Source of the DNA: Deltaproteobacteria bacterium
GTDB taxonomy: Bacteria > Desulfobacterota > Binatia > UBA12015
Length of the DNA stretch: 64,000 nt
NCBI GenBank assembly: GCA_029262355.1
Contig: JAJCZO010000416.1
Location: 74,973 to 138,972, forward strand
Direction of reading: 5' to 3'
The notes under the pieces were generated by a model that worked only from the letters and a program-made list of their open reading frames with translations, had not been told where the DNA came from and did no database searches. Below are positions 1 to 64,000 of the stretch, in pieces (position 1 is the first letter of the stretch; the number at the start of each line of letters is the position of its first letter). The position numbers and the translations under genes are program-made.

Positions 1-981
1 GGGGAACGCCTCGTCGACAAGGTCATCAAGGCGCTGCGCAAGATTCGTGGGGCCTATTCGATGGTCTTCCTGTCGAAGGACCAACTGATCGCCGCGCGTG
101 ATCCGATGGGCTTTCGACCGCTCGTTCTGGGGCGGGTGAAGGATGCGTGGGTCGTCGTGTCCGAGACGTGCGCGCTGGACCTGATGAATGCGGAATACGT
201 ACGCGAGGTCGAGCCCGGTGAGGTGCTCGTGATCTCGGAGGACGGGCTCGAGAGCCTAAAGCCGTTCCCCGAAGCGCCGCACCGGCAGTGCGTCTTCGAG
301 TACGTGTACTTCGCGCGCCCGGACAGCCGGGTCTTCGGTCGAACCGTGTACTCCGTGCGTCATGAGCTGGGCCGGCAACTTGCCCGCGAAAGCCACGTGG
401 AGGCCGATCTGGTGACCCCGGTTCCCGATTCCGGTGTTCCGGCGGCGCTCGGCTATGCCGAAGAAGCAGGTATTCCCTATCAGCTGGGACTCATCCGCAA
501 TCACTACGTCGGCCGGACGTTCATCGAACCGACGGACTCGATCAGACACTTTGGCGTGCGCGTCAAACTCAACGCCATGCCGGAACTCATGAAGGGCAAG
601 AGAGTGGTCGTGGTGGACGACTCCCTCATACGCGGCACGACGAGCCAGAAGATCGTCGCAATGCTGCGCGGCGCAGGAGCGTCGGAGGTCCACATGCGGA
701 TCTGCTCTCCGCCGACGATCTCGCCGTGTTACTACGGCATCGATACTCCGACGCGCGAAGAGCTCGTTGGGTCGTCCCACTCGATCGAGCAGATCCGCGA
801 GTTCATCGGAGCCGACTCGCTGGCCTACCTGACCGAGCAGGGCCTCTACGCCTTTCAGCCGCCAGATGAGGATCGGAACTTCTGCGACGCCTGCTTTACC
901 GCCCGGTACCCGATCCCGGTGACGGAAGCACCGGAGCCGCGCCAGCTTCACCTGTTCGACGCGTCCCAAGCGAAGGTCTGA
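1..981 (+). CDS. purF: amidophosphoribosyltransferase, C-terminal part (5' end lies upstream of the window)
   Basis: Reading frame is open from nt 1 in frame with the ORF at 61..981. PRTase motif region ([17 protein letters not shown]) and conserved PurF C-terminus ([14 protein letters not shown]). Confidence 0.9.
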
Positions 982-990
982 CCGGCCGAC

Positions 991-2616
991 TCAGGCGGGC
1001 ACGGGCCGGTGGGTCGACGGATCTCGGACGAGCACGGTGTCGCGCTGCCAGCGATCGCTCGGCTCGGGGCAGTCGACGTTGAAGTGCAGCCCGCGGCTCT
1101 CGCGGCGGTGGCTCGCCGACGCGATGATCACGTCGGCGACCGTCGCGAGGTTGCGTAGTTCGATGAGGTCGGCCGTCGGCAGGAAGTCCCAGTAGTCGCG
1201 CTCGATTTCCTCGAGGATCACGTCCATCCGTCCACGGGCGCGCCCGAGGCGGCGATCGCTCCGCACGATGCCCACGTAGTTCCACATGAGCCGCCGGATC
1301 TCGTCCCACTTCTGCGTGATCAGCACGGCCTCGTCGCTCGTACGCGCGCGACCAGGGTTCCAATCCGGGATGCCCTTGGGCACGGGCGCCACCTCGGCGA
1401 GGCGGCTCGCGGCGTCCTCAGCGGCTCGTCGCCCGAAGACCAACCCCTCGAGCAGGGAGTTCGAGGCGAGGCGGTTCGCGCCGTGGAGGCCCGTCATCGC
1501 CACCTCGCCCGCGGCGTACAGCCCGGGGAGCGGTGTTCGCCCGGACTCGTCGGTGCCGACGCCCCCGCAGGTGTAGTGCGCGGCGGGAACCACCGGGATG
1601 GGTTCCTCGAGTGGGTCGATCCCGAAGGCCCGGCACCGCGCGAGGATGGTCGGGAACCGCTTCTCGAGGAACACGGGGTCGCAGTGCGTGACGTCGAGGA
1701 ACACGTTGTCGAAACCGTGCAGCTTCATCTCTTGATCGATTGCACGAGCCACCACGTCCCGCGGGGCGAGCTCCGCCCGCTCGTCGTACTCGGGCATGAA
1801 TCGGGATCCGTCGGGTCGAACGAGCGTGCCTCCTTCGCCGCGGACGGTCTCGCTCACGAGGAACGACTTGGCCTTGGGGTGATAGAGGCAGGTGGGGTGA
1901 AACTGGATGAACTCCATGTTCGCGATGGGAACACCGGCCCGAAACGCCATGGCCACACCGTCGCCGCTCGCGACGTCCGGATTGCTCGTATAGAGGTAGA
2001 CTTTCCCGGCTCCACCGGTGGCCAAGAGAGTCGAGCGCGCGGCGCATACGGTGAGGCGCTCCGAGTCGACGTCGAGCAGGTACGCCCCCCAGCAGCGTTC
2101 GGGACCGGGTAGATCGAATTTGGAGCTCGCGATCAGGTCTACTGCGATGTGTCTCTCGAGCACCCGGATCTTGGGATGGGCGGTCACAGCCTCGACCAGA
2201 GCGCGCATCATCTCCCGGCCGGTCGCGTCCAGGGCATGCAGAATGCGGCGCTTGGAGTGTCCGCCCTCGAGGCCCAGATCGACGTCGTAAGCGTCTTCGG
2301 CGTCGGGGCGTAGTGAGAACCGGGTGCCACGCGCGATCATCTCGCGGACCCGCTCTGGGCCCTCCCGGATCACCAGATCGACGATCTCGCGGTGGCACAG
2401 CCCGGCGCCTGCTCGCTCCGTGTCGGCCGCATGGGAGGCGAAGGAGTCGTCCGGGCTCCACACGGTCGCGACGCCGCCCTGGGCGTACTGGCTCGACCCT
2501 TCGGGAAGCCGGTCCTTCGTGACCACGCAGACGGTGCCTGCCTTGGCGGCCTCGAGGGCGAAGGAGAGCCCGGCGATGCCGCTGCCGATCACCAGGAAGT
2601 CGAAGTCACGCCGCAT
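991..2616 (-). CDS. nadB: L-aspartate oxidase
   Basis: 541 aa. N-terminal FAD-binding GxGxxG (DFLVIGSGIAGLSFALEAA). Overall similarity to NadB/succinate dehydrogenase flavoprotein family. Convergent with purF. Confidence 0.9.
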   Translation of the reverse strand: MRRDFDFLVIGSGIAGLSFALEAAKAGTVCVVTKDRLPEGSSQYAQGGVATVWSPDDSFASHAADTERAGAGLCHREIVDLVIREGPERVREMIARGTRFSLRPDAEDAYDVDLGLEGGHSKRRILHALDATGREMMRALVEAVTAHPKIRVLERHIAVDLIASSKFDLPGPERCWGAYLLDVDSERLTVCAARSTLLATGGAGKVYLYTSNPDVASGDGVAMAFRAGVPIANMEFIQFHPTCLYHPKAKSFLVSETVRGEGGTLVRPDGSRFMPEYDERAELAPRDVVARAIDQEMKLHGFDNVFLDVTHCDPVFLEKRFPTILARCRAFGIDPLEEPIPVVPAAHYTCGGVGTDESGRTPLPGLYAAGEVAMTGLHGANRLASNSLLEGLVFGRRAAEDAASRLAEVAPVPKGIPDWNPGRARTSDEAVLITQKWDEIRRLMWNYVGIVRSDRRLGRARGRMDVILEEIERDYWDFLPTADLIELRNLATVADVIIASASHRRESRGLHFNVDCPEPSDRWQRDTVLVRDPSTHRPVPA

Positions 2617-2807
2617 GCGGATTCCCTCCCGGGCGAATCGGCTGGCTCTGCTTGTGCAGCGGTCTCACGATCCATGGGCAGGGTACGGCTGGATCCGCCG
2701 CCCCCGCAAGCGCCGGCCCCTCGAAGCGCAACCCATCTGGATTTGACACGGCGCGCCCGGCAGTGTGGTCTACGGGAGGGGATGCGGGGATGGTTGGGGG
2801 ACGTTTC

Positions 2808-3473
2808 ATGAGATTGCAGCCTGTGGGCGCCTGGATCGCCGTACTCGCGATCTGTGCGGGAGTCGCCCTGGAGGCGGGCCCTGCCCGGGCCGAGGACGTG
2901 TTCACGTACAAGTCGCCGAACGGCGTTCGGCACTTCACGAACGTGCCCACGACCCGGAAGTTCAAGTCGTTCTCGGCGCCGTCTCAGCGACTGACGCTGC
3001 TGAGCGTGAAGCCGTCTCAGCCGGCCGCCTCGCGCTGGTCGTCGCTGCGGGTCGGGAAAGACCTGCGAGAGATGATCGCCAAGACCGCCTATCGCTTCGA
3101 CCTCGAGCCGGCCTTGGTCCATGCGGTCGTTCGGGCGGAATCAGGCTTCAACCCCCGCGCGGTGTCGCGCGCCGGGGCGCGAGGGCTGATGCAGCTCATG
3201 CCCGAGACCGCGATAGAGGTGGGGGTGCGCGACGTCTTCCACCCACAGGACAACCTCGACGGAGGCGTGTCCTACCTGCGGGGCCTACTCGATCGGTACT
3301 CGGGCGATGTGCACCTCGCGTTGGCGGCCTACAATGCCGGCCCCGGCGCAGTCGACTCGCACGGTGGTGTACCGCCGTACGCCGAGACCAAGGAATACCT
3401 CCGGCGCGTGTTCCGTTTCCGCCAGGAGTACCTGCACGACGCGTTGCGTGAACCCGGCGGGCTCCGTCGGTGA
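2808..3473 (+). CDS. lytic transglycosylase, SLT domain with N-terminal DUF4124-like region, secreted
   Basis: Signal-peptide-like N-terminus (MRLQPVGAWIAVLAICAGVALEA). DUF4124-like motif (YKSPNGVRHFTN). SLT catalytic region (AVVRAESGFNPRAVSRAGARGLMQLMP ... AYNAGPGAV). ATG at 2808 is preceded by GGGGGA and chosen over the upstream alternative start at 2652. Confidence 0.75.
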   Translation: MRLQPVGAWIAVLAICAGVALEAGPARAEDVFTYKSPNGVRHFTNVPTTRKFKSFSAPSQRLTLLSVKPSQPAASRWSSLRVGKDLREMIAKTAYRFDLEPALVHAVVRAESGFNPRAVSRAGARGLMQLMPETAIEVGVRDVFHPQDNLDGGVSYLRGLLDRYSGDVHLALAAYNAGPGAVDSHGGVPPYAETKEYLRRVFRFRQEYLHDALREPGGLRR

Positions 3474-4120
3474 ACCCATCGACGTCGCCGCGCCGGTCCC
3501 GTCTTCTGACCGCGCCGAACGTCATCTCGCTCAGCCGGGTGGCGATCACGCCGCTCTTGATCTGGCTCCTGTTGTACCCTGGGCGCTCGGCATCCGCTCT
3601 CGCCGCGCTGGCCTTCTTCATCGCGTGTCTGAGTGACTGGCTCGATGGCTACCTGGCGCGTAGATCCGGCCAGGTCACGAACCTCGGCACGTTCCTCGAT
3701 CCGCTTGCCGACAAGATCTTGATCCTGAGTGCCCTGATCATGCTGTGCGCCCTGTCGAGGGAGCCGCGTGTTCCGGCGTGGATCGTCGCCGTGATCGCGT
3801 CGCGAGAGGTGGCCGTCACGGGCCTGCGTGCGATCGCGCGGGACGAGGGGATCGTCTTGGGAGCCGAGACGCTCGGCAAGGCCAAGATGACCTTCGAGAT
3901 CGTTGCCGTCTTTCCGCTGCTGGTGCACTACCAGTACTGGCTGATCGACTTTCACGCAGCGGGAATCGTGTTTCTCTGGGTCGCCCTCGCACTCGCTCTG
4001 TGGTCGGGCGTGGCCTATCACTGGCGTCTCGCGCAGGCGCTGCGAGCCCGGGACAACGGCGCCTTGCGTGCCGCCATCGATGGCGGTACGGTTTTGCCCG
4101 GGCACGTGAGTGATAGCTAG
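3470..4120 (+). CDS. pgsA: CDP-diacylglycerol--glycerol-3-phosphate 3-phosphatidyltransferase
   Basis: CDP-alcohol phosphatidyltransferase signature (DWLDGYLARR ... GTFLDPLADK) and multiple TM segments. 4-nt overlap with the upstream CDS. Confidence 0.85.
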   Translation: MNPSTSPRRSRLLTAPNVISLSRVAITPLLIWLLLYPGRSASALAALAFFIACLSDWLDGYLARRSGQVTNLGTFLDPLADKILILSALIMLCALSREPRVPAWIVAVIASREVAVTGLRAIARDEGIVLGAETLGKAKMTFEIVAVFPLLVHYQYWLIDFHAAGIVFLWVALALALWSGVAYHWRLAQALRARDNGALRAAIDGGTVLPGHVSDS

Positions 4121-4189
4121 GTCCCGCGCAAGAGGGGGTCGCGAACCCCGCCAGGCCCGGAAGGGAGCAACGGTACCGAATTTTCCTCT

Positions 4190-6085
4190 GTGCCGCGGGG
4201 GTGCCTAGCTATCGCTGACGTGCTCGATCCGTCGAAGCCCTCACCCAAGGGGGCAGCCGACTTCTACGAAGTCCTCGCGCGACGAGCGCGTCCGCAGACC
4301 TTTTCGGAGGTCATTGGACAGGAGCATGTCACCCGAACGCTGGTGAACGCGATCTCCTCGGGCCGCCTCGCGCACGCCTTCGTCTTCAGCGGAATGCGCG
4401 GGGTCGGCAAGACGACGACGGCCCGAATTCTCGCGAAGGCGCTGAACTGCGAAAAGGGTCCCACTCCGGAGCCGTGCAACACCTGCCCGAGCTGCGTCGA
4501 GATCGCCGAGGGGCGCTCGATGGACGTTCTCGAAGTCGACGCGGCCTCTCAGACCGGGATCGATGCGACGCGCGAGTTGCTCGAGACGGTGAAGTACCAA
4601 CCTGCCTCCGCGCGTTATCGTATCTACATCATCGATGAGGCTCACGGGCTGTCGAAGCAAGCCGTCGATGCGTTCCTGAAAACTCTCGAAGAGCCGCCCG
4701 CACACGCGAAGTTCATCCTCGCGACGACGGCGCCGCAGAAACTGACCGCGACGATCCTGTCGCGCTGCCAACGATTCGATTTTCGCGCCGTCCCGGGTGA
4801 CACTATCGTCGAGACTCTCGTCGCGATGGTTCGCGGCGAGGGGATGGAGGCGGACCCCGACGCGCTCGCGGCAATCGCGCGCGAATCGGGCGGCAGCCTG
4901 CGCGACGCGACGTCGTTGCTCGACCAGGTGCTCGCGTTCTCCAACGGCCGCATCGACGCGGGCGCGGTTGGGCTTGCGCTCGGACTCCCCGATGTCGCCG
5001 CCGTTCGCGGAGTCATGGACGCGATCGTGGCACACGACCCAGCCCGTGCGCTGGAGGTAGTGGGGCGCGTGGTGGGGCAGGGCACCGACCTCGCTCGCTT
5101 CGCTCAAGACCTGCTGCAGCGAATCCGGAACCTGACCGTTCTCGTCGTCGCGGGGCCGAGCGCCCTTGCGGACTTGACTCGACACGAGATCGAGGAGCTC
5201 AGCCAGGCCCGCGATGGGCTCGCCACCGAGGACCTCCAGCGCTGGTTTCGGATTCTGATGGGCGGCTCCGAGGAGGTGGCGCGCTCGTCCAAGCCACGCC
5301 TCGTTCTCGAGATGGCGGTCCTTCGGATGGCGACGATGACCCCGTTGGTGCCACTGGACCAATTGGTCGCGCGGCTGGAGTCATTGGAACGAGGCTCCCG
5401 AGGGGGCTCGGGGCCCGGTGGCCAACCCCGACCCGGGACCCGCCCGGCCCCGACCCGGGCCGCCGCTTCCCCCGGACCCAGAGCGACGGAGCCCGAGGCT
5501 TCTCCTACCCGGTCCGCCCGGCCCGCGAGCGATCCGGCATCGGCGCCACCGAGGTCTCCGTCGCTCGAGAGAGTGCCCGAGGCGCGGCCGACCGCCGTGC
5601 CTGCTGCGACGTCCGCCCATCCGACGGCGGCCGAACCGCCCTGTACGCCGAAAGCGGCTCCCACGACCGCATCGGCCGCGTTGAAGCCCCTGGAGGATCC
5701 GGTCGTCCAGAAGCGCTGGCAAACCATCGTCGGGAACCTCCAGACGCAGCAGACGGCACGCTTCTTCCGTCTGGCATACAGCAGGGTCGTGGGTTTCGGT
5801 GACGGAGTGATCAAGATCTCCGTGACCGGCAAGAACGCTCTGCCGGAGCTCGAGAAGCCCGACACCAGGCGGATGATCGAGGAAGCCCTGGCCAACGAAT
5901 ACGGCGAGAGTCTGCGCTTCGAAGCCGTGTCGGCCGACGGGGCCACTCCGGGAGGCGCCGCCCGTGCCGAGACGGTCAGCCTGGAGCGTCAGGGGCGAGA
6001 AGATCCGCTGGTTCGGGCTAGTGTCGAGGTACTCCAGGGCCGCGTGGAGGGCGTTGTTGCGCGGAGCCGGCGCGAAGGTCCGTAG
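4190..6085 (+). CDS. dnaX: DNA polymerase III subunit gamma/tau
   Basis: Walker A (GMRGVGKTTTARILAKALNC), zinc-binding CxxC motifs (CNTCPSCVEI), sensor/box motifs (YIIDEAHGLS, SRCQRF). Pro/Ala/Ser-rich linker and tau-type C-terminal domain. GTG start at 4190; exact start is uncertain. Confidence 0.9.
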   Translation: MPRGCLAIADVLDPSKPSPKGAADFYEVLARRARPQTFSEVIGQEHVTRTLVNAISSGRLAHAFVFSGMRGVGKTTTARILAKALNCEKGPTPEPCNTCPSCVEIAEGRSMDVLEVDAASQTGIDATRELLETVKYQPASARYRIYIIDEAHGLSKQAVDAFLKTLEEPPAHAKFILATTAPQKLTATILSRCQRFDFRAVPGDTIVETLVAMVRGEGMEADPDALAAIARESGGSLRDATSLLDQVLAFSNGRIDAGAVGLALGLPDVAAVRGVMDAIVAHDPARALEVVGRVVGQGTDLARFAQDLLQRIRNLTVLVVAGPSALADLTRHEIEELSQARDGLATEDLQRWFRILMGGSEEVARSSKPRLVLEMAVLRMATMTPLVPLDQLVARLESLERGSRGGSGPGGQPRPGTRPAPTRAAASPGPRATEPEASPTRSARPASDPASAPPRSPSLERVPEARPTAVPAATSAHPTAAEPPCTPKAAPTTASAALKPLEDPVVQKRWQTIVGNLQTQQTARFFRLAYSRVVGFGDGVIKISVTGKNALPELEKPDTRRMIEEALANEYGESLRFEAVSADGATPGGAARAETVSLERQGREDPLVRASVEVLQGRVEGVVARSRREGP

Positions 6086-6133
6086 GACCGCCTGCGTGGG
6101 AGGATTCCCTCTCGGACTGCTAGGTTGCGAGCC

Positions 6134-6463
6134 ATGGCGAAGCCGTTCGATCTGGGAGACCTCGGGAACATCATGGAGCAGGCAAAGGCGATGCAGGACC
6201 GCATCGCCGACTTGCAGGCCGACGTCGGCGGCAAAACGGTCGAAGCCTCGGCGGGGGGCGGCATGGTCACCGCGACGGTCAACGGCAAGCTCGAGGTCGT
6301 TTCGATCTCCATCGAGCCCGACGTGATCAACGACGGCGATCGCGAGATGCTCCAGGATCTGGTCGCCGCTGCCGTGAACGAGGCCATTCGCAAGGCGCAG
6401 GCACTGATGACCGAGGAGATGTCGCGCCTCACCGGGGGTCTGAAGATCCCCGGGCTCGGCTGA
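6134..6463 (+). CDS. ybaB: YbaB/EbfC family nucleoid-associated protein
   Basis: About 110 aa. Conserved YbaB motifs (MMEQAKAMQDRIADLQ ... GGGMVTATVNGKLEV). Canonical position between dnaX and recR. ATG at 6134 preferred over the TTG at 6125. Confidence 0.85.
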   Translation: MAKPFDLGDLGNIMEQAKAMQDRIADLQADVGGKTVEASAGGGMVTATVNGKLEVVSISIEPDVINDGDREMLQDLVAAAVNEAIRKAQALMTEEMSRLTGGLKIPGLG

Positions 6464-6469
6464 CGCAGG

Positions 6470-7072
6470 ATGGCGCTCGGGCTCACTCCCTCGATGGAGA
6501 GACTCGTCGAGGAGCTCAAGCGGTTTCCCGGAGTCGGCGAGAAGACCGCTCTGCGGTTCGCGTTCTTCGTCTTGCGCTCGGATCACGCGTTCGCGGCGAA
6601 TCTCGCGCACGCGCTTCTCGGCGTAAAGGAACAGAGCCGCTTCTGCTCTGGGTGCTTCGGTCTCACGGAACAGGACCCGTGCCCGATCTGTTGTGACCCC
6701 CGTCGCCGAAGCGATGAGATTTGCGTCGTCGAAGAGGCCGCAGACATGATGGCCTTCGAACGCGCACAGGAGTACCGCGGTCGCTATCACGTGCTCGGCG
6801 GCGCGCTGGCGCCCCTCGACGGCGTCGGCCCCGACGACCTGCGGTGCAACGAGCTCGTCGCGCGAGCCAAGGAGGGTGACGTCCGAGAGATCATCGTGGC
6901 GACGAACCCCAGCGCCGAGGGGGAGGCAACGGCCCACTACCTGGCACGCCTCCTGAAGCCGCTGGGCGTGCGGGTGACGCGTATCGCGCGTGGCCTGCCG
7001 ATGGGCGGCGATCTCGAATACGCCGACATCGTGACGCTCGCCCAGTCTCTGGAGGGACGCCGCGAGATGTGA
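6470..7072 (+). CDS. recR: recombination protein RecR
   Basis: HhH motif (LKRFPGVGEKTALRFAF), C4 zinc finger (CSGC...CPICCD), Toprim domain (EICVVEEAADMMAFE). 200 aa. Confidence 0.9.
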   Translation: MALGLTPSMERLVEELKRFPGVGEKTALRFAFFVLRSDHAFAANLAHALLGVKEQSRFCSGCFGLTEQDPCPICCDPRRRSDEICVVEEAADMMAFERAQEYRGRYHVLGGALAPLDGVGPDDLRCNELVARAKEGDVREIIVATNPSAEGEATAHYLARLLKPLGVRVTRIARGLPMGGDLEYADIVTLAQSLEGRREM

Positions 7073-7154
7073 CGGACGGGGCACCTCGATCTGCCAATGG
7101 TTGTGACCGGGTAGGGGGAGTGCTAGTGAATCGTCGCTTCTCCGTACGATTTTC

Positions 7155-8144
7155 ATGGCAGAACCACAGACGAAGAACCCAGGCGGCGCAGGGTCGGCCG
7201 GCGCCAAAGGCACCACGCGCCCGCAGCTGAGCTTCCGCACGCTCCTCCCCGATGATCTCGAGATCGATTTCGTGGGGAAGAGGAAGTTCTTCCTGATCGT
7301 GTCGACCATCCTGAACATCCTGGCGATCGTGCTGTTCTTCGTTCGGCCGTTGAACTACGGCGTGGATTTCACAGGTGGAACCGCCATCCGCTTGCGTTTC
7401 GAGCAGGCCACGACCGCTGCGGATCTCCGGGGCGAGTTGGGTGAGCTCAAGCTTCGCGATTTGACGGTTCAGGACTTCGGCGAGCAGGGCCGCGAGTTCC
7501 TGCTGCGCTTCGAGATCCAAGAGGGTCACGAGATGAGTTCGATCTCGGACACCCTGTCGACCCTGCTTGCCGCCAACAGAGGCGGCGAGCAGAGCTTCGA
7601 CATCCTCAGTATCGACAGCGTCGGTCCTAAGGTCGGTGCGAATCTGCGCCAGCAGGGTTTCCTCGCCGTTCTCTTCGCAACGATCTTCATGGGGATCTAC
7701 ATCACCTTCCGGTTCGAGCCGAGCTTCGGTCTGGGTGCGGTGGTGGCGCTCGTGCACGACGTGCTCATCACCGCCGGCGCTCTCATGCTCACGCAGCAGA
7801 GCTTCGACCTCACGACCCTCGCGGCGCTGCTGACGGTGATCGGGTTCTCGGTTCACGATACGATCATCGTGTCCGACCGCGTGCGCGAGAATCTGCGCCG
7901 CAATCCGAAGTCTCCTCTTGCCACGGTGATCAACCGCAGCATCAACGAGACCTTGTCTCGGACGCTGCTCACCACCGGTACGGCGCTGTTCGTGTTGTTC
8001 GCGCTGTACTTCCTCGGCGGCAAGGGGCTCGAGCCGTTCGCTCTTACCCTCGTGGTCGGGTTCATCACCGGAACGTACTCGTCGATCTACATTGCGGCGC
8101 CGGTCGTTTTGTTCTGGTCGAACCGCTCGCGCCTGGCCAGCTGA
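7155..8144 (+). CDS. secF: protein translocase subunit SecF (no adjacent secD)
   Basis: 329 aa, about 6 TM segments. Conserved SecF N-terminal motif (NYGVDFTGGTAIRLRFE) and C-terminal membrane domain. Upstream neighbour is recR, not secD. Confidence 0.85.
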   Translation: MAEPQTKNPGGAGSAGAKGTTRPQLSFRTLLPDDLEIDFVGKRKFFLIVSTILNILAIVLFFVRPLNYGVDFTGGTAIRLRFEQATTAADLRGELGELKLRDLTVQDFGEQGREFLLRFEIQEGHEMSSISDTLSTLLAANRGGEQSFDILSIDSVGPKVGANLRQQGFLAVLFATIFMGIYITFRFEPSFGLGAVVALVHDVLITAGALMLTQQSFDLTTLAALLTVIGFSVHDTIIVSDRVRENLRRNPKSPLATVINRSINETLSRTLLTTGTALFVLFALYFLGGKGLEPFALTLVVGFITGTYSSIYIAAPVVLFWSNRSRLAS

Positions 8145-8161
8145 GCTGCTCCGCCGTCTCG

Positions 8162-8596
8162 TCAATCGCTGACGGCAAGGCCTTCCAGAGCGCTGGAACA
8201 TGCCTGTGGCAGGCGATGCTCCCGGGCGCCGCGCACCATTCGCTCCCGATACGCCCGTAGAGGGAGAAGTGTCTGTGACGTCAGGTCGGACACGTAGACT
8301 TCGCACACCTCGATGGCGCCGCCGGTCGTTTCGACCGCAAGACTCTCGCGCCAGTAGCCGCCCTCGAATCGGTCGAGTTCGACGAGGTCGGCAGCTGAGA
8401 TCTCGAACAGGACGCCCCAGACCGCGGCCTCGTCGGCTCGCTCCACATTGGCCTTGGCCGAGCCGTCCCTTCCGACCTTGTTGCAGGTGAAGCGGTAGCC
8501 TCGGAGCCTTCCCGGTCCGTGAGCACGGGCCTTGGGGGCCCGGCGGGCCATCTGAGTCGAATCCATGTTCGATCCGTAGGCGAAGTAGAGCGGCAT
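8162..8596 (-). CDS. gamma-glutamylcyclotransferase (AIG2/GGCT-like) family protein
   Basis: N-terminal YGSNM motif (MPLYFAYGSNMDSTQM) and a conserved Glu-containing core typical of the GGCT/AIG2 fold. 144 aa. Confidence 0.75.
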   Translation of the reverse strand: MPLYFAYGSNMDSTQMARRAPKARAHGPGRLRGYRFTCNKVGRDGSAKANVERADEAAVWGVLFEISAADLVELDRFEGGYWRESLAVETTGGAIEVCEVYVSDLTSQTLLPLRAYRERMVRGAREHRLPQACSSALEGLAVSD

Positions 8597-8735
8597 TCTG
8601 AGCCCTGCCTACGCCGGGGGCGCCCGCCGCGCCAGCCGATTGCTTCGCGACAGCGCTGCGGGCATCCTAGCGCGACCACTCGGGCCCTTGCGGGGGCGAG
8701 TGGAGTGCGTGGGTGCGGGCAACGAGGAGGATGGG

Positions 8736-9920
8736 GTGAGGAAACCCGAGCGGCACGAGCCGCGATCGAGCATCGCAGTAGGCGCGGTCCTGAGTCTCGG
8801 AGCGGTCTTCTCTGTCCTGGCGTGCGGTCGTCCCGAGCTCCCGAAGCCTCCGACACCAGAGGTCCTCACGGTCACGGCGTCGACGGAGGACGTGCCGATC
8901 TACGGAGAATGGGTAGGCACGACCGAGGGTTTCGTCAACGCCCAGATCCGCTCCAAGGTACAGGGCTACCTGCTCCAGCAGATCTATCGCAACGGCGCCG
9001 AAGTCCGGAAGGGCGATCTCATGTTCGAGATCGACCCCCGTCAGTTTCAGGCGCAGCTCGAGAGCGCACAGGGAGACTTCGGGCGCGCCCAAGCGGCGCT
9101 CGGCCGAAGCGCCCAGGACGTCGCCCGCTACGGTCCGCTGTCGAAGCAGGGTGCGGTCAGCCAGAAGGAGTACGACGATGCGATTCAATCCGAGCGGGCG
9201 AACCGCGCTTCGGTAGAGTCGGCGCAGGCGTCCGTCGATCAGGCCAAGCTGAATCTCGGCTGGACACACATCACGTCGCCCATCGATGGCATCGCAGGCA
9301 TCGCCGTCGCGCAGATCGGCGACCTCGTCAGCTCCGTGACGGTGCTGACGACCGTGTCGACGATCGACCCGATGAAGGTCAGCTTCCCGATCAGCGAGCA
9401 GCAGTACCTCGAGTATCGGAGGAGCCAGATTCGTCGTCAGACGACCGGCGACGGAGAGACCCAGCTGACCCTGGCCGACGGCTCGATTTATCCCGAGCCG
9501 GGCAAGTTCTACGCGCTCGGCCGCGACGTGAATCCGGAGACGGGCACGATCACCGTCGAGGCGACCTTCCCGAACGCGAAGGGCCTTCTTCGGCCCGGCC
9601 AGTACTCCCGCGTTCGTGCTCAGATCGACGTTCGCGACGACGCCACCGTCATCCCCCAGCGCGCACTCACCGATCTTCAGGGGCAGTATCAGGTCGCGGT
9701 CGTCGGAAAGGACGACGTGATCGAGATGCGCAACGTCGAAGTCGGACCCACCTACGGCAGCGTCTGGGTCATCGAAAAGGGACTAAAGCCCGGCGAGACG
9801 GTCGTGGTGGAGGGGCTGCAGGGCGTCCGCAGTGGCGTAAAGGTCATCGCGAAGCCGGCACCCACGGCGACGCCGGCGCCGGTAGCGACACCCGGCGCGG
9901 GTCCGTCTGGAAGTCAGTAG
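8736..9920 (+). CDS. efflux RND transporter periplasmic adaptor subunit (membrane fusion protein), lipoprotein
   Basis: Lipobox (VLACG) after a hydrophobic signal segment. HlyD/AcrA-family architecture: coiled-coil hairpin region, lipoyl and beta-barrel motifs. Stop abuts the RND pump start. GTG at 8736 with GGAGG upstream; a start further upstream (ORF begins at 8640) is possible. Confidence 0.8.
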   Translation: MRKPERHEPRSSIAVGAVLSLGAVFSVLACGRPELPKPPTPEVLTVTASTEDVPIYGEWVGTTEGFVNAQIRSKVQGYLLQQIYRNGAEVRKGDLMFEIDPRQFQAQLESAQGDFGRAQAALGRSAQDVARYGPLSKQGAVSQKEYDDAIQSERANRASVESAQASVDQAKLNLGWTHITSPIDGIAGIAVAQIGDLVSSVTVLTTVSTIDPMKVSFPISEQQYLEYRRSQIRRQTTGDGETQLTLADGSIYPEPGKFYALGRDVNPETGTITVEATFPNAKGLLRPGQYSRVRAQIDVRDDATVIPQRALTDLQGQYQVAVVGKDDVIEMRNVEVGPTYGSVWVIEKGLKPGETVVVEGLQGVRSGVKVIAKPAPTATPAPVATPGAGPSGSQ

Positions 9921-12900
9921 ATGTCCCGCTTCTTCGTTGATCGCCCGATCGTGGCGATGGTCATCTCGATCCTGATGACCCTCGTGGGGGTGGTGTCGAT
10001 GGCCGGCCTGCCCATCTCGCAGTTCCCGAACATCGCGCCGCCCGAGATCCAGCTGTTGGCGACTTACGTCGGCGCGGACGCGATCACGGTCGAAGATGCC
10101 GTATCGACGCCGATCGAGCAGCAGATGAGCGGTGTGGACGGCATGATCTACATGTACTCCACCAACGCGAGCAACGGGCAGGGCACCCTTCGCGTCGACT
10201 TCGAGGTCGGCAGTGACGCAAACATCGACCAGGTGCTGACCCAGATGCGGTATCAGCAGGCGGAGTCCCAGCTGCCCACGGCCGTAAAGGACTTCGGCGT
10301 CACGATCAAAAAATCGACGTCGAGCCCGCTCGCTCTTTTCTCGATCTACTCCCCGAACGGCACGTACGACGCGAAGTTTCTCTCGAACTACGCCTACATC
10401 AACATCAACGATCCGATGACCCGAGTCCCGGGCATCGGTCAGGTCTCGATCTTCGGCGCAGGTCAGTATGCGATGCGCTTCTGGGTGAAGCCCGATGTGC
10501 TCGCCGAGATGGGGATCACGGTCACCGACCTGATCGACGCGCTGCAGACGCAGAACACGGTCAACCCCGCGGGGCAGGTCGGAGCCGAACCCGTCCCACC
10601 GGGGCAAGAGTTTACGTACACCGTCAAAGCGCAGGGGCGTCTGAAGACGCCCGAGGAGTTCGGCGACGTCGTCGTGCGGGCCAACCCGGATGGCTCTCTG
10701 GTGACGATGAAGGACGTCGCACGGATCGAGCTCGGCGCACAGAACTACGCCGTCATTGGTCGTCTGAATGCCAAGCCCGCTGCAATCGTCGCGATCTACC
10801 AAGACCCGGGTTCGAACGCGATCGATACGATGAACGAAGCCACCGCCTTGATGGAGGAGATGAAGGCGCGTTTCCCGTCGGATCTCGAGTACACGATCTC
10901 CTTGGATACGACGCAGGCGGTGCGCGAGGGCATGAAGGAGATCGTCCAGACGCTCTTCGAAGCGCTCGCGCTCGTGATTCTCGTCGTCTTCGTGTTCCTG
11001 CAGGGCTGGCGGGCCACTTTGATCCCGTTGCTGGCCGTTCCCGTCGCACTTGTCGGCACGTTCGCGATCTTCCCGCTGCTTGGGTTCTCGATCAACACAC
11101 TCTCGCTGTTCGGACTGGTCCTCGCGATCGGGCTGGTCGTCGACGACGCGATCGTCGTGGTCGAAGCGGTCGAGCTTCATATCGAGAAGGGGCTGTCGGC
11201 GCGCGACGCTACCCTGAAGGCGATGGAAGAGGTGACCGGCCCGATCGTGGCAACGTCTTTGATCCTCGCCGCCGTATTCGTGCCGACCGCGTTCATCCCC
11301 GGCATCACGGGTCGGCTGTATCAGCAGTTCGCGGTGACGATCGCGGTGTCGGTGCTGATCTCGACCTTCAATGCACTGACGTTGAGCCCGGCCTTGTCGG
11401 CAATGCTGCTTCGTCCCAGGCAAGAGATGACGGGAATCCTGGGACGCTTCTTTGGGTCGTTCAATACGTGGTTCGCCCGCGCGACCGACGGCTACGTGCG
11501 CTGGTCGCACACCCTGATTCGCAAGGCCGGCCTTTCGATGCTGTTCCTCGCGGTCATCGGCCTCGCCGGCGGCTTCCTGGGTTCGCGCCTTCCTACCGGG
11601 TTCGTGCCCGAGGAAGATCAGGGCTACCTCTTTGCGAACGTACAGCTTCCGGATGCTGCATCGATGCAGCGCAGTGATGCCGTCTGTCGTCGCGTCGAGA
11701 AGATCCTTGCGGATACGCCGGGCGTCGCGAGCTACAATACGGTCGTGGGCTTCAGCCTGCTGAGTCAGGTGAACACGACGTACTCGGGTTTCTTCTTCAT
11801 CACCCTCGAGCCTTGGGACGAGCGAGATCCGAAGGGACTCGACGCCAAGACGATCATGCGGGACCTGAACGTGCGCCTCGCCAAGGAAGTGCCCGAAGCG
11901 CAGGCCATGTCGTTCTCGCCCCCGGCCATCCCGGGCATCGGAACCTCGGGGGGCGTGACGTTCGTTCTCGAGGACACGTCCGGCGGTACCGTCGAGATGC
12001 TGGCGGAGAACACGAACACGTTCCTTGCGGCGCTGCGTAAACGACCCGAGTTCGCCCACGTCGGCACGACGTTCATTCCGGACACTCCGCAGATCTTCGC
12101 TGACGTCGATCGCGACAAGGTGCTCAAGCAGGGAGTCGCTCTCTCGGACGTCTATCAGACCCTGCAGGCGTTCATGGGCGGCGTGTTCGTGAACTACTTC
12201 AACCGGTTTGGGCGGACGTGGCAGGTCTACGTTCAGGCCGAAGGTGAGTACCGAACCAAGGCGTCTGACGTCGATCTGTTCTACGTGCGGAACTCCAAGA
12301 ACGAGATCGTACCGCTCGAGACGTTCGTCACGATGAAGAAGACCTACGGGCCTGAGTTTACGTTGCGCTTCAACGAGCACCGTTCCGCCCAGATCAACGG
12401 CACCCTTTGGCCGTGGATCAGCTCGGGGCAGGGCATGGAGATCTTCGAAGAGGTCTTCGCGCAGACCATGCCGCCCACGATGGGCTTCGACTACATGGGC
12501 ATGTCGTACCAGGAGAAGGAGGCGTCCGAGGGCGTATCGCCGGCCTTCATCTTTGGCTTGTCGTTACTCGCGGTGTTCCTGATCCTGGCTGCGCTGTACG
12601 AAAGCTGGGCGCTTCCCTTCAGTGTGCTGCTGGCGACGCCCATCGCGGTCTTCGGGGCGTTTCTCGCGCTGGCGGCACGAATGCTCGTGAACGACATCTA
12701 CGCGCAGATCGGCCTGGTGATGCTGGTAGGGCTCGCGGCAAAGAACGCGATCCTGATCGTCGAGTTCGCACGCGGCAAGCTCGACGAAGGGGAGACCGTG
12801 GTCAATGCCGCGCTCGACGGAGCGCGGCTGCGGTTGCGGCCCATCATGATGACAGCTTTCGCGTTCATTCTCGGCGTCTTGCCGCTGGTGATCGCGACGG

Positions 12901-13076
12901 GCTCCGGCGCCGTCTCGCGCCGTATTCTCGGGACGGCGGTCATGGGCGGAATGGCCGCATCGACGCTGATCGGGATTTTCCTCGTCCCGGTGTCGTTCTA
13001 CGTCGTAGAGAGTTATCGCGAGAAGAAGGCCGAGAAGCAGGCGGGGGAGTCCGGCCCCGAGGACGGCACGTCATGA
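9921..13076 (+). CDS. efflux RND transporter permease subunit (HAE1/AcrB-MexB family)
   Basis: 1051 aa and 12-TM architecture with two large periplasmic loops. Conserved AcrB-family motifs throughout (e.g. FFVDRPIVAMVISILM, AIGLVVDDAIVVVE). ATG follows immediately after the adaptor stop. Confidence 0.92.
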   Translation: MSRFFVDRPIVAMVISILMTLVGVVSMAGLPISQFPNIAPPEIQLLATYVGADAITVEDAVSTPIEQQMSGVDGMIYMYSTNASNGQGTLRVDFEVGSDANIDQVLTQMRYQQAESQLPTAVKDFGVTIKKSTSSPLALFSIYSPNGTYDAKFLSNYAYININDPMTRVPGIGQVSIFGAGQYAMRFWVKPDVLAEMGITVTDLIDALQTQNTVNPAGQVGAEPVPPGQEFTYTVKAQGRLKTPEEFGDVVVRANPDGSLVTMKDVARIELGAQNYAVIGRLNAKPAAIVAIYQDPGSNAIDTMNEATALMEEMKARFPSDLEYTISLDTTQAVREGMKEIVQTLFEALALVILVVFVFLQGWRATLIPLLAVPVALVGTFAIFPLLGFSINTLSLFGLVLAIGLVVDDAIVVVEAVELHIEKGLSARDATLKAMEEVTGPIVATSLILAAVFVPTAFIPGITGRLYQQFAVTIAVSVLISTFNALTLSPALSAMLLRPRQEMTGILGRFFGSFNTWFARATDGYVRWSHTLIRKAGLSMLFLAVIGLAGGFLGSRLPTGFVPEEDQGYLFANVQLPDAASMQRSDAVCRRVEKILADTPGVASYNTVVGFSLLSQVNTTYSGFFFITLEPWDERDPKGLDAKTIMRDLNVRLAKEVPEAQAMSFSPPAIPGIGTSGGVTFVLEDTSGGTVEMLAENTNTFLAALRKRPEFAHVGTTFIPDTPQIFADVDRDKVLKQGVALSDVYQTLQAFMGGVFVNYFNRFGRTWQVYVQAEGEYRTKASDVDLFYVRNSKNEIVPLETFVTMKKTYGPEFTLRFNEHRSAQINGTLWPWISSGQGMEIFEEVFAQTMPPTMGFDYMGMSYQEKEASEGVSPAFIFGLSLLAVFLILAALYESWALPFSVLLATPIAVFGAFLALAARMLVNDIYAQIGLVMLVGLAAKNAILIVEFARGKLDEGETVVNAALDGARLRLRPIMMTAFAFILGVLPLVIATGSGAVSRRILGTAVMGGMAASTLIGIFLVPVSFYVVESYREKKAEKQAGESGPEDGTS

Positions 13077-14512
13077 GCCTGCGTCGCGCGGTCGCAGCCG
13101 CATTGACGCTGGCGCTCATGGGTTGCCCCGTCGGGCCAGACTACGAACCGCCGGAGATTCATTCGCCCGAGGAGTTTCGGGCGGTCGTGCCCCCCCATCG
13201 GGCCGAATCTCTGGCCGATCTGCCGTGGTGGGATCTGTTCGAAGATCCAGGTCTCCAGCAGCTCGTGTCGCGTGCGATCGAAGGGAACTACGACCTGCGC
13301 GCCGCCGCGGCTCGCGTCCGGCAATCCTCCGCGTTCGTCGGCGTGGCGCGGTCCGAACTCCTCCCCCAGGTGGGTTATGATGGGAGCGGCGCGCGCCAAC
13401 AGTCCGTGATCGTTCCGACCCTACCGCCGCAGACGTTCAACCTCTTCAGCGGCGCGTTCAATCTCGCATGGGAGATCGACCTCTGGGGCCGCATCCGACG
13501 CGCGACCGAGGCCGCGGAGGCGGGCCTCCTCGCCACCGAGGAGGCGCAGCGCGGCATCCTGTTGTCCTTGGTGAGCGGCGTGGCCGAGGCCTACTTCCGA
13601 TTGATCGAGCTCGATGCGGAGCTCGCCATCTCGCGCTCGACCGTAGGGTCGTTTCAAAAATCGCTCGATCTCTTCAACCGTCGTTACAAAGGCGGCGTGG
13701 GGTCGGACCTGGCCGTCGCGCGCGCCGAGGCCGCGCTGGCGAACGTCGCAGCGACGATTCCCGCGCTCGAAACGCAGGTCGTGACGACGGAGAACGAGAT
13801 CAACCTACTCTTGGGTCGCGAACCGGGTCCGGTGCCTCGTGGCCGAGTGCTCACGGCGCAGCAGACGCCGCCCACGATCCCAGCCGGTCTCCCGTCGGAG
13901 CTTCTGACCCGCCGGCCCGACCTGCGCCAAGCGGAGGATCGCATCCGTGCGGCCAACGCGGAGATCGGTGTGTCGGTGGCGAATTTCTTCCCGCGTATCG
14001 GCCTCTCGAGTCTCTATGGCTCGAGTTCGACCGATCTGTCGGACATGCTGAACGGCACTTTCGGCGTCTGGGGAATCGCCGCTCAGATCACCGGCCCGAT
14101 CTTCACGGGTGGGCGCAACTACGAGCAGTACCAGGCGCAGGTCGCCGCGTGGGAGACCGAGGTCGCGCTGTATGAACAAGCCGTTCTGCAGGCCTTCTCA
14201 GAGGTCTCGAACGTGCTCACGGCGCAGCAGAACCTCATCCAGGAGCGCGCCGCCACCCAACGCGAGGTGGACGCGCTGAAGCGATCGGTGCATCTCTCCT
14301 TTCTGCGCTACGACATCGGCCTCGCCGACTATTTCGAGGTCCTCGAAGCGCAGCAGCAGCTGTTCCCCGCCGAGCTCGACCTCGCCCGCGTGGAGCGCGA
14401 CCAGCTGCTGGCGGTAGCACGGCTGTACCGCGCGCTCGGAGGAGGCTGGGAACTCGAGATGGCCGACTGGCAGTGGCCGAAGCCGACGCCCAGTCCGTCA
14501 CCGTCGTCGTAG
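13073..14512 (+). CDS. efflux transporter outer membrane factor, NodT/OprM/TolC family lipoprotein
   Basis: ATGA overlap with the RND pump stop. Lipoprotein signal with lipobox (LMGC). Two OEP repeats and the conserved proximal motif (CPVGPDYEPP). The upstream extension of the ORF to 12407 is rejected. Confidence 0.85.
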   Translation: MSLRRAVAAALTLALMGCPVGPDYEPPEIHSPEEFRAVVPPHRAESLADLPWWDLFEDPGLQQLVSRAIEGNYDLRAAAARVRQSSAFVGVARSELLPQVGYDGSGARQQSVIVPTLPPQTFNLFSGAFNLAWEIDLWGRIRRATEAAEAGLLATEEAQRGILLSLVSGVAEAYFRLIELDAELAISRSTVGSFQKSLDLFNRRYKGGVGSDLAVARAEAALANVAATIPALETQVVTTENEINLLLGREPGPVPRGRVLTAQQTPPTIPAGLPSELLTRRPDLRQAEDRIRAANAEIGVSVANFFPRIGLSSLYGSSSTDLSDMLNGTFGVWGIAAQITGPIFTGGRNYEQYQAQVAAWETEVALYEQAVLQAFSEVSNVLTAQQNLIQERAATQREVDALKRSVHLSFLRYDIGLADYFEVLEAQQQLFPAELDLARVERDQLLAVARLYRALGGGWELEMADWQWPKPTPSPSPSS

Positions 14513-14564
14513 AGCCCTGGACCGCAACTGGCCGGTTCCGCTAAAGCCATGTCTCGTTCCCAGA

Positions 14565-14638
14565 GCCCCCGTAGCTCAGTTGGATAGAGCGCAGGATTCC
14601 TAATCCTGAGGCCGCGTGTTCGAGCCACGCCGGGGGCA
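14565..14638 (+). tRNA. tRNA-Arg (anticodon CCT)
   Basis: Cloverleaf read directly: acceptor GCCCCCG/CGGGGGC, D-arm GCTC-AGTTGGATA-GAGC, anticodon arm CAGGA-TTCCTAA-TCCTG (anticodon CCT), T-arm GCGTG-TTCGAGC-CACGC, discriminator A. No encoded CCA. Coordinates +/-2 nt. Confidence 0.85.
14596..14638 (+). repeat. attL: island-proximal copy of the 43-nt tRNA-Arg 3'-end direct repeat
   Basis: Bases ATTCCTAATCCTGAGGCCGC and CGGGGGCA are identical to the copy at 24556..24598; the T-stem differs (CGTG/CACG versus CTGG/CCAG). Confidence 0.75.
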
Positions 14639-14654
14639 GTGTAAAATCAAGTAC

Positions 14655-15737
14655 TTACGTTTTTGACGGCTTCGGCATCGGAACGATTTGCCCCGTTTTT
14701 GCCCCGTTTCCATCGGTGACGCGCCCGGCGGCGCGCCGGAGGTCGTCTTCGTTGATGACGTTGTATCGCTCGAAGACCGTGCGCGTGCGCCAGCCGCCTA
14801 TCTTCATGATGACTGCTTCGCTCTCGCCGCTGCGGCGGTAATTGCGAGCCATGGTGCGCCGAAAATCGTGCGGTCGTCGACCCGGCACACCGGCGCGCTC
14901 ACAGGCGCGTCGCCAGACCTTGTAGGGGAAGAACTCGACGGGCTTGCCGTCCCGGTGGAAGACTCGCGAAATGATCGCGTTCTTCTGACGCTCGACCGCG
15001 CTGGTGCGGTCGCGCCACCGCTTGATGACGTCGAGCGCTTCGACAGGCAGGTAGACGAGCCTGCCGTCCTTGTTCTTGGTCGTCCCGATCCCGAGTCGGA
15101 TCGTCCCGGCTTCGAGGTCGACCTGTCGCCACTCAAGGCGAAGTAGCTCGCTGCGCCGGAACCCTACCCAATACGCCACCGTAACGAGGGGCCGAAGGAA
15201 GTTGTCGGGAAGCTCGGCGAGCAAGCTATCGAACTCCGCGCGCTCGAAGAACACCTCGCGGGCGTTGTTGACGCTGATGGAAGGGAAGGGAGGTACGCGA
15301 AAGAGTTTTCCCGCTTTGAAGCCCACGCGGAACGCCCTTCGGAGACAGGCCAACTCGCGTTGCAACGTGGCGGGCTTCGCCTTCTCTGCAAGGCGTTGCT
15401 CAACGTAGTGCGTGAGCCGCGTCATGGTCACGGCCAAAGCCAGGTCGCTGCCAAAGACGGGTTTTAGGTGTGCCCAGCGCTGGATGACGTCCCTCTCGTT
15501 GAAACCGTTCACGCGGTAGTTGCGGCGGAGGTCCTCGATCAGCTCGGAGACGCGGGTCTTCGCAGCGTTCGGCTCGTAGAGCCCCTGGCGCATTTCCACT
15601 AGCCGCTTGTCACGCATCTCCTTTGCCTCCTTGCGCGACTTTGCGTTGGTGGGTTCCTCCCGACGCTTTCCGTTTCCCAGCGGAAGGCGAATGTACCACA
15701 CGGTGCCTCGGAGCCTCACTCCGTCGCGGCGCTTCAT
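14655..15737 (-). CDS. int: site-specific tyrosine integrase (phage/P4-type)
   Basis: 360 aa. N-terminal SAM-like/core-binding region. Catalytic residues in HDFRRTMARNYRRSG and the Tyr nucleophile region IGGWRTRTVFERYN. Lies 16 nt from the tRNA-Arg 3' end. Confidence 0.9.
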   Translation of the reverse strand: MKRRDGVRLRGTVWYIRLPLGNGKRREEPTNAKSRKEAKEMRDKRLVEMRQGLYEPNAAKTRVSELIEDLRRNYRVNGFNERDVIQRWAHLKPVFGSDLALAVTMTRLTHYVEQRLAEKAKPATLQRELACLRRAFRVGFKAGKLFRVPPFPSISVNNAREVFFERAEFDSLLAELPDNFLRPLVTVAYWVGFRRSELLRLEWRQVDLEAGTIRLGIGTTKNKDGRLVYLPVEALDVIKRWRDRTSAVERQKNAIISRVFHRDGKPVEFFPYKVWRRACERAGVPGRRPHDFRRTMARNYRRSGESEAVIMKIGGWRTRTVFERYNVINEDDLRRAAGRVTDGNGAKTGQIVPMPKPSKT

Positions 15738-15916
15738 CGGTGGCCTCCTCTCTTTCGTAGGAACTCCGCGACCGCTTTGCGGATCAGGTCTCTGACGTTC
15801 GAATCTTCGTCGACCGCCAAGTGGCGAAGACTGCGGTACATGTCGCGTTCCAGCGAAACGGTGGTCGTCACCATGTCCGTGGCCTTCTTCTTGCCTGGGC
15901 GCCGCTTCGTCGCCAT
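15734..15916 (-). CDS. ribbon-helix-helix (CopG/Arc-like) DNA-binding protein, possible excision/regulatory factor
   Basis: 60 aa, basic N-terminus, then a predicted beta-strand followed by two helices (VSLERDMYRSLRHLAVDEDSNVRDLIRKAVAEFL). 4-nt overlap with the integrase start. Confidence 0.55.
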   Translation of the reverse strand: MATKRRPGKKKATDMVTTTVSLERDMYRSLRHLAVDEDSNVRDLIRKAVAEFLRKRGGHR

Positions 15917-15947
15917 TGCCGTATGATAGTATGCTAGTACGCTCGTA

Positions 15948-16157
15948 TCAACGAGCAGATACGGATTCGCCGTAGGCAGGAAGGTTCAGGAGAAACTTCT
16001 CGACGTCGCGCCTGAGCCAGAGGGGTTGTCCGAGGAGACTTCGGCCGGGAGGCAGGTCGTCAGTGTGATGATCAACCCAGCTCCTCGACCGCCCCAGCAT
16101 GCGTGCGACCTGGGCGCTATCCAAGAGACGCTCTCCGTGATCGCCCTGGCAGCCCAT
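15948..16157 (-). CDS. AlpA/excisionase-family helix-turn-helix (HTH_17-like) protein
   Basis: HTH segment LLDSAQVARMLGRSRSWVDHH. The roughly 70-aa size matches AlpA/Xis-type proteins of P4-like elements. The ATG at 16157 is preferred over the TTG-initiated 137-aa version (15948..16361). Confidence 0.5.
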   Translation of the reverse strand: MGCQGDHGERLLDSAQVARMLGRSRSWVDHHTDDLPPGRSLLGQPLWLRRDVEKFLLNLPAYGESVSAR

Positions 16158-16593
16158 AGTTCCTGAGGAGATGTGGAGTCGGAGAGCCTCGCGGAGCACC
16201 TGAAATCTGGCGATGGTCGCGTCACAGTCCGAGAGCAGGTGAGCAGCCACTGCCGGCGGCAGTCTCGCGACGCCCTCCGGCCGCTCCGCGATCTCATCGA
16301 GGCTCGGCACTGGTCGAAGGTCACTCACTGAATCAGCTCGATCCAGCACGAGCCCGCACAATCTCCTGCGACACGCAGCCCGATCTGCGCCAGGGAGCCC
16401 CGCTCTGCTCGCGTTCGAGGTACTCGCCCACCGTCTGGGGTTCTAATCAGCCCGACGGATCGTGATCGGCAGCACCCTGGCGCATCACGGCTTTGGAGAG
16501 CGCCGAGCGCATCGGTCGAGAGAAGCGCCTTGCTCACCCCCAGGGACTCGGCTCGACGGGGCCTTTTGCCTACTTCTCCTGCTTCTCCGGCGC

Positions 16594-17097
16594 TCACGAG
16601 GCGAGCCACACTCTCACGCCCGTCCGGCGAAGCTCCGCGAGCACCGCCTCCAGCTCCTCGGCTAGTCGTTCCACCCCTGCGTCGTCGTCAGCGTAGAGCC
16701 GGTTCATCGCGGCGACAGCCACCAGCGCCCTGGCCACGAGGTCGGGGCGGTCGGTCGAAGGGGGTGCGTCCCCTGCGACGCGGAAGGGGCCGTCGTCGTC
16801 GAGCGTCCAGACCCACGGCTCGGCCGGGCCGTGGACCATCTCGGCGTTGATCTCGTCGGCAGCCCTGCGGTCGGCCTCGTCGGGCGTGAGTCCCTCGGCC
16901 GCCTCCAGCAGCGCGGCTCGGGCGGCCCACCGGGAGAACACCCAAGGAGGCCAGTCCGACGGGTCCGGGCCGAGGGCTCCCGCCTCCAGGCCGCCCCCGT
17001 CGTGACGGGGAGTCTCGGGGCTCGGCGCCACAGCCTGCGGGGCCGAGGCCAGCCCCCTTTCGGCGATGATCTTCTGAGCGAGCGCGAGGTAGCTCAC
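16594..17097 (-). CDS. hypothetical protein (island cargo), about 167 aa from a putative GTG start
   Basis: Open frame with high third-position GC. Start chosen at the GTG preceded by AGGGGG; the longer ORF (to 17226) would read through a strongly structured intergenic element. No recognisable domain. Confidence 0.35.
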   Translation of the reverse strand: MSYLALAQKIIAERGLASAPQAVAPSPETPRHDGGGLEAGALGPDPSDWPPWVFSRWAARAALLEAAEGLTPDEADRRAADEINAEMVHGPAEPWVWTLDDDGPFRVAGDAPPSTDRPDLVARALVAVAAMNRLYADDDAGVERLAEELEAVLAELRRTGVRVWLAS

Positions 17098-17209
17098 GGC
17101 CGAACCCCCTGCAGGAAAAGCAGGGAAAGGGGGCGAAAGCCCCTCCGAGGTGACCCGTTGCCTGCTTTTCTTGCCTTGCAGGCAGCCCCCGCGCCGTCCC
17201 ACCGGGGGG
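17098..17209. other. structured intergenic element: nested GC-rich hairpins (inner GGGGC-GAAA-GCCCC stem-loop within a roughly 16-bp interrupted stem, plus a flanking CCCCC...GGGGG hairpin)
   Basis: Read directly: CCTGCAGGAAAAGCAGG ... GGGGGCGAAAGCCCC ... CCTGCTTTTCTTGCCTTGCAGG, then CCCCCGCGCCGTCCCACCGGGGGG. Lies between the stop of the DUF3987-like gene and the start of the downstream hypothetical gene. Confidence 0.4.
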
Positions 17210-18388
17210 TCATGACTGCGACCCATCCCTGCTCTTGCGCCGCTCCAGGATCTCGACGGGGCGGCCTCCCGTGGGCTCGACGCGCACGCGCCACTCGGGC
17301 GAGCTGGTGAGCACCTGGATCGCTTTGTTCAGGTTCGCGGCCGAGATCCGGTCACCGAAGAGGGTCTCACGGATCCCTGAGCGGGACATCTCCCCGCCGG
17401 GCGGGATGGCCTCGGCGATCCGGTCGGCGTCGCGGTTGCCGGACCGACCGGAGAACACGGTGCGCACGCTGGCCTCGCAGTAGTCCCAGACCGCCAGCGC
17501 GGACTCCAGGTGGGGGACGTCGATCTCGGCCCGGCCGTCGAGCAGCGCATACAGGAGCGAGAGGCGAAGCACGTGGGCCTCGGCTCGGGCGAGCAGGTCT
17601 CCGATCAGCCCTGGGCGGTCGGCGGACAGCTCCGCGTACATGCCGCGCCACAGGTGGTCGGCGGCTGGCGTGCGCCGCACAACTCCCAGCAACTTGGCAG
17701 CGTCCAGGGCCTCGCGGGTGCGCCGGCCCAATTCGTCACGCTCGTGCTGGGGCACCACCCCAGGCGAGGGGAGCAGCTTGCCCCGCGTCACGAGCACCAC
17801 GAGGAAGCGGTTTCCCAGTCCGTTGGCCGCGTCGGTGTCCGACAGGTACCTCTCCAGGTCGGCGAGGGTCGAGTGCGCGATTACGGCGATGTGAGCACCA
17901 GTCGCGCGGGTCGGCGAGTTCTTCGTCAGGGTGCCTAGGCTCTCATCCCCATCCCAGACGGCGCGCAGTACGGGCGACAACGTGTTGCCGTCCCGTTGCA
18001 TTGCCTTCAGAGCCCCGGCAAATTCCGATTCGCTCACCAGTAGGCGCTTGTCGTCCACGCCGGGGTCTACGACTTCCATTTCGCCCTTCTTGTTCGGTCG
18101 CTCGATCTTGTCGCGAACGGAATGGATCAACCCCTCGCCGGACGAGAGGCCCGACGACACCAGTAGCGTGGGGTCGGCATCCTGCACGGTGCGCAGCGCG
18201 ACTTTCTTGCTGTCCCCCTTCCGTGCTCGCGCCGACTTGCCGACCAACAGCAGCGACTCATTCGTGTAGTGGCGTGTTTCCCCGACGCACACGTGCGCTG
18301 TTCGCCCCACGGCCGCTCCGAACGCGACCAAGAACTGCAGCAGGATCGCTGCCGGTGCTGCCTCGGTGTACGGCAGGTAGGCTCGCAC
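17210..18388 (-). CDS. DUF3987/YfjI-like protein (primase-associated family typical of P4-like integrative elements)
   Basis: 392 aa. N-terminal hydrophobic segment followed by a GKS-containing region (LLVGKSARARKGDSKK). The size and this region resemble DUF3987. Gene context (integrase + AlpA) matches CP4-57/P4-like islands. Assignment is by pattern memory, not a database search. Confidence 0.4.
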   Translation of the reverse strand: MRAYLPYTEAAPAAILLQFLVAFGAAVGRTAHVCVGETRHYTNESLLLVGKSARARKGDSKKVALRTVQDADPTLLVSSGLSSGEGLIHSVRDKIERPNKKGEMEVVDPGVDDKRLLVSESEFAGALKAMQRDGNTLSPVLRAVWDGDESLGTLTKNSPTRATGAHIAVIAHSTLADLERYLSDTDAANGLGNRFLVVLVTRGKLLPSPGVVPQHERDELGRRTREALDAAKLLGVVRRTPAADHLWRGMYAELSADRPGLIGDLLARAEAHVLRLSLLYALLDGRAEIDVPHLESALAVWDYCEASVRTVFSGRSGNRDADRIAEAIPPGGEMSRSGIRETLFGDRISAANLNKAIQVLTSSPEWRVRVEPTGGRPVEILERRKSRDGSQS

Positions 18389-18392
18389 TACA

Positions 18393-19226
18393 TCACCGGC
18401 GAGTCCTCGCAGTGCCTGAGTCGCCTGCCGCGAGGCCTATCTCGCCAAGCCACCATGGCGACGTCGCGCCCGTCTTCTCGTCGTAGTCGGCCATGTCGCA
18501 CGCGATCCAAGAGCCGCTCTTGGACGTTACCTCGCAGTCGCGGAAGACGATCTGCTTCCCAGCGGACAGACGGGTCAACGCAGCCCGCATCTCCGCGGGA
18601 TAGTATAGCCAGTACTTTCCGTACTCGTCGGGTGCTTCGAGTCCATCCTTCGGATCGAGCATTGTAGGAATCAGCACGACAGCGATGCACTCGTTCCCGC
18701 CATACTTGGATTGCACGTTGCTTTCGCGCAGGCAGGGCGTCACCTCATCGACACGACCGGCCCCGTAGAGCGACAGCTCACGTGCATCTCCGGGCTGCCC
18801 CTTGCCGGACACGTCATCCATCAACTCGCGCACCTGCTCGCCTACCGAGGTCTCCTCCTCCGGCAGCACCGTGCCGAAGATCGCCTTCTTGAAGGGCGCC
18901 AGCGAGTCGCGCCGCCAGCGCGCCTTTCGTTCCTTGACGGAGTCGAGTTGCGGAGAGCCATCGCGTTGAAGATCGGTGAGCGCCGCCTCCGCCTCCCTGA
19001 TGGCCCGCTCCTCATCCAAGATCCGCGAATCCCATTCGTCGATCGCCTTCCACGTGATCCCTGCGGGCGGCGCACGATCGACGGTCGGCGTTGGCGTCGG
19101 CAGAGCGCGAACCGGCTCACCTCGGGAGCATCCACACACGAGGGCTGTCGTGAGAACGCACGTGACACTGAGCCTTGCGGTGAAATGTGCCATTCTAGTG
19201 TAGCGTTTCCTAAATAGCTGTAACAT
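18393..19226 (-). CDS. hypothetical lipoprotein (island cargo)
   Basis: Signal peptide with lipobox-like LVCGCS. 4-nt spacing to the downstream DUF3987-like gene suggests co-transcription. Start could instead be the internal Met (about 19193). Confidence 0.5.
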   Translation of the reverse strand: MLQLFRKRYTRMAHFTARLSVTCVLTTALVCGCSRGEPVRALPTPTPTVDRAPPAGITWKAIDEWDSRILDEERAIREAEAALTDLQRDGSPQLDSVKERKARWRRDSLAPFKKAIFGTVLPEEETSVGEQVRELMDDVSGKGQPGDARELSLYGAGRVDEVTPCLRESNVQSKYGGNECIAVVLIPTMLDPKDGLEAPDEYGKYWLYYPAEMRAALTRLSAGKQIVFRDCEVTSKSGSWIACDMADYDEKTGATSPWWLGEIGLAAGDSGTARTRR

Positions 19227-19254
19227 ATCCAGTGCCCGCGACGTCTATCTCAGC

Positions 19255-19887
19255 ATGGGGTACAAGGCGGATGTGCGGCTGGTGAAGAAGGATCGAAAGG
19301 TCTTGGAGTCCTGGCTTCGAGCGCCGACGATTTCCCAGGAGATGGCGCTGCGAGCAAAGATCCTCATCGCCAGCGCCGATGGCGAAGCCATTCGGCCCCT
19401 GGCGACGCGACTGGGCATCTCACCCACCACGGTGTGCCTGTGGCGGCGTCGCTACGAGAGCGAAGGGCTGGCGGGCCTTGGTACGCGACACCGTAGCGGG
19501 CGCAAGAAAAGCAAGGTGACACCGGCCAAGGAGCGAGCGGTCGTCGCCGCCACGATGAAGGAGCCCAAAGACACGACCCACTGGAGCACGCGTCGTCTGG
19601 GCAAGAAGGTTGGGCTCAGCAACGCCACCGTGTACCGGATCTGGCGCAAGTACGGGCTCCAGCCGCACCGGGTCCAGACCTTCAAGTTCAGCACCGATCC
19701 CGACTTCGACGCCAAGCTGGCCGATGTCATCGGGATCTACCTCGACCCTCCAGAGCGCGCCCTGGTCCTGTGTGTGGACGAGAAATCTCAGATCCAAGCG
19801 CTTGATCGCACCCAGCCCCTGCTGCCGATGCGGCCAGGGCTTCCGGCTCGGATGACGCACGACCACGAGCGCGTACGATCGACGTGA
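19255..19887 (+). mobile_element. truncated IS630-family transposase gene (N-terminal HTH region and start of the DDE domain only)
   Basis: N-terminal HTH/winged-helix region (ISPTTVCLWRRRYESEGLAGL ... LSNATVYRIWRKYGL) and first catalytic Asp region (LVLCVDEKSQIQAL), then premature termination at 210 aa; the family is normally about 340-370 aa. Confidence 0.7.
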
Positions 19888-19958
19888 CGAGCGGGCGGCT
19901 CAGCGAGCGGCCGCCCTGATTCACGTTCCGTACGTTCGCAGGGTCGTGGGCGACTGAC

Positions 19959-21230
19959 TCACCCGAGGACCTCGGCCGCGCCCTCGTTGAGGAGCCATGG
20001 AGCGCCGGTCATCTCGAACGCACCCATTGGCCATAGCGCTGCGCGCTGCCAGCCCTGCTCTTCGGTGAAGCGGTTCCAGAAGGTGCGTATCGAGTCCAGG
20101 GCGGCTCCTCGGATCCACTCGGGTGGAACACGCCAGGCCACGACGGCAAGGCACTCAGGGCGCTTCTTGAGCTGCTTCTCCAATCCGAGCCGGGTGAGGA
20201 CCTTGGCGAATGCAGTCTCGGCGTCGCTGTCAAAGGTCTGCTGATGGAACGCAAAAAGGGAGCCTGGTTCCCATGCGCCCTTCTCAAAGATGTCGCAAGG
20301 TCGCGCGTGAAGCTCGATCTCACCCGGTCGGTCTCTCGATAGGATGAAGTCGACTCCCTCGGGCCTCTGCGCGCCATCGTTCCAGCCGGTGGAGGCGGCC
20401 AGCCGGTAGCCCTCGGCATCCAGTAGAGGAATGGGATCGGCCATGAGCGCGATGCCGGTCTTCAGCAGCTCCTCGACCTCGCTCAAGTTTCCTTGAAGGG
20501 CACCGACGAGCATCAGCACATCCTTGTCTCGCGCATCGGTGGGTAGCTCCCACGTCCACAAGTACCGGGTAAGAAACGAGGCATGCGGGGCCATCCCCAG
20601 CCCGCCCAGCATGGCGGAGGCCAGAGTTGGGACGTAGCTCGGGTCTTTCTTGAACTTGACCTCAACCGGAAGCACTTCCTGGCGTTCAACCAGCCAGTCC
20701 GGCTCGCCTGGCTTTCGATCTACTGTGCGTGGAAGCCACCCCTCACCGGTCAGCTTGTCCAGAGCCCACCATTCGGCCTGCGCGGAATCCAAGTCGGCCG
20801 TGAGAGCAAGCGGGCTCTTGCCTGCGACGGAGCGCTCCTCCAGCGGGACGGCAACCGGCCAGTCGTCGCCTGCGGCTGCGATGAGACGCTCGAACATCGC
20901 GCGGTGTTCGGGAAACAGCTCCTTCGGCCGCTTGAAGGGAAAGACAACCTCCACGAGTTCTCGAACGTGTTCTACAAGTAGGGCTTCTGCCCCGAAGACA
21001 CCGACGATCTGCTGAAGGTGCTCGACAAATGGGCGAAGCGCTGGTGCGGCCGACACGTCCAGCACCCTGTCCTGCCAATCCGGCGGAAGCGTTCGGACGG
21101 GTATCACAGAGAGATAATACGTACTGTCACGGTAGCGATCCAGTATCGGCGCACCGTCTTCCGCTCCGCAGCGCTCGGTGCTCAGGTCGCCGCCGTCGCG
21201 GATCGCCTTCTTGATCCGAAAGACCCGCAC
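19959..21230 (-). CDS. hypothetical protein, 423 aa (island cargo, no recognisable domain)
   Basis: Long ORF with consistent coding bias, no signal peptide, no motifs I can assign. Co-directional with the upstream secreted 172-aa ORF. Confidence 0.5.
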   Translation of the reverse strand: MRVFRIKKAIRDGGDLSTERCGAEDGAPILDRYRDSTYYLSVIPVRTLPPDWQDRVLDVSAAPALRPFVEHLQQIVGVFGAEALLVEHVRELVEVVFPFKRPKELFPEHRAMFERLIAAAGDDWPVAVPLEERSVAGKSPLALTADLDSAQAEWWALDKLTGEGWLPRTVDRKPGEPDWLVERQEVLPVEVKFKKDPSYVPTLASAMLGGLGMAPHASFLTRYLWTWELPTDARDKDVLMLVGALQGNLSEVEELLKTGIALMADPIPLLDAEGYRLAASTGWNDGAQRPEGVDFILSRDRPGEIELHARPCDIFEKGAWEPGSLFAFHQQTFDSDAETAFAKVLTRLGLEKQLKKRPECLAVVAWRVPPEWIRGAALDSIRTFWNRFTEEQGWQRAALWPMGAFEMTGAPWLLNEGAAEVLG

Positions 21231-21424
21231 AAGGCCATGATGGAGATCGTGCGAGAGGGGGATGAGATTCGCGTCGCGCTTGGTGGGTATTACCGGGCTG
21301 GCGCGAGTTCACCGGACGCGTTGGTCGTCGGGTAGAGGTCGAGCCGGCGAGCCGGAGGTTGAAGAGGCTACCCAGTAGACCGCGTCGACGGGTGGAGGAG
21401 GTGCTGGGTGTCACCGTCTGCCAT

Positions 21425-21943
21425 TCAGTTTAGGGGGCATCGTTCGGTCGGAATGCTCGGGGGCGTCGCGTCCGTGCGGACGAGGCGGATGGTGCAGACG
21501 GTCTGGACGAAGTCGAAGCCACGCACCTCTGCCACCATCTTCCCGCTGATACCCTTCCGGTTCTGGGGGAACACTCGTCCGCGTCTCAGGACCATGGTCG
21601 AAGCTCCGGTCTTGGCGGAGCACGGCTGGAGCGTGCCCCCCGCCAGGTGGCTTCCCTTCGGTGCCTTCGTAGAGATGCCGCCGGCGAATGTGCCGCCGCC
21701 GAAGAAGCCCGATACATTCTCCGCGAACTCGCCGATCTGGGCGTCGGCAGCGAGTAGCAGTGGTTCCCGCGCAAGCTCGACCGGTACCCGGCGGCCGTCG
21801 GGCCAAAGGAACGTGCAGTTGAAGGGACCAGGGTCGCGTTGCTCCCACGTGCCCTCGAAGCTTCCTCCAAGGGCTGGTCTGGCGAGTAGTATCGATGGCA
21901 GTGCCAGAATGCAGAAAGCGAGAAATCTGTTTCGATTCGTCAT
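21425..21943 (-). CDS. hypothetical secreted protein, 172 aa (island cargo)
   Basis: Clear N-terminal signal peptide (MTNRNRFLAFCILALPSILLARPALG). Gly-rich mature region. No recognisable domain. Confidence 0.5.
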   Translation of the reverse strand: MTNRNRFLAFCILALPSILLARPALGGSFEGTWEQRDPGPFNCTFLWPDGRRVPVELAREPLLLAADAQIGEFAENVSGFFGGGTFAGGISTKAPKGSHLAGGTLQPCSAKTGASTMVLRRGRVFPQNRKGISGKMVAEVRGFDFVQTVCTIRLVRTDATPPSIPTERCPLN

Positions 21944-22021
21944 GGCGTTTTCCTCATTCTATTGGGGGAAGGTCGGTAGTAACCCCAGCCGTATCGCACT
22001 GCGACGCGCTGGGGCCTGTCG

Positions 22022-22270
22022 ATGAAGCCTGACACATGTTGCCGACTCGCGCTATCGGAGTTCTTCGAGCCAGGCGGTGGGACGCGCGCTCGCCGCTTCG
22101 GCGTTGCCCACTTCGGCCTCCGGGTCGAGGACGTCGATGCGTCGGTCACGGAACTTCGGGCGGGCGGCGTCCGCATCCTCGGGCCGACCGTTCGGGAGCC
22201 GTCGGGGCTCACCTGCGCCTACCTGGCTGCTCCCGACGGGGTCGTGATCGAGCTGACGCAGTACGAGTAG
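22022..22270 (+). pseudogene. VOC (glyoxalase/bleomycin-resistance) family gene fragment, C-terminal half only
   Basis: 82-aa ORF matching only the C-terminal beta-alpha-beta-beta-beta module of VOC proteins (VAHFGLRVEDVDASVTELRAGGVRILGP ... VVIELTQYE). No N-terminal module upstream. Confidence 0.45.
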
Positions 22271-22374
22271 GGGAGGGGCGACCCTACGCTCATCGGCATG
22301 CGTCGGGGAGCACGCGGCCGTCGGGGAGATGGAGGAGGTCGACGCCGTTGTGGTCGATGGGTGAGGGGAGGTGA

Positions 22375-22907
22375 TCATCCACCCGCGATGCGGTCGAACA
22401 TCTTCCCAAGACGACGACTCCGGCGTAGCTGGTCGAGGATCACCGGCTCTTGCCAGCCTGTCGGCTCGAAGAGGTACTCCTCGTCCAGCTTCACTCTGCG
22501 GAGTCGGGCCTCTTCGAGCTGGGCGCGCCGCTCTCGGTTCCTCCGCGCACGGTCGATGTCGTGAGCTGGGGGCTCAAGGTTCGGGAAGGGCGGGAGCACG
22601 AGACCCATCCGTGCGCCGGTCTCGCCGGTGTCGAGAGCCATGCCGTCCGAGTCGACGTCGACCAGGCGTCCTTGGATATAGTGATGTCCGCCGTCAACCA
22701 GACCATGGCCGTGAGCCAGCGGAACACCCTGCGCCCGTCCTGGTCGGTGATCCAGCCCTCGGGGATGGGCTCGGCGTTCTCGCGGTAGCACGACCCCCAT
22801 GAGCTTCGTTGGAGACGTGCCATCCGCTCGCGTCCGACGTGAACCGGCTGCCCGTCCGGGGCGACGGCGTACTCTCGGGCGGTGAGGACTCGGGAGTCAT
22901 CGGACAT
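22375..22907 (-). pseudogene. frameshifted gene of unknown function (two overlapping ORFs that switch frame near 22700)
   Basis: ORF 22491..22907 has a plausible ATG start and high GC3 for its first part, which then decays. ORF 22375..22800 gains high GC3 from about 22700 onward. The pattern fits a single about 175-aa gene disrupted by a frameshift. Confidence 0.3.
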
Positions 22908-23654
22908 GGGGTATCGATACCCTTCTGGTCGGTGCTCGGTCCACGTCGCGAGCGGGCTCGGCGGTCATTGAGGGCGTGGATGGGGAGGGCGCGGTGACGG
23001 ACGAAGATCCAGGGTACGTTGTACGTTGAAGCCTCCGGGCCTGGAGCATCGAGAGGGCGATCGCCCTGTTGTGTCCCGACGATGTAGGCCGATGAAGTCG
23101 TGCCCGTGGCGGGCACCAGGCGGGCACGACCTGGCACTCTGGAGCACTTTCCGGGGGGTCGTACCGGCGAAAAGTGCTGAGGAGTGCTGAGACCTACTCG
23201 CCAGGGGATTTTCGATTCCCCCCGCCTTGAGACTACCGAAGGTAGCTGTGGAAGGGAGGCATGGACAGTCGTGCGATCGTCGCGATCGCTCGACGACGGT
23301 GGGCGCTCGACGCGCCGATCAACTCGCATGACTCTTGAGCGGACTCGGCTCCGCGGGGCAGAAACGCGGCAGGGGGCTCGGAACGCTTGCTGCGGAAGGC
23401 CGCGAGGGTGAGCGTCGGATAAGCAATCCTGTGGTCCGCCTGGAAAAACACGATTCATAGTTTAGCATGGGCCGTACCAAGCGGGTCACGAACAGCATAC
23501 CCTCGACGTCGATGGTCTCCGGATCGATCGGCTCGCCCACGAGGCGGTCTCTACACGGGTCGCCGATCGGAGGAGAAGGGGAGCCAGAGTACCATGCGCC
23601 ACCTGACAGCCGCCAGCACGTCGCCGTCGAGATCGCAGTAGCGACGGAGGAGAG

Positions 23655-24179
23655 ATGAAGTCGTTCCCTGCGCGATATCGGAAGACGATTGGCTCTCTGC
23701 TCATGGTGGCCGCATTTGTCGTGCAGTGGGTCTTGACGGAGTACGTCGAGCCCGCTGCCGAAGCGACGTTCAGCAATCCCGACACGTGCGGCGACACATC
23801 GTTGCAGACACAGAATCTGGAACTCCTCTTCCACGTCACTGGAGAACCCACGCATCTGCACGACGCCATTCGGACGCGGGCCCTCTTCTACTACGAGTTT
23901 CTCACATCGCCGGCTTTCGACGAGGCTACGGTAGACCATCGACTGGGGCCCGTCGCTGAGGCGATGACAGCCACGCCCGACACGTTCGAGGAGTACGCGA
24001 GGCTCAAGGTTTCCCTTGGGAAGCATGCCGGTCGACTCTGGGGGGACGAGTGGCGTCCTGGCGCGCAAGCCATCAAACGGCGTGGATTGTACCTCCGCGT
24101 TGCGATCTTCTTGGTGTCTCTACTGGGGCTCTTGCTCATCTGGAGTGGTGAGAACTTCGAAGGCCAGGGGAAGCAATGA
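23655..24179 (+). CDS. hypothetical membrane protein with N- and C-terminal TM helices (island cargo, lower-GC patch)
   Basis: ATG preceded by GGAGGAG. TM segments IGSLLMVAAFVVQWVL and LYLRVAIFLVSLLGLLLIW. Local GC is lower than the backbone. The overlapping minus-strand ORF 23319..24068 is rejected. Confidence 0.45.
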   Translation: MKSFPARYRKTIGSLLMVAAFVVQWVLTEYVEPAAEATFSNPDTCGDTSLQTQNLELLFHVTGEPTHLHDAIRTRALFYYEFLTSPAFDEATVDHRLGPVAEAMTATPDTFEEYARLKVSLGKHAGRLWGDEWRPGAQAIKRRGLYLRVAIFLVSLLGLLLIWSGENFEGQGKQ

Positions 24180-24555
24180 AGAACACCTCTGGATCCGTGG
24201 TCGATCGTCAAGTTGTCCCGGCCGATGATCGACGCGGTCCCGGCCGGCTGCGCCTCGCCACCGTTCAAAGCCCCGGAACTCCCGCAGCAGCTTCTCGTCC
24301 TCCAGGAGCCCGACGGTTCCGGCGCTCACCCGTGGCAGCAGATCGAGGCGTAGGGTCGAACGGTCGAGCGCTTTCGGGTGCGTGCACCGCCCCGTGCAAC
24401 GGCCTGCCCACCGGGAACGGGCGGCCTTGACTGCCCCGTTCTTGCCCCGCTTCGCGAGCAGAGCGTTGCAGTCCGTTGCAACGATAGGAGCACCGAGGGC
24501 TACGATCTTCGACCGTTTCGTTGTAGGACGCTGCAGATCGCTGCACCGGACGCGC

Positions 24556-24598
24556 ATTCCTAATCCTGAGGCCGCTGGTTCGAGTCCAGCCGGGGGCA
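24556..24598 (+). repeat. attR: partial tRNA-Arg 3' end (distal copy of the 43-nt direct repeat)
   Basis: ATTCCTAATCCTGAGGCCGCTGGTTCGAGTCCAGCCGGGGGCA reproduces the anticodon-loop-to-3' end of tRNA-Arg(CCT) with compensatory T-stem changes. No 5' half of the tRNA (GCCCCCG acceptor strand) is present upstream. Confidence 0.75.
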
Positions 24599-24952
24599 CC
24601 TTACACGGCATCCGGGCTGTCGAGCACGAGCCCCGTGGCGAACCTTCGTAGCCTCGAATTCTCGCGAATGAGACACGGGCCGCAGCCGCCTCCCAGGAGC
24701 GCGAATCACGGCCGCTGCGCAGCCTCTCGGCGCGCCCTGGTCGGGACGCCGGTTCGTGTTCGGGTTGCGCATGCGGCGTCGGCCGCGAGGCCGGACGGCG
24801 CCCATACTGCCCAAGAAGTTCGTGGAGCACCGGAGTCCCCGCGGGCTCGAGGCTGATTCTCGCGGTCGGCAATCGGGTCTTCTTGGTACGAGAGTTGCGG
24901 TTTGGATTCGCCCAGCGCCGCGCGAGATGTGGCCCGCAGGGAGGATCATCGA

Positions 24953-26356
24953 ATGAAGCAGGGTACTTGGCACTCGAGCCTCGGCGTCGTCATTGTGGCG
25001 GGTTTCACGCTGGCCATCGGCGCGCAGATCGCGTCGGCGGATCTGACCGAGGTCCAGGAGGCTCCCGACGGGACCATCCTGGGAGAGCAGAACTGGAAAA
25101 TCGCCGAGGGGCTGCTGCCCGCCGAGATCTTGAAGCTCTATCAGGACGGCGACTACGCGCACCCGATTCGCAAGCTCCAGGGCAAGAAGGGGAAAATCGT
25201 CGACCCGCGCCTGGTCGAAGCCGCCCGCAAGAACGCGGACCGCTTCGCGGTGAACGAGGCCGGTACGGTCGTCGACAAGAAGTCAGGTGTGCGACCGCCC
25301 GTCATCACCGGCTGGCCTTTCCCCGACATCGACGCCGACGATCCGAAGGCGGGGACGAAGGTTCTCTGGAACTACATCTACACGCTGCAGTGGGCGGGCT
25401 CGTTTCACACGGTCTCACCCCTCAACTGGGTGGATCGGCAACAGGGAATCCTGCGACGGATCGCGGTCGACACGCACTTCAAATACTACGACGGGCAGCC
25501 TCCGGAGATTCAAGAAACCATCGGCGACAACCCGCTCGGAATCTTGAATCGCACCATGGCCGTCGTGAAGGAGCCCTCGGACCTCCAAGGACTCATCAGT
25601 CTCAACTGGCGCTACCGCGATGGGGACAAGAGCGATCAGGCTTGGACGTACGTCCCGGCGCTGCGGCGCGTGCGATCGGTGAATCCCGCCAATCGGGCCG
25701 ACGGTTTCCTCGGCTCGGACCTCTCACAAGACGACGGCCCGTATTTCGACGGCAAGCCCGAAGACTTCGAGGTCAAGCTCGTCGGCGACGGTTGGATCCT
25801 TGCCCCTTTCGACAATCCCGGTCTCGACAAGGTGAGCCCGCCGACCCGCCTGACGGAGGACACGGAAATCTCGGATTTGATCGATGGAAGCACGACGGGC
25901 TGGCGTGTGAGCTATCCGAACGACATCCAGCTCATCGCGTCGCAGGGCGAAGGCTGGGATCCCAAGAGCGATCAGGTCTCCTGGTCGCCGACGCAGCTCG
26001 GCTTGGTGCCGCGCCCGGTTTGGATCATCGAGGCCGTTCCCAAGAACCCGTACTACATCTACGGCAAGCAGATCATGCACATGGACAAGGAGAACTTTCG
26101 CGGATACTGGAAGAGCAAGTACGACTGGAAGGGCAACGTGCTCTCCAACTACGCGCCTCCGGAATCACTGATCCACGAGATCCCGGGAGCCCCGGGGCAC
26201 ATGCGCATGGGCTACAGCGGCGGCGTCGCGATCGTGAACAACTTCAAGCAGGACCGCGCCACCGTCTCGGGCTTGCCCGTGGCCGACACCGAATGGTGGG
26301 TGGAGATGGACGACGGGCTGTTCGAGACCTCGCGGATGGTTCGTCAGGGGAAATAG
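24953..26356 (+). CDS. DUF1329 family protein (LolA-like fold, periplasmic/outer-membrane associated), secreted
   Basis: ATG with GGGAGGA 8 nt upstream. Signal peptide (MKQGTWHSSLGVVIVAGFTLAIGAQIASA). About 450-aa mature protein rich in W/Y/D/G, matching the size and character of DUF1329. Assignment from memory. Confidence 0.55.
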   Translation: MKQGTWHSSLGVVIVAGFTLAIGAQIASADLTEVQEAPDGTILGEQNWKIAEGLLPAEILKLYQDGDYAHPIRKLQGKKGKIVDPRLVEAARKNADRFAVNEAGTVVDKKSGVRPPVITGWPFPDIDADDPKAGTKVLWNYIYTLQWAGSFHTVSPLNWVDRQQGILRRIAVDTHFKYYDGQPPEIQETIGDNPLGILNRTMAVVKEPSDLQGLISLNWRYRDGDKSDQAWTYVPALRRVRSVNPANRADGFLGSDLSQDDGPYFDGKPEDFEVKLVGDGWILAPFDNPGLDKVSPPTRLTEDTEISDLIDGSTTGWRVSYPNDIQLIASQGEGWDPKSDQVSWSPTQLGLVPRPVWIIEAVPKNPYYIYGKQIMHMDKENFRGYWKSKYDWKGNVLSNYAPPESLIHEIPGAPGHMRMGYSGGVAIVNNFKQDRATVSGLPVADTEWWVEMDDGLFETSRMVRQGK

Positions 26357-26373
26357 CTCGGACTGGTCCGACG

Positions 26374-27390
26374 ATGGACGACCACGCACGAAAGGAGATT
26401 CATCGCGCACTGAGCTCGGCGCTTCAGCACCTTCATCAGCGGGGAGCCAAGCAGGAACGGGGTCGTGGACCGTCCCGGTCGAAGAAGGGCTCCCCACACG
26501 TCGAGCGATCGTGTGGGGCGTCGCGAGCCAACCATGCCATCGCGCCGCTTCTCGTGGAGACGGCGCACCTTCTGGAAGAGCAGAAGGCCAACCCCTTCCG
26601 GGTACGCGCCTACCGCAATGCCGCGGCGACGATCGAGAACCTCGAGCGGCCGGTGATCGACATCCTGCGCAGCGAGGGCCGTGCAGGTCTCGAGCGGATT
26701 CGCGGAATCGGACGATCGCTCGCACGCTCGATCGAGCAGATCGCCCTGAGTGGCCACTTCGGATTGCTCGACAACCTGCGCGGACACGCCGACCCCGAAC
26801 ACCTCATCCGAGCGGTGCCCGGGCTCGGCCCCGAGCTCGCCCACCGCATTCACACCGAACTCGGGATCGAGACACTTCCGGAACTCGAAGCCGCCGCGTA
26901 CGACGGTCGACTCGGGCGTATGTCCGGGATCGGCGTGGGACGTCTGCGAAGAGTGCGCAGCGCGCTCAATGAGTTCCTGCATCCCCGCCACGGCGTTCGT
27001 ACGACCGGGCTCGTTGGGGTCCTGAAGATGGAGCCGGAACCGTCGGTGCGCGAGATCCTGAGCGTTGACCAGGAGTATCGCACGGCCGAAGCGCAACGAC
27101 GGCTGCCGCACATTGCACCGCGGCGCCTCAATCCGAGCGACGAAGCATGGCTCCCCATCCTTCATACCGAACGCGGCGATCGCCACTACACGGCCCTGTA
27201 TTCGAACACCGAGCGGGCACACCGCCTGGCGAAGACGCATGATTGGGTCGTCGTCTACCGCGACGACGACGACGGTCACGGCCAATGGACGGTCGTGACC
27301 GAGCATCGTGGACGCATGGCCGGGCAGCGCGTCGTGCGTGGGCGGGAGGGCGAATGCGCGCGACTCGCCGCAGCGAAGACGGCCTCCTGA
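26374..27390 (+). CDS. DNA polymerase beta-like N-terminal (8 kDa lyase + HhH fingers) domain protein lacking the palm/thumb and PHP domains
   Basis: Strong match to the PolX N-terminus (NPFRVRAYRNAAATIENLERP ... RIRGIGRSLARSIEQI ... VPGLGPELAHRIHTELGIETLPELE). No nucleotidyltransferase catalytic Asp triad or PHP domain follows. The C-terminal 130 aa are unrelated (DDDDGHGQWTVV). Confidence 0.55.
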   Translation: MDDHARKEIHRALSSALQHLHQRGAKQERGRGPSRSKKGSPHVERSCGASRANHAIAPLLVETAHLLEEQKANPFRVRAYRNAAATIENLERPVIDILRSEGRAGLERIRGIGRSLARSIEQIALSGHFGLLDNLRGHADPEHLIRAVPGLGPELAHRIHTELGIETLPELEAAAYDGRLGRMSGIGVGRLRRVRSALNEFLHPRHGVRTTGLVGVLKMEPEPSVREILSVDQEYRTAEAQRRLPHIAPRRLNPSDEAWLPILHTERGDRHYTALYSNTERAHRLAKTHDWVVVYRDDDDGHGQWTVVTEHRGRMAGQRVVRGREGECARLAAAKTAS

Positions 27391-27541
27391 TCCGAGTGGG
27401 GAAGAAGGACAGGCAAGGGCACCACGCGTGCCAGGACCCGCTGCGATTCGCGGCTCCGACCCTGCGACGCGGCCCGGTGAGGGCGGTCGTTTCCGTCTCG
27501 CCGTCGGCGAGAACCCCTTCGGCACGGTGTCGCGCTTGTCC

Positions 27542-28951
27542 TCAGCTGGAGGCCGCGTGGGCGAGATCGCCCACGGTGGCGGAGAGTTCGGCCAGAGCGC
27601 GCACCATTCCTTCGGTGATTTCGTGCGGGTCGGGCACGAGTGCCGGACAGGTGAGCACGCCGATCTCGAGTCGATCGACGTAGCTCCAGAGGGTGACGTT
27701 CAATCCCACGCCCTCGATCACTGGACCGACCGAGAAGATGTCGACGAGCTTGGCTTGGGCCCAGCCAAGCGTGACACGCGGTCCAGGGACGGACGACACG
27801 ATCACGTTGATGGGGGGCCGGTGACGGTTCGCGAGCCGCAGCCGTGAGTAGAGGCGCATCGCGCCGGCGAAGGGGCGGGGAGGGGCGTACCCCGCCCAGT
27901 CACCGTAGAGATCGGCTCCCAAGAGTGAATGGAGCTCTTTTGCACTGCTGGTCGTGGCGTGGGTTGCGCGCAGACGTTCTCCCGGGTCGGCAACGTCGGT
28001 GCGAAGCGCGGTGAAGATGTTCGAGAGCTCGTTGCCTCCGAGTCGACGGCTCCCCTCGGATCTCGTCGAAGCCGGCACCTCGGCGACGAGAGGCATCGAT
28101 GGAAGCGCTGCGCGCGCCGTGAGATAGTCGCGCACGGCGCCGGCGACCAGAGCCAGCGATACGTCTCCCACCGTGACGCCATACGCGTTCTTGACGGCCT
28201 TCACCTCCGCGAGCGAGACCGACGTGTGAGCAAAGGCTCGCTCCGAGGTCAGTGCACCGTTGAGAAGAGTCCGGGGACTATCGAGGAGAGGAAGAGGAGG
28301 GGTCGTCTTCTGCACGCGGCGCCGACGGCCCACGGCTCGAAGGCCGGTCGCCGTGCGGCGCAACAAGCCGGGCAGTTGTCGAAGCTGGCGCCCGTGGTCG
28401 ACCGACGCGTCGCGCAGGAGTCGACCGATCGAAGGCATGGGCTCGGCCGCGGGAACATCCGCCGGAGTCTCGTCCTGTCCGTGCGGTGGATCCATGACGT
28501 TCGCCAGAAGATCGGACACCGCGACCCCGTCTGCCAAGGCGTGGTGGATCTTCACGACCGCGGCGATTCGCCCCCCCGCGAGACCGTCGACGAGCCAGAG
28601 CTCCCAAAGCGGAACCGAGCGATCGAGCGGTGTGCTCGCGATTCGGCTGACGATGGCGTCGAGCTCTCGCGGCCCACCCGGTATCGGCGCGGTCATCAAC
28701 TGCACGTGGTGCGAAAGGTCTGGGTCGACGGTGATCCAAACGGGATGGTGGAAGCCGAACGGGAGGTCGACCAATCGACGTCGGAACGGTGGAAGGCGTG
28801 GCAGCCTTGGCTTCAGCGCCGCTCGAACGCTTTCGATGTCGGTGACCGCTCCGGGCCCCACCTCGAGCACGGCAACCTTCATCGTATGCGTGTGCAGGCT
28901 CGGCGTTTCTAGGTAGAGGAGGTTCGCGTCGACTCCGCTCAGTCGTTCCAC
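27542..28951 (-). CDS. wax ester synthase/diacylglycerol acyltransferase (WS/DGAT) family protein
   Basis: 469 aa. Catalytic HHxxxDG motif (KIHHALADGV). Characteristic WS/DGAT N-terminal domain (MERLSGVDANLLYLETP) and C-terminal domain. Confidence 0.85.
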   Translation of the reverse strand: MERLSGVDANLLYLETPSLHTHTMKVAVLEVGPGAVTDIESVRAALKPRLPRLPPFRRRLVDLPFGFHHPVWITVDPDLSHHVQLMTAPIPGGPRELDAIVSRIASTPLDRSVPLWELWLVDGLAGGRIAAVVKIHHALADGVAVSDLLANVMDPPHGQDETPADVPAAEPMPSIGRLLRDASVDHGRQLRQLPGLLRRTATGLRAVGRRRRVQKTTPPLPLLDSPRTLLNGALTSERAFAHTSVSLAEVKAVKNAYGVTVGDVSLALVAGAVRDYLTARAALPSMPLVAEVPASTRSEGSRRLGGNELSNIFTALRTDVADPGERLRATHATTSSAKELHSLLGADLYGDWAGYAPPRPFAGAMRLYSRLRLANRHRPPINVIVSSVPGPRVTLGWAQAKLVDIFSVGPVIEGVGLNVTLWSYVDRLEIGVLTCPALVPDPHEITEGMVRALAELSATVGDLAHAASS

Positions 28952-28952
28952 C

Positions 28953-31085
28953 TCATGCCTCCGATGGCGGCCCGGCCGCCCGATTCCCCGTCACGAGACG
29001 GCCTAGGCGACTCAGAATGGGGAACGGGTGCTCGGTGGCGAGCCGGTCCAGCGTCTCCTGCATGGTGGTGGTGATCTCGTCGTAGCAGCGCTTCACGATC
29101 GCAGGATCGTCGGCGGCCTCGGGCGGCAACTCGCCCCAGTTCATTGGCTCACAGATCTGCATGGTGATCTTCGCGGGCAGGGGCAACCCGGGTACTCCCG
29201 CCGTCGAGAGCCCCCACGGGATCTGCAAGGCGATCGGGAACGTGGTCATGCGTAGGCGCTCGAGCCCGAGCAGCGAGCTGATCTGGTCGCCGCGCGTAAG
29301 GATGACGGTGGAGCTGTGGCCGCCGTGACCGACAACCGGCACGACGGGAACACCCAACTGCAACGCGAGCTTCACGAAGCCCATTCGATCACCGAAGTCG
29401 ATTCGATTCCGATCCGACCAGGGCCGAAATGCCTCGCGTTCCCCACCGGGGTAGACGAGCACCGGGTGACCTTCTGCCAATGCCCGGCGGGCGTTCTCTC
29501 GATTCGCCGGCACCTCGCCGATTCGTCTCATGAGCGTGCGGAAGCCGGGAATGCCGAAGGCCGCGTCGAACGCCAGGCCCACCAACGGGCGCTCGATCCC
29601 CTGCGTGCGGTACCAATGCGCGAAGAACACGCTCGTATCGGGCGTCAGAACTCCGCCCGAGTGGTTGCCGACGAGAAGCACGGGGCCCTGGCGTGGTATG
29701 CGGTCGAATCCCCTCACCTCCGCATCGAACCAACTCGCGAGCGTCTCCATGTACGGAAGGAGGCCCTGCAGGAAGTCCACGTCGAGCTGGAAGGGCGCCT
29801 CGGCAACCTCGCGCTCCGTTGCGCTCGCCCACCACTGAACCGGGTCGAGGCTCGACGCGGTTTCCCACAGATCCTTTGCGAACGTGGTCAGGTCCGTCGG
29901 AACGGCGAAGCTCCGCGGCCTCGGTCGCGGCAGACCGGGTCTCCGAGAACGGTACACCGCATCCACGAGCTCGTGGGTCCGCGGGTCGCCGGTTAGGCCG
30001 AACCGCATCTGGGTCGAGACGTATCCGAACGACAGCCCCTCGGCCGGGTCGGCGAAACCCAGTGCGCCGCCGGCGCCCGGATGACCGAAGCTCCGCGGCC
30101 CGCAGCCCGGCGCGAGCGACGGTGGCAGCATGAAGCCGAGTCCATACCGCGAGGGGATGTACAGCACCTTGTCTGCCCCCGAAGCCTGCTCGGTCGTCGC
30201 ACGTTCGACCGTTGCTTGCGAGAGGAGGCGTCGACCGTCGACCTCGCCAATGAGGGACGCGTAGAGGCGCGCAAGCGAGCGAGCGTCGCTCACACCGTTG
30301 GACGACGGCATCTCCGCGGCGAGTAGGTCCGGACGGTTCCACATCTCGTCGTAGGCGAAGAGCGACGAGGGGCCACTCATCACGCGACCGGCCAGCGAGC
30401 CCGCACCGAGAAGACCGACGAGAGACGAGAGACCGCCCCCGGGAGGAATCATTGGTGCGAAGCGTGCCAGCTCGCTGCTCGGAAGACCGATCCGAAGATC
30501 CAGCCCGAGAGGGGCGGCGATCTCGTCGGCAAAGAACCGGCCGAGGCTGCGGCCCGTGACGCGCCGAACCACCTCGCCCAGAATCCAGCCGTAGGAACGG
30601 GCATGGTACCCGTGAGCCGAGCCCGGCTCCCAGTTGGGCGCCTGCGCCGCAATGGCCCTCACGACCGGATCCCATGCGAAGATCTCCTCGAGCGTCAGGT
30701 CGCCCTCGACGGCAGCCAGGCCGGCCTGATGCGATAGGACCCAGCGCAGCGGGATCTCTGCCTTCCCGGACGCCCCAAACTCTGGCCAATAGCGGGCGAC
30801 CGGGGCGTCCAGATCCAGGAGGCCGCGCTCGACCAAGAGGTGAATGCAAACCGCCGTAGCGCCCTTCGTGGCAGAGAAGATCAGGGCGACGGTGTCGTCG
30901 TTCCAGGGCTGCGTCTGCGCGCGGTCGGCGAACCCTCCGTAGAGATCCGCGACGGGTCTTCCGTCTAGATAGACACAACACGCCGCGCCCACGTCTGCGT
31001 GATTCTCGAAGCAGGAAGCGAAGGCCTCCTGCACGAGCTCGAAGCCTGGCGCAACGAATCCATGTATTGGAGGAGGAGTTTGCAT
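28953..31085 (-). CDS. bifunctional-architecture protein: beta-lactamase-fold serine hydrolase (esterase) fused to a lysophospholipid acyltransferase (PlsC-like) domain
   Basis: N-terminal domain with SxxK (FSATKG) and a class-C/EstB-like fold. C-terminal domain with the acyltransferase motifs NHSGG (HxxxxD-type block I variant), the VYPGGERE block and a PVVPV block. 710 aa. Confidence 0.75.
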   Translation of the reverse strand: MQTPPPIHGFVAPGFELVQEAFASCFENHADVGAACCVYLDGRPVADLYGGFADRAQTQPWNDDTVALIFSATKGATAVCIHLLVERGLLDLDAPVARYWPEFGASGKAEIPLRWVLSHQAGLAAVEGDLTLEEIFAWDPVVRAIAAQAPNWEPGSAHGYHARSYGWILGEVVRRVTGRSLGRFFADEIAAPLGLDLRIGLPSSELARFAPMIPPGGGLSSLVGLLGAGSLAGRVMSGPSSLFAYDEMWNRPDLLAAEMPSSNGVSDARSLARLYASLIGEVDGRRLLSQATVERATTEQASGADKVLYIPSRYGLGFMLPPSLAPGCGPRSFGHPGAGGALGFADPAEGLSFGYVSTQMRFGLTGDPRTHELVDAVYRSRRPGLPRPRPRSFAVPTDLTTFAKDLWETASSLDPVQWWASATEREVAEAPFQLDVDFLQGLLPYMETLASWFDAEVRGFDRIPRQGPVLLVGNHSGGVLTPDTSVFFAHWYRTQGIERPLVGLAFDAAFGIPGFRTLMRRIGEVPANRENARRALAEGHPVLVYPGGEREAFRPWSDRNRIDFGDRMGFVKLALQLGVPVVPVVGHGGHSSTVILTRGDQISSLLGLERLRMTTFPIALQIPWGLSTAGVPGLPLPAKITMQICEPMNWGELPPEAADDPAIVKRCYDEITTTMQETLDRLATEHPFPILSRLGRLVTGNRAAGPPSEA

Positions 31086-31222
31086 CCGTGCGAGCCGCCG
31101 CCGACCTATCTCGCAAACCTCGTGCCGCCCAGAACTCGCTAGTTTCGCTGCAGGCGCCGTCGGGCGATCTCGTATCTGAGAACGTGGGGCCTCGGGTGGT
31201 CAAACCTCGGAATGAAGAACCG

Positions 31223-33007
31223 TCAACGAAACGTGAACCGGCCGGCGCGGATCGCGCTCAACCGCATGGTGTCCAGCCGTACGTAACGGTCGCCCTCGAG
31301 CACGAAGAGAGAGTCCGCGACGAGCTCTGGGTCGTATCCCTCGCGGCGGTACTCGGCCTTGCGCTGCTTGAAGGTTCCCGTCAGGCGCATCTCGCCGAGC
31401 AGGCGCACGAAGTACGGTCTCTGGTAGACAGCGAGTCTCTCCCGAACGACGTTCGCAAAGGCGTCGATCGAGAATGTCTCGTCACAACGCAGGCTGACCA
31501 TCCCGGCACGGCCCTCGCTCCCGGCGACCTCCACGCCGTACACGGTCGACTCGAGCACACCCGGCGCACCATTGAGGATCTCGGCCACTTCGGTCGTCGA
31601 AACGTTCTCTCCCTTCCATCGGAACGTATCGCCAAGGCGGTCAGCGAACGATACCCAGCCGCCGTCGTGAAGGACCATCAGGTCGCCCGTATCGAAGTAC
31701 CGATCGCCGGCGCCAAAGAGGTTCGTACGGATCTTCTTGTTCGTAGCGGCGACATCGATGTAGCCATCGTAGGGTGCGACGATCGAAATGCGTCCGAGCA
31801 GCAGGCCCGTCTCGCCGACCGAGACCCGTCGGCACCACCCGTCGGCACCGCAGAAAAGCTCTCCCGTTTCCGGGTCGCAACGCACGATCACCTGACCACC
31901 GCGAAGGCGGCCGACCATGCCCGGTCGACCCGCCACGTTCACGAGCGCCACGTTGCCTTCGGTGGCGCCGTAGAACTCGCGGATCAGCGGGATCTGGAAC
32001 CGCGTCTGGAACCGCTCCCAGATGTCCGGACGCAGACCGTTCCCCATCGCGATTCTCAAACGATGGCGCGCCTCGTCCGCGCGCGCGGGCTGGTTCAGCA
32101 GATAACGGCAAAGCTCCCCGATGTAGATGAATGCCGTCGCCTCGAAGCGACGCACGTCGTTCCAGAATTCCGACGCCGAGAAGCGGCGACGAAGCGCCAT
32201 GCACGCCCCCGTCGCAAGTGCGGCACTCCAACCCGCGAGCATTGCATTGGTGTGATAGAGCGGCAGCGTCACGTAGACGACGTCTGTCGGGCCGAGATCC
32301 ATGATTCCGGCGCCAAAGAATCCGCCGCCCAAGAGAAGCCGTGAGTTCTTGATCACGGCCGCCTTCGGCAGCCCCGTCGTCCCCGATGTGTAGATGTAGC
32401 AGGCCGGCTCGTCGGGCAGGGGAAGCCCGACCCTGGGTGCGGCGCCGTCCGCGCCCGCTGCGTGGTCATCCAGGGATGCGAATACCGTCGGCAGGTGCGT
32501 CCCCTCCGGGTCGCGGACGACGTACACGGTAGGATCGATGCCGGCGTCGTCGTCGGCGAGAAGGGCCGCGAGCTTCTCCGAGTGCTCTTCCCCGACCACG
32601 ATCAGCCGAGGCTTTGCCGTCGAGAGCGCGTGTGCGAGAGCCGGACCGGCCACGTTGGTATTGACGAGCGCGCCAACCGCGCGAAGGCGAGAGAGCGCCC
32701 CTAAGATCACCAGGTACGCGGGCCGGCTGTCCATCAGCAGCGTCACGACATCCCCCGGGCGCACACCTAGATCGTGCAGCGCCCGGGCATATCGCGTGAC
32801 CTCTCGGTCGAGATCGGCCCACGAGAACCGGTCGTCGCCGTAGGCGAGGCCGATGTCGACGGGCGACACCCGCGCGCGTTCCTCCAGAAGCGCCGCGAGG
32901 TTCCAATGAGTCCCTGGAAGACCGCGACGCAGGTGTGGAACCACGCGAGCCATCGCGCCCAGCTCCGCCAGCCAGTCGCGCAAACCTCCAGGAATCAACG
33001 ACGACAT
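31223..33007 (-). CDS. long-chain acyl-CoA synthetase (AMP-dependent synthetase/ligase; FATP/FadD6-like)
   Basis: AMP-binding motif YIYTSGTTGLPKAAV. Adenylation core motifs (YGATE, GELCV-like). 594 aa. Confidence 0.85.
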   Translation of the reverse strand: MSSLIPGGLRDWLAELGAMARVVPHLRRGLPGTHWNLAALLEERARVSPVDIGLAYGDDRFSWADLDREVTRYARALHDLGVRPGDVVTLLMDSRPAYLVILGALSRLRAVGALVNTNVAGPALAHALSTAKPRLIVVGEEHSEKLAALLADDDAGIDPTVYVVRDPEGTHLPTVFASLDDHAAGADGAAPRVGLPLPDEPACYIYTSGTTGLPKAAVIKNSRLLLGGGFFGAGIMDLGPTDVVYVTLPLYHTNAMLAGWSAALATGACMALRRRFSASEFWNDVRRFEATAFIYIGELCRYLLNQPARADEARHRLRIAMGNGLRPDIWERFQTRFQIPLIREFYGATEGNVALVNVAGRPGMVGRLRGGQVIVRCDPETGELFCGADGWCRRVSVGETGLLLGRISIVAPYDGYIDVAATNKKIRTNLFGAGDRYFDTGDLMVLHDGGWVSFADRLGDTFRWKGENVSTTEVAEILNGAPGVLESTVYGVEVAGSEGRAGMVSLRCDETFSIDAFANVVRERLAVYQRPYFVRLLGEMRLTGTFKQRKAEYRREGYDPELVADSLFVLEGDRYVRLDTMRLSAIRAGRFTFR

Positions 33008-33312
33008 CAGATCGGCTCCTCCTTGTTTCAGGTGGATGCGGTACGCGACTTTCGTTCGCCGTTGGTCTTGGGCTTGGCCATGATCGCTCCTCCTAGGTCG
33101 GAGGAAGTTCAGCGCAATCGCCGTGCCGACGAGAAGAGTGCGTCCCGTGGTCGTCGGTAGCGGGATTCTCTCGGGGATGGGAAAGATCCCGGGGGCCTAT
33201 GGCGGAGGCGAGAATGGCCGGCCTGGTCGACCCTTGGTCGTTGTCGGGTGTGCGAGCCACCGCGGGGGCAGGGCGGTTGCCCCCGCGGTGGTCACATGCA
33301 AATGCGGTTCCC

Positions 33313-35793
33313 ATGAAGTCCGCGGACGTGACGACCCGTCGCTGGAGATTGACGTGGGTGATTGCCCTGGCGGGGGTTCTCGCGTCGGTCTCGGTGGCGC
33401 GCGTCCTCCAGAACCGAGAGATTCGCCTCGGGGAGGCCGAGTTCCGGTTGCGGGCGGAGGAGCGTCTGGTTGCGATTGAGCACGAGTTCACGGCGGTGAA
33501 CATGGTGGTCGAGGCCCTTGCGGCACTGTTCGATTCGTCCAACGAGATCGGCCGCTCCCAGTTCCGCGCCTTCACCGCTCCCTTGCTGGCACGCCTGAGC
33601 AGCATTCAAGCGCTCTCTTTCAACCGACGGGTCACCGAGGCGGAGAGGCTTCGCTACGAGGAAGACTACCGGACCGCCGAGGTTCCCGACTATCAAATCA
33701 CGCAGCGCGCAGTCGGCGGAGGAGTCGAGAGAGCATCCGATCGCCCCGAGCATGTCGTCGTTCAGTACATCGAGCCCTACGTCGGCAACGAGCGCGCTCT
33801 TGGATCCGATCTCGCAGCCGAGCGAGTGCGACGCGAGGCGCTCGCTCGCGCCCGTGACACGGGCGCGACTGCGACGACGGGCCGAATTTCGCTCGTCCAG
33901 GCCGACGATGACCCCGTTGGCGTGCTCGTGGCTCACCCCGCCTATCGCACAGGAGCGCCGATCGATACGCTCGACGATCGTCGGCGGAACCTCGTCGGCT
34001 ACGCGGTTGCTGTCTACCGGATCGATGAGGCCGTCCGCCTGGCTCAGGGACGCTTGGGGTCGGAGGGGATCGAGCTTCGATTGATCGACCTCGGGGCCGA
34101 ACCCGGCCCGGAACGACTCAGCCCCGTTGCGCAAGATGGTTCCCCGGCTACCGGGCGCGGCGTTTCTGGCTTCTTTCAGCCTCCGCCGCCAACCGTGTAT
34201 GGGAGGTTCGTGGTCGGAGGCCGGACGTGGGTCACCGTCGCGAGTCCGTCCGCAAAGCAATGGCGGACCCGTTCGCGGACGACCGGTGCCGCCGCGGTGC
34301 TGTTCGCGGGGCTCCTGATCACCGGGCTGGTAGTCGGTTACGTCGCTAGACAAGAGAAGATGAACTCTGCGCTCCGGGCGGAGATCGCAGACCGAGCGCG
34401 CGCCGAGGAAGAGAGCCGACGCAGCGAAAGCCGGTATCGCCACGTCGTGGAAGACCAGACGGACCTCATCGTTCGTTGGCACGCGGACGGACTGCGTAGC
34501 TTCGTGAGTCAGGCCTACTGCGAGCACTTCGGGCTCACGCAGGACGAGTGTCTCGGGAGCAGCATCTTCTCGGTCGTGCACGAAGAGGACCTTTCAGAGG
34601 TCAAGCAGCGGCTCGGCCGCCTGTCTGCCGAGAATCAGGTCTCGACCGGAACGCACCGGGTGGTCCTGTCCGACGGTCGGGTCCGCTGGCAGCAATGGAC
34701 GGACAGGGCGATCCTCGACGACGGAGGCGAGATCAAGGAATTCCAGTCGGTCGGCCGCGACATCACCGAGCAAAAGGAAGCGGAAGCGCGCCAGGCTCTA
34801 CTCACGAGCGAGCTCGACCATCGGGTGAAGAACACGCTAGCGACCGTGCTCGCGTTGGCCGCCGAGACGGGTGCGCACTCCAACAGCGTTCCGGGGTTCC
34901 AGGACGCGTTCAGCGGTCGGCTCCAGAGCATGGCCCGAGCCCACGAAGCGCTGGCCCGCAACATGTGGAACGGCGTCGATCTGGACGAGCTGGCTCGAGT
35001 CACCCTGGAACCCAGCGGGGAAGGAGGGGCGGCACGCGTCGTCGTCGAAGCGGCCAGCATCCGGCTTCCTGCGCGGTCGGTTCAGCCCGTGGCGGTCCTA
35101 CTGAACGAGCTCATGACGAACGCGCTCAAGCACGGGGCGCTCTCCGCCGCCGCCGGGAAGGTCCATCTCCGCTGTGAGCCGACGGCAGACGAGGGAGTCG
35201 ATCTCGAGTGGGTGGAAAGCGGGGGCCCGCCGCCCACGGCGCCGGGGAACCACGGTCTGGGATTGTCGTTGGTGAGTGATCTGATCGAACAAGAACTCGG
35301 GGGAAGCATCGAGCTTGGATTCCCGCGAAGCGGGTTTCGCTGTCGCATCCACATCGACCTGAGCCTCGATGCCCCCCACGAGACGCCGCCCGCAGCGCCG
35401 ACGCCCCGGATTGAGCGCGACGATCTCGACGACGCGCGTTCGCTGATGCGGATCCTCGTCGTAGAGGACGACCACCTGCAATCGAGGAGGATGGTGCAGC
35501 TCCTCACCGAGCTCGGATGTGAGGTCGTGGGCCCCATCGGGCGGCTGGACGCGGCCCTCCGAGCGGCCCGCGATTCGTGTCTCGATGGAGCCGTACTCGA
35601 CGTTGATCTGCGCGGCGAGAGCAGCATCGCTGTGGCCAGTCTGTTGGCGGACCGGGGTTGCCCCTTTGTTTTCGTAACGGGTTTCGCCCACCTCGACGGC
35701 CTGCCCGGTTTTCTCTCGCGCGTCTCTCATCTGACGAAGCCTGTTTCACGGTACGATCTCGAGACGACGATCCGCGCGTTTCGCGCGGTCTGA
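33313..35793 (+). CDS. hybrid sensor histidine kinase: CHASE-like periplasmic sensor, TM, PAS, HWE/HisKA_2-type kinase, C-terminal receiver domain
   Basis: N-terminal TM (WVIALAGVLASVSVA). Extracytoplasmic CHASE-like region. Second TM (AAAVLFAGLLITGLVVGYV). PAS (YRHVVEDQTDLIVRW). HisKA_2 H-box (ELDHRVKNTLATV). HATPase region (LLNELMTNALKHG ... GLGLSLV). Receiver domain (ILVVEDDHLQ ... LDVDL ... TKP). Confidence 0.8.
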   Translation: MKSADVTTRRWRLTWVIALAGVLASVSVARVLQNREIRLGEAEFRLRAEERLVAIEHEFTAVNMVVEALAALFDSSNEIGRSQFRAFTAPLLARLSSIQALSFNRRVTEAERLRYEEDYRTAEVPDYQITQRAVGGGVERASDRPEHVVVQYIEPYVGNERALGSDLAAERVRREALARARDTGATATTGRISLVQADDDPVGVLVAHPAYRTGAPIDTLDDRRRNLVGYAVAVYRIDEAVRLAQGRLGSEGIELRLIDLGAEPGPERLSPVAQDGSPATGRGVSGFFQPPPPTVYGRFVVGGRTWVTVASPSAKQWRTRSRTTGAAAVLFAGLLITGLVVGYVARQEKMNSALRAEIADRARAEEESRRSESRYRHVVEDQTDLIVRWHADGLRSFVSQAYCEHFGLTQDECLGSSIFSVVHEEDLSEVKQRLGRLSAENQVSTGTHRVVLSDGRVRWQQWTDRAILDDGGEIKEFQSVGRDITEQKEAEARQALLTSELDHRVKNTLATVLALAAETGAHSNSVPGFQDAFSGRLQSMARAHEALARNMWNGVDLDELARVTLEPSGEGGAARVVVEAASIRLPARSVQPVAVLLNELMTNALKHGALSAAAGKVHLRCEPTADEGVDLEWVESGGPPPTAPGNHGLGLSLVSDLIEQELGGSIELGFPRSGFRCRIHIDLSLDAPHETPPAAPTPRIERDDLDDARSLMRILVVEDDHLQSRRMVQLLTELGCEVVGPIGRLDAALRAARDSCLDGAVLDVDLRGESSIAVASLLADRGCPFVFVTGFAHLDGLPGFLSRVSHLTKPVSRYDLETTIRAFRAV

Positions 35794-35808
35794 GCGTGTC
35801 CGCGCGCC

Positions 35809-36825
35809 TCAGGAAGAGGACAGGGGCACTGTGAATCGACACGAGACGCCCACGGGTTCGAACGTGAGACTCACGTGGCCTGCGACTTCGTACGGAATCG
35901 CCTCCTCGATCAGCTCCAATCCAAGGCCTCGGCGCTTCGGTGGCAGGGGGGCGGGGCCGCCGCGTTCGCGCCATACGAGCTGGAGGCGGCGGTCTGGCGG
36001 GTTCCCGAGAACCTTCCACTCCAACGAGACGCGCCCCGTTGGAACGGACAAGGCCCCGTAGGCAGCGGCGTTCGTCTTCAGTTCGTGCAGCGCCATGCCG
36101 AGTGGCCGGGCCACTGCCGATGGAAGGGTCACCGGCTGTCCGAGAAGCGAGATCGCCTCACTTCGGGTCGTTTCGGACACGACCAGGAGCTGGACGAGGC
36201 GCGTGAGATCGACGCCTCTATCGCGCTCTTTCGCAAGAGCCGTGCTCAGCCGGGTGATCGCGCCGATGCGTCCGCGAGCCGTGGCTCGAAGGCCCTCGAG
36301 GGAACGAGTCGAGTCGATGGTCTGATCCATCACTGCTTCGATCGTGGCGGCGATGTTCTTGACCCGGTGCTCGAGCTCGCGCTGGAGCCGGCGCTCGGTC
36401 TCCTCCGTTGTGGTCTGCACGGTGATATCGGTCGAGCAGTACAGAACTTCCAACGGTTCTCCGTCAGCGTTGCGCATCGTCGAGGTGCGCAGCGATACGA
36501 AGACCTCACCTCCGTTCTCATGACGATGGCGATGGCGCTGTGCTGTGGCGTGGGTCTCGAGGGTCTCGGGCGACGCAGGCCCCCGGTCCCCGATCTGCTC
36601 GCGGTCCTCGTCGAAGTACAGAAGCGAGATGTGGCGCCCGATCACCTCGCTGGCCCCGTACCCGTATGCCCGTTCGGCGCCTGGGTTCCACGACCGAATG
36701 ATGCTGGTGGCATCGGTCGAGAAGACGGCCTCGTGCACGGTCGCGAGGATGTCCGCCGCACGAAGGGGTCCGCCGGCGAGACTCTCGGCCGCGGTTTCGG
36801 TTGGATGACGGGGCTTGCCCCTCAT
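35809..36825 (-). CDS. PAS-domain sensor histidine kinase, HWE/HisKA_2 family
   Basis: PAS (ILATVHEAVFSTDATSIIRSWNPGAERAYGYGASEVIG). H-box (ELEHRVKNIAATI). HATPase_c (LHELKTNAAAYGAL ... GLGLELI). Start taken at the internal ATG that overlaps the stop of the upstream receiver gene (ATGA); the longer ORF to 37275 overlaps that gene in another frame. Confidence 0.75.
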   Translation of the reverse strand: MRGKPRHPTETAAESLAGGPLRAADILATVHEAVFSTDATSIIRSWNPGAERAYGYGASEVIGRHISLLYFDEDREQIGDRGPASPETLETHATAQRHRHRHENGGEVFVSLRTSTMRNADGEPLEVLYCSTDITVQTTTEETERRLQRELEHRVKNIAATIEAVMDQTIDSTRSLEGLRATARGRIGAITRLSTALAKERDRGVDLTRLVQLLVVSETTRSEAISLLGQPVTLPSAVARPLGMALHELKTNAAAYGALSVPTGRVSLEWKVLGNPPDRRLQLVWRERGGPAPLPPKRRGLGLELIEEAIPYEVAGHVSLTFEPVGVSCRFTVPLSSS

Positions 36826-37202
36826 GTCGCGGTCCGGTGCGCGGTGAGACGCACGAGCGTCGACACGAGGTGCTCCTCTGCCACGGGCTTGTTCAACCGT
36901 GGGTGGTCGTGCAGGTCCGAGGGGATGCATTCCTCCCCGAAGCCGGTGAGGAATGCGAAGGGGATTCCGTTCTCCCGCAGGTACGTTGCCAGCGGGAACA
37001 CATCCTCTCCATTCAAGCTGACATCGAGGAGTGCGACCTCGGGGGGATCCGCCGCGGCCGCCTCCATGGCGGCGGGAAGGCTCGAGGCCACCCCGACGAT
37101 GTCGGCTCCGTAGGAGCCCAGGAGCCAGCGAAGGCTCTTCGCGACCGGGTAATCGTCCTCGACGATGAGGACACGCAGCCCCTTTAGCGGAACCTCGTTC
37201 AT
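36822..37202 (-). CDS. single-domain response regulator (receiver only)
   Basis: 126 aa. Conserved acidic pocket and phospho-acceptor (LRVLIVEDDYPVA ... ALLDVSL ... LTGF ... KP). Confidence 0.8.
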   Translation of the reverse strand: MNEVPLKGLRVLIVEDDYPVAKSLRWLLGSYGADIVGVASSLPAAMEAAAADPPEVALLDVSLNGEDVFPLATYLRENGIPFAFLTGFGEECIPSDLHDHPRLNKPVAEEHLVSTLVRLTAHRTAT

Positions 37203-37337
37203 CGACTCTAAAGCATATACAAGAGTGCCTGCCGGGCGCCATCCGCGTCGGCGACGCGTTCAGGCCGACGGGCAAGGGCTACCCTCGGCGATCGCTGCCC
37301 GATTGCTCGGCGCGATACATCGTGATGGGGAACGTGG

Positions 37338-38723
37338 GTGTTCCGGCATCGCGCAGCCCTGACCGTTCTCGTTCTCGGCGGTTTACTGGGATCGGGCTAC
37401 GTCATGCTTCTGCCGCCATTTGGGTGGGGCGACGAGGTGCCACACTTCCTTCGCGCCCACCGCGTCTCTCACGGCGATCTGCGTGCGGTCATCGACCACG
37501 GGCGTCGCGGCGGCTTCGTCCCGAGCGGCGTGTCCCGGCTGATTCGCGGAGCCGGACTTACGGCAGTGGCCTGGGACGCATGCTCGCTCTCTCCGGGGCA
37601 GCTCCGCGCCTTGTTCGACATCCAAGCGACCCACGGCGCGCGGCCTGCGAGTGTCTTCATGCAGGAGTTTGGAGCGCCGTACCCCCCGATTGCCAGCGTT
37701 CACTCCGCCCCGGCAGTCCTGCTTGCACGCAGTGTCACGGGACGCGTCGTCCTATGGCTCTACGCCGCCCGGCTGGCGAGTCTCGTCGTCTGGCTGGGCC
37801 TCGTTGCCGTGACCATGCAGATGGCACCTTCACTGCGGACCACCTTGGTGGCCTTGTGTCTTACGCCGACAGCTCTCTTCCTCGCCGCCACGTGCTCCGC
37901 CGATGGGCTGCTCGACGCGGTTGCCTTTCTGTGGGCGGCGTACGTCTTGGCTTTGTGCCGCAGCGATCGGCCCAGCCCGAGTCTCGGGGATACCGCCGTC
38001 GTGCTGTGCTTCGCGCTCACCCTCGGCGTCGTGAAGCTGGTCTACGCCCCTCTCATTCTGCTTCTCGCGCTCGTTCCCGCCGGTGGGCGTCGAGCCACGT
38101 GGCGGTCGTGGGCGGTGCTGCTCAGCGCCGCCGTAATGGTTGGCGGTCTGGGTGCCCTCGGGTGGGTCGCCGTCTCCGGCGGCAGCGCGACCGAAGCCGT
38201 CGTGTTCGGCGGTACACCGGCCGGCGAGCTCGACCCGATGCGAGTCCTTACAGACCCGGCTCGAACGCTCCTCGCGCTCCCGAACACGGCAGCCGCCGAG
38301 TGGTATCCGTGGCTGGTCAATATCGCTTGGCCAAAGTTCACCCGCTGTATGCAGGCTCATTCGATCGCGGTGCCCTTGGTCTGGGGAGCCGTACTCGCGG
38401 CGCTGGCCCTGGATGGGAGTGCCTGGCGCCCGACAGTGGGCCAACGGCTCGTAGGCATCGCCGTCTTCGCTTGTGTCTTCTGTACTGCGGTGATCGTGGC
38501 TCTCGCGACCTGGACGCCAGCGGGCCACGATCGCGCGATCGGCGTTCATGCCAGGTACTTCCTACCGGCCTTGCCGGCGCTCGCGATCGCGCTCCTCCCC
38601 CCGCTTGGACCGCTCAAGGAAAGGACGATGAGGCTCCTCCATAATTGCGTGCTCATAGGCGTAATTGCCGCAAACGTGCTCGTGCTGATCGCGTTCCTTC
38701 GCCAGTACGACTGGAGTGCGTAG
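37338..38723 (+). CDS. DUF2142-like polytopic membrane protein (putative glycosyltransferase-like)
   Basis: 461 aa, about 10 or more TM segments, N-terminal conserved region (PPFGWGDEVPHFLRAHRVSHGDL) reminiscent of the DUF2142 family. GTG start. Assignment from memory. Confidence 0.45.
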   Translation: MFRHRAALTVLVLGGLLGSGYVMLLPPFGWGDEVPHFLRAHRVSHGDLRAVIDHGRRGGFVPSGVSRLIRGAGLTAVAWDACSLSPGQLRALFDIQATHGARPASVFMQEFGAPYPPIASVHSAPAVLLARSVTGRVVLWLYAARLASLVVWLGLVAVTMQMAPSLRTTLVALCLTPTALFLAATCSADGLLDAVAFLWAAYVLALCRSDRPSPSLGDTAVVLCFALTLGVVKLVYAPLILLLALVPAGGRRATWRSWAVLLSAAVMVGGLGALGWVAVSGGSATEAVVFGGTPAGELDPMRVLTDPARTLLALPNTAAAEWYPWLVNIAWPKFTRCMQAHSIAVPLVWGAVLAALALDGSAWRPTVGQRLVGIAVFACVFCTAVIVALATWTPAGHDRAIGVHARYFLPALPALAIALLPPLGPLKERTMRLLHNCVLIGVIAANVLVLIAFLRQYDWSA

Positions 38724-38907
38724 CCGGCCCTTGCGTAGCGTGCGTTCGAATCCGGCCCGCCCTCCGTTTAGGAAAATCACGGAGCACGGTCTGCGCCTCT
38801 TGTGCCCATGCTGGTTTCGTAGGACATGGACCCAGCAACCGGAGCGGGACATGCACCACGATGGTGCGTGCTGCCAAGTCTTGTAGACTCCGGAGAAAGA
38901 GGAACTC

Positions 38908-40455
38908 ATGCGTACTCATTCGACATCCGCATTCGTTGGCGCAGCGCTCGCGGTTCTCGTTCTTCTGGTCGCGTCCTCCGCGACGGCGGCGGACAAGCCG
39001 AACATCCTCATCCTTTGGGGCGACGACATTGGCTACTGGAACGTCAGCGCCTACAACCGCGGAATGATGGGCTACAAGACGCCCAACATCGACCGGATCG
39101 CCGACGAAGGGATGCTGTTTACCGACTCCTACGGGCAACAGAGCTGCACGGCGGGTAGGGCGGCCTTCATCACCGGCCAGAGCCCCATCCGAACCGGGCT
39201 GACCAAAGTGGGGCTCCCGGGCGCGAACTTGGGTCTGCAGGCCGCGGACCCGACGATCCCGGAGCTGTTGAAAGCCCATGGATACGTGACCGGTCAGTTC
39301 GGCAAGAATCACCTGGGAGATCTCGACGAGCATCTGCCCACGAACCACGGCTTCGACGAGTTCTTCGGTAATCTCTACCACTTGAACGCCGAAGAGGAGC
39401 CCGAAAACGTCGACTACCCGAAGGATCCGAACTTCAAGAAGCGCTTCGGCCCTCGCGGGGTCATCAAGTCGTCTGCGGACGGCAAGATCCAGGACACGGG
39501 GCCGCTGACGCGCAAGCGGATGGAGACGGCGGATCAGGAGTTCGTCGACGCCGCCAAGGACTTCATGGAGAGGTCACACGAGTCCGACAAACCGTTCTTC
39601 CTCTGGTGGAACTCGACGCGAATGCACATCTGGACGCATTTGAATCCAGAATGGAAGGGCAAGACCGGGTTGGGTGTCTACGCCGACGGCATGACCGAGC
39701 ACGACCATCACGTGGGTCAGATCCTCGATAAGCTCGACGAGCTCGGGATCGCCGACAACACGATCGTCATGTACTCGACGGACAACGGCGCCGAGACGTT
39801 TACCTGGCCCGACGGCGGCACCACGCCGTTCAAGAGCGAGAAGGCGACGACTTGGGAAGGCGGCTTTCGGGTGCCCACCGCAGTGCGGTGGCCCGGCAAG
39901 ATCAAGGCGGGCTCTGTTTCGAACGAGATGATCGCGCATGAGGATTGGCTCCCGACCCTGCTCGCTGCGGCGGGGGAGCCCGACGTCAAAGAGAAGCTAC
40001 TCAAGGGCCACCGGGTTGGAGGCAAGAACTTCAAGGTTCACCTCGACGGATACAACCAGCTTCCGATGTTCACCGGAAAGGGACCAACCGCACGCAAGGA
40101 GATGTTCTACTTCACCGATGATGGAGACCTCTCCGCGTTGCGCTACAACCGGTGGAAGATCTTCTTCAGCCAGCAGAACCACCATGGATTTGGTGTCTGG
40201 ATGCGCGAGTTCACGAAAAACCGCATGCCGATTCTCATCGATCTGAAGGGCGACCCATTCGAGCGCGCGCCCGAAGAAGCGATCGGGTGGCCGAAGTGGG
40301 CCATCGACCGGATGTTCGTGTTCGTACCGGCGCAGGCGTTCGTTGCGGACTTCCTGAAGACGTTCAAGGACTTCCCGCCGCGCCAAAAGCCCGCGAGCTT
40401 CAGCGTCGATGAGGTGCTGAAGACGCTCCAGGATACGCCGGGACCGATGCGGTAA
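38908..40455 (+). CDS. arylsulfatase (formylglycine-dependent sulfatase family), secreted
   Basis: Signal peptide (AFVGAALAVLVLLVASSATAADKPN). Sulfatase signature with a CxAxR variant (SCTAGRAAFITGQ). Metal-binding and active-site blocks (ILWGDDIGY, GKNHLGD, YSTDNGAE). Good RBS (AAGAGGAA). Confidence 0.85.
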   Translation: MRTHSTSAFVGAALAVLVLLVASSATAADKPNILILWGDDIGYWNVSAYNRGMMGYKTPNIDRIADEGMLFTDSYGQQSCTAGRAAFITGQSPIRTGLTKVGLPGANLGLQAADPTIPELLKAHGYVTGQFGKNHLGDLDEHLPTNHGFDEFFGNLYHLNAEEEPENVDYPKDPNFKKRFGPRGVIKSSADGKIQDTGPLTRKRMETADQEFVDAAKDFMERSHESDKPFFLWWNSTRMHIWTHLNPEWKGKTGLGVYADGMTEHDHHVGQILDKLDELGIADNTIVMYSTDNGAETFTWPDGGTTPFKSEKATTWEGGFRVPTAVRWPGKIKAGSVSNEMIAHEDWLPTLLAAAGEPDVKEKLLKGHRVGGKNFKVHLDGYNQLPMFTGKGPTARKEMFYFTDDGDLSALRYNRWKIFFSQQNHHGFGVWMREFTKNRMPILIDLKGDPFERAPEEAIGWPKWAIDRMFVFVPAQAFVADFLKTFKDFPPRQKPASFSVDEVLKTLQDTPGPMR

Positions 40456-40473
40456 GGCCGAGCGCGCAACCGT

Positions 40474-40510
40474 CGGCGCCCCCACCGCAGCTACTGCGGC
40501 GGGGGCGCCG
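40474..40510 (+). terminator. GC-rich hairpin immediately downstream of the sulfatase stop (putative intrinsic terminator, no U-tract)
   Basis: Near-perfect palindrome CGGCGCCCCCACCGCAG-CTA-CTGCGGCGGGGGCGCCG starting about 19 nt after the stop codon. Confidence 0.4.
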
Positions 40511-41116
40511 ATGCTACGTTCCCACTGATGAGGTTCTGCAGAGAGTGGGTCGCCCGAGGGCAGTACGGATGATTTGGGTCCAACGCATGATCTGGGTCGT
40601 TCTGGCGATCTTCTCAGCCGCAGTGCTCTATGTCGTCTTCTCGGGTGGCCTGGTCGACGACGAGGCCGCCAACGAACACGATCGTCAGGAGGCGGCCAAG
40701 CGTGGGCTCGAGCCGCCCGCGGCTGGCGAGATGGCCTACGACCGCTTCCTGCCTGGCGGGCGGCAGAACTCGAAGGAGCCGGCTTTGCCGGCGCGCTGAG
40801 ATCCGCGCACCTCCAGAGCCGGAACCAGCACACCCGCGTGCCCCGCGGCTTCCACCGGCCCCCGCCGTGTCGCCTGCGTCACCGATCTGGTCCGACAGGC
40901 GGAGTGCTGGACCCGCCACCGGTTGTCTTCCCTTGCCAGATGGCCCCGTTTTGGCCCAGAATGCCCGGGTAGAGCAGGCTTCGCCGCCACAGGTGTGGGT
41001 TTTTGTTCGGCGAGGCAGCCGGCTTGGATGATGTGTGGGCTCTTCGCTCACGGGGGGAGGGGTGTGGAGAAGCGGCGTTCGGGGACGTGGCGGGCTAGGT
41101 GCGCGGAGCCTGTGGC

Positions 41117-42268
41117 ATGAATCGCCACGAGCTCGAGACCCACGAAGACGTCTGGCTCGCCTCTTGGGCGATGCGCAGCGCCGACAGCCGCGGTCGAGCC
41201 CACCCGGAGCCCGAGCACGACCTGCGGACTGCGTTCCAGCGCGATCGCGATCGGGTCATTCACTCGAGCGCGTTCCGCCGGCTCGAGTACAAGACGCAAG
41301 TTTTCGTGAACCACGAAGGCGACTATTACCGGACGCGGCTCACCCACACGATGGAAGCGGCGCAGGTGACGCGCACGATCGCGAAGTCTCTGCGGCTGAA
41401 CGAGGACCTCGCCGAGGCGATCGTACTCGCGCACGATCTCGGCCATACGCCCTTTGGCCACGCCGGGGAGCATGTCCTCGACGCACTGATGGAGCCATAC
41501 GGCGGGTTCGAGCACAACGCCCAGAGTCTTCGCATCGTGGAGGAACTCGAAGAGCGCTATCCAGACTTCCCGGGCTTGAATCTCACGTGGGAAGTGCGCG
41601 AGGGGATCGTCAAGCACGCATCGGAGTACGACCGCCCGCTCGTAAAGCTCTTCGATCCGGATATTGCACCGACGCTCGAGGCCCAGGTCGCCGACTTCGC
41701 CGACGAGATCGCGTACAACTGCCACGACATCGACGACGGCGTGCAGAGCGGCATGCTGAAGCCCGAGCAGATGGAAGACGTCGCGCTGTGGCGCGAGGCG
41801 CACGCGGCAACGCTCGAGCGATCACCGAATGCGCCTTTCTCTATCCAGCGCTATCAAACGGTCCGCCGCGTGCTGGACGCAATGGTGTCGGACCTGGTCG
41901 CGACCGTAGGGCAGGGCATCATGGACAACCGCGTGCAGACCATCGACGACCTCCGGCACGTCCGCCCGAGGCTCGCGCGATACAGTGACGACATGGCGCG
42001 GAAGATTCGTGAGCTCAAGGACTTCCTGATGGAGAATCTATACAAGCACGTGCGCGTCGTGCGCATGGGCGTAAAGGCGAAAACGGTTCTGACGGGAATC
42101 TTCGATAGCTACCTGGAGGAACCGAGACAGATGCCCGAGCATGTTTATGAACAGATCGAGAAGGGTGCGGCTCCTCCACAAGTCATCGCGGACTACATCG
42201 CCGGCATGACCGATCGCTTCGCACTCGAGGAGTACAAGAAGCTGTTCGACCCCATGGAGCGCGTATGA
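41117..42268 (+). CDS. dgt: dGTP triphosphohydrolase-like HD-domain protein (dGTPase family)
   Basis: HD motif region (RLTHTMEAAQVTRTIA ... AHDLGHTPFGHAGE) and the conserved N-terminal FQRDRDRVIHSSAFRRL block typical of Dgt-family proteins. Confidence 0.85.
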   Translation: MNRHELETHEDVWLASWAMRSADSRGRAHPEPEHDLRTAFQRDRDRVIHSSAFRRLEYKTQVFVNHEGDYYRTRLTHTMEAAQVTRTIAKSLRLNEDLAEAIVLAHDLGHTPFGHAGEHVLDALMEPYGGFEHNAQSLRIVEELEERYPDFPGLNLTWEVREGIVKHASEYDRPLVKLFDPDIAPTLEAQVADFADEIAYNCHDIDDGVQSGMLKPEQMEDVALWREAHAATLERSPNAPFSIQRYQTVRRVLDAMVSDLVATVGQGIMDNRVQTIDDLRHVRPRLARYSDDMARKIRELKDFLMENLYKHVRVVRMGVKAKTVLTGIFDSYLEEPRQMPEHVYEQIEKGAAPPQVIADYIAGMTDRFALEEYKKLFDPMERV

Positions 42269-42927
42269 GGCGTCGCGTCTACATGGAGATCCACCGCGAG
42301 GATCACAAGAACGATGCCCTCGGCCTCGTATTCCTTGGTGCGCTCGAACCCGAGAGATGTCTCGCGTTGCTGCGGACGTACCTCGGCCCGCATGCGAAGC
42401 TGAAGCACGCAGAGGTCGACGATGCCGTCCTGCGCGTGGAAGCAGACGTGCGCGAGTTCGCCGAAGAGAGCCAGAATCTCGTACGTATGGCACGCGACAT
42501 GATGCGGGCCGGGCGGTTGAAGGGAGCACTCGGCCAGCTGGAGGAGGCGCTTCGCATGTCGCCTCTGAATGCCCAGGCCCTGAAGGGGTTGGGGCGCCTG
42601 TACTACCGAAGCCGCCAGCGCGAGGAGGCTCGCTACTACCTGACGCGCGCGCGCGAGGTCGCACCGGACGACAGCGACGTGCTGCGCCTCCTCGCGGAGA
42701 TCGCGCTGCACGACGAGCGCCCGCTTGCCGCGCGCGAGTACCTTCAGCAACTCCTCACCTTGGACCCGAAGGACAAACGAGCTCGAACCGCCCTGGCGCG
42801 GCTCATGCCTGAAGGTGCGCGACAGATTCGAGAGACGATTTCGTCGCCTGGCGTTTCAGCCGCGCAGCCTCCACTGGTTGGCTCGCCTGGCGCGCAAGAG
42901 CAAGAACCGAAGAACCCGCCTCGCTGA
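42265..42927 (+). CDS. tetratricopeptide-repeat protein
   Basis: ATGA overlap with dgt. TPR-like repeats (ALKGLGRLYYRSRQREEARYYLTRAREVAPDD ... LLAEIALHDERPLAAREYLQQLL). Confidence 0.65.
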   Translation: MRRRVYMEIHREDHKNDALGLVFLGALEPERCLALLRTYLGPHAKLKHAEVDDAVLRVEADVREFAEESQNLVRMARDMMRAGRLKGALGQLEEALRMSPLNAQALKGLGRLYYRSRQREEARYYLTRAREVAPDDSDVLRLLAEIALHDERPLAAREYLQQLLTLDPKDKRARTALARLMPEGARQIRETISSPGVSAAQPPLVGSPGAQEQEPKNPPR

Positions 42928-42972
42928 GGACGGCTGCGGCAAAGCCGCGCAGGCTCAGTGTCTGTACGCGGG

Positions 42973-44613
42973 TCAACCCGGCGTATGAGCCGTCAGCATG
43001 TCGAGCGGCTCGAAGACCCGGAGGCCCCCGAACGCGATCACGGGGCGAAGCCGAGGGAGTAGAGGGCGGACGGCCGGGCAGTGTTCTTCGCCCGGATACA
43101 CGATGAGGTACTCGGCCTCGGCTGCGCCGAGCAGTCGTGCCGTCTGCTGCGGATCGTCACCACAGGTCGTCCAGTGAAAGCCGGCGCGCTTCGAGAAGGC
43201 AGCGAGTGCTTGTGCCTTCGTGCTCACCATCCGAACTGGGAACTCGCGAGAATCCGCCCAGCGAACGAGCGCCACCTCGTCGGGCGACGCTCCCGCCGTT
43301 GCGAACCGCAGGAAATTCGTCGTTTCGCGTAGCGAGCTGGCTCCGGTGACGACCGCCCATGCGACCAGAACGAACCCGACACCACGCAGCCAGCGTGGCG
43401 CTGTCGTAAGAAGAACCACGAGCGCCAACGTCACCGGCAGAATCATCGGCAACCCGTGCCGCCAGTGGAACCACCATTCCCAGATGAGCGTTCCGTGATG
43501 GGCGTGAACGATTGCGAGAGCCCCGAGGCCTGCCAGCAAGGTCGCAATGAAGGTGCGGGAGTCGCGCGCACGTAGCCACGTCCACGTCTCGCGTACGCTC
43601 GGCGCGCGCAGCGCCACGACGACGAGAGCGAGCGGAACGAGGTAGACTGCAGCACCGAAGGAGCGAGCGTAGGCGTTCGGATGACTGGGATCGAACGCGA
43701 CCTGGAATCCGGAAAGTCGATCCAATACAAACGCCGTCCACGAGCCGAACCCGAGCGTGACTGGAAAGGGCGCCAACTCTGCTGTTTCGCGGTACGCGGC
43801 GTAGTCGATCAATACCATCGGCGAGATCGGCGTGACGAAGCCTGTGAGGTGCCATGCCCAGAGCCCAATGATCGCACCGGCCGCACCGAGCGAGGCCACC
43901 GACGCGACGACGGCTCGCCGAGAATGCGCCGTCAGCAGGAGGCCGCCTGAGACCGCGACCGAAAGCGGCAGCATCTGCGGCCTCGACAGAAAAGAAGCCC
44001 CAGCGAGAACGCCCGACAGAACGGCCCACGCAACCGGAGATCCGAAGCGCGAGCGGTCCAGCGCCAGGAGGCTTCCGAACGCCGTCGCGTACACTAGGCC
44101 TTCGGCGTAGGGCAGCGACGTGTGTCGAAAGAAGACCGGGTTCAAAGCGAACAACAACGCTGCGAGGTGGCCGACATTCACATCCGGTGCATGCCGCCAG
44201 CGAGGTGTGCGGTCGACGACGGCAGCGACGAGCGCGTTCGCAAGGGCATAGAGCAGCACGAGCGAGAGCCCGAACAGCGCCACCGGCACGGCGACGGCCG
44301 CAGTTGCGAGATCCAGACCGCGGGCGGCGTACCCGAGCACCAGCGGCCAGAGCGGATAGATGTTGCTCGCGTGCGGAAACGACCGGAAGCCCTGGTGATA
44401 GAGCGATAGCCGGGTCTGAAGGCCGTCGCCGGCGGCCACGTGCCCGGCGACTTGGTAGTAGTTGCTGCCGTCGAGCGCGTGATGCCCGACCGGCTCTGGC
44501 CAAGCGTGGATCTTCAGGGCGATTCCGCCGAGCACGATGAGCGCGAGCAGCGCCCGAGCGACATGCTGGCGAGGGACTCCTGGCAGAGCCTCGTCCTGGG
44601 AACTCTCAGCCAC
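42973..44613 (-). CDS. GT39/ArnT-like polytopic membrane glycosyltransferase (dolichyl-phosphate-mannose / undecaprenyl-phosphate sugar transferase family)
   Basis: 546 aa, about 12 TM segments, N-terminal loop with conserved acidic/aromatic residues (LDGSNYYQVAGH). Overall topology typical of the ArnT/PMT family. GTG start. Confidence 0.65.
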   Translation of the reverse strand: MAESSQDEALPGVPRQHVARALLALIVLGGIALKIHAWPEPVGHHALDGSNYYQVAGHVAAGDGLQTRLSLYHQGFRSFPHASNIYPLWPLVLGYAARGLDLATAAVAVPVALFGLSLVLLYALANALVAAVVDRTPRWRHAPDVNVGHLAALLFALNPVFFRHTSLPYAEGLVYATAFGSLLALDRSRFGSPVAWAVLSGVLAGASFLSRPQMLPLSVAVSGGLLLTAHSRRAVVASVASLGAAGAIIGLWAWHLTGFVTPISPMVLIDYAAYRETAELAPFPVTLGFGSWTAFVLDRLSGFQVAFDPSHPNAYARSFGAAVYLVPLALVVVALRAPSVRETWTWLRARDSRTFIATLLAGLGALAIVHAHHGTLIWEWWFHWRHGLPMILPVTLALVVLLTTAPRWLRGVGFVLVAWAVVTGASSLRETTNFLRFATAGASPDEVALVRWADSREFPVRMVSTKAQALAAFSKRAGFHWTTCGDDPQQTARLLGAAEAEYLIVYPGEEHCPAVRPLLPRLRPVIAFGGLRVFEPLDMLTAHTPG

Positions 44614-45297
44614 CTACGAAGGGCTTCGGCGGATTGCCGCGGCCCCTAGAGCCCGAGCAGACCTTGGCCCCCCGAGGGCAAGGGGATGAGGGTCGGCCCA
44701 GATCGAAATCTCTTTAGTTGTCATAATCTATCTTATCGGACCCAATGACACGCCGCGGATGCTCGCTTTTGAGCCTCGAACTCCCGCGGGCGAGGATTCT
44801 GTGGAGCGTCCTTCGTGGCGCCAGACTGCGGATTCCGACGAGGCCAGACGGACGCGTCGCCGACGGACGGATCGAGAAGGCCGCTGGGCGCCCACCGCTC
44901 CGCTGAGCTGAGCTCCTCGCGCGTCGCCCCCTGACCACCTTGCCGCAGGCCTTTCGCGCACGCGCGGCCACACTCCCTGTGCCTTGCCGACGCGATCGGA
45001 GATCCGTGATCGGAAGCAACCCGCGTGTAGGCGCAGTTGTGGACACGGCCCGTTACGCCCTCGTGTTGATCCAACGGCCAGAAGACCGAGCGCCGCACGG
45101 AGCCTGCCCATTGCGGTACCGCTACGAGCTGCTGGCCTCGCGCTCGACCATACGGTGGCTCGCGCTTGCATCGAGATCGAGTCCGTAGACCCGCTTCAGG
45201 TCCTGGATGACCTCGAGTTCCGCGGGCCCGAATGGGGGCGCCTTGCCCTAGGTGCTGCAAGCACCCCTGCCGTATGCCTCGAAACTCCCTTCCGAAA

Positions 45298-46029
45298 CTA
45301 CTGCGTCTGGAACTGCAGCGGGTTGAGGCCGCCGAACTGCGAGGCCGGCGCTTCTGGGGGCGTGCCTCCCAGGGCGATGAGCCGGGCCCGCGCAAATTCC
45401 TTGGCGGGCCCCTGCGGGTTGTCCTCCAGGTAGACTCCGTACAACTCCACCGCTCGCTCCTTCGCGCCACCGGCCTCCTCGACCTGTGCTAGCTCGATCG
45501 TGACCTCGGGCTTGGCCGGGCCGGCGAGTTCGCGCGCGGCGTCGAGTTCGGTTCGCGCCGCCGCGGTGTCGCCTTTCTTCGCGAGGGCGCGGCCCAGGTT
45601 CAGGCGGGCAAGCTGCTGTAGCGGCACGGTGGTCGAGCCACCGAGGAACTGGCGATAGAACTTGATCGCATCGTCCGGCTTGTCGAGCTGGAGCGCTGCG
45701 CGGCCGGCGTACAACGTGGCGAGTCGCCCGTAGTCGGTACCGCCGAGATCGTTCGCCAGAGCGACGAAGCCGTCATACGCCTCCGACCACTGGTCGGCCT
45801 GGTAGAGCTCGATCGCCGAGTAGAACTGTCGGTTGGCGGTTGCATTGCGAGACGAGATCCACCAGCTCACTCCGATGATGAGGAGGAGTACGGCGACGAG
45901 ACCCGCCGCGCCATATTTGACGATAGCCTGATTCTGTTGCGCCCACTCGACGACCTTACCGGTCGCCGTGACGAACTCGTCCGGCTGCTTCAGATCCTTA
46001 TGGGAGGGTCGCTTGACGCGCGCGCTCAT
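45298..46029 (-). CDS. YfgM-like TPR membrane protein (N-terminal single TM, periplasmic TPR domain)
   Basis: Short basic N-terminus, TM (AAGLVAVLLLIIGVSWWI), then TPR-like repeats. Architecture typical of the YfgM/ancillary SecYEG translocon subunit family. Confidence 0.5.
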   Translation of the reverse strand: MSARVKRPSHKDLKQPDEFVTATGKVVEWAQQNQAIVKYGAAGLVAVLLLIIGVSWWISSRNATANRQFYSAIELYQADQWSEAYDGFVALANDLGGTDYGRLATLYAGRAALQLDKPDDAIKFYRQFLGGSTTVPLQQLARLNLGRALAKKGDTAAARTELDAARELAGPAKPEVTIELAQVEEAGGAKERAVELYGVYLEDNPQGPAKEFARARLIALGGTPPEAPASQFGGLNPLQFQTQ

Positions 46030-46090
46030 TGTCTACACATCCTCATCTGGGCGGCTCCGTGCGAGAGATCTCTTGCTCTCGAGGGCCGCG

Positions 46091-46609
46091 TTACATCTTG
46101 TACTTGAAGTCGCCCGGCGCCATCCGGTCGAGGATGTCGGCCCACTTCTCTGGCGAGATATCGGAGAGGTTCTGCTCGTGGCCCTCTTCCTGCTCCTGCT
46201 GCAGGATGCTGGACTGTTCGAGAACCTTTTTGGCTACATAGATCGGGCACTTCGAGCGAATGGCGAGCGCGAGTGCGTCGCTCGGGCGAGAGTCGATGCT
46301 CATCTCGCGATCGGCGACCCTCAAGTGAATGGTCGCGTAGAACGTGTTGTCCTTGAGGTCGCTCACCTCGACCGCCTCGACGGTGGCGTTGAGCTCGCCG
46401 ATGATGGTTTGCAGGAGATCATGGGTCATCGGCCGCGCCACCTCGATGTTCTCGAGCTCGGTGGCGATGGCGGTTGCCTCGAGCAGGCCGATCCAGATCG
46501 GAAGATTGATCTTGTTGTCGGCGTCACGCAGAACGACGATCGGCGTCTTCGTCGCCGGATCGAGCGTCAGCCCGTCGAGGCTCATTTCTATCGAGTCTGC
46601 AGGATTCAT
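46091..46609 (-). CDS. bifunctional nuclease (BFN/DUF151) family protein
   Basis: Conserved BFN-domain core (TPIVVLRDADNKINLPIWIGLLEATAIA ... RPMTHDLL ... SRPSDALALAIR). Confidence 0.65.
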   Translation of the reverse strand: MNPADSIEMSLDGLTLDPATKTPIVVLRDADNKINLPIWIGLLEATAIATELENIEVARPMTHDLLQTIIGELNATVEAVEVSDLKDNTFYATIHLRVADREMSIDSRPSDALALAIRSKCPIYVAKKVLEQSSILQQEQEEGHEQNLSDISPEKWADILDRMAPGDFKYKM

Positions 46610-46673
46610 GCCGTCCGCCGCCTAGCACCCTTCCTACCCATGCACTCTCGCGTGGTCAACGGTTCGGAGGGCC

Positions 46674-48095
46674 TCAAGAGATCACGAGCCGGTCGATCAC
46701 CCGGTAGAGCTGGTTCAGATTGCGACACTCTTCGACGAAGTCGCAGAACGGCCCGTACCGATCCATTTCGCTGTCCCCGAAGCCCCAGGTGTTCTGGCTT
46801 TCTGGGTTGAGCCAAAGAACCTGCTTCGCTCGCTGTTGGATGTCCCGCATGACCCACTCGTGCGCCAGGTTGTAGTTGTTCCGGGCGTCACCCAACACGA
46901 TCACCGTGGTGCGGCGGTTGATGATCGACAGGTGATCGCTGTGAAACGACTTGAACGCGCGACCGAAGTCGGAGTGCGCGAAGACGTTGATCACGTCTCC
47001 TCGGAGCGCCTGATCCACCGCCTCATTGATTTCGAGATCCTCAAAGAGCCGAGTAACCTCACCGATGTCGGCCACGAAAATGAAGCTCCGAACCTTCGAG
47101 TAGAGATCTTGCAACGAATAGACGAACTGCAGCATGAACCGCGACACGTTCCGGACCGAATCCGAAACGTCGCACAGCACCACGATCTGAGGCTTGTGCT
47201 TCTTGCGCCGGTCGAAGTGCACGTCGAAGGGGATTCCGCCGAACTGGGTGTTGTGCCGTAGCGTTCGTTGGAGATCGAACGTTCCCCGCTTCGCACGAGA
47301 ACGCTTGATGGAAACGACATTCTTCAATCGCTGCGCCAAGCGAGACACCGCCTCTTTCATCCGGCGGATCTCGTCCTCGCTGAGGTAGTAGAAGCTCTTC
47401 TCTCCGAGGTCCCCGAGTCGCGTCGGATCGCCAGGCCGCTTCTCCTTGCGCGCAGTCTCGAGCTTGGCGGCGCGCTTCATCATGTCGGCGAGGTCTGCGA
47501 GTCGTTGGCGGATGAGCTCGCGTAGCTTCGCGGCCGTCTCCGGGTCGAGGCCCATACCCTCGAGCTCTTCGGAAAGCTGTCCCAACTCACGAGCGATGTC
47601 AGACAGGCCCATCTGCTCGCCGAGCGCGTGCCCGAGTCGCCCCTCTCGCGTGCGCCCTTCCCCGCCGCCCTCGCCCTCGCCCTTGGCCTGTTCCATCGCC
47701 TCGCGGATCTTCTGCTCGAGGGTGCCGTCGTCATGCTCCATCAGGGCTTTGGCGACCTCGGAGAGTTCGACGTCGTTGTTCTCGAGCAGCTTCTGTAGCT
47801 GGTCGAGGAGCTCCTGGTAGTCCCTCGCCGTCTCGGAGACCTGCTGGCTCCCTTCCTCGCCGACCTCCTTGATCGCGTCGCCGAGCCCGGAGAAGAACAA
47901 ATCGAAGAGCTCGTCGAAGGTCGCGGCGTCCGTGGAACGCTTTACCATCGTCGCCCGCAGCACTTCGCGCACGAGCTCTCGCGAGCCGAGCCCGGTGCCC
48001 TCGAGTGCGTTGAGAGCGTCGAGAGTCTCCGACGTAGACAGCCGGAGCCCATGGTGCCGAAGAAGAGCGCCAAACTCCAGGATGCGGGCTTCCAC
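46674..48095 (-). CDS. VWA domain-containing CoxE-like protein (partner of the MoxR ATPase)
   Basis: C-terminal VWA domain with MIDAS (IVVLCDVSDSV ... VLGDARNN). 473 aa. Immediately downstream of the MoxR-family gene. GTG start. Confidence 0.8.
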   Translation of the reverse strand: MEARILEFGALLRHHGLRLSTSETLDALNALEGTGLGSRELVREVLRATMVKRSTDAATFDELFDLFFSGLGDAIKEVGEEGSQQVSETARDYQELLDQLQKLLENNDVELSEVAKALMEHDDGTLEQKIREAMEQAKGEGEGGGEGRTREGRLGHALGEQMGLSDIARELGQLSEELEGMGLDPETAAKLRELIRQRLADLADMMKRAAKLETARKEKRPGDPTRLGDLGEKSFYYLSEDEIRRMKEAVSRLAQRLKNVVSIKRSRAKRGTFDLQRTLRHNTQFGGIPFDVHFDRRKKHKPQIVVLCDVSDSVRNVSRFMLQFVYSLQDLYSKVRSFIFVADIGEVTRLFEDLEINEAVDQALRGDVINVFAHSDFGRAFKSFHSDHLSIINRRTTVIVLGDARNNYNLAHEWVMRDIQQRAKQVLWLNPESQNTWGFGDSEMDRYGPFCDFVEECRNLNQLYRVIDRLVIS

Positions 48096-48152
48096 GGGAT
48101 CTCCTCGTCACGAGCCGCTGGCCGAGCACCAAGAGGTGCCCTGCCCTAGGGC

Positions 48153-49127
48153 TCAGTGCAGCACGTCCTCGTTGCTGCCATCCTTGTCGGAGGACTTTTC
48201 GGCTTCCTGCCGGGTGCGCTGCCGAGACACGTGCTCGCGCAGCTCCTTCTCAGCCTTCCGAATGTCCGTCTCGTACTTGAAGATTGTACTCAGCGTGTCT
48301 CGAACCTGCTCGTCTCCGAGGCTTTCGACGTTCATCAGGGCCAGAGCCCGGGCCCAGTCGAGCGTCTCGCTGATGCTCGGGGCTTTCTTCAAATCGAGCC
48401 GCCGGATCTTCTGAACGATCGAGACCACCTCGGCAGCCAAGGCCTCGGAGATCTCGGGAACCTTTAGGCGCACGATCTTCGACTCGTGCTCCGTATCCGG
48501 GAAATCGATGAAGAGATGCAGGCAGCGGCGCTTGAGTGCATCCGACATCTCGCGCGAATTGTTGCTCGTCAGCACGACCATTGGGATGTTGCGCGCCTTG
48601 ATCGTGCCGAGCTCGGGTACGCTGACCTGAAAGTCGCTCAGGATCTCGAGTAGGAATGCCTCGAACTCCGAGTCTGATTTGTCGATCTCATCGACGAGGA
48701 GCACCACCGGATTCTCAGACGTGATCGCCTGCAACAGGGGACGCGGCAGGATGAAGCGCTCGGAGAAAAACACGCCGTCCTGCTCGGAGATCCGGTCGAC
48801 CGCTTCGTTCAGCGTATGGGTGCCTGCCAGCACCTCACTGATCTTGTCCTTGAGAAGCTGGGTGTACAGAAGCTGCTTGCCGTACTCCCACTCATAGAGC
48901 GCCTTGGCTTCGTCGAGGCCCTCGTAGCATTGGAGCCGAATGAGGTCCTGGTCGAGACACCCGGAGACGACCTTCGCCAGCTCGGTCTTGCCGACTCCGG
49001 CCGGTCCCTCGACGAGGATCGGCTTGCCCATGCGCGACGCCAAGAACACGACGGTCGCGATGGCACGGTTGCAGATGTACTTGCGTTCGGCGAACTGTTC
49101 TATGACCTGGTCGATTGAATCGAACAT
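48153..49127 (-). CDS. MoxR family AAA+ ATPase (CoxD-like)
   Basis: Walker A (GPAGVGKTELAK), Walker B (VLLVDEIDK), sensor/arginine finger region. ATG at 49127 with a GAGG RBS is preferred over the longer ORF start at 49172. Confidence 0.85.
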   Translation of the reverse strand: MFDSIDQVIEQFAERKYICNRAIATVVFLASRMGKPILVEGPAGVGKTELAKVVSGCLDQDLIRLQCYEGLDEAKALYEWEYGKQLLYTQLLKDKISEVLAGTHTLNEAVDRISEQDGVFFSERFILPRPLLQAITSENPVVLLVDEIDKSDSEFEAFLLEILSDFQVSVPELGTIKARNIPMVVLTSNNSREMSDALKRRCLHLFIDFPDTEHESKIVRLKVPEISEALAAEVVSIVQKIRRLDLKKAPSISETLDWARALALMNVESLGDEQVRDTLSTIFKYETDIRKAEKELREHVSRQRTRQEAEKSSDKDGSNEDVLH

Positions 49128-49208
49128 CGGAACCTCGCGAAAAAACGAACTAAAACACAGGCCCCGAAGCAAGACAACGCGGTAACGTCTACGCTATTCT
49201 CGACGATC

Positions 49209-49979
49209 GTGTGCACACTCGCAGTTTACACGGACACGTGGAGCGACCTCCCTCTGGTGGTGGCCGCCAACCGTGACGAGTTCTACGAACGTCCGGCGGT
49301 AGCCCCGCAGCGTCTTGGGGGCGGGGACGCGTTCGGCGGACGCGACCTGCGCGCTGGGGGCTCTTGGCTGGCGGTCGGTCGCCACGGTTTGGTCGTGGGC
49401 GTGTTGAACCGCCGCACCGAGGCCCCACCCGATCCATCATGCTCGTCTCGGGGCGCTCTGTGTGTCGCGCTCGCCGAACAGACGTCGATGGACGGAGCGA
49501 TCAACCTTCTTCGAGACCAGAGGCCGACGCGGTACAATCCCTTCAACCTCCTCATTGCGGATCGTCGGTGTGCGGTCGTCGCCCAGAACCGCGCAGACGA
49601 GCTTTCGATCGAAGTACTCGAGCCGGGGCTACACCTCCTCACGAATCTCGACCTGAACGACATCGAGTGCCAGAGAATCTCGCGTTCAACGCATCGGTTC
49701 GCGGAGCTGGTGCCGCGCTACGAGGCAAGCCGTGATCGGGCAAAGCTGGTCGACGACCTGCACCTCATCCTGGCGGATCATCACATTGCGCTCGACGATC
49801 GAAAGCCGACCGACCAACTCTGCATCCACACCAATCAGTACGGAACGCGCTCCTCGAGCCTCATTTCGCTGGATGACCACGGCGACGTGCGCTTCCTGCA
49901 CGCGCCCGGACCGCCGTGCCGGACCGCGTACGGGCGCGTAGAGCTCCCGTGGCCCGTGGGCGTCGCCCCTACTTCTTGA
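49209..49979 (+). CDS. NRDE family protein (TANGO2/DUF833 homologue)
   Basis: N-terminal MCT...VVAANRDEF motif diagnostic of the NRDE family. 256 aa. GTG start. Confidence 0.8.
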   Translation: MCTLAVYTDTWSDLPLVVAANRDEFYERPAVAPQRLGGGDAFGGRDLRAGGSWLAVGRHGLVVGVLNRRTEAPPDPSCSSRGALCVALAEQTSMDGAINLLRDQRPTRYNPFNLLIADRRCAVVAQNRADELSIEVLEPGLHLLTNLDLNDIECQRISRSTHRFAELVPRYEASRDRAKLVDDLHLILADHHIALDDRKPTDQLCIHTNQYGTRSSSLISLDDHGDVRFLHAPGPPCRTAYGRVELPWPVGVAPTS

Positions 49980-50745
49980 GGCGTGCCAGGAGCGCGTCTG
50001 CGCGGCCCGCCGCCGCCGCAAGGATCGGATCGCGGCTCGCGCGCCCGGCGCGCAAGCTGTCGAGCTCCAGGCGCTTGCCCGTCCGAAGCGACACCAGCTC
50101 CCCATCGACGGGTGCGAGTAGGCAATGGAGTGCCGCGGCTTCACGGATGTTGATGCGCCCCAACACCGCGCCCTCTGCGGCCCCGCGTGCCACCAGGCAG
50201 ACGTGATACGATAGGGGCGCCTCAGCCTCTTTACGGCGACCGAGTCGAAGGATGGAGCGCTTCTCGAGCCCGGTTCCCAGGACGAAGGGCGACGCGGGCT
50301 GGTCCGTCGGCTCGACCGTCGTGCCCTGCCAGCGCAACGTTCCCGAGCTCGCGACGTAGAGGTCCCCCAGCGCGGGTGCGATCACTGCGGCCGACCACGG
50401 TTCACCCCGGTGGAGCAGCCCAAGCGAGACGGTCCATGTCGGAAGCCCGGCCCAATAGGCATCCACTCCATCGATCGCGTCCACGGTGAGGACCCATTCC
50501 GTCCGAGGAAGCGGTCCGGCCTCGTGCACGACCGCGATGCGCGTGCGGGGCCGACTGGCGTAGGCCTCGCGCGAAAGCCAGGCCTCGATCTCGCGGGTGA
50601 TTTTGCCGCTAGCCGTTCGACGCTGCGCGTGCGCGGCGCGCAGGTCCAGGGCCATCGAGCCTGCGTGGCGGGCGAGCCTGGCCAAGCCGCGGGCGTCGAA
50701 CGGGGCTCGTGGCCGGCCGTAGCGCACTCCTCGGTCAGTCGACAT
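49969..50745 (-). CDS. inositol monophosphatase / CysQ-like (FIG superfamily) phosphatase
   Basis: Metal-binding motif region (WVLTVDAIDGVDAYWAG, compare DPIDGT) and the conserved EE-containing N-terminal helix. Start at 50745 chosen to minimise overlap with the upstream gene (alternative 50793). Confidence 0.65.
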   Translation of the reverse strand: MSTDRGVRYGRPRAPFDARGLARLARHAGSMALDLRAAHAQRRTASGKITREIEAWLSREAYASRPRTRIAVVHEAGPLPRTEWVLTVDAIDGVDAYWAGLPTWTVSLGLLHRGEPWSAAVIAPALGDLYVASSGTLRWQGTTVEPTDQPASPFVLGTGLEKRSILRLGRRKEAEAPLSYHVCLVARGAAEGAVLGRINIREAAALHCLLAPVDGELVSLRTGKRLELDSLRAGRASRDPILAAAAGRADALLARLKK

Positions 50746-51586
50746 GATCGAGGCCGCGTTCGAGTGCGCGCTTGGTAAAATGATCGTCACCAAGGCCGAT
50801 GTCGTAGGCGAGATCGGAGACGTTCACCGTCGTCACGGAGCCCCCCTCCGGTTGCTTCATGACGAGCTGCATCGCGGTCGGAATACCACTGACCTCTCGG
50901 ATGTTCTCGAACCGCAGCATCTTCGTTGGCGTACCGTCCGCATCGGCGAACATCTCCATGCGGCGGACCCAAACATCGGCTTCGGAAATCTCTACCGTGA
51001 CGTGGTCGTAAGACCGCGTGTCGCTCCGCTGTCGCAACAGAAAACGGGCACTGCCGACCGGTGCGTTCGGCGCCGGGCCGATCGGACGCGCCTCAACACT
51101 CTGCGGACTCCACAGGAGCACGTTCTGTACGATGTCGAGGTCCGCGTATGAGAAGTCGGTGCCCATGAAGCTCTTGTGACGTGCCTTCGAGGTGATCTGC
51201 CGAGTCCGTCCCAGCTCGGGGAGGTGAAGCCATTGTGCAGGGGGACCGGCCTCCTCGGCGTGACGCAGAAACGCCGTCCCGCGGACGCTGGCCGGCTCGA
51301 GAAACACTACGAGCGTCTTCTCCCCGTCGCCTTCGCGCCTCGTCAGCATCACGAGCTTCCGCACCCGCTCGTTGCCCAGTCCGTCGACGATGGTCAGCGT
51401 CAAGGTCTGGCGGCGGTCCTTCCAGCTCCACTTCGACCTGGTGTTCTCCCGCGCTCGCTCGAGGAGCGCGAGGCTACCCTCCGGCGCAGCCTGCGACGGC
51501 GTGCAGCTAGCGAGACCCACAGCAACCGTGATGCTGGCGACGGCGAGCAGGGCGACCACCTCGCGCCGGCCACCGCGGCCACTCAT
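50735..51586 (-). CDS. outer membrane lipoprotein-sorting protein (LolA-like) family lipoprotein
   Basis: Lipoprotein signal (VALLAVASITVAVGLASC). Conserved blocks recalled from this family (NERVRK ... WLHLPELGRTRQITSKARHKSFMGTDFSYADLD ... FTKRALERGL). ATGA overlap with the upstream pgsA paralogue. Confidence 0.6.
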   Translation of the reverse strand: MSGRGGRREVVALLAVASITVAVGLASCTPSQAAPEGSLALLERARENTRSKWSWKDRRQTLTLTIVDGLGNERVRKLVMLTRREGDGEKTLVVFLEPASVRGTAFLRHAEEAGPPAQWLHLPELGRTRQITSKARHKSFMGTDFSYADLDIVQNVLLWSPQSVEARPIGPAPNAPVGSARFLLRQRSDTRSYDHVTVEISEADVWVRRMEMFADADGTPTKMLRFENIREVSGIPTAMQLVMKQPEGGSVTTVNVSDLAYDIGLGDDHFTKRALERGLDHVD

Positions 51587-52140
51587 GCTGGGCGGGCCTG
51601 GTACCACGTGAGCCCTCGCCATACGTACTGTACTCCCGCCACCGCAGTGAGACCGGCAGCGACCGCGAGGAGGACCTCGCCGAGCTGGGGCACGGGAAAC
51701 CCAGGCTGCCAGAGCAAGAACAGACAGACCCCGAGGCCGCCGATCTGGAAGAAGGTTGCCCACTTTCCGGTTAGGCTGGGCGCGATCTCAATCGTCTCGC
51801 CCGTCACGAAGAACAAGGTCAGGTACCCGGTCAGGCACACGATGTCGCGAGTCAGGATGATCGTGAGCACCCAGAACGGCACCGCCCCGATGAGGGAGAG
51901 CTTCACGAGGAGAGTAATCACCAGGCCCTTGTCGGCCAGCGGGTCCAGATATGCGCCAAGTTCGGTCTTCGTGTTGGTGCGACGAGCGATGTACCCATCG
52001 AGGCCATCGGTCAGCCCGGCTGCGAAGAAGAGCGCGAACGCGAGAGCAAAGCTCTCGGAGTCGAGCGCAATCAGAATTGCCGGGATCGCGGCAATGCGCA
52101 GCAGCGTCAGCGCGTTCGGAACGTTCAGCGCGTTCAGCAT
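51583..52140 (-). CDS. CDP-alcohol phosphatidyltransferase (second PgsA-like paralogue)
   Basis: Signature DGxxAR...G...DxxxD (GLTDGLDGYIARRTNTKTELGAYLDPLADK). 185 aa, 4-5 TM. Confidence 0.8.
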   Translation of the reverse strand: MLNALNVPNALTLLRIAAIPAILIALDSESFALAFALFFAAGLTDGLDGYIARRTNTKTELGAYLDPLADKGLVITLLVKLSLIGAVPFWVLTIILTRDIVCLTGYLTLFFVTGETIEIAPSLTGKWATFFQIGGLGVCLFLLWQPGFPVPQLGEVLLAVAAGLTAVAGVQYVWRGLTWYQARPA

Positions 52141-53456
52141 ACGGCTTCCCCGAGTAACTTCTCGATCTGCCCGGCCAGCTTGTGGGTGACGAGCGCGGTG
52201 ACCCGCGTCCCGGTCTCCTCATCGTGTCGTTCGAGGACACGCCCTTCTCGGTGTACGCGCGCGAGAATCTCCCCTCGTCCGAACGGAATCCAGAACTCCA
52301 CCTGCTGGGCACTTCGCGCGAGGTGCGCGTCGATCGCGGCGAGGACGTTTGGAACACCTTCACCGGTTCGCGCTGAGGCGAGGACGCCGCCGTTGCGCTT
52401 GACCTCGTAAGCGACGTGTTGCCGGTCGTCGTTCGTCAGCCGATCGACCTTGTTCCAGACCAATACGGTCGGAGCGTCGGGCACGCCGATCTCCGCGAGG
52501 ACTTCCTCGACGACGCGTCGGTGCACCTCGCGCTCCGGACTCGATCCGTCCACGACGTGCAGCAGGAGGTCGGCGGTTCGGACCTCTTCTAGTGTGCTCT
52601 TGAATGCCTCTACGAGCTGGTGCGGAAGCTTGTGAATGAAGCCCACCGTATCGCTCAACAGCGCCGTGCCGGCCTTCTCCAGGTCGAGGCGTCGGACGGT
52701 GGGATCCAATGTCGCGAAGAGCCGGTCGTCGATCAGTACATCTGCGCCGGTCAGACACTTCATGAGAGTGGACTTCCCGGCGTTGGTGTACCCGACGAGG
52801 GCGACGGTCGGGAACGGAACCTCCGCACGTTCGCGGCGGTGCAGGTCGCGTGTGCGCGCAACGTCTCGCAAACGTCGACGCAACATCGCCACGCGTTCGC
52901 GCACCCGCCGGCGATCCACCTCGAGCTGCGTTTCACCGGGCCCCTTGGTGCCGACGCCTCCGCCGCGCTGGCGCGACAGATGGGTCCAGTGTCGCGTGAG
53001 CCTCGGCAGCAGATAGTCGAGCTGCGCCAGCTCCACCTGCAGTTTCCCCTCGATGCTCTGGGCGCGCTGTGCGAAGATGTCGAGGATCAGTTGGCTCCGG
53101 TCGATGACGCGTACGGTCGGATCCCCGAACGTGCGCGGGTCGACGGTGCGCTCCAGATTGCGTTGCTGGGCTGGCGAGAGCGGGTCGTCGAAGACGAGCA
53201 GGTCCACGCACTTTTCCTGCACGATCGCCCGGATCTCATCGACCTTCCCAGCCCCGATGAAGGTGCGAACATCGGGTGTGTTCCGACGCTGCGAGGTCGA
53301 GCCCACGACTACGGCGCCGGCGGTCTCACAAAGCCGTCCCAGCTCGGCGAGAGACTCGTCTATCGGATGGAGGGCGCCGTCAGACCGAGTCTCGAGGCCT
53401 ACCAGCAACGCTCGCTCGGCTTCTTGGCGAAGCTCAATAGGGCCTTTTCGACTCAT
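52134..53456 (-). CDS. hflX: GTPase HflX
   Basis: HflX N-terminal domain, G-domain motifs G1 (GYTNAGKST), G3 (DTVGF), G4 (NKVD). 440 aa. Confidence 0.9.
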   Translation of the reverse strand: MSRKGPIELRQEAERALLVGLETRSDGALHPIDESLAELGRLCETAGAVVVGSTSQRRNTPDVRTFIGAGKVDEIRAIVQEKCVDLLVFDDPLSPAQQRNLERTVDPRTFGDPTVRVIDRSQLILDIFAQRAQSIEGKLQVELAQLDYLLPRLTRHWTHLSRQRGGGVGTKGPGETQLEVDRRRVRERVAMLRRRLRDVARTRDLHRRERAEVPFPTVALVGYTNAGKSTLMKCLTGADVLIDDRLFATLDPTVRRLDLEKAGTALLSDTVGFIHKLPHQLVEAFKSTLEEVRTADLLLHVVDGSSPEREVHRRVVEEVLAEIGVPDAPTVLVWNKVDRLTNDDRQHVAYEVKRNGGVLASARTGEGVPNVLAAIDAHLARSAQQVEFWIPFGRGEILARVHREGRVLERHDEETGTRVTALVTHKLAGQIEKLLGEAVC

Positions 53457-53502
53457 GCCTGATTGTGCGCCCCGAGCGGCTTCCGATCCAGAGCCGAAGG
53501 GG

Positions 53503-56500
53503 TCAGGAGACGAACCTTGCTTCCACGCCCGTGAGACGCTCTGCCAGGTCCGCGATCAGCTCGTGGTTGGTAGCGACACCGTGTTTCTCGAGCGAGATCC
53601 GGGTCTCGAAGGCCTCTCGCTTCACGTGGAGGTAGGTCGGACAGTTGCCCGGATAGCGGGCCAAGGTCTGCCCGAGGCGCTCCAGGTCGTCGCGCGTGAA
53701 GCGGCTGCCGTCGATCAGGATCTTGAGCTCGCGGATCGCCCGAGCTCGGGCCTCATCGAGCCGGATGAACTGGTCGGCGATGACCTGACACCGCTCGTCG
53801 GTGATGTCGAGCTTGCCGGTCAGCGAGAGCGCCTCGCTGCTGGTGATCAACGCCTCGTTCTTCCGATAGGCCTCGGGCCAGGCGATGACCTCGACGATGC
53901 CGTCGAGATCCTCGAAGAAGAAGGTGGCGTACCGATCGCCCTTCTTGCTGTTCTTCAGGCGCAGTCCCTGAATGACCCCGGCCAGGGTCACCTTCTGCTG
54001 CGCCTGCTGGTCCCGGAGCCCTGCTGTCGTACACGTCACGAGTTTCTTCAGCTGGCGGCGGTACCGGTCCAGGGGATGCCCGGTGATGAAGAAGCCAAGG
54101 GTTTCCTTCTCCTGGCGCAGCAGCTCTTCGGAGTCCCACGCATCGACTCGATTGAAGGTGAACGTCTCCCGACCGCTCGTTCCGCCGCCTACGAAGAGAT
54201 TCCCCTGGTTGACATTCGCCGCAGCGAACGCCGCCCAGCGCAGGAGATCTTCCACACTGGCCAGAAGGCTCGCGCGGTCGATGTCGGTATTGTCGAACGC
54301 GCCACACTTCACGAGGCTCTCGAGTACGCGGCGATTGAGATGCGACGACGTGATTCGGCAGACGAGGTGATCCAACCCCTCGAAGGGGCCGTTCTCGTCC
54401 CGCTCCTCCAGAATCGCCTGGATTGCCTTTGCCCCGACGCCTTTCACCGCCCCGAGACCGAATCGGATCTTTTCCCCAGTGACCGTGAAATTCTCACGGC
54501 TCTCGTTCACGTCCGGCGGGAGAACCGGGATCTTCTGCGCGCGCGCCTCGGCGATGTTCTTGTGAGTCTTGTCGGCGTCGCCCATCTCCAGGGTCATGAG
54601 CGCAGCGACGAACTCCTCCGGGTAGTGCGCCTTCAGGTATGCCGTCTGGAAGGAGATCAGGGCATAGGCTGCGGCGTGCGACTTGTTGAAGCCGTAGCCC
54701 GCGAACTTCTCGATCGTGTCGAAGATGTCGCCCGCCTGCTTCTCGGCAAGCCCGTTCTCGGCGGCGCCTTCGCTGAAACGAGACCGCTCGCGCGCCATCT
54801 CCTCGACCTTCTTCTTCCCCATCGCGCGCCGCAGGTTGTCCGCGTCGCCGAGGCTGTAGCCGGCCAACACCCGCGCCGCCTGCATGACCTGCTCTTGGTA
54901 GACCATCACCCCGTAGGTCTCCTTGAGGACGGGCTCGAGGAGGGGATGTGGATAGGTCGTGACCTCACGGCCATGCTTGCGGTCGATGAAGTTGTCGACG
55001 ATCCCTGATTCCAGAGGGCCGGGACGATACAGAGCGTTGATGGCGACGATGTCCTCGAAGCAGGTGGGCTTCAGACGCTTCACCAACTGGGCCATGCCGC
55101 TCGATTCCATTTGGAAGATACCGACCGTCTCACCGCGGCCCAGGAGCCGATACGTCTTCTTGTCATCGAGGGGCAGATTCGGAAGGTCGATCGTGACGCC
55201 CTTGCCGTCACGAATCCGGTTCACCGCATCCTGGATCATCGTGAGGGTTTTCAACCCCAAGAAGTCGAACTTGATCAGCCCGACCTTCTCGATGTCGCTG
55301 CCGGAGAACTGCGTGAGGACCACGCCCTCCTTGTCGATGCAGAGCGGTACGGTCTCGACCAGGGGCTTGGCGCCGATCACGACGCCCGCCGCGTGCTTCG
55401 ACGCGTGCCGCATCAGACCCTCGAGGCGCAGGGCGTACGCGAAAAGCTTCTCCTCGCGCGCGCCTTTAGCGCGGATCTCGGCCAGACGGGATTCCGTCTC
55501 GAGAGCCTGCCGGAGCGGCACATCCCTACCCTGGCGCGCCGCTGGGTACAGCTTCGCCATGCGGTCGGTCTCGCCGTAGCCGAACTCGAGCACCCGGCCG
55601 ACATCCTTCAACGCAGCCTTTCCCTTCAACGTTCCGAAGGTGATGATCTGCGCTACGCGATCTTCGCCGTACTTTTGGCGTACATACTGCAAGACCTCAT
55701 CGCGCCGCTCGTAGCAGAAGTCGACATCGATATCGGGCATCGACTTGCGCTCGGGGTTCAGGAAGCGCTCGAAGAGCAGTCCGTGCTCGATCGGATCGAT
55801 GTCCGTGATCTGCATCGCCCACGCGACCACACTCCCCGCTGCGGATCCCCGCCCCGGTCCGACCGGAATGTCGTTTCGCTTCGACCATTGGATGAAGTCC
55901 GCGACGATCAGAAAGTAGCCGGGAAACCCCATGCGCTCGATGACGCCGAGCTCCTCCACCAGCCGCTCGTCGTATTCGACGACCTTCGTTTCGTCCCAAC
56001 TGTCGCTCTTGCGCAGAATCGCGAGTCGCTCATCGAGCCCAGTGCGACTTTGGACCCGTAGAGCCTCCTCGAGACTCTCCCCGGCGGGCAACTCGTAGTC
56101 GGGAAACTGATACTGCCCGAAGCTCATCTTGAAATCGCAGCGCCGCGCGAGATCAAGGGTGTTGTCGATCGCTTCCGGGTACTCCGGGAAGGCTGCGCGC
56201 ATCTGCTCGGGCGACTTCACGAACAGCTGGTCGGTCCCAAACTTCCAGCGGTTGGGATCGTCGAGCGTCTTGCCGGTCTGAATGCAGAGGAGCGCTTCGT
56301 GCGCCTCTGCATCGTCGGCGCCGAGATAGTGGCAATCGTTTGTCGCCACCAGCGGCAGGCCCAGGTGCTTCGCGATCGAGAAGAGCTCCCGGTTGGAGAC
56401 TTCCTGTTCGGCCAGATGGTTGTCCTGAACCTCGATGTAGTAGCGATCCTTGTCGAAGATCTCGGCAAACTCGCTCGCGACCTCGCGCGCACGTGCGACA

Positions 56501-56964
56501 TCTCCGCGCTGGATCGCCTGATTCACCTCGCTGCCGAGGCAGCCCGACAGACAGATGAGTCCCTCATTGAACTCGTGCAGAAGCTCTCGGTCGATCCGGG
56601 GCTTGTAATAGAACCCCTCCTGGTACGCGGTCGAAACCAGCCGGCAGAGGTTTCGGTACCCCACCTCGTTCATGGACAGGAGAACGAGATGGTAGTTGCC
56701 GGCAGTCTCCGGGTCGGCGCTGCGCGCCTGACTCCGGTCGAAGCGACTCCGCGGCGCGACGTAGGCTTCACAGCCGATGATGGGTTGCACCCCGCCCGCC
56801 TCCGCGGCCCGGTAAAAGTCGACGGCACCGAACATGTTGCCATGATCGGTCATCGCCACCGCCGGCATGCCGAGATCAGAGATCTTCGGGATGAGCTCCG
56901 ATACTTTGTTCGCCCCGTCGAGCAGTGAGTACTGCGTGTGCAAATGGAGATGTACGAACCCCAC
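53503..56964 (-). CDS. dnaE: DNA polymerase III subunit alpha
   Basis: 1153 aa. N-terminal PHP domain (MGFVHLHLHTQYSLLDGA), polymerase core, OB-fold. Unmistakable DnaE family. Confidence 0.95.
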   Translation of the reverse strand: MGFVHLHLHTQYSLLDGANKVSELIPKISDLGMPAVAMTDHGNMFGAVDFYRAAEAGGVQPIIGCEAYVAPRSRFDRSQARSADPETAGNYHLVLLSMNEVGYRNLCRLVSTAYQEGFYYKPRIDRELLHEFNEGLICLSGCLGSEVNQAIQRGDVARAREVASEFAEIFDKDRYYIEVQDNHLAEQEVSNRELFSIAKHLGLPLVATNDCHYLGADDAEAHEALLCIQTGKTLDDPNRWKFGTDQLFVKSPEQMRAAFPEYPEAIDNTLDLARRCDFKMSFGQYQFPDYELPAGESLEEALRVQSRTGLDERLAILRKSDSWDETKVVEYDERLVEELGVIERMGFPGYFLIVADFIQWSKRNDIPVGPGRGSAAGSVVAWAMQITDIDPIEHGLLFERFLNPERKSMPDIDVDFCYERRDEVLQYVRQKYGEDRVAQIITFGTLKGKAALKDVGRVLEFGYGETDRMAKLYPAARQGRDVPLRQALETESRLAEIRAKGAREEKLFAYALRLEGLMRHASKHAAGVVIGAKPLVETVPLCIDKEGVVLTQFSGSDIEKVGLIKFDFLGLKTLTMIQDAVNRIRDGKGVTIDLPNLPLDDKKTYRLLGRGETVGIFQMESSGMAQLVKRLKPTCFEDIVAINALYRPGPLESGIVDNFIDRKHGREVTTYPHPLLEPVLKETYGVMVYQEQVMQAARVLAGYSLGDADNLRRAMGKKKVEEMARERSRFSEGAAENGLAEKQAGDIFDTIEKFAGYGFNKSHAAAYALISFQTAYLKAHYPEEFVAALMTLEMGDADKTHKNIAEARAQKIPVLPPDVNESRENFTVTGEKIRFGLGAVKGVGAKAIQAILEERDENGPFEGLDHLVCRITSSHLNRRVLESLVKCGAFDNTDIDRASLLASVEDLLRWAAFAAANVNQGNLFVGGGTSGRETFTFNRVDAWDSEELLRQEKETLGFFITGHPLDRYRRQLKKLVTCTTAGLRDQQAQQKVTLAGVIQGLRLKNSKKGDRYATFFFEDLDGIVEVIAWPEAYRKNEALITSSEALSLTGKLDITDERCQVIADQFIRLDEARARAIRELKILIDGSRFTRDDLERLGQTLARYPGNCPTYLHVKREAFETRISLEKHGVATNHELIADLAERLTGVEARFVS

Positions 56965-56982
56965 TCCGCCCCTCCCCTTCCA

Positions 56983-58503
56983 TCATTCCCATTCGATCGT
57001 CGCCGGAGGCTTCGACGAAACGTCGTACACCACCCGGTTGATTCCCTTCACCTCGTTCGGAATGCGCCGTCCCAGCACCTCGAGCGTGTCGTGCGGGAGT
57101 CGGGCCCAGTCTGCCGTCATCCCATCGAGGCTCTCGACCGCGCGCACGGCGATCACCTGGTCGTACGTACGCTCGTCTCCCTGAACCCCTACCGTCTGGA
57201 TGGGCAGCAGGACTCCGAAGCCCTGCCACAGATTCTTCTGGCCCCGGAGCTCTTCGCGGACGATCGCATCGGCCTCCCGCAGAAGCCGCACGCGCTCCCG
57301 CGTGACGGCGCCCACGATCCGAACGGCGAGCCCCGGTCCTGGGAACGGTTCGCGGGAAACGAGCTCTTCCTCCAAGCCGAGTTCCCGACCCACGGCGCGC
57401 ACCTCGTCCTTGAACAGCTCCCGCAATGGCTCCACGAGCTTGAGGTTCATCCGCTCCGGCAGTCCGCCCACGTTGTGGTGGGATTTGATCGTCGCGGACG
57501 GACCGCGTACCGAGACCGACTCGATCACGTCAGGATAGAGCGTGCCCTGTGCCAGGAAGCGTACGTCATCGAGTCCCGCCGCCGCCTCGTCGAAGACCTC
57601 GATGAAGAGGTTGCCGATTCGCTTGCGCTTCAACTCCGGATCGAGCACGCCATCGAGCGCATCGAAGAATCGGGCGGCCGCGTCGAGCGTGCGAATGTCG
57701 AGCCCCAGGTGCGCGAGCGTGGTCTCGACCATCTCGCGGTCCCCCTCGCGCAGGAGTCCGTTATCGACGAAGATGCAGGTGAGCCGATCACCGATTGCGC
57801 GGTGCAACAGAGCTGCCGCAACCGTCGAGTCGACGCCTCCGGAGAGGCCACAGATGACGCGGCCGCCCGCCGTCTTGGCGCGCAACTCCTCGATCGTCGC
57901 GTCGATGAAGGAGTCTGGTGTCCAGGTTGCCGGAGCGCCGCAAACGTTGAGCACGAAGTTTCCGAGGATCTCAGCTCCGCGCTCCGAGTGCACCACTTCC
58001 GCGTGAAATTGTAAGCCAAACAACCGGCGAGTGGGGTCGCGGAAGGCCTGGATGGGTGCATTCTCGCTCCGCGCGAGCACGTCCCAGCCCACGGGTAGCG
58101 ACTCCATCCGGTCGCCGTGAGACATCCATACCGAGGTCTCGGACCCGACCTCGAACCCCTCGAACAGATCAGAGTTGTCGACGATCTCGATCGTCGTCCG
58201 CCCATATTCGCGGCGGTCGGCCCGAGCGACCGATGCCCCAGCCGTGACGTTCAGGACTCCCATGCCGTAGCAGATGCCGAGCACCGGAACCCCGAGCTCG
58301 AGAATCCCGCTTGCCAGCTGGGGCGCGGACTCCACGTAGACGCTCGCGGGACCGCCCGAGAGTACGATCCCCGTAGGCGCGCGCTCCTGAACCTCTTCAA
58401 CCGAGACGGTGCATGGGAGGATCTCGCAGTAGACCTTAGACTCGCGAATCCTGCGCGCAATCAGTTGGGTGTACTGGCTTCCGAAATCGACGACGAGAAT
58501 CAA
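56983..58503 (-). CDS. guaA: GMP synthase (glutamine-hydrolyzing)
   Basis: N-terminal GATase (ILVVDFGSQYTQLIARRIRE), ATP-PPase P-loop (SGGVDSTV), C-terminal dimerisation domain ending ...PATIEWE. Confidence 0.95.
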   Translation of the reverse strand: MILVVDFGSQYTQLIARRIRESKVYCEILPCTVSVEEVQERAPTGIVLSGGPASVYVESAPQLASGILELGVPVLGICYGMGVLNVTAGASVARADRREYGRTTIEIVDNSDLFEGFEVGSETSVWMSHGDRMESLPVGWDVLARSENAPIQAFRDPTRRLFGLQFHAEVVHSERGAEILGNFVLNVCGAPATWTPDSFIDATIEELRAKTAGGRVICGLSGGVDSTVAAALLHRAIGDRLTCIFVDNGLLREGDREMVETTLAHLGLDIRTLDAAARFFDALDGVLDPELKRKRIGNLFIEVFDEAAAGLDDVRFLAQGTLYPDVIESVSVRGPSATIKSHHNVGGLPERMNLKLVEPLRELFKDEVRAVGRELGLEEELVSREPFPGPGLAVRIVGAVTRERVRLLREADAIVREELRGQKNLWQGFGVLLPIQTVGVQGDERTYDQVIAVRAVESLDGMTADWARLPHDTLEVLGRRIPNEVKGINRVVYDVSSKPPATIEWE

Positions 58504-58506
58504 GCT

Positions 58507-59970
58507 TCAGCCCAGCCTGTAGTTCGGAGCTTCCTTCGCGACGACCACGTCATGCACGTGGCTCTCACGATGGCCCGCTTCGCTGATCCGAATGTATTTC
58601 GCGTTCTCCCGCATCGCCTGGAGCGTGGGCACGCCCAGATACCCCATTCCGGCACGAACCCCTCCCACGAGCTGATGGATGTTCGAGGACAGCGAGCCCT
58701 TGTACGGCACCCGGCCCTCGATCCCCTCGGGGACGAGCTTGATGGCGTCTTCTTCTTCTTCCTGGAAGTAACGATCTTTGCTGCCGGCACGCATCGCCTC
58801 GAGCGAGCCCATGCCCCGGTACATTTTGTAGGTTCGGCCCTGGTACAAGATCGTCTCCCCGGGGCTCTCTTCGGTCCCAGCGAACAAGCTTCCGATCATG
58901 ACGGCGTCAGCGCCGCAAGCGAGCGACTTCACCACGTCACCAGAGAAGCGAATGCCGCCATCCGCAACCATCGGAATGTCCGCGTCGCGCGCCACTCGCG
59001 CGGCGTCGGCGATCGCCGTGACCTGCGGCATGCCTACACCGGAGATGATTCGGGTCGTACAGATCGACCCGACCCCCATGCCGACCTTGACCGCGTCTGC
59101 GCCCGCATCGATCAGCGCCCGTACCCCGTCGCCGGTGCCGACGTTGCCCCCGAGCAGATCGAGATCGGGATGGCTCTTCTTCAATTCGCCGACGGTCTCG
59201 ATTACGTTGCGGGAGTGACCGTGGGCTGTGTCGACGCAGATGATGTCGACACCGGCCTCGATCAATGCCTCGGCGCGCTCCTGCCAGTCGGCACCCACGC
59301 CGACGGCGGCGCCCACCCGCAGGCGACCACGTTCGTCGCGACACGCGTGCGGGAACTGCTCCGCCTTCTCGATGTCCTTCACTGTAATCAGACCGACGAG
59401 GCGCTGGTCGGCTTCGACGACGAGGAGCTTTTCGATGCGGTGCTCGTGGAGCTTCTGGGTCGCCTCTTCGAGGGTGACTCCGAGCGGTGCCGTGACCAGA
59501 TTCTCGTGGGTCATGACCTCGCCGACGGTGCGATCCATCCGGCGCTCGAACCGAAGGTCGCGGTTCGTCAGAATCCCGACGAGCCGCCCGTCCTCGGTCA
59601 CCGGAAGTCCGGAGATGTGCGCCTTCTGCATGAGCCGCAGTGCCTCGGAGAGCGTCTGGCTGGGCGCGACCGTAAGCGGGTCGGCAACCATGCCGCTCTC
59701 GAACTTCTTCACACGTGCGACCTGAGCGGCCTGGGCGTCCACCGGCAGGTTCTTGTGGACGATACCGATCCCACCCTCCTGCGCGATGGCGATGGCCGTG
59801 CGAGATTCCGTCACCGTGTCCATCGCCGCGCTGATCAGCGGAATCTGGAGCCGGATTCGGCGCGTGAGGCGGGCCGACACGTCGGTGTTGCGCGGCAGGA
59901 CATCGGAACCCGCCGGCACGAGGAGGATGTCGTCGAAGGTCAGTCCTTCACCGAGAGGATGCTGCTCCAT
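58507..59970 (-). CDS. guaB: IMP dehydrogenase
   Basis: TIM barrel with tandem CBS domains and the catalytic Cys loop ([10 protein letters not shown]). 487 aa. 3-nt spacing to guaA. Confidence 0.95.
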
Positions 59971-60497
59971 GACGGCTCCCCTGCCTCAACGAGCGAAGCC
60001 CAGCCGTTCGACTGGGCTTCTGGTGGCGATTCGTCGTGTCGAGACTCTTTCCAGACTAACCATGTCGCTTCCTATCAGAGCGCAATCCGTATGGCAACGT
60101 CGAGCGTCCAATAACAACATCTTGCGCTTTGGCATTTCTGAGACAAGTACGGATTTTACGGACGCACGGGCATGCTTCTGTCAAGGGAAGCCCCCTGCCA
60201 TGACACCTCTCGTACCTGCGCGGACTTCGGCTTCTCGCACGAAACCGCTGCCGCAAGCACGAAGCCGCAGCTCAGCACTCGAGAGAGGGGCGGACTCGAC
60301 GCGCAGACCGAGCTCCACACCTCCACGCATGTGCGCACAGATGCGGGATCGGCACGGCTCTTTGGCGCATGGTCTGCTCGCAGCACGTGCGGGGAACACC
60401 GCGCGAGAACGCGCTCGGCTCTAGGCGAGAAGGATGGCAGCCGGGCTCTCGAGGTCTGGGATCCGACGCTCCCGAGAGCACGGCTGCCGATGGGTCG

Positions 60498-63225
60498 TCA
60501 GGGGCACCGCTCGGCGAGCTCGCTGCCCAGGAGCAGTGCCACGCACGCGCGGCGCTCTGCGCCGGTAACGTCCATGAAACCCATGCACGTGGGCGGCTCT
60601 TGCGGGTCCAGCGTCTGGAACGTGCATAGATCGTTCGCGCTGCAGTAGGAGGACTCGTCGCACGCGGCGTCGTTCTCATCGCTGGCGCAGCCGGCCCCCA
60701 AGGCGTAGATGACGTCGCCGTCAGCCGAGGCGCGACTCAGAAGAGCCTCTCTCGCGCGCGGGCCGAAGGAACAGACGTCTGGTGAGGATCGCGCCGGTTC
60801 GGCGTCGAGATCCGCCTCCCTGAAGCAGGGACACGCACACACGGCCGGATCTTGCGTACCGTTCGCCACGGTCGGGCAATTGTCCACCTCGTTGGCGACG
60901 CCGTCGCCGTCGACGTCCGCCGGGTCTGGTGAGGGCGTCGGTTCGGGCGTCGGTGCCGCGCTGGCCGTCGGTCTTGGGCTAGGCAATGGGGTCGGGACGG
61001 GTGTGGGTGCCGGGCCTTCACATCGCCGTGTGTCCTCCCCTTCTGAGCAGTCGTCGCTCCCCGCGCCACCGCGCAGGACGTCGTCGTCGTCCCCGCCGAC
61101 GAGAAGGTCGTCGCCGTGACGTCCCCGGAGCGTGTCCCCTCCTTCGCTGCCCAGGATCACGTCCGCGCCGCTGCCGCCGTAGAGCACGTCCGGCCCTTCG
61201 CCCCCATCGAGACGATCGGTCCCGGAGTTCCCGCGCAGCTTGTCCGCACCTGGGCCTCCGAAGAGCCGGTCGTCGCCGCTGCCGCCGCCCAGGCGGTCGT
61301 CGCCCGTGCCTCCGGCGAGCTCGTCGTCGCCACTGTTCCCGAAAGCCCGATCGTCGCCGGGGCCCCCGTCGATCAGATCGTCTCCGCCGCCGCCGATCAG
61401 ACGATCGTTGCCCGAACCGCCGCAAAGGATGTCGTTTCCACCACCACCCCGGACGAGGTCGTTGCCGCCGCGCGCGAGGATGATATCGTCTCCCGGGGTT
61501 CCCTTCAGGACGTCGTCGAACTCGGTTCCTTCGATCGTCGGCACGAGCCCATCACAGGCATGCAGCGGGATCGTGACTTGGAAGTTCGGGTTTGGGCTGC
61601 TCCGCACACTGAAGTTGGTAGGATCACCGGCGTGCGCCGCATTGATCGCATCGTATCGTGAAAAATCGACATCGCGACGCGTTACATCAAGCCGCGTCTT
61701 CGTGAACGTCACTTCCAGAAAGCCTGGATCTTCGAAGTTTCGCGCTCCGCCCGACCTAAAGGTGGGGATGGCTTCGGGCCGACTGTTCTCGGCGGGGAGG
61801 CCCGTCCTCGGATCGAGAGCGTCTACTTGGGAGTCGATGGCCGCGTGGACATGTCCAGTGAAGAGCGCCACGACGTTGTATTGCTCCATCACGTCGATCA
61901 GCGCGGCGCGTTCGGCCGCGCTCCACCAGATGCAGTCGGGAAGCCCGCCGTCGAGCGGGAAGTGAGCGGGAGCGGGGGTCGGTGTTGGGTCGCCCGCCGG
62001 GGGCGGTGCAGGCCGACAGATCGAAAGGCCGTCGAAGCCGAAGTGCTGCATGATCACGACGCGTTGATCGATCGCCCGATCCACGTGTTGACGGAGATCG
62101 GCCTCGAGGAACTGTAGACTGTCGCGGGCGTAGATTCGTCGGGGACCGTCCACGGTACCTCCGGCATGCTCGTTCAAGACGACGAAGTGCACCCCGCCCC
62201 AGTCCCACGAATAGTGCCCCGTCGGCGCGGAGTTCGTGATGCCGCCGACCGTCGCCGGGTCCGGGTCACCCGCGGAGTCTGGCTGCCGTACGACTCGAAG
62301 CGGGTTTCGTTCCGCCACGAGGTCGGCGGACGGGACGTCACAGAGACCTCGTTCCCGAGTGTATTCGGCGAAGTGCGGGGGAATCACCGAAGAGCACCAG
62401 GTATCCGTCTCATGGCGCGACGGAATCTCGCACAGTGTGGGAGAGACGCACGCGGCCGTACAGACCGGGCAAGCCGGTGGAAAAAGCACACAGACGGCGC
62501 CGCAGGGCCCATGGCATCCGAACCCGATGCACTTGGGGTCCCCCGCCTTGCAGCGGCAGTAGTTGAGCCGTCGCACGGGGTCCGTCGTGTTGTCGGGGTC
62601 GGTATCATGGTTCCCGAAGCCCTCGAAAACGGGGAACCGGAGCTCTCCGTCGGCTCCGGTGAGACCCCACTGGCTCGTGAACAGGGAGACCTGGTCGAAC
62701 TGATCGTCCGGTAGGTCTCCTCGGTGGTCGAAACCATCCTGGGTGAGATCGCCAGCAACGAGGACGCCCAGCGGCGCGCGGGAGACGCCCTGGGCTCCCG
62801 GGGTGCCGGGCAGAGCGTTCATCGCCTGGATCACCGCGCGCTGCGTGATCGAGGCTTCTGGGCCGGTTCCGGGAGTAAAGTGCTCGCAATGCTCGGAGGG
62901 GATGTTGGGCCAGATGTCGGTCCGCGCGGTGGGGGCCGGAAGGGCCGCACCGCTCTTCGTGATCGGGACCCCCATGTCGTCCCGCTTGGCCTGCTCTCCC
63001 GTCCAGTATTGAGGATCGCCGGTCACGTAGATGGTGAAGTCGGTGTTCTGGGCGCCGACGGGCCGCGCGCTCAGAACGACCCCCGTCGCGACGAGCAACG
63101 CGGCCCAAAGGGCGTTCCGAGTCTGCTGAAGGCGGTTCCGGCCAGCCGTCGGACCCCGGGCGTGCCCAGGCGCGGTGGCCTTCTCGAGAAGCCATCGAGA
63201 GAGAGAGCTGAAGGGGGCGTTCATC
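60498..63225 (-). CDS. large secreted calcineurin-like metallophosphoesterase with RTX-type Ca-binding repeats and a C-terminal TSP3-like/Cys-rich region
   Basis: Start taken at the internal ATG with a GGAG RBS (MNAPFSS...). Hydrophobic signal segment. Metallophosphoesterase blocks (GNHD, HFVVLNEH, ALFTGHVHA). More than 10 tandem GGxGxDxL nonapeptide repeats. DVDGDGVANEVDNCP motif. Pro/Thr-rich linker. Confidence 0.7.
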
Positions 63226-63609
63226 GTCGGATCTCCTGCATCGGCCTGGCCACCGGCGCCGCACGCGCCGGGCCGCTCGCGATGAGCTGAACGGAAGAGC
63301 CCCGCGCGGGGCGATGTGACAGGATTTCCGACCAAGGCGGGTTCCGGCCGCCAGGCGCCCCCTACTCGGTCCAGATCGAGGGCCTCAGCGGAGCGAACGC
63401 GCGCAAGGGCAGGCCTCGCCAGAGGCGGCACCGCCGAGCCGCGCCAGAGGCTGGACCGGAGCTGGTCGCCGGGGGCATCGCGGTGACCCGCGCATCGGTT
63501 TCATCGGCCCGCCCCCGACGTTTTCTTTGCGACTGGCCGAGAACATCCTTGTGTCGCGGGTCCGATTCGGACATCTGACCACGACGACATCTCGTGGTCG
63601 GAGGAAACC

Positions 63610-64000
63610 ATGATTCTGCCCTTCGGAGAGCATGCGCCGCGAATCGCCGCGGGCGCCTTCGTGGCGCCGGACGCGACCCTGATCGGCCAGGTCGCCATCG
63701 GTGCCGCCTCCAGCGTTTGGTTCGGCGCCGTCCTTCGAGGCGACGGGCACTCGATCACCGTCGGTGAGCGCACCAACATTCAGGACCGCGTGGTCGTCCA
63801 CGTGGCGACCGACCGATACCCGACGGAGATCGGGGACGACGTCACCGTGGGGCACGGAGCGGTACTGCACGGCTGCACGGTCGGAAATCGGGTGCTGGTC
63901 GGGATCGGCTCCATCGTCCTGGACGGGGCGCACCTCGAAGACGGCTGCATGATCGCGGCGGGAGCGGTCGTGCCCCCCGGAACGAGGGTGCCATCGGGCC
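63610..64000 (+). CDS. gamma-class carbonic anhydrase family / hexapeptide-repeat protein, 5' part (continues beyond the window)
   Basis: ATG with GGAGG 6 nt upstream. Left-handed beta-helix hexapeptide repeats and conserved His residues (VGERTNIQDRVVVHV ... VTVGHGAVLHGCTVG). No stop codon before the window end. Confidence 0.75.
   Translation, partial: MILPFGEHAPRIAAGAFVAPDATLIGQVAIGAASSVWFGAVLRGDGHSITVGERTNIQDRVVVHVATDRYPTEIGDDVTVGHGAVLHGCTVGNRVLVGIGSIVLDGAHLEDGCMIAAGAVVPPGTRVPSG

Follow-up and report, generated by a model that had tools for sequence, protein, structure and literature searches.

The genes that follow the tRNA-Arg(CCT) gene of this uncultured high-GC bacterium raise a simple question: do they form a single mobile element and, if so, of which kind? 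The window, i.e., the whole 64-kb stretch of DNA that we analyzed, has in it a region of 9,960 bp with at least 10 ORFs, flanked by ordinary chromosomal genes. Our results support the reading of this region as a single tRNA-targeting integrative element, bounded by a regenerated tRNA on one side and a displaced 3' fragment on the other. We consider it likely that the element was placed in tRNA-Arg(CCT) by site-specific recombination mediated by a tyrosine integrase, and this is our best explanation of the locus. It is a genomic island of an ordinary, already known kind. The first-pass annotation had reached the same reading, which is now strengthened by the reconstructed insertion site, the compensatory differences between the two tRNA copies, the arm repeats, and the relatives found at tRNA genes.

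The left boundary is a complete tRNA-Arg(CCT) on the forward strand (14565..14638; Rfam RF00005, 69.7 bits), which is the only tRNA detected by ARAGORN in the 64 kb. Apart from it, Rfam gave no RNA family between 13.5 and 26 kb. The last 43 nt of the gene, from the last base of the 5' strand of the anticodon stem to the discriminator base (attL core, 14596..14638, forward strand), recur as a direct repeat at 24556..24598 (attR core, forward strand), with 38 of 43 positions identical. The first 20 nt of the repeat are exact and are found in the window only at attL and attR, for an expectation of 0.00 in shuffled sequences. As these 20 nt are the same in both cores, the crossover must lie within them. 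Allowing up to 3 mismatches, no third copy of the repeat was found. Folding of the 74 nt that end at 24598 did not yield a tRNA (z = +0.7), and hence no 5' half is present at attR. The complete tRNA, the imperfect repeat, and the second copy without a 5' half had all been described from a first reading of the DNA, and each of these observations was confirmed.

The site before insertion can be rebuilt from the two ends. ARAGORN identifies a tRNA-Arg(CCT) in the reconstructed attB (14400-14595 joined to 24556-24900), whose minimum-energy fold is a cloverleaf, and positions 14565-14595 joined to the attR core give a perfect tRNA-Arg(CCT). The reconstructed attP has no tRNA. The five mismatches between attL and attR are all in the T-arm, and four of them amount to the swap of two base pairs (GCGTG/CACGC versus GCTGG/CCAGC), such that both copies encode a valid T-stem. 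These compensatory swaps would fit two tRNA lineages, and not random decay. We infer that the tRNA at 14565-14638 combines the host 5' half with a 3' half supplied by the element, and that the copy at 24556-24598 is the native 3' fragment. The principle that a regenerated tRNA and a displaced fragment mark the ends of islands has been described previously (PMC4383910).

The target of insertion would be the segment of the chromosomal tRNA-Arg(CCT) that extends from the anticodon loop to the 3' end. The attP of the element would have carried its own copy of the 3' portion of the tRNA, so that the tRNA would be regenerated at attL and the native 3' portion displaced to attR, with strand exchange taking place within the 20 identical bases, anticodon loop included. 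The element resembles in this the Islander-class islands of tRNA and tmRNA genes, which have a regenerated tRNA at one end, a direct repeat made of the displaced 3' fragment at the other, and an integrase gene that adjoins the tRNA and reads toward it. As in att sites of the anticodon-loop type, the block of identity goes from the anticodon stem-loop to the discriminator base. There is no difference in principle with the Islander class, but neither the clade of this integrase nor the lineage of its host (uncultured, 65% GC) figures among the characterized examples, and the arm-type repeats lie here within the sequence that encodes the C-terminus of the integrase itself.

Could the locus lack a mobile element altogether, the 43-nt repeat being a partial duplication of the tRNA or a chance similarity, and the integrase an unrelated neighbor? 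The composition of the region is uniform with that of its flanks, in line with such a view. The GC content of the island is 0.648, for 0.651 in the remainder of the window, and the tetranucleotide deviation at 16-22 kb (z ~2) is equalled elsewhere in the window, which means that the patches of lower GC reported in the first-pass annotation are not distinctive. Nor did we find an empty attB in any of the collections searched: an exact copy of the native 43-mer was absent from the metagenome collection, the relatives of both flanking genes in these collections are without tRNA or synteny, and none of the relatives has a syntenic tRNA-Arg locus. Yet the exact 20-nt core, the compensatory T-stem changes, the arm repeats paired at both ends, and the recurrence of the integrase family beside tRNA genes all argue against it. 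We therefore regard a locus free of mobile elements as extremely improbable, and effectively refuted by the statistics of the repeat and the context of the family.

The gene adjoining the tRNA encodes a tyrosine integrase of 360 aa (14655..15737, reverse strand; PF00589, 1.6e-19; phrog_1, 7e-52). It reads toward the tRNA and its stop codon lies 16 nt away from the 3' end of the tRNA, as had been noted before. The catalytic residues R194, K221, H290, R293, and Y325 are intact, and are invariant in an alignment of 12 family members. Besides PF00589, the only Pfam match is a weak one to Int_N, and no arm-binding domain of Pfam matches the N-terminal 75 aa. The nearest phage relatives of the integrase are in P2-like Burkholderia phages (28% identity). 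A small gene encoding a ribbon-helix-helix (RHH) protein of 60 aa (15734..15916, reverse strand; PF01402, 1e-5; Arc-like phrogs) overlaps it, the RHH stop and the int start sharing an ATGA at 15734-15737. This protein is a conserved partner of the integrase, with homologues in the related loci L017, L018, L101, and L103. The third gene encodes a helix-turn-helix (HTH) protein of ~127 aa (15948..16331, reverse strand; phrog_66, 2e-4), a candidate excisionase or regulator, whose homologues (39-45% identical) adjoin every related int. The RHH protein, whose translation is coupled to that of int, and the HTH protein next to it are the likely directionality and regulatory factors. The earlier description of the latter as AlpA-like stands as a helix-turn-helix assignment and is weak as regards AlpA: the match to HTH_17 is subthreshold (E = 0.067, 13.9 bits for a cutoff of 27), and the hhalign probability with AlpA is 6%.

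Two pairs of short repeats lie beside the att cores, in the same orientation. The P' arm (14689..14710, forward strand), within the 3' end of int, is a tandem of two TGCCCCGTT spaced by 11 nt. The P arm (24432..24453, forward strand), with TGCCCCGTT and TGCCCCGCT at an identical spacing, lies to the left of the attR core, at a distance of 102 nt. The 64 kb contain four exact matches to TGCCCCGYT, all of them in these two pairs. They are probably arm-type integrase sites, because related integrase genes (L017, L018, L103, L105, and L106) carry the conserved motif at their 3' end: a GGGGCA-N5-GGGGCA pair is present there in 6 of 7 family members and falls in two different codon phases, and L101 has a different duplicated 8-mer with the spacing of this pair. 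Within the motif, glycine is encoded by GGG in 12 of 12 cases and alanine by GCA in 6 of 6, for gene-wide frequencies of 28% and 19%. At the protein level, the motif is read as a conserved peptide, NGAxxGQ, and a constraint of this kind may still partly apply. No attR end of the relatives was recovered for comparison with the P arm. The integrase probably bridges the core to the arm sites at 14689-14710 and 24432-24453.

Relatives of the integrase with 48-77% identity adjoin tRNA-Arg(CCT) or tRNA-Leu(TAA). The geometry of the island is found again in L017 (72% identity), at tRNA-Arg(CCT), and in L101/L102, L103, and L106 (48-60%), at tRNA-Leu(TAA). In L105, the closest relative with DNA (77%), the tRNA is opposite in orientation to int, a point against our reading. 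The int-RHH-HTH trio is conserved among relatives, and the replication genes vary: they encode AAA_25, a Prim-Pol with a 678-aa protein, Toprim-DUF3987, or DUF3631. We propose, from these comparisons, a family of small elements (~7-10 kb) of uncultured high-GC bacteria that would keep the trio, swap replication modules, and target either tRNA-Arg(CCT) or tRNA-Leu(TAA). IMG/VR contains no close relative of the integrase (best identity of 42% or less), and these distant relatives sit at the ends of viral contigs of 35-44 kb.

The replication gene of the island encodes a full-length DUF3987-family protein of 392 aa (17210..18388, reverse strand; PF13148, 6.4e-13; helicase/primase phrogs). It is a predicted replicative helicase, which would replicate the excised circle; the helicase activity of DUF3987 was shown in PMC11724360. 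Between the HTH and helicase genes there is an ORF of 210 aa (16594..17226, reverse strand; GC3 0.82). Other ORFs encode a putative lipoprotein of 277 aa (18393..19226, reverse strand; GC3 0.75; with a lipobox-like LVCGC identified by eye), a protein of 172 aa with an N-terminal signal-like peptide (21425..21943, reverse strand; GC3 0.75), and one of 174 aa with hydrophobic ends (23655..24179, forward strand; GC3 0.73). Searches of Pfam, PHROGs, NCBIfam, and PADLOC assigned none of these four ORFs to a family. The gene content given by the first-pass annotation mostly holds, with family matches now available for the RHH (PF01402), DUF3987 (PF13148), and IS630 (NF033545) proteins.

What kind of element is it? 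None of the island ORFs matches a relaxase, a coupling protein, a type IV secretion component, or an FtsK-like Tra protein in Pfam or NCBIfam, and the island does not qualify as a conjugative or mobilizable element (ICE/IME). There are no capsid genes among them (Pfam, PHROGs, NCBIfam), and no match to sid, psu, delta, eps, or an alpha primase (Pfam, PHROGs). The absence of capsid-redirection genes had already been remarked upon, and the island does not qualify as a P4-like satellite. The integrase module had also been called P4/CP4-57-like, and this comparison survives for the order of the genes and fails for the integrase. The left end of CP4-57, a cryptic prophage of E. coli, is ssrA-intA-yfjH-alpA-yfjI and, like the island, has a small-RNA gene as target, an integrase, a small HTH factor, and then a DUF3987 protein. 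However, the integrase has no similarity with IntA in BLASTP (E = 5.4) and lacks a detectable P4-type N-terminal domain (DUF4102), so that it is not of P4/CP4-57 type; the resemblance of YfjI is limited to membership of the same Pfam family (BLASTP E = 0.076), and AlpA aligns weakly with the HTH protein.

The order of the genes is also that of the PICMI of Vibrionaceae, int-iolg-alpA-up1-prim (PMC10803314): int, a small gene with a 4-nt ATGA overlap, an HTH gene, one unknown gene, and DUF3987, followed by cargo. Both have a PF00589 integrase colocalized with a primase-type gene (DUF3987 here, DUF3987 or DUF5906 in PICMI) and lack capsid-remodeling genes. Our element may be a phage satellite of PICMI or PICI type, which would remain in the chromosome until induction of the HTH/AlpA-like factor by a helper phage, excise through Int and the small protein overlapping int, replicate with DUF3987, and be packaged in helper capsids. 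This would refine our preferred explanation without excluding it. The lack of capsid, conjugation, and relaxase genes, the closest DUF3987 homologue of the viral collection, which is a phage replication gene, and the defence-like nuclease fold among the cargo speak for it. On the other hand, the element is at a tRNA-Arg and not downstream of fis, has 10 kb and at least 10 ORFs when PICMI have ~6 kb and ~6 genes, is in a host of another phylum, not a vibrio, and encodes a recognizable RHH protein in the gene overlapping int. Its HTH protein is below the thresholds of AlpA (PF05930) and HTH_17 (PF12728), it has no close relative in IMG/VR, and no packaging signal or helper phage is known for it. 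The satellite interpretation is accordingly an unlikely one, and the element resembles PICMI and CP4-57 in gene order only.

The interior of the island is eroded. An IS630-family transposase fragment (19255..19887, forward strand) covers residues 1-210 of 356 (NF033545 positions 2-179 of 299), is 96% identical to P0129 over these residues only, and misses the catalytic half; no further homology was found downstream, so that this is not a complete IS630 insertion sequence. The DUF3987 protein is 47% identical over residues 1-381 to a gene of a phage fragment (L143) with TerL and portal genes, and the Prim-Pol partner of this homologue is absent from the island. The right third is gene-poor (~39% coding) and has a pseudogene remnant, the C-terminal fragment of a glyoxalase/VOC protein (22022..22270, forward strand; PF00903 positions 59-121 of 121 only). 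These traits are those expected if a full-size prophage had lost its structural and lysis genes by an IS630-associated internal deletion, so that only the int end, a piece of the replication module, and the cargo of the far end with attR were left. The truncated IS630 would mark the rearrangement between replication genes and cargo, and the distant integrase relatives at the ends of large viral contigs would agree with it. We nevertheless find this history quite unlikely: the close relatives (53-77%) belong to small elements, in which the 7-10 kb nearest to int are free of structural genes; for one of them (P0004, 73% identity), genes of chromosomal appearance limit the element to ~7 kb; and no remnant of phage structural genes is detectable in the island.

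The island is also dense to the left of the IS630 fragment and sparse to its right. Since elements of the family appear to have ~7 kb, and L017 and L106 show tandem or double-integrase arrangements at one tRNA, one can imagine a small element, from int to ~19.2 kb, lying beside unrelated DNA or a second, older element that supplied attR. Such a composite is very doubtful, given that there is only one displaced tRNA fragment and that no remnant of a second integrase was found in the island. Furthermore, the repeat at 24432-24453 matches the motif of this very integrase family, which ties the right end to the same type of element.

In our preferred reading, that of a single integrative element, the ends and the integration genes look intact and the interior is partly decayed. 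Given these intact ends and integration module, the element may still excise.

The cargo, left as unknown in the initial description, is now less so. Its largest gene, a 423-aa ORF (19959..21230, reverse strand) whose true start is probably near residue 42, matches no sequence family of Pfam, PHROGs, NCBIfam, or PADLOC. The core of the protein has a restriction-endonuclease-like PD-(D/E)xK nuclease fold with the conserved D...(D/E)xK motif; no structural match was obtained for its additional domains at the N- and C-terminus, and the family has no conserved partner gene. The PD-(D/E)xK superfamily includes CdiA-CT toxins, XisH-like proteins, type II/IV restriction enzymes, and Hjc, from which this protein differs by the extra domains and the lack of a family match. 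With only ~40 relatives among 1.84 billion representatives, this rare predicted nuclease is the most unusual cargo of the element.

The integrated element is real, and its limits were placed correctly. By ARAGORN the 64-kb window has one tRNA gene, a tRNA-Arg(CCT) on the + strand (14565-14638) that scores 69.7 bits in Rfam, and the Rfam search gave no other RNA family within 13.5-26 kb. The 3'-terminal 43 nt of this gene (14596-14638) recur at 24556-24598. Aligning the two copies, as the first-pass annotation had proposed, showed identity at 38 of the 43 positions and an exact match over the first 20 nt, ATTCCTAATCCTGAGGCCGC, which are absent from the rest of the 64 kb even when 3 mismatches are allowed (0.00 expected from shuffles). 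The same annotation had reported no tRNA 5' half at the distal copy, and the segment at 24.5 kb indeed fails ARAGORN, Rfam and folding, which rules out an independent second gene. More precisely, since the 74 nt up to 24598 show no tRNA-like folding (z = +0.7), the complete second tRNA that had been named as fatal to the reading is not there. A join of the tRNA 5' part (ending at 14595) with the distal fragment (starting at 24556) is recognised by ARAGORN as a tRNA-Arg(CCT) and has a cloverleaf as its minimum-energy fold. The reciprocal join (24555|14596), the predicted attP, contains no tRNA.

All five mismatches between the copies are confined to the T-arm, where four amount to a compensatory swap of two neighbouring base pairs and the remaining one is a T-loop base. 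The T-stem reads GCGTG/CACGC in the intact tRNA and GCTGG/CCAGC in the displaced fragment, and because these differences are compensatory, each copy encodes a valid stem. Such a pattern would be expected if one copy were the native 3' half of the host gene and the other a tRNA half carried by the element. A duplicate decaying at random would not yield compensatory swaps.

The patches of lower GC noted earlier do not mark the island. The GC content is 0.648 in the island and 0.651 in the remaining window, and the tetranucleotide deviation of the island, with a maximum z of about 2 at 16-22 kb, is equalled or exceeded at 9-13 kb and 45-50 kb, so that composition gives no signal of the boundaries. 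The region at 45000-50000, which encodes VWA_CoxE (46674-48095) and an AAA_5 ATPase (48153-49172), has the lowest GC of the window (0.617) and its highest tetranucleotide deviation (z = 2.4), above that of the island. The searches for an empty site were negative: the flanking DUF1329 gene led to 16 loci in GTDB genomes, none with a tRNA or synteny, and the OEP flank to 80 loci in metagenomes, none with a downstream tRNA (the best long match was 66% identical, and an 84% match lay on a 1.3-kb contig). Scanning the metagenomes for exact copies of the native 43-mer returned 0 matches.

The integrase gene (14655-15737, - strand; PF00589, 1.6e-19; phrog_1, 7e-52) adjoins the tRNA and points at it, as had been noted from the sequence: its ORF terminates 16 nt from the tRNA 3' end. 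Around 1,600 relatives have an E of 1e-20 or better, and R194, K221, H290, R293 and Y325 are invariant in the family alignment. Exact-protein look-ups returned no identical protein on record for the integrase or for the DUF1329 protein. Among GenBank phages, the nearest integrases come from P2-like Burkholderia phages (28% identity). In IMG/VR the best relatives reach at most 42% identity and are found at the termini of viral contigs of 35-44 kb. The element of a 73% identical relative (P0004) is confined to about 7 kb by chromosomal-looking genes, which argues that the family consists of small elements.

Both att cores are flanked by tandem repeats. On the P' side, 14689-14710 reads TGCCCCGTT-N2-TGCCCCGTT, and on the P side, 24432-24453 reads TGCCCCGTT-N2-TGCCCCGCT. 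The four exact matches to TGCCCCGYT in the window are all inside these two pairs. In the reconstructed attP the pairs lie in the same orientation, 102 nt from the core on one side and 50 nt on the other. Arm-type integrase sites have this layout, and we regard the pairs as candidates for such sites. The corresponding motif, GGGGCA-N5-GGGGCA, is present in six of seven integrase genes, around 40-60 nt ahead of the stop codon, with three copies in the locus L018; the window has no further exact match to the 17-nt pattern. In L101, another locus of the family, a different 8-mer, TGAGGGAA, is doubled at the same 11-nt spacing. The two hexamers of the pair are read in different codon phases, and the motif codons are GGG for 12 of 12 glycines and GCA for 6 of 6 alanines, against 28% and 19% across the same integrase genes. 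Phase and codon usage thus argue for a DNA-level constraint, with P' sites probably embedded in the C-terminal codons of the integrase. The encoded peptide, NGAxxGQ, is also conserved, and so a constraint at the protein level is possible too. The P-arm pair of the window, read on the strand of int (GGGGCAAGAACGGGGCA), fits the motif of the integrase family, which ties the right boundary to the same type of element. Pfam finds no arm-binding domain in the 75 N-terminal residues of the integrase, and its role as the binding partner of the arm sites is therefore a prediction.

We obtained the genomic context of 8 integrase relatives. In L017 (72% identity), 8 nt separate the integrase gene from a tRNA-Arg(CCT) 3' end, in a window-like geometry. 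The integrases of L101 and L102 (53%), L103 (48%) and L106 (60%) adjoin the 3' end of a tRNA-Leu(TAA), again with the geometry of the window (tRNAs at L101:6546-6632, L103:2141-2227 and L106:1658-1744), and L103 and L106 have the same GGGGCA arm pair as the window. The family has hence switched between tRNA-Arg(CCT) and tRNA-Leu(TAA) targets. The far att end was not found in the contigs searched for L017, L018, L101 and L102, because these contigs stop inside the elements. The closest relative with available DNA (L105:1091-2268, 77%) has the arm motif and the same neighbouring HTH and RHH genes, and a complete tRNA-Arg(CCT) lies on the strand of its integrase, with 12 nt between the int stop and the start of the tRNA. 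This orientation is opposite to that in the window and in four other relatives. Possible explanations are 5'-side integration, an inversion or the mis-assembly of a short contig, and the geometry of the window itself is unaffected.

All genes from attL to 19.2 kb are on the - strand. Upstream of int lies a ribbon-helix-helix (RHH) gene (15734-15916, -; PF01402), whose stop overlaps the int start in an ATGA, followed by a gene for a putative HTH protein (15948-16331, -). The latter has a match at 2e-4 to phrog_66, annotated "excisionase and transcriptional regulator"; its HTH_17 match reaches only E = 0.067. Its profile matched only ParB HTH domains in the PDB, none significantly, and a single-sequence AF2 model was unusable (pLDDT 49.7). 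A gene of around 120-137 aa, 39-45% identical to this one, lies just upstream in every retrieved locus that extends past the int start, and all of these loci save L106 have a 52-62-aa gene overlapping the int start. A sigma-70-like promoter match, TTGATA-17-TATCAT (15923-15951, -), just upstream of RHH-int and within the 3' end of the HTH gene, is the sole one in 14.4-25 kb, where 0.9 is expected by chance.

The replication genes past this trio differ between elements. In the window, a 210-aa ORF without database matches (-) separates the HTH gene from that of a 392-aa DUF3987-only protein (-; PF13148, 6.4e-13; phrog helicase/primase matches). The other elements encode an AAA_25 protein (820 aa), a Prim-Pol with a 678-aa protein, a Toprim-DUF3987 protein (826 aa), or HTH_17 and DUF3631 proteins; the DUF3987 protein of the window showed no homology to the replication proteins of L017, L018 and L101. 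DUF3987 proteins are helicases, partners of Prim-Pol enzymes in mobile-element replication (PMC11724360). Residues 1-381 of the window protein align at 47% identity to a gene of an IMG/VR phage fragment; the protein is full length, and a truncation at its N-terminus was rejected. This fragment (L143:237-6817) has the order Cro-like HTH, Prim-Pol/PriCT_1, DUF3987 homologue, HNH, TerL and portal, so the helicase lineage of the window is phage-associated and normally follows a Prim-Pol gene. No Prim-Pol was found in the window, nor relaxase, secretion, capsid or known defence-system profiles in the island. That the element is the remnant of a prophage is possible, and less likely than an element of this small type.

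The first-pass annotation had described the module as CP4-57-like. The gene order is indeed that of CP4-57 of E. coli K-12 (intA-yfjH-alpA-yfjI), but the likeness does not extend to the proteins: IntA has no significant similarity to the integrase (E = 5.4), AlpA aligns to the HTH protein with a low profile probability (6%), and YfjI is borderline against the DUF3987 protein (E = 0.076). The order is closer to that of PICMI satellites, which encode int, an ATGA-overlapping iolg, alpA, up1 and a DUF3987 prim (PMC10803314). Unlike these satellites, the element is not at fis and is larger, and its HTH protein stays below the threshold for AlpA.

The cargo comprises a putative 277-aa lipoprotein (-), an IS630 transposase fragment (+; residues 1-210 of 356) and a 423-aa ORF (19959-21230, -). 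The final 3.3 kb of the island have three features only, around 39% coding: a 172-aa secreted-looking ORF, a C-terminal glyoxalase fragment and a 174-aa membrane-looking ORF. L018 (integrase 64% identical) has an intact glyoxalase-family gene of 237 aa (3246-3959) beside three transposase genes, and tblastn found no homology between this gene and the fragment.

A word-indexed search with the 423-aa protein returned only itself, while HMMER, run in full against 1.84 billion representatives, gave 40 relatives, mostly of 360-410 aa, with alignments beginning around residue 44 of the query. E132, E153, W154, D178, W179, K192, K194 and G210 are invariant, and position 190 is E or D throughout. From the alignment of these relatives, AlphaFold produced a confident model (pLDDT 82.7, pTM 0.82), with residues 1-41 disordered. 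Foldseek had no significant match in PDB or BFVD, PADLOC gave none, and IMG/VR holds no relatives. The gene of one relative (P0145, L099:3147-6111) is immediately followed by a GmrSD_N (type IV restriction-like) gene and preceded by that of a 1005-aa protein without Pfam match, a hint that it may belong to a defence island. A second relative has unannotated neighbours and an AAA/S8-peptidase pair nearby, and the two share no conserved partner gene. For this PD-(D/E)xK-fold protein, the role of a nuclease, defensive or toxic, can reasonably be predicted.

Recombination by the integrase in the style of lambda is the best-supported model. Strand exchange would take place within the 20-nt identity that contains the anticodon loop, with the integrase bridged to the tandem sites of either arm. 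Directionality and regulation would fall to the RHH and HTH proteins, and the excised circle would replicate with the support of the DUF3987 helicase. Since the three integration genes are intact, as are both att cores and both arm pairs, the element may still be able to excise. Erosion of its interior is evident from the truncated IS630, the absence of the primase partner and the scarcity of genes in the right third. A composite origin is possible and, to us, less likely than a single eroded element.

This is a well-known kind of element, and our understanding of tRNA-targeting islands is neither changed nor challenged. The added detail lies in the arm sites, the integrase family, its switching of tRNA targets and the rare nuclease-fold cargo, in a cleanly bounded mobile element of a poorly studied, uncultured lineage. 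The att core, candidate arm sites and compact integrase/RHH/HTH module could serve as an integration tool or for finding related islands, and the nuclease-fold family is a candidate for a function in defence or as a toxin. It seems improbable to us that int-RHH-HTH elements are undescribed minimal phage satellites or helper-dependent replicons of uncultured high-GC bacteria, with arm sites in int codons and retargeting between tRNA-Arg(CCT) and tRNA-Leu(TAA), possibly on 3' and 5' sides (L105), and that the 423-aa PD-(D/E)xK protein is a new stand-alone anti-phage nuclease.

The targeted tRNAs of L017 and L106 have elements on both sides. In L106, a second integrase (1813-2886, 357 aa) with a DUF5906/TubC_N element points at the tRNA 5' side, and in L017 an integrase fragment beyond the tRNA (11288-11599) points at its 5' end. 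Finally, DUF1329 lipoprotein-sorting-like genes were found in L101 (7496-8770), L103 (10940-12130) and the window (24953-26356), each no more than a few kb from the targeted tRNA; their position and orientation vary, without wider synteny around them.

Follow-up and report, generated by a model that had tools for sequence, protein, structure and literature searches.

The spacer of 112 nt at positions 17098-17209 of the window, i.e. the whole stretch of 64 kb that was analysed, consists of two oppositely oriented sets of 9-bp repeats (iterons) and is very unlikely to be an RNA element. By analogy, it is most likely a replication origin (ori) of the iteron type that belongs to a ~10-kb element integrated at tRNA-Arg(CCT). 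A hexameric MCM-like helicase, its C-terminal winged helix, and inverted iterons at the 3′ end of its gene match the Rep/ori pair of SaPIs, which is why the spacer is read here as a candidate origin. The architecture of the repeats, the conservation of their position while the repeat sequence changes, the covariation with the helicase and the independence of orientation were observed directly.

The spacer is located within a string of minus-strand genes, between the TGA stop (17210-17212) of a DUF3987 gene upstream and the GTG start codon (17095-17097) of a gene downstream, and its sequence was found exactly as quoted in an earlier sequence-only reading of this DNA. The two flanking genes are as follows, L021, L023 and L024 being the closest relatives, with helicases that are 75-76% identical to that of the window:

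17210-18388, minus strand: DUF3987 gene (PF13148), MCM-like AAA+ helicase, presumed initiator
16594-17097, minus strand: downstream gene, 167 aa, starting with VSYLALAQKIIAERGL at the GTG 17095-17097; a homologue comes next after the repeats in L021, L023 and L024

An ORF called at 16594-17226 reads through the spacer, and its start had been suspected to be wrong. The suspicion is confirmed by the GC3 values, which drop across the spacer from about 0.85-0.9 to about 0.6-0.7 (background), and by the homology to the downstream protein of the relatives: residues 1-156 of p156 from L021 align to 17097-16597 with 60% identity, and the homology begins exactly at the GTG 17097. The ORF 16594-17226 is therefore an artefact, and the start of the downstream gene has to be corrected from ATG 17226 to GTG 17097. 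The protein encoded at 16594-17097 has no match in Pfam, PHROG or NCBIfam. Among the related loci, the gene after the repeats retains an N-terminal peptide M/V-S-Y/F-L-E/A/K-L/M-A in 24 of 98 cases from different phyla (loci listed for this MSYLE-type gene: L001-L010, L020-L030, L050, L056, L057, L077 and L104). Synonymous sites vary within the peptide, showing that it is conserved at the protein level; beyond the peptide, the proteins are short and highly variable.

The two arms of the array occupy 17111-17183, with 26 nt between them and the stop of the DUF3987 gene (17210). The features of the array, from low to high coordinates, are:

17111-17119, plus-strand reading: iteron A1, GCAGGAAAA (TTTTCCTGC as reverse complement), identical to the clade consensus TTTYCCTGC; the unit is also found in L021 and L024
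17120-17128: iteron A2, GCAGGGAAA (TTTCCCTGC as reverse complement), identical to the consensus and continuing the 9-bp phase of A1
17129-17138: degenerate third unit of arm A, GGGGGCGAAA (10 nt), with the counterparts GGGGGTAAAA in L021 and GGGGGAAAA in L023
17139-17156: centre, GCCCCTCCGAGGTGACCC, 18 bp, 78% G+C, between arms A and B
17157-17165, opposite orientation to arm A: iteron B1, GTTGCCTGC, two mismatches to TTTYCCTGC
17166-17174: iteron B2, TTTTCTTGC, differing from the consensus at one position and continuing the 9-bp phase of B1
17175-17183: degenerate third unit of arm B, CTTGCAGGC, forming an outer stem with 17108-17116
17184-17209: G+C-rich linker between the helicase stop and arm B, 26 nt, 88% G+C, containing CCCCC(N13)GGGGG; not conserved in the relatives

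Only about four of the six units match well, i.e. each arm contains two good units and a degenerate one.

The sequence-only reading had described the same segment as strongly structured. The structures that it named are present: the nested inverted repeat (arms 17111-17131 and 17154-17174, 86% complementary, with the outer pair 17108-17120 and 17170-17182), the inner GGGGC-GAAA-GCCCC hairpin (17130-17143) and the CCCCC...GGGGG pair (17185-17209). The three G-GAAAG units exist as well, and they constitute arm A of the 9-bp iteron array. The outer stem with its bulge is the pairing between the two iteron arms, and the GGGGC-GAAA-GCCCC hairpin consists of the degenerate third unit of arm A, the 5′ half of which pairs with GCCCC, and the start of the centre. 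The hairpin is a by-product of the inverted iteron arms.

The folding energies were compared with those of shuffled sequences. The full 112 nt do not fold better than dinucleotide shuffles (z = −0.91 for the plus strand and −0.42 for the minus strand), so that the description as strongly structured does not hold for the whole spacer; only a core of 76 nt (17108-17183) folds modestly better than shuffles, and its z values are −2.1 (sense) and −2.6 (antisense) as RNA and −3.8 as DNA, with 0 of 200 shuffles being as good.

The folding of the core, together with a terminator-like pattern on the sense strand at 17146-17126 (a GGAGGGGC-TTTC-GCCCCC stem with the T-rich iterons behind it, the T tail being interrupted), would be compatible with a function at the RNA level, i.e. 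as an attenuator, an intrinsic terminator, a hairpin for RNase processing, or a cis-antisense sRNA with a GNRA tetraloop. We regard such a function as very unlikely, as the energy of the complete spacer is ordinary and an Rfam scan of 16000-18500 yielded a single chance-level match to a miR family (E = 5.1, far below the gathering score) and thus no RNA family. The GAAA loop is not conserved either, since the closest relatives L021, L023 and L024 have loops of the AAAA type; the terminator-like site is absent from them, and their small hairpin faces the other way.

The orientation of the cassette in these relatives bears on the same question. In comparison with L021 (3733-3844), L023 (3734-3848) and L024 (2215-2326), the window spacer is inverted relative to its flanking genes: the sense strand of the relatives finds its counterpart in the plus strand of the window, i.e. 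in the antisense strand of the window genes. The scores for the whole spacer in this orientation versus the other are 94 versus 79 (L021), 93 versus 71 (L023) and 84 versus 68 (L024). The inversion is revealed by the asymmetric segment formed by the centre and unit A3. The asymmetric centre of 28 nt matches in this orientation only, with scores of 7 to 15 versus −5 to −6, and its score is reached by at most 0.1% of shuffles. The flip presumably arose by recombination between the cassette's own inverted arms, and the flipped form was retained. As a transcript of the window cassette would be the complement of that of the relatives, the cassette acts as DNA and independently of its orientation, which argues against the attenuator, RNase site and antisense sRNA proposed in the sequence-only reading.

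The recurrence of the array was analysed in loci with homologues of the helicase, which were collected from GTDB genomes (20), metagenomes (80) and IMG/VR (68), together with the three closest relatives that were retrieved by exact look-up. Tandem 9-bp repeats at or after the helicase stop were found in relatives of many phyla (about 160-170 loci compared), mostly as two inverted triplets, and the usual layout is 3+3 inverted arms around a centre of 13-19 bp. L021, L023 and L024 have a clean 3+3 array with the unit TTTYCCYGC, as in the window. Examples are:

L006: ACGAAATAA ACGAATTAA ACGAATAAA / 17 nt / TTAATTCGT TTATTTCGT TTAATTCGT
L002: GCGAAAAAA GCAAAATAA GCGAAAAAA / 16 nt / ATATTTCGC TTAATTCGC TTTTTTCGC
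L021: GCGGGAAAA GCAGGGAAA GGGGGTAAAA-GCGCCCTC-AACACACTCC-TTTTCCTGC TTTCCCTGC TTTTCCCGC

Each unit is composed of an A/T tract of 4 bp and a core of 5 bp. The core varies between elements, and includes TTCGC, TTCGT, GTCGC, GTCGT, CTCGC, CGCGC, TGCGC and CCTGC.

For quantification, a strict detector was applied to 200 nt around the helicase stop, which required three consecutive 9-mers with at most two mismatches per pair. Period-9 triple repeats were present in 46 of 101 target regions, compared with 12 of 2594 control windows (0.5%) away from the helicase stop in the same loci (L001-L104). In the independent IMG/VR set (L106-L173), the values were 18 of 60 and 27 of 3692 (0.7%), so that the enrichment over the controls is roughly 40-100-fold across the two sets, while the fraction of relatives in which strict iterons are detected is only 30-46%. 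Periods of 7, 8, 10, 11 and 12 were not enriched around the helicase stop of the 101 loci. Where both arms are strict, an A-rich arm is followed by a T-rich arm in 14 of 15 loci, and the gap between the arms has a median of 15.5 bp.

These frequencies bear on the possibility of a chance palindrome or a dispersed REP-like host repeat with no role specific to the element, which appears extremely improbable; the REP-like repeat had also been considered in the sequence-only reading. It is true that G+C-rich genomes yield many stable hairpins and that the energy of the 112 nt is ordinary, but the architecture recurs at the matching place beside homologous helicases across phyla with the enrichment given above. 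Moreover, the repeat is present as a single copy within the 64-kb window: the search yielded one exact match and one unrelated match with three mismatches. The iteron consensus forms no cluster elsewhere in the window, with 21 single matches versus 17 expected.

The placement of the arrays relative to the genes varies. The first arm falls within the helicase ORF in 12 of the 49 loci that have strict repeats, and in L008 the repeats are inside the downstream ORF. The left arm extends over the final codons of the helicase gene and its stop in L002 (6897-6924), L006, L010, L019, L039, L056 and L062; the A-rich repeats that overlap the end of the helicase gene also encode a short Lys/Ala-rich C-terminal tail, e.g. 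...AKKAK*. A different layout was observed in L004 (7198-7285), which contains six units of the TTTTTTCGC type in one orientation, three at 11-bp spacing followed by three at 9-bp spacing. All repeats of L004 being direct, the array cannot form a hairpin there, which is a further point against an RNA element. L017 (about 7185-7400) contains two ACGAAT/ATTCGT clusters around an AT-rich stretch of ~100 nt, nearer to the layout of SaPIs.

The protein encoded next to the array matches PF13148 with an E value of 6e-13 and 49.1 bits (cut-off 27), and it contains the invariant motifs GKSxRxRKG and DKRLLVxExE. A search of solved structures by sequence gave no match. An AlphaFold2 model based on an alignment of 60 sequences had a pLDDT of 93.6, and MCM structures were the top matches in structural searches with this model. 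The model ends in a canonical winged helix, with helices at residues 319-327, 336-344 and 350-361 and strands at residues 333-335, 366-371 and 378-383. As judged from the model, the adjacent protein is an MCM-like (SF6) AAA+ helicase with a predicted C-terminal winged helix. The relevant parts of the gene are:

17234-17446, minus strand: C-terminal winged helix, residues ~315-385
17369-17371, minus strand: specificity position Arg340
17348-17350, minus strand: specificity position Arg347; positions 340 and 347 are both at the end of helix 2 and the turn before helix 3 of the winged helix

To relate the protein to its repeats, the iteron core was classed in 49 non-redundant loci, and every alignment column was scanned for covariation with each core position. 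Residue 347 was the best predictor of the last base of the iteron (z = 26.7, versus 8.9 for the next column). Asn347 is associated with CGT in 13 of 13 loci, and His347 (31 loci) or Arg347 (five loci) with a final C in 36 of 36, His being combined with CGC in 31 of 31. Arg347 occurs with ...TGC in the clade of the window and, independently, in L042. The second position is residue 340, at which Arg is found with G at core position 1 in 15 of 15 loci.

On a neighbour-joining tree of residues 1-310, the repeat type changed about 10 times, a count that is approximate because of the long branches. Close sister pairs are the solid part of the sequence evidence for repeated and recent switches. L038 and L065 are 91% identical and have GRNK with TGTCGT versus GRHK with GGTCGC; L033 differs from L034/L037 (83-84% identical) in having His with GTCGC versus Asn with GTCGT; and L002 and L050 (86% identical) have Ser340 with TTCGC versus Tyr340 with TGCGC. 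The ~10 changes of the trait, together with sisters that differ precisely at these sites, argue that the association of residue and base does not merely reflect shared ancestry. In held-out metagenome and genome loci, His predicted CGC in 15 of 18 cases and Asn predicted CGT in 14 of 26, most of the remainder being without countable units; in the IMG/VR loci, the values were 21 of 21 and 8 of 9, respectively. The covariation is strong indirect evidence that the winged helix of the helicase contacts the iterons. Neither the 9-bp periodicity nor the covariation with a protein residue has an explanation at the RNA level. The MSYLE-type downstream protein was also considered as the reader of the iterons and was rejected, as it is present in only 24 of 98 loci.

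The covariation links the repeats to the winged helix and not to replication, and it would therefore also fit an operator, at which the helicase or another protein of the island (the ribbon-helix-helix or the excisionase-like protein) represses or times the downstream genes and no replication starts. In many loci, e.g. L006 and L019 (...TTCGT AGGAGG), the right arm indeed reaches to within a few bases of the ribosome-binding site and start of the next gene. We nevertheless consider an operator as the sole function unlikely: the repeats persist in loci that lack an MSYLE-type downstream gene, they extend into the helicase ORF or, in L008, lie within the downstream ORF, and a pattern scan of the spacer found no sigma-70-like promoter. 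In addition, the precedents for hexameric MCM-like helicases that carry a winged helix of the origin type are initiators and not repressors. The two roles are compatible and may coexist.

The origin, which we consider the probable function, would belong to the integrated element in which the spacer lies. Two repeats, attL and attR, mark the ends of this element of ~10 kb. Its features outside of the spacer and the helicase gene are:

14596-14638, plus strand: attL, the 3′ part of tRNA-Arg(CCT) (tRNA gene 14565-14638)
14655-15737, minus strand: tyrosine integrase
15734-15916: ribbon-helix-helix gene, next after the integrase
15948-16361: excisionase-like ORF
18393-19226, minus strand: ORF of 277 aa with a lipoprotein-like N-terminus and no family matches
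19255-19887, plus strand: ORF with IS630-type HTH domains (HTH_32/HTH_23)
24556-24598, plus strand: attR, a 43-nt copy of the 3′ part of the tRNA, 88% identical

This copy of the element may be a rearranged and possibly non-autonomous replicon. The homology of the helicase to its relatives extends to 18436, past the first start codon, and a stop codon closes the reading frame immediately upstream of that position. The conserved motif ALRGLAGD precedes the first ATG/GTG/TTG of the gene, and the window helicase is without the N-terminal ~64-80 residues of its close relatives (469 aa). The 5′ region 18388-18440 could be a mosaic junction or the end of a 5′-truncated gene. In the relatives, the helicase gene is preceded by genes for a Zn-ribbon protein (DnaG-like, a weak similarity) and an AlpA-type HTH protein, whereas the window has the two other ORFs listed above, which suggests a rearrangement or insertion. 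The ORF of 277 aa was considered as a primase and rejected because of its lipoprotein-like N-terminus and the lack of family matches, and no primase-like gene was found upstream of the window helicase. The shortened helicase and the missing primase-like gene indicate that the replicon may be defective or helper-dependent.

Among the four roles that the sequence-only reading had offered, the replication or transfer origin-like hairpin next to a primase-associated gene is the only one that fits the evidence. By analogy with SaPI Rep/ori and with Cch2 of SCCmec, the following mechanism of helicase binding, DNA melting and replication can be envisaged. After excision of the element, helicase hexamers would dock on the two arms via their C-terminal winged-helix domains, and the docked hexamers would melt the DNA between or around the arms. 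The helicase would thereby load itself, and bidirectional replication of the excised circle could start. Speculatively, the unit length of 9 bp, which is about 5/6 of a helical turn, would rotate successive units by about one sixth of a turn and thus suit the subunits of a hexamer. The composition of the centre (17139-17156) argues against an origin, as it is short (18 bp) and has 78% G+C, A/T tracts being confined to the iterons.

DUF3987 helicases are widespread in small integrative elements and in some phage-like contigs of environmental bacteria. One of these is L157, an IMG/VR contig of 56.6 kb, in which a helicase of 548 aa is encoded ~4 kb from a RecT-like annealing protein (4601-5548, 9449-11095); the contig has other phage-family ORFs, showing that the helicase module is also present in phage-like genomes and not only in small islands. 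A search of annotated plasmid and phage collections with the helicase gave one distant actinomycete match and no phage match. The lack of a relative on a sequenced plasmid or a cultured phage, for which an origin would be indispensable, counts against the origin reading, as do the limited fraction of relatives with strict iterons and the poorly matching units of the window. A wider reading, which we put forward tentatively as one that could quite possibly apply, is that the DUF3987 MCM-like helicases form an undescribed class of self-loading initiators, the origins of which would be 3+3 inverted 9-bp arrays and the specificity of which would be set by a re-programmable winged-helix code. In the proposed code, His, Asn and Arg at position 347 would go with CGC, CGT and TGC, respectively, and Arg at position 340 with G.

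The results provide a concrete putative function and a testable mechanism for a spacer that resembled an RNA hairpin. The large uncharacterised DUF3987 family gains a candidate origin sequence, a candidate reading domain, and two putative specificity residues that are backed by natural switches. For annotation, a simple rule emerges: the 3′ end of DUF3987 genes should be inspected for triple repeats with a period of 9. If the code is true, orthogonal replicons could be designed, or predicted from sequence alone.

Hexameric AAA+ helicases are known to assemble in pairs on inverted short units and to melt the DNA at the origins of SV40 (large T antigen, site II) and papillomaviruses (E1). These proteins are of the SF3 type and have N-terminal origin-binding domains, unlike the DUF3987 helicases, so that the likeness is one of logic only; a comparison with palindromic viral origins that are bound by double hexamers has also been drawn for Cch2 (PMC7581432). 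A classical iteron-plasmid origin of the RepA/pi/TrfA type, with direct repeats of 17-22 bp in one orientation, a dimeric or monomeric WH-WH Rep, DnaA boxes and an AT-rich DUE, was rejected for the window, where the units have 9 bp, the arms are inverted, the adjacent protein is an MCM-like AAA+ helicase, and an AT-rich DUE is absent.

Within the Pfam family, DUF3987 had earlier been predicted to be a replication helicase of mobile elements (PMC5862659). The window helicase shares the family with AgaPH, the DUF3987 genes of PICMI satellites (PMC10803314), and YfjI of E. coli CP4-57. AgaPH, a PriCT-DUF3987 protein, has been proven by experiment to be an oligomeric helicase; it has a "C-terminal small domain" and is encoded on an integrase-bearing element beside a tRNA gene (PMC11724360). 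An origin or iterons are not described for AgaPH (PMC11724360) or PICMI (PMC10803314), and the searched literature that mentions DUF3987 yielded no description of an origin for the family. CP4-57 yfjI was considered as a model example and rejected, as it has no significant BLAST similarity and no clear 9-bp repeats follow the gene.

Cch2 of SCCmec binds three direct iterons of 5 nt in the intergenic region that directly follows the gene encoding it; the direct repeats are essential for binding and the inverted repeats dispensable, and an origin has been proposed (PMC7581432). In contrast to the DUF3987 proteins, Cch2 is a helicase of the D5/Primase_Cterm type, and it has one set of three iterons instead of two inverted arms.

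The closest parallel is provided by the origins of the SaPIs (Staphylococcus aureus pathogenicity islands). They directly follow rep, carry two or more iterons per side, with the two sides facing opposite ways, and are recognised by a winged helix at the C-terminal end of the helicase (PMC9371898). This arrangement has been established experimentally (PMC9371898; Ubeda et al. 2007, as summarised there and in PMC7581432). The window array is likewise just downstream of the helicase gene, a position that is kept in the relatives, and has at least two iterons per side in inverted orientation (3+3 in the relatives); a winged helix is predicted from the model, and its residues 340 and 347 covary with iteron bases. 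The systems differ in that SaPIs have 6-12 iterons of 5-6 nt and an AT-rich centre (Ubeda et al. 2007, as summarised in PMC9371898 and PMC7581432), whereas the units described here have 9 bp, are typically arranged 3+3, and surround a centre of 13-19 bp, with 78% G+C in the window. Furthermore, the helicase belongs to Pfam DUF3987 and not to the DUF927 or D5-like proteins, and the hosts are environmental bacteria with a high G+C content. An iteron origin beside the gene of a self-loading helicase is an already known kind of element; the details that appear to be new are the 3+3 geometry of 9-bp units and the code that links residue and base.

Follow-up and report, generated by a model that had tools for sequence, protein, structure and literature searches.

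A predicted PD-(D/E)xK nuclease and a predicted exported protein encoded side by side in a tRNA-Arg island

Two genes in the distal part of the island

The window, i.e. the whole stretch of 64,000 nucleotides analysed here, contains a 10-kb island integrated at tRNA-Arg, with an integrase, a DUF3987 helicase and a 43-nt att repeat. Two neighbouring minus-strand genes of this island were studied. The features of the region are as follows.

14565..14638, plus strand: tRNA-Arg(CCT), the integration site (attL), recognized as a tRNA gene and by the direct repeat
14655..15737, minus strand: tyrosine integrase of the island (Pfam Phage_integrase, E = 1.6e-19)
17210..18388, minus strand: DUF3987 protein, helicase-type replication module of the island (Pfam DUF3987, E = 6e-13)
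19255..19887, plus strand: IS630-type transposase fragment, HTH only, without the DDE domain (Pfam HTH_32, HTH_23, HTH_29, HTH_28)
19959..21107, minus strand: large gene in its most likely extent, GTG start at 21107, 382 aa
21108..21230, minus strand: 41 codons upstream of the family-consistent start, within the mechanically called 423-aa ORF; no homolog, pLDDT <50
21231..21424, no strand: spacer between the ORFs, without recognizable promoter, terminator, structured RNA or conserved element
21425..21943, minus strand: gene of a 172-aa predicted exported protein (ORF, RBS, hydropathy, homolog P0003)
22022..22270, plus strand: VOC/glyoxalase gene fragment, N-terminally truncated (Pfam Glyoxalase model positions 59-121 of 121)
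24556..24598, plus strand: attR, a repeat of the tRNA 3' half (43 nt, 88% identity, compensatory T-stem changes)

The att sites share a 43-nt direct repeat (14596-14638 and 24556-24598, 88%), and an RHH protein is also encoded between them. In tRNA-integrated mobile elements with variable defence cargo, the helicase function has been demonstrated for a PriCT-DUF3987 protein (PMC11724360). On its two sides the island borders on ordinary chromosomal genes, for HlyD/AcrB efflux and for a DUF1329 protein, respectively. An unclassified MAG encodes a protein 79% identical to this DUF1329 protein, 'Deltaproteobacteria' and Thermodesulfobacteriota MAGs encode proteins with 59-68% identity, and the DUF1329 gene is all that the closest reference MAG (L014) has in common with the window. 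From these matches the host is an uncultured diderm bacterium. The IS630-type fragment is convergent with the large gene and marks a rearrangement junction. A second junction is marked by the VOC fragment, located 78 nt upstream of the 172-aa gene. The GC3 of the two genes is 0.73-0.75, compared with 0.80-0.86 in the flanking host genes. Base composition and position support a foreign origin of both genes as cargo of the tRNA-integrated island, in its decayed distal part. The first-pass annotation had described them as accessory cargo at just such a location, between an IS630 remnant and a truncated VOC gene. The Pfam matches confirmed these neighbours, and the lower GC3 bore out the description as cargo.

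Both ORFs were recovered on the minus strand where that annotation had placed them, 21425..21943 with 172 aa and 19959..21230 with 423 aa from a GTG. Since the sequence has a G+C content of about 65%, long chance ORFs are abundant, and the coding status was therefore put to the test; 78 ORFs of at least 50 aa overlap the 17-25 kb region. The codon-position GC is 0.70/0.46/0.73 for the large ORF and 0.62/0.55/0.75 for the 172-aa ORF. The large gene is real, because its codon-position GC is coding-like, about 40 homologs exist and the fold is predicted with confidence. For the 172-aa gene one relative is known (P0003, 84% identical). The comparison of the two gave a Nei-Gojobori dN/dS of 0.29 with 14/16/40 substitutions at codon positions 1/2/3, which establishes this gene as well. 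Both are thus real genes, beyond the chance ORFs of 65% GC DNA. To judge from the same substitution pattern, the 172-aa gene is under purifying selection. Out-of-phase frames yielded dN/dS values of 1.5-2.2, and the antisense frame sharing the wobble position yielded 0.36. Because of this low value an antisense ORF of 205 aa (21408..22025) was considered as the real gene; it was rejected, since its GC1 is below its GC2 and the encoded protein has a high content of R, S and P. The minus-strand ORF is preferred because it has an RBS and a signal-peptide-like N-terminus.

The start of the large gene had to be corrected. It is most likely 19959..21107 (minus strand) with a GTG start at 21107 and 382 aa, rather than a start at 21230, because homologs skip residues 1-41, pLDDT is low there, and the ATG of relatives aligns with this GTG. 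None of the homologs aligns with residues 1-41 of the 423-aa ORF; the relatives begin at about residue 45, and the AlphaFold2 model has a pLDDT <50 for residues 1-41. In one relative (L002) an in-frame stop lies within the stretch equivalent to the 41 upstream codons. In two further relatives (L030/L031, 41% identical) the ATG (MDLVRTLPQDW) matches the window GTG at 21107 ((M)IPVRTLPPDW) codon for codon, and L030 has a stop three codons upstream of that ATG. The segment 21108..21230 is probably a 5' untranslated leader. Codon-like GC periodicity runs on through 21108-21335, a residual oddity for the shorter start. No recognizable RBS precedes either candidate start. The gap between the two genes, given before as 195 nt, is 194 nt between the mechanically called ORFs, close to that value; it becomes 317 nt with the corrected start. 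We searched the 21100-21430 spacer for a hidden small gene or conserved element and found none. Its RNA structure was not significant (z = -0.18), and no promoter- or terminator-like site was found.

The 172-aa gene has a Shine-Dalgarno-like GAGGAA 6-7 nt before its ATG. By inspection and hydropathy, the N-terminus of the product has a basic n-region (MTNRNR), a hydrophobic stretch (CILALPSILLA, Kyte-Doolittle 2.5) and an A-L-G cleavage-type motif. The mature part contains 19 Gly and 4 Cys, and beta-strands are predicted; the sequence GFFGGGTFAGGISTKAPKG is present in the product of ORF 21425..21943 (minus strand). The pattern of a signal peptide followed by a Gly-rich mature region, as noted at first pass, is therefore present. 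The product is predicted to carry a Sec-type signal peptide and to be a disulfide-capable, beta-rich periplasmic or secreted protein. AlphaFold gave a pLDDT of 31 for it, with an alignment of two sequences only, and the PDB sequence-profile search returned no match.

Signature, predicted fold and family of the large protein

Scans with Pfam, NCBIfam, PADLOC and PHROGs did not match the 423-aa or the 172-aa protein. These profile checks with HMMER against Pfam and defence HMMs had been proposed at the outset, and they revealed that curated libraries recognize neither protein. The same libraries matched none of the 24 aligned members of the large protein's family. With PADLOC-DB 2.0 (5027 defence-protein HMMs) nothing significant was obtained, the best E of the family being 0.006 for a single unrelated match. 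A word-indexed homolog search of 5.8 billion proteins matched the 423-aa protein only to itself, and the profile version of this search was swamped and gave two proteins only. When 1.84 billion cluster representatives were scanned exhaustively with phmmer, 40 proteins passed E <= 1e-3, and 29 of these also passed E <= 1e-10. These relatives are 24-43% identical to the window protein, mostly 360-400 aa long, and either unnamed in their sources or labelled 'hypothetical protein'. A genome-contig scan of GTDB species representatives with the 423-aa protein gave no match, and tblastn found none in 72,556 plasmids or 50,697 phage records. Nor was there a relative of it in 2.9 million viral contigs.

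An alignment of 24 family sequences was evaluated, with residue numbers following the 423-aa ORF. E153, L157, D178, W179, K194 and W366 are invariant. All 24 sequences have an acidic residue (E or D) at position 190, and 22 of them have K192. The family signature is thus E153...D178...(E/D)190-x-K192-x-K194, or as a pattern E...(P)D-W...[VI]-[ED]-x-K-x-K, and the window protein has kept all five catalytic-signature residues. The first-pass annotation had found no motif in this protein that it could place in any family. This was wrong, since a conserved PD-(D/E)xK nuclease signature is present. Its statement that the protein is cytoplasmic is in line with our analysis, in which no signal peptide was found.

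The structure was predicted with AlphaFold2 from the 24-sequence alignment with high confidence (mean pLDDT 84.4, pTM 0.84). The model and, for the core, the alignment give three domains:

Residues about 45-135: N-terminal helical domain
Residues about 140-260: central PD-(D/E)xK nuclease core
Residues about 265-423: C-terminal beta plus alpha/beta domain

In the model itself the helical domain spans residues about 52-131 and the C-terminal domain 267-423. The core elements are H140-162, E166-168, E179-182, E186-194, H197-213 and E223-228. D178 stands directly before strand 179-182, E190 and K192 lie within strand 186-194, and E153 lies within helix 140-162. In the canonical PD-(D/E)xK arrangement strand 2 opens with the Asp, strand 3 carries (D/E)xK and helix 1 often contributes a Glu (PMC3424549), and the family places its signature residues in the same way. 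The data thus indicate that the large protein is a predicted member of the PD-(D/E)xK (restriction-endonuclease-like) superfamily. The assignment is limited to the superfamily level, because Foldseek against PDB and BFVD (viral models) gave no significant whole-chain match and the PDB sequence-profile search with the nuclease family reached no solved nuclease, only designed helical-repeat noise. Within this very large and well-known superfamily, the proteins form a new, rare, unnamed and uncurated family.

The best structural match was CdiA-CT(1026b) (PDB 4G6V), with a sequence identity of 9%. This is an Mg2+-dependent enzyme with the active site E187/D214/D223/K242 (PMC9086364). Scores of further structural matches were XisH 6.4, EC869 CdiA-CT DNase 6.3, CdiA-CT E479 6.2, YaeQ 6.0, PaqCI 6.0, AF1548 5.8, I-Ssp6803I 5.7 (a 148-residue chain), PA4535 5.3, MspJI 5.1, Avs4 5.1, Shedu SduA 5.0, HindIII 5.0, HamA 4.9, McrC 4.9, Hjc 4.8 and VRR-NUC 4.5. 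The nuclease-fold protein could accordingly be read as a growth-arresting RNase/tRNase toxin like CdiA-CT(1026b), serving as an abortive-infection or addiction module. The low identity to 4G6V speaks against this. The fold does not discriminate the substrate, because DNases of the same fold (EC869 CdiA-CT and PaqCI) score only slightly lower. The known CdiA-CT nucleases with a PD-(D/E)XK fold (Burkholderia pseudomallei 1026b, 4G6V; E479, 5J4A; E. coli EC869/TA271, 4G6U) sit at the C-terminal tip of huge secreted filaments and are encoded next to a CdiI immunity gene. In the window protein, in contrast, the nuclease occupies the middle of a cytoplasmic 382-aa chain and is flanked by unrelated domains. 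Neither CdiA delivery domains nor a signal peptide were found, and across the loci there is no conserved neighbour that could be an immunity or antitoxin gene. We therefore consider the toxin reading unlikely.

We also considered that the copy in the window is a decaying, non-functional remnant like its truncated neighbours. It sits between the IS630 and VOC fragments, two positions that 22 of the 24 relatives conserve are changed in it (Q90R and A93V), and neither candidate start has a recognizable RBS. Against this, the reading frame runs uninterrupted, the alignment with the family extends over the full length to the C-terminal ...AAEVLG, the complete catalytic signature is retained, and the codon-position GC is coding-like throughout. 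On balance, decay of this copy appears quite improbable.

Genomic contexts of the two genes

The surroundings of the family were compared in 11 independent contexts (L002, L003, L004/5, L006/7, L008/9, L010, L011, L012, L013, L030 and L031). An all-against-all BLAST of the neighbour proteins revealed no gene common to any two contexts or to the window. Members of the family occur as stand-alone genes, and they move at the scale of a single gene, as L030 and L031 show. Between these two loci a segment of 1668 bp, comprising no more than the gene, is 95.5% identical; identity drops to 78-85% in the flanks, which are inverted in part. One of the two copies sits among rve transposase fragments. 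AcrB adjacency is common to L031 and the window, but with only 24% identity between the two AcrB proteins the idea of a shared hotspot was rejected.

Known or candidate defence genes adjoin the family member in six of the 11 contexts, and the other five are without any. PADLOC matches were obtained for 8 of the 20 neighbours scanned. The six contexts are:

L008/L009: hsdM and hsdS (type I R-M) before the gene, an RmrA/CapP-like M78 peptidase and DUF4411 after it
L003: HmaC-like ATPase, ThsB-like TIR and caspase
L006: AbiJ/PDC-M01A
L002: PDC-M54A, with an S8 peptidase with an AAA gene nearby
L004: PDC-S70/UPF0175
L013: SIR2 protein

In L008/L009 the family gene begins 10 nt past the end of hsdS, inside the type I R-M cluster.

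These contexts bear on a further reading, according to which the protein would be a selfish, free-standing homing-type endonuclease or an XisH-type nuclease for element maintenance (a recombination or excision helper), with no benefit for the host. The XisH and I-Ssp6803I structures are among the matches listed above. The absence of the family from the viral contigs, phage records and plasmids searched argues against this reading. There is no linkage to an integrase, intron or intein in the contexts and no fixed position relative to island core genes, and more than half of the contexts are defence-type neighbourhoods. Moreover, the protein has 382 aa and two extra conserved domains, compared with the short I-Ssp6803I chain. 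We regard a homing or maintenance nuclease as very unlikely.

The only relative of the 172-aa gene was found at the end of a 12.7-kb contig (L001, ERZ26858540, with a coverage label of 1.58x); it follows immediately after a TetR gene, and the surroundings look chromosomal. The DNA similarity to this locus (85%) is limited to window positions 21410-21914, from inside the predicted signal peptide to 15 nt past the stop codon. In L001 the frame can be followed upstream of the called start; this stretch still codes for a putative signal peptide (RVRTACILALASMALASPALGA), so that the pattern is conserved in the protein sequence, but it has no canonical start codon. A TetR remnant upstream of the window gene was not found, and JGI metagenomes and viral contigs yielded no further copies of the 172-aa gene.

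The first-pass annotation had put the two genes forward as its best candidate for an undescribed system, and had suggested that their co-occurrence in other genomes be checked. In such a two-gene system, with a role in defence, toxin-immunity or niche adaptation, the predicted exported and the cytoplasmic protein would act together. The genes are indeed adjacent and co-directional, their GC3 values are alike (0.73 and 0.75) and lower than those of the host, and the spacer has no terminator-like site. Also, the contig with the single other 172-aa gene ends only 50 bp downstream of it, before any neighbour on this side. As far as these data reach, the pair is absent as a conserved unit elsewhere. 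Relatives of the 172-aa protein were sought in the 11 nuclease-family contexts and found in none (tblastn best E 0.3-0.5). Likewise, no nuclease relative is encoded in the 10 kb upstream of the L001 copy, and the similarity between the two 172-aa loci stops shortly after the stop codon. The corrected gap has widened to 317 nt, and the truncated IS630 and VOC genes that bound both genes indicate separate rearrangement events. A toxin-immunity reading is unlikely in particular, since a predicted exported protein would be poorly placed to neutralize a cytoplasmic nuclease; the different compartments would make an immunity role implausible. The candidate system was not borne out, and a two-gene system is the least likely of the readings considered, with hardly any probability left to it. 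The 172-aa gene is an independent module that travels apart from the nuclease and is not its partner. The arrangement in the window is best read as a chance juxtaposition of unrelated cargo in a rearranged region.

Comparison with known systems and proposed role of the nuclease

Shedu (SduA) offers the closest analogy to the large protein, being a single-protein PD-(D/E)xK defence nuclease. In Shedu a conserved nuclease core is controlled by variable sensor domains within a single protein (bioRxiv 10.1101/2023.08.10.552793, 10.1101/2023.08.10.552762). The family does not belong to Shedu by the available models, as DUF4263 and the PADLOC Shedu models matched 0 of the 24 members. The nuclease domain is central in the window protein and C-terminal in Shedu, and the flanking domains have no detectable counterpart there. 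HamA of Hachiman, the Avs4 nuclease domain, McrC, MspJI and type II/IIS enzymes are also PD-(D/E)xK enzymes of defence or restriction. These enzymes have helicase, STAND NTPase, GTPase or modification-reader modules as partners or as fused domains. In contrast, the window family has none of these modules and no conserved partner gene. A likeness to PrrC-type latent nucleases, which are embedded in type I R-M loci, lies in the position of the L008/L009 gene, a case confined to a single lineage. PrrC differs in its nuclease domain and in having an ABC-ATPase-like N-domain, and a sequence relation to it was not detected.

Among the explanations weighed here, the best one is that the two are unrelated cargo genes and that the larger one encodes a stand-alone, metal-dependent PD-(D/E)xK nuclease acting as a single-gene defence effector. 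We consider this reading probable, with moderate confidence; the alternatives discussed above overlap with it in part. A defence-effector role is the most likely one because the family occurs solo, is mobile and is often found beside known defence genes. The idea of defence cargo, as first proposed, can thus be kept for the larger gene, whose family has a defence-type neighbourhood, and has to be given up for the pair.

With regard to the mechanism, the core with E153, D178 and E190-x-K192 would bind a divalent metal and cut phosphodiester bonds of DNA or RNA. The conserved helical domain at the N-terminus and the beta plus alpha/beta domain at the C-terminus may recognize the target or hold the nuclease inactive until it is triggered. 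The nuclease would then serve as a single-gene effector against phages or mobile elements. We tentatively propose a more specific version, which is possible but less than probable. Here, the family would be a previously undescribed single-gene anti-phage/anti-plasmid system, in which the novel N- and C-terminal domains of a PD-(D/E)xK nuclease sense infection and unleash cleavage. It would spread as a gene-sized mobile module among uncultured bacteria of soil and sediment, carried by their defence islands and satellite-like tRNA islands.

For the annotation of the window, the analysis provides a corrected start and a superfamily for one 'hypothetical protein', and it removes a proposed two-gene system. 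It also illustrates that a word-indexed search may call a protein an orphan where an exhaustive profile scan together with structure prediction places it. Should a role as defence nuclease be confirmed for the family, the list of single-gene immune effectors would grow by one, and the two accessory domains without detectable relatives could reveal a new mode of infection sensing.

Departures of the nuclease-fold protein from its relatives

In the alignment of 24 sequences, the window nuclease-fold protein was found to carry R and V in place of the Q and A shared by 22 of 24 relatives. These departures fall within codons 90-93 of the 423-aa ORF (window 20952-20963), in VQxLA, the best-conserved motif of the N-domain. 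They could reflect a changed specificity or incipient decay. The closest relatives (41-43% identity) have an additional C-terminal extension of about 100 aa, which the window protein and most family members lack.

Relatives with the C-terminal extension
8001-9425 of contig L002
7992-9452 of contigs L030 and L031

As a side observation, GC periodicity of codon type persists for about 230 nt 5' of the homology-supported nuclease start (window 21108-21335), with low GC where the coordinate mod 3 is 1. An ORF on the opposite strand mirrors this periodicity; a Pfam search with it gave no match.

21018..21335, plus strand, 105-aa ORF

Island ends and further cargo

The 3' half of tRNA-Arg is present in two att copies. 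Their T-stems differ in a compensatory manner (GCGTG...CACGC versus GCTGG...CCAGC), and therefore a valid T-arm is expected from either copy. Presumably, one copy is a replacement carried by the island and the other is the displaced native end. The small SRP RNA gene is an ordinary housekeeping gene and confirms the chromosomal context.

4115-4213, plus strand, bacterial small SRP RNA gene (75 bits)
14596-14638 and 24556-24598, tRNA-Arg 3'-half att copies
18393-19226, minus strand, 277-aa ORF flanked by the DUF3987 gene and the IS630 fragment
23655-24179, plus strand, 174-aa ORF near attR

Neither of the two ORFs matched a family. The 277-aa product has a lipoprotein-like N-terminus (...LTTALVCGCS) and is another putative exported cargo protein of the island. 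The 174-aa product, with hydrophobic segments at either end and a coding-like GC of 0.62/0.45/0.73, is probably a small membrane protein.

For the 172-aa gene, the sole homolog lies on contig L001. Its signal-peptide-coding stretch is kept in frame (9947-10003), immediately 3' of a TetR stop codon, and no ATG, GTG or TTG start was found 5' of the h-region. Since the contig name indicates 1.58x coverage, an assembly error or a genuine 5' truncation may account for the missing start.

Mobility and genomic company of the family

Contigs L030 and L031 derive from one metagenome. Their family gene segments are 95.5% identical and the flanks 78-85%. The 546 bp immediately 5' of the L030 segment (AcrB 3' end) are inverted relative to L031, and rve transposase fragments are also present in L030. 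This pattern suggests recent transfer or IS-mediated rearrangement.

Compared segments with the family gene
L030 7287-9480
L031 7279-9481

Type I R-M loci with a family member
L008 935-3389
L009 943-3397

On contigs L008 and L009, the family gene lies within a type I R-M gene cluster, where only 10 nt separate its start from the stop codon of hsdS. Behind it come a gene for an M78 peptidase of the RmrA-like type and a DUF4411 gene. Such embedding is reminiscent of latent nucleases, of which PrrC is an example.
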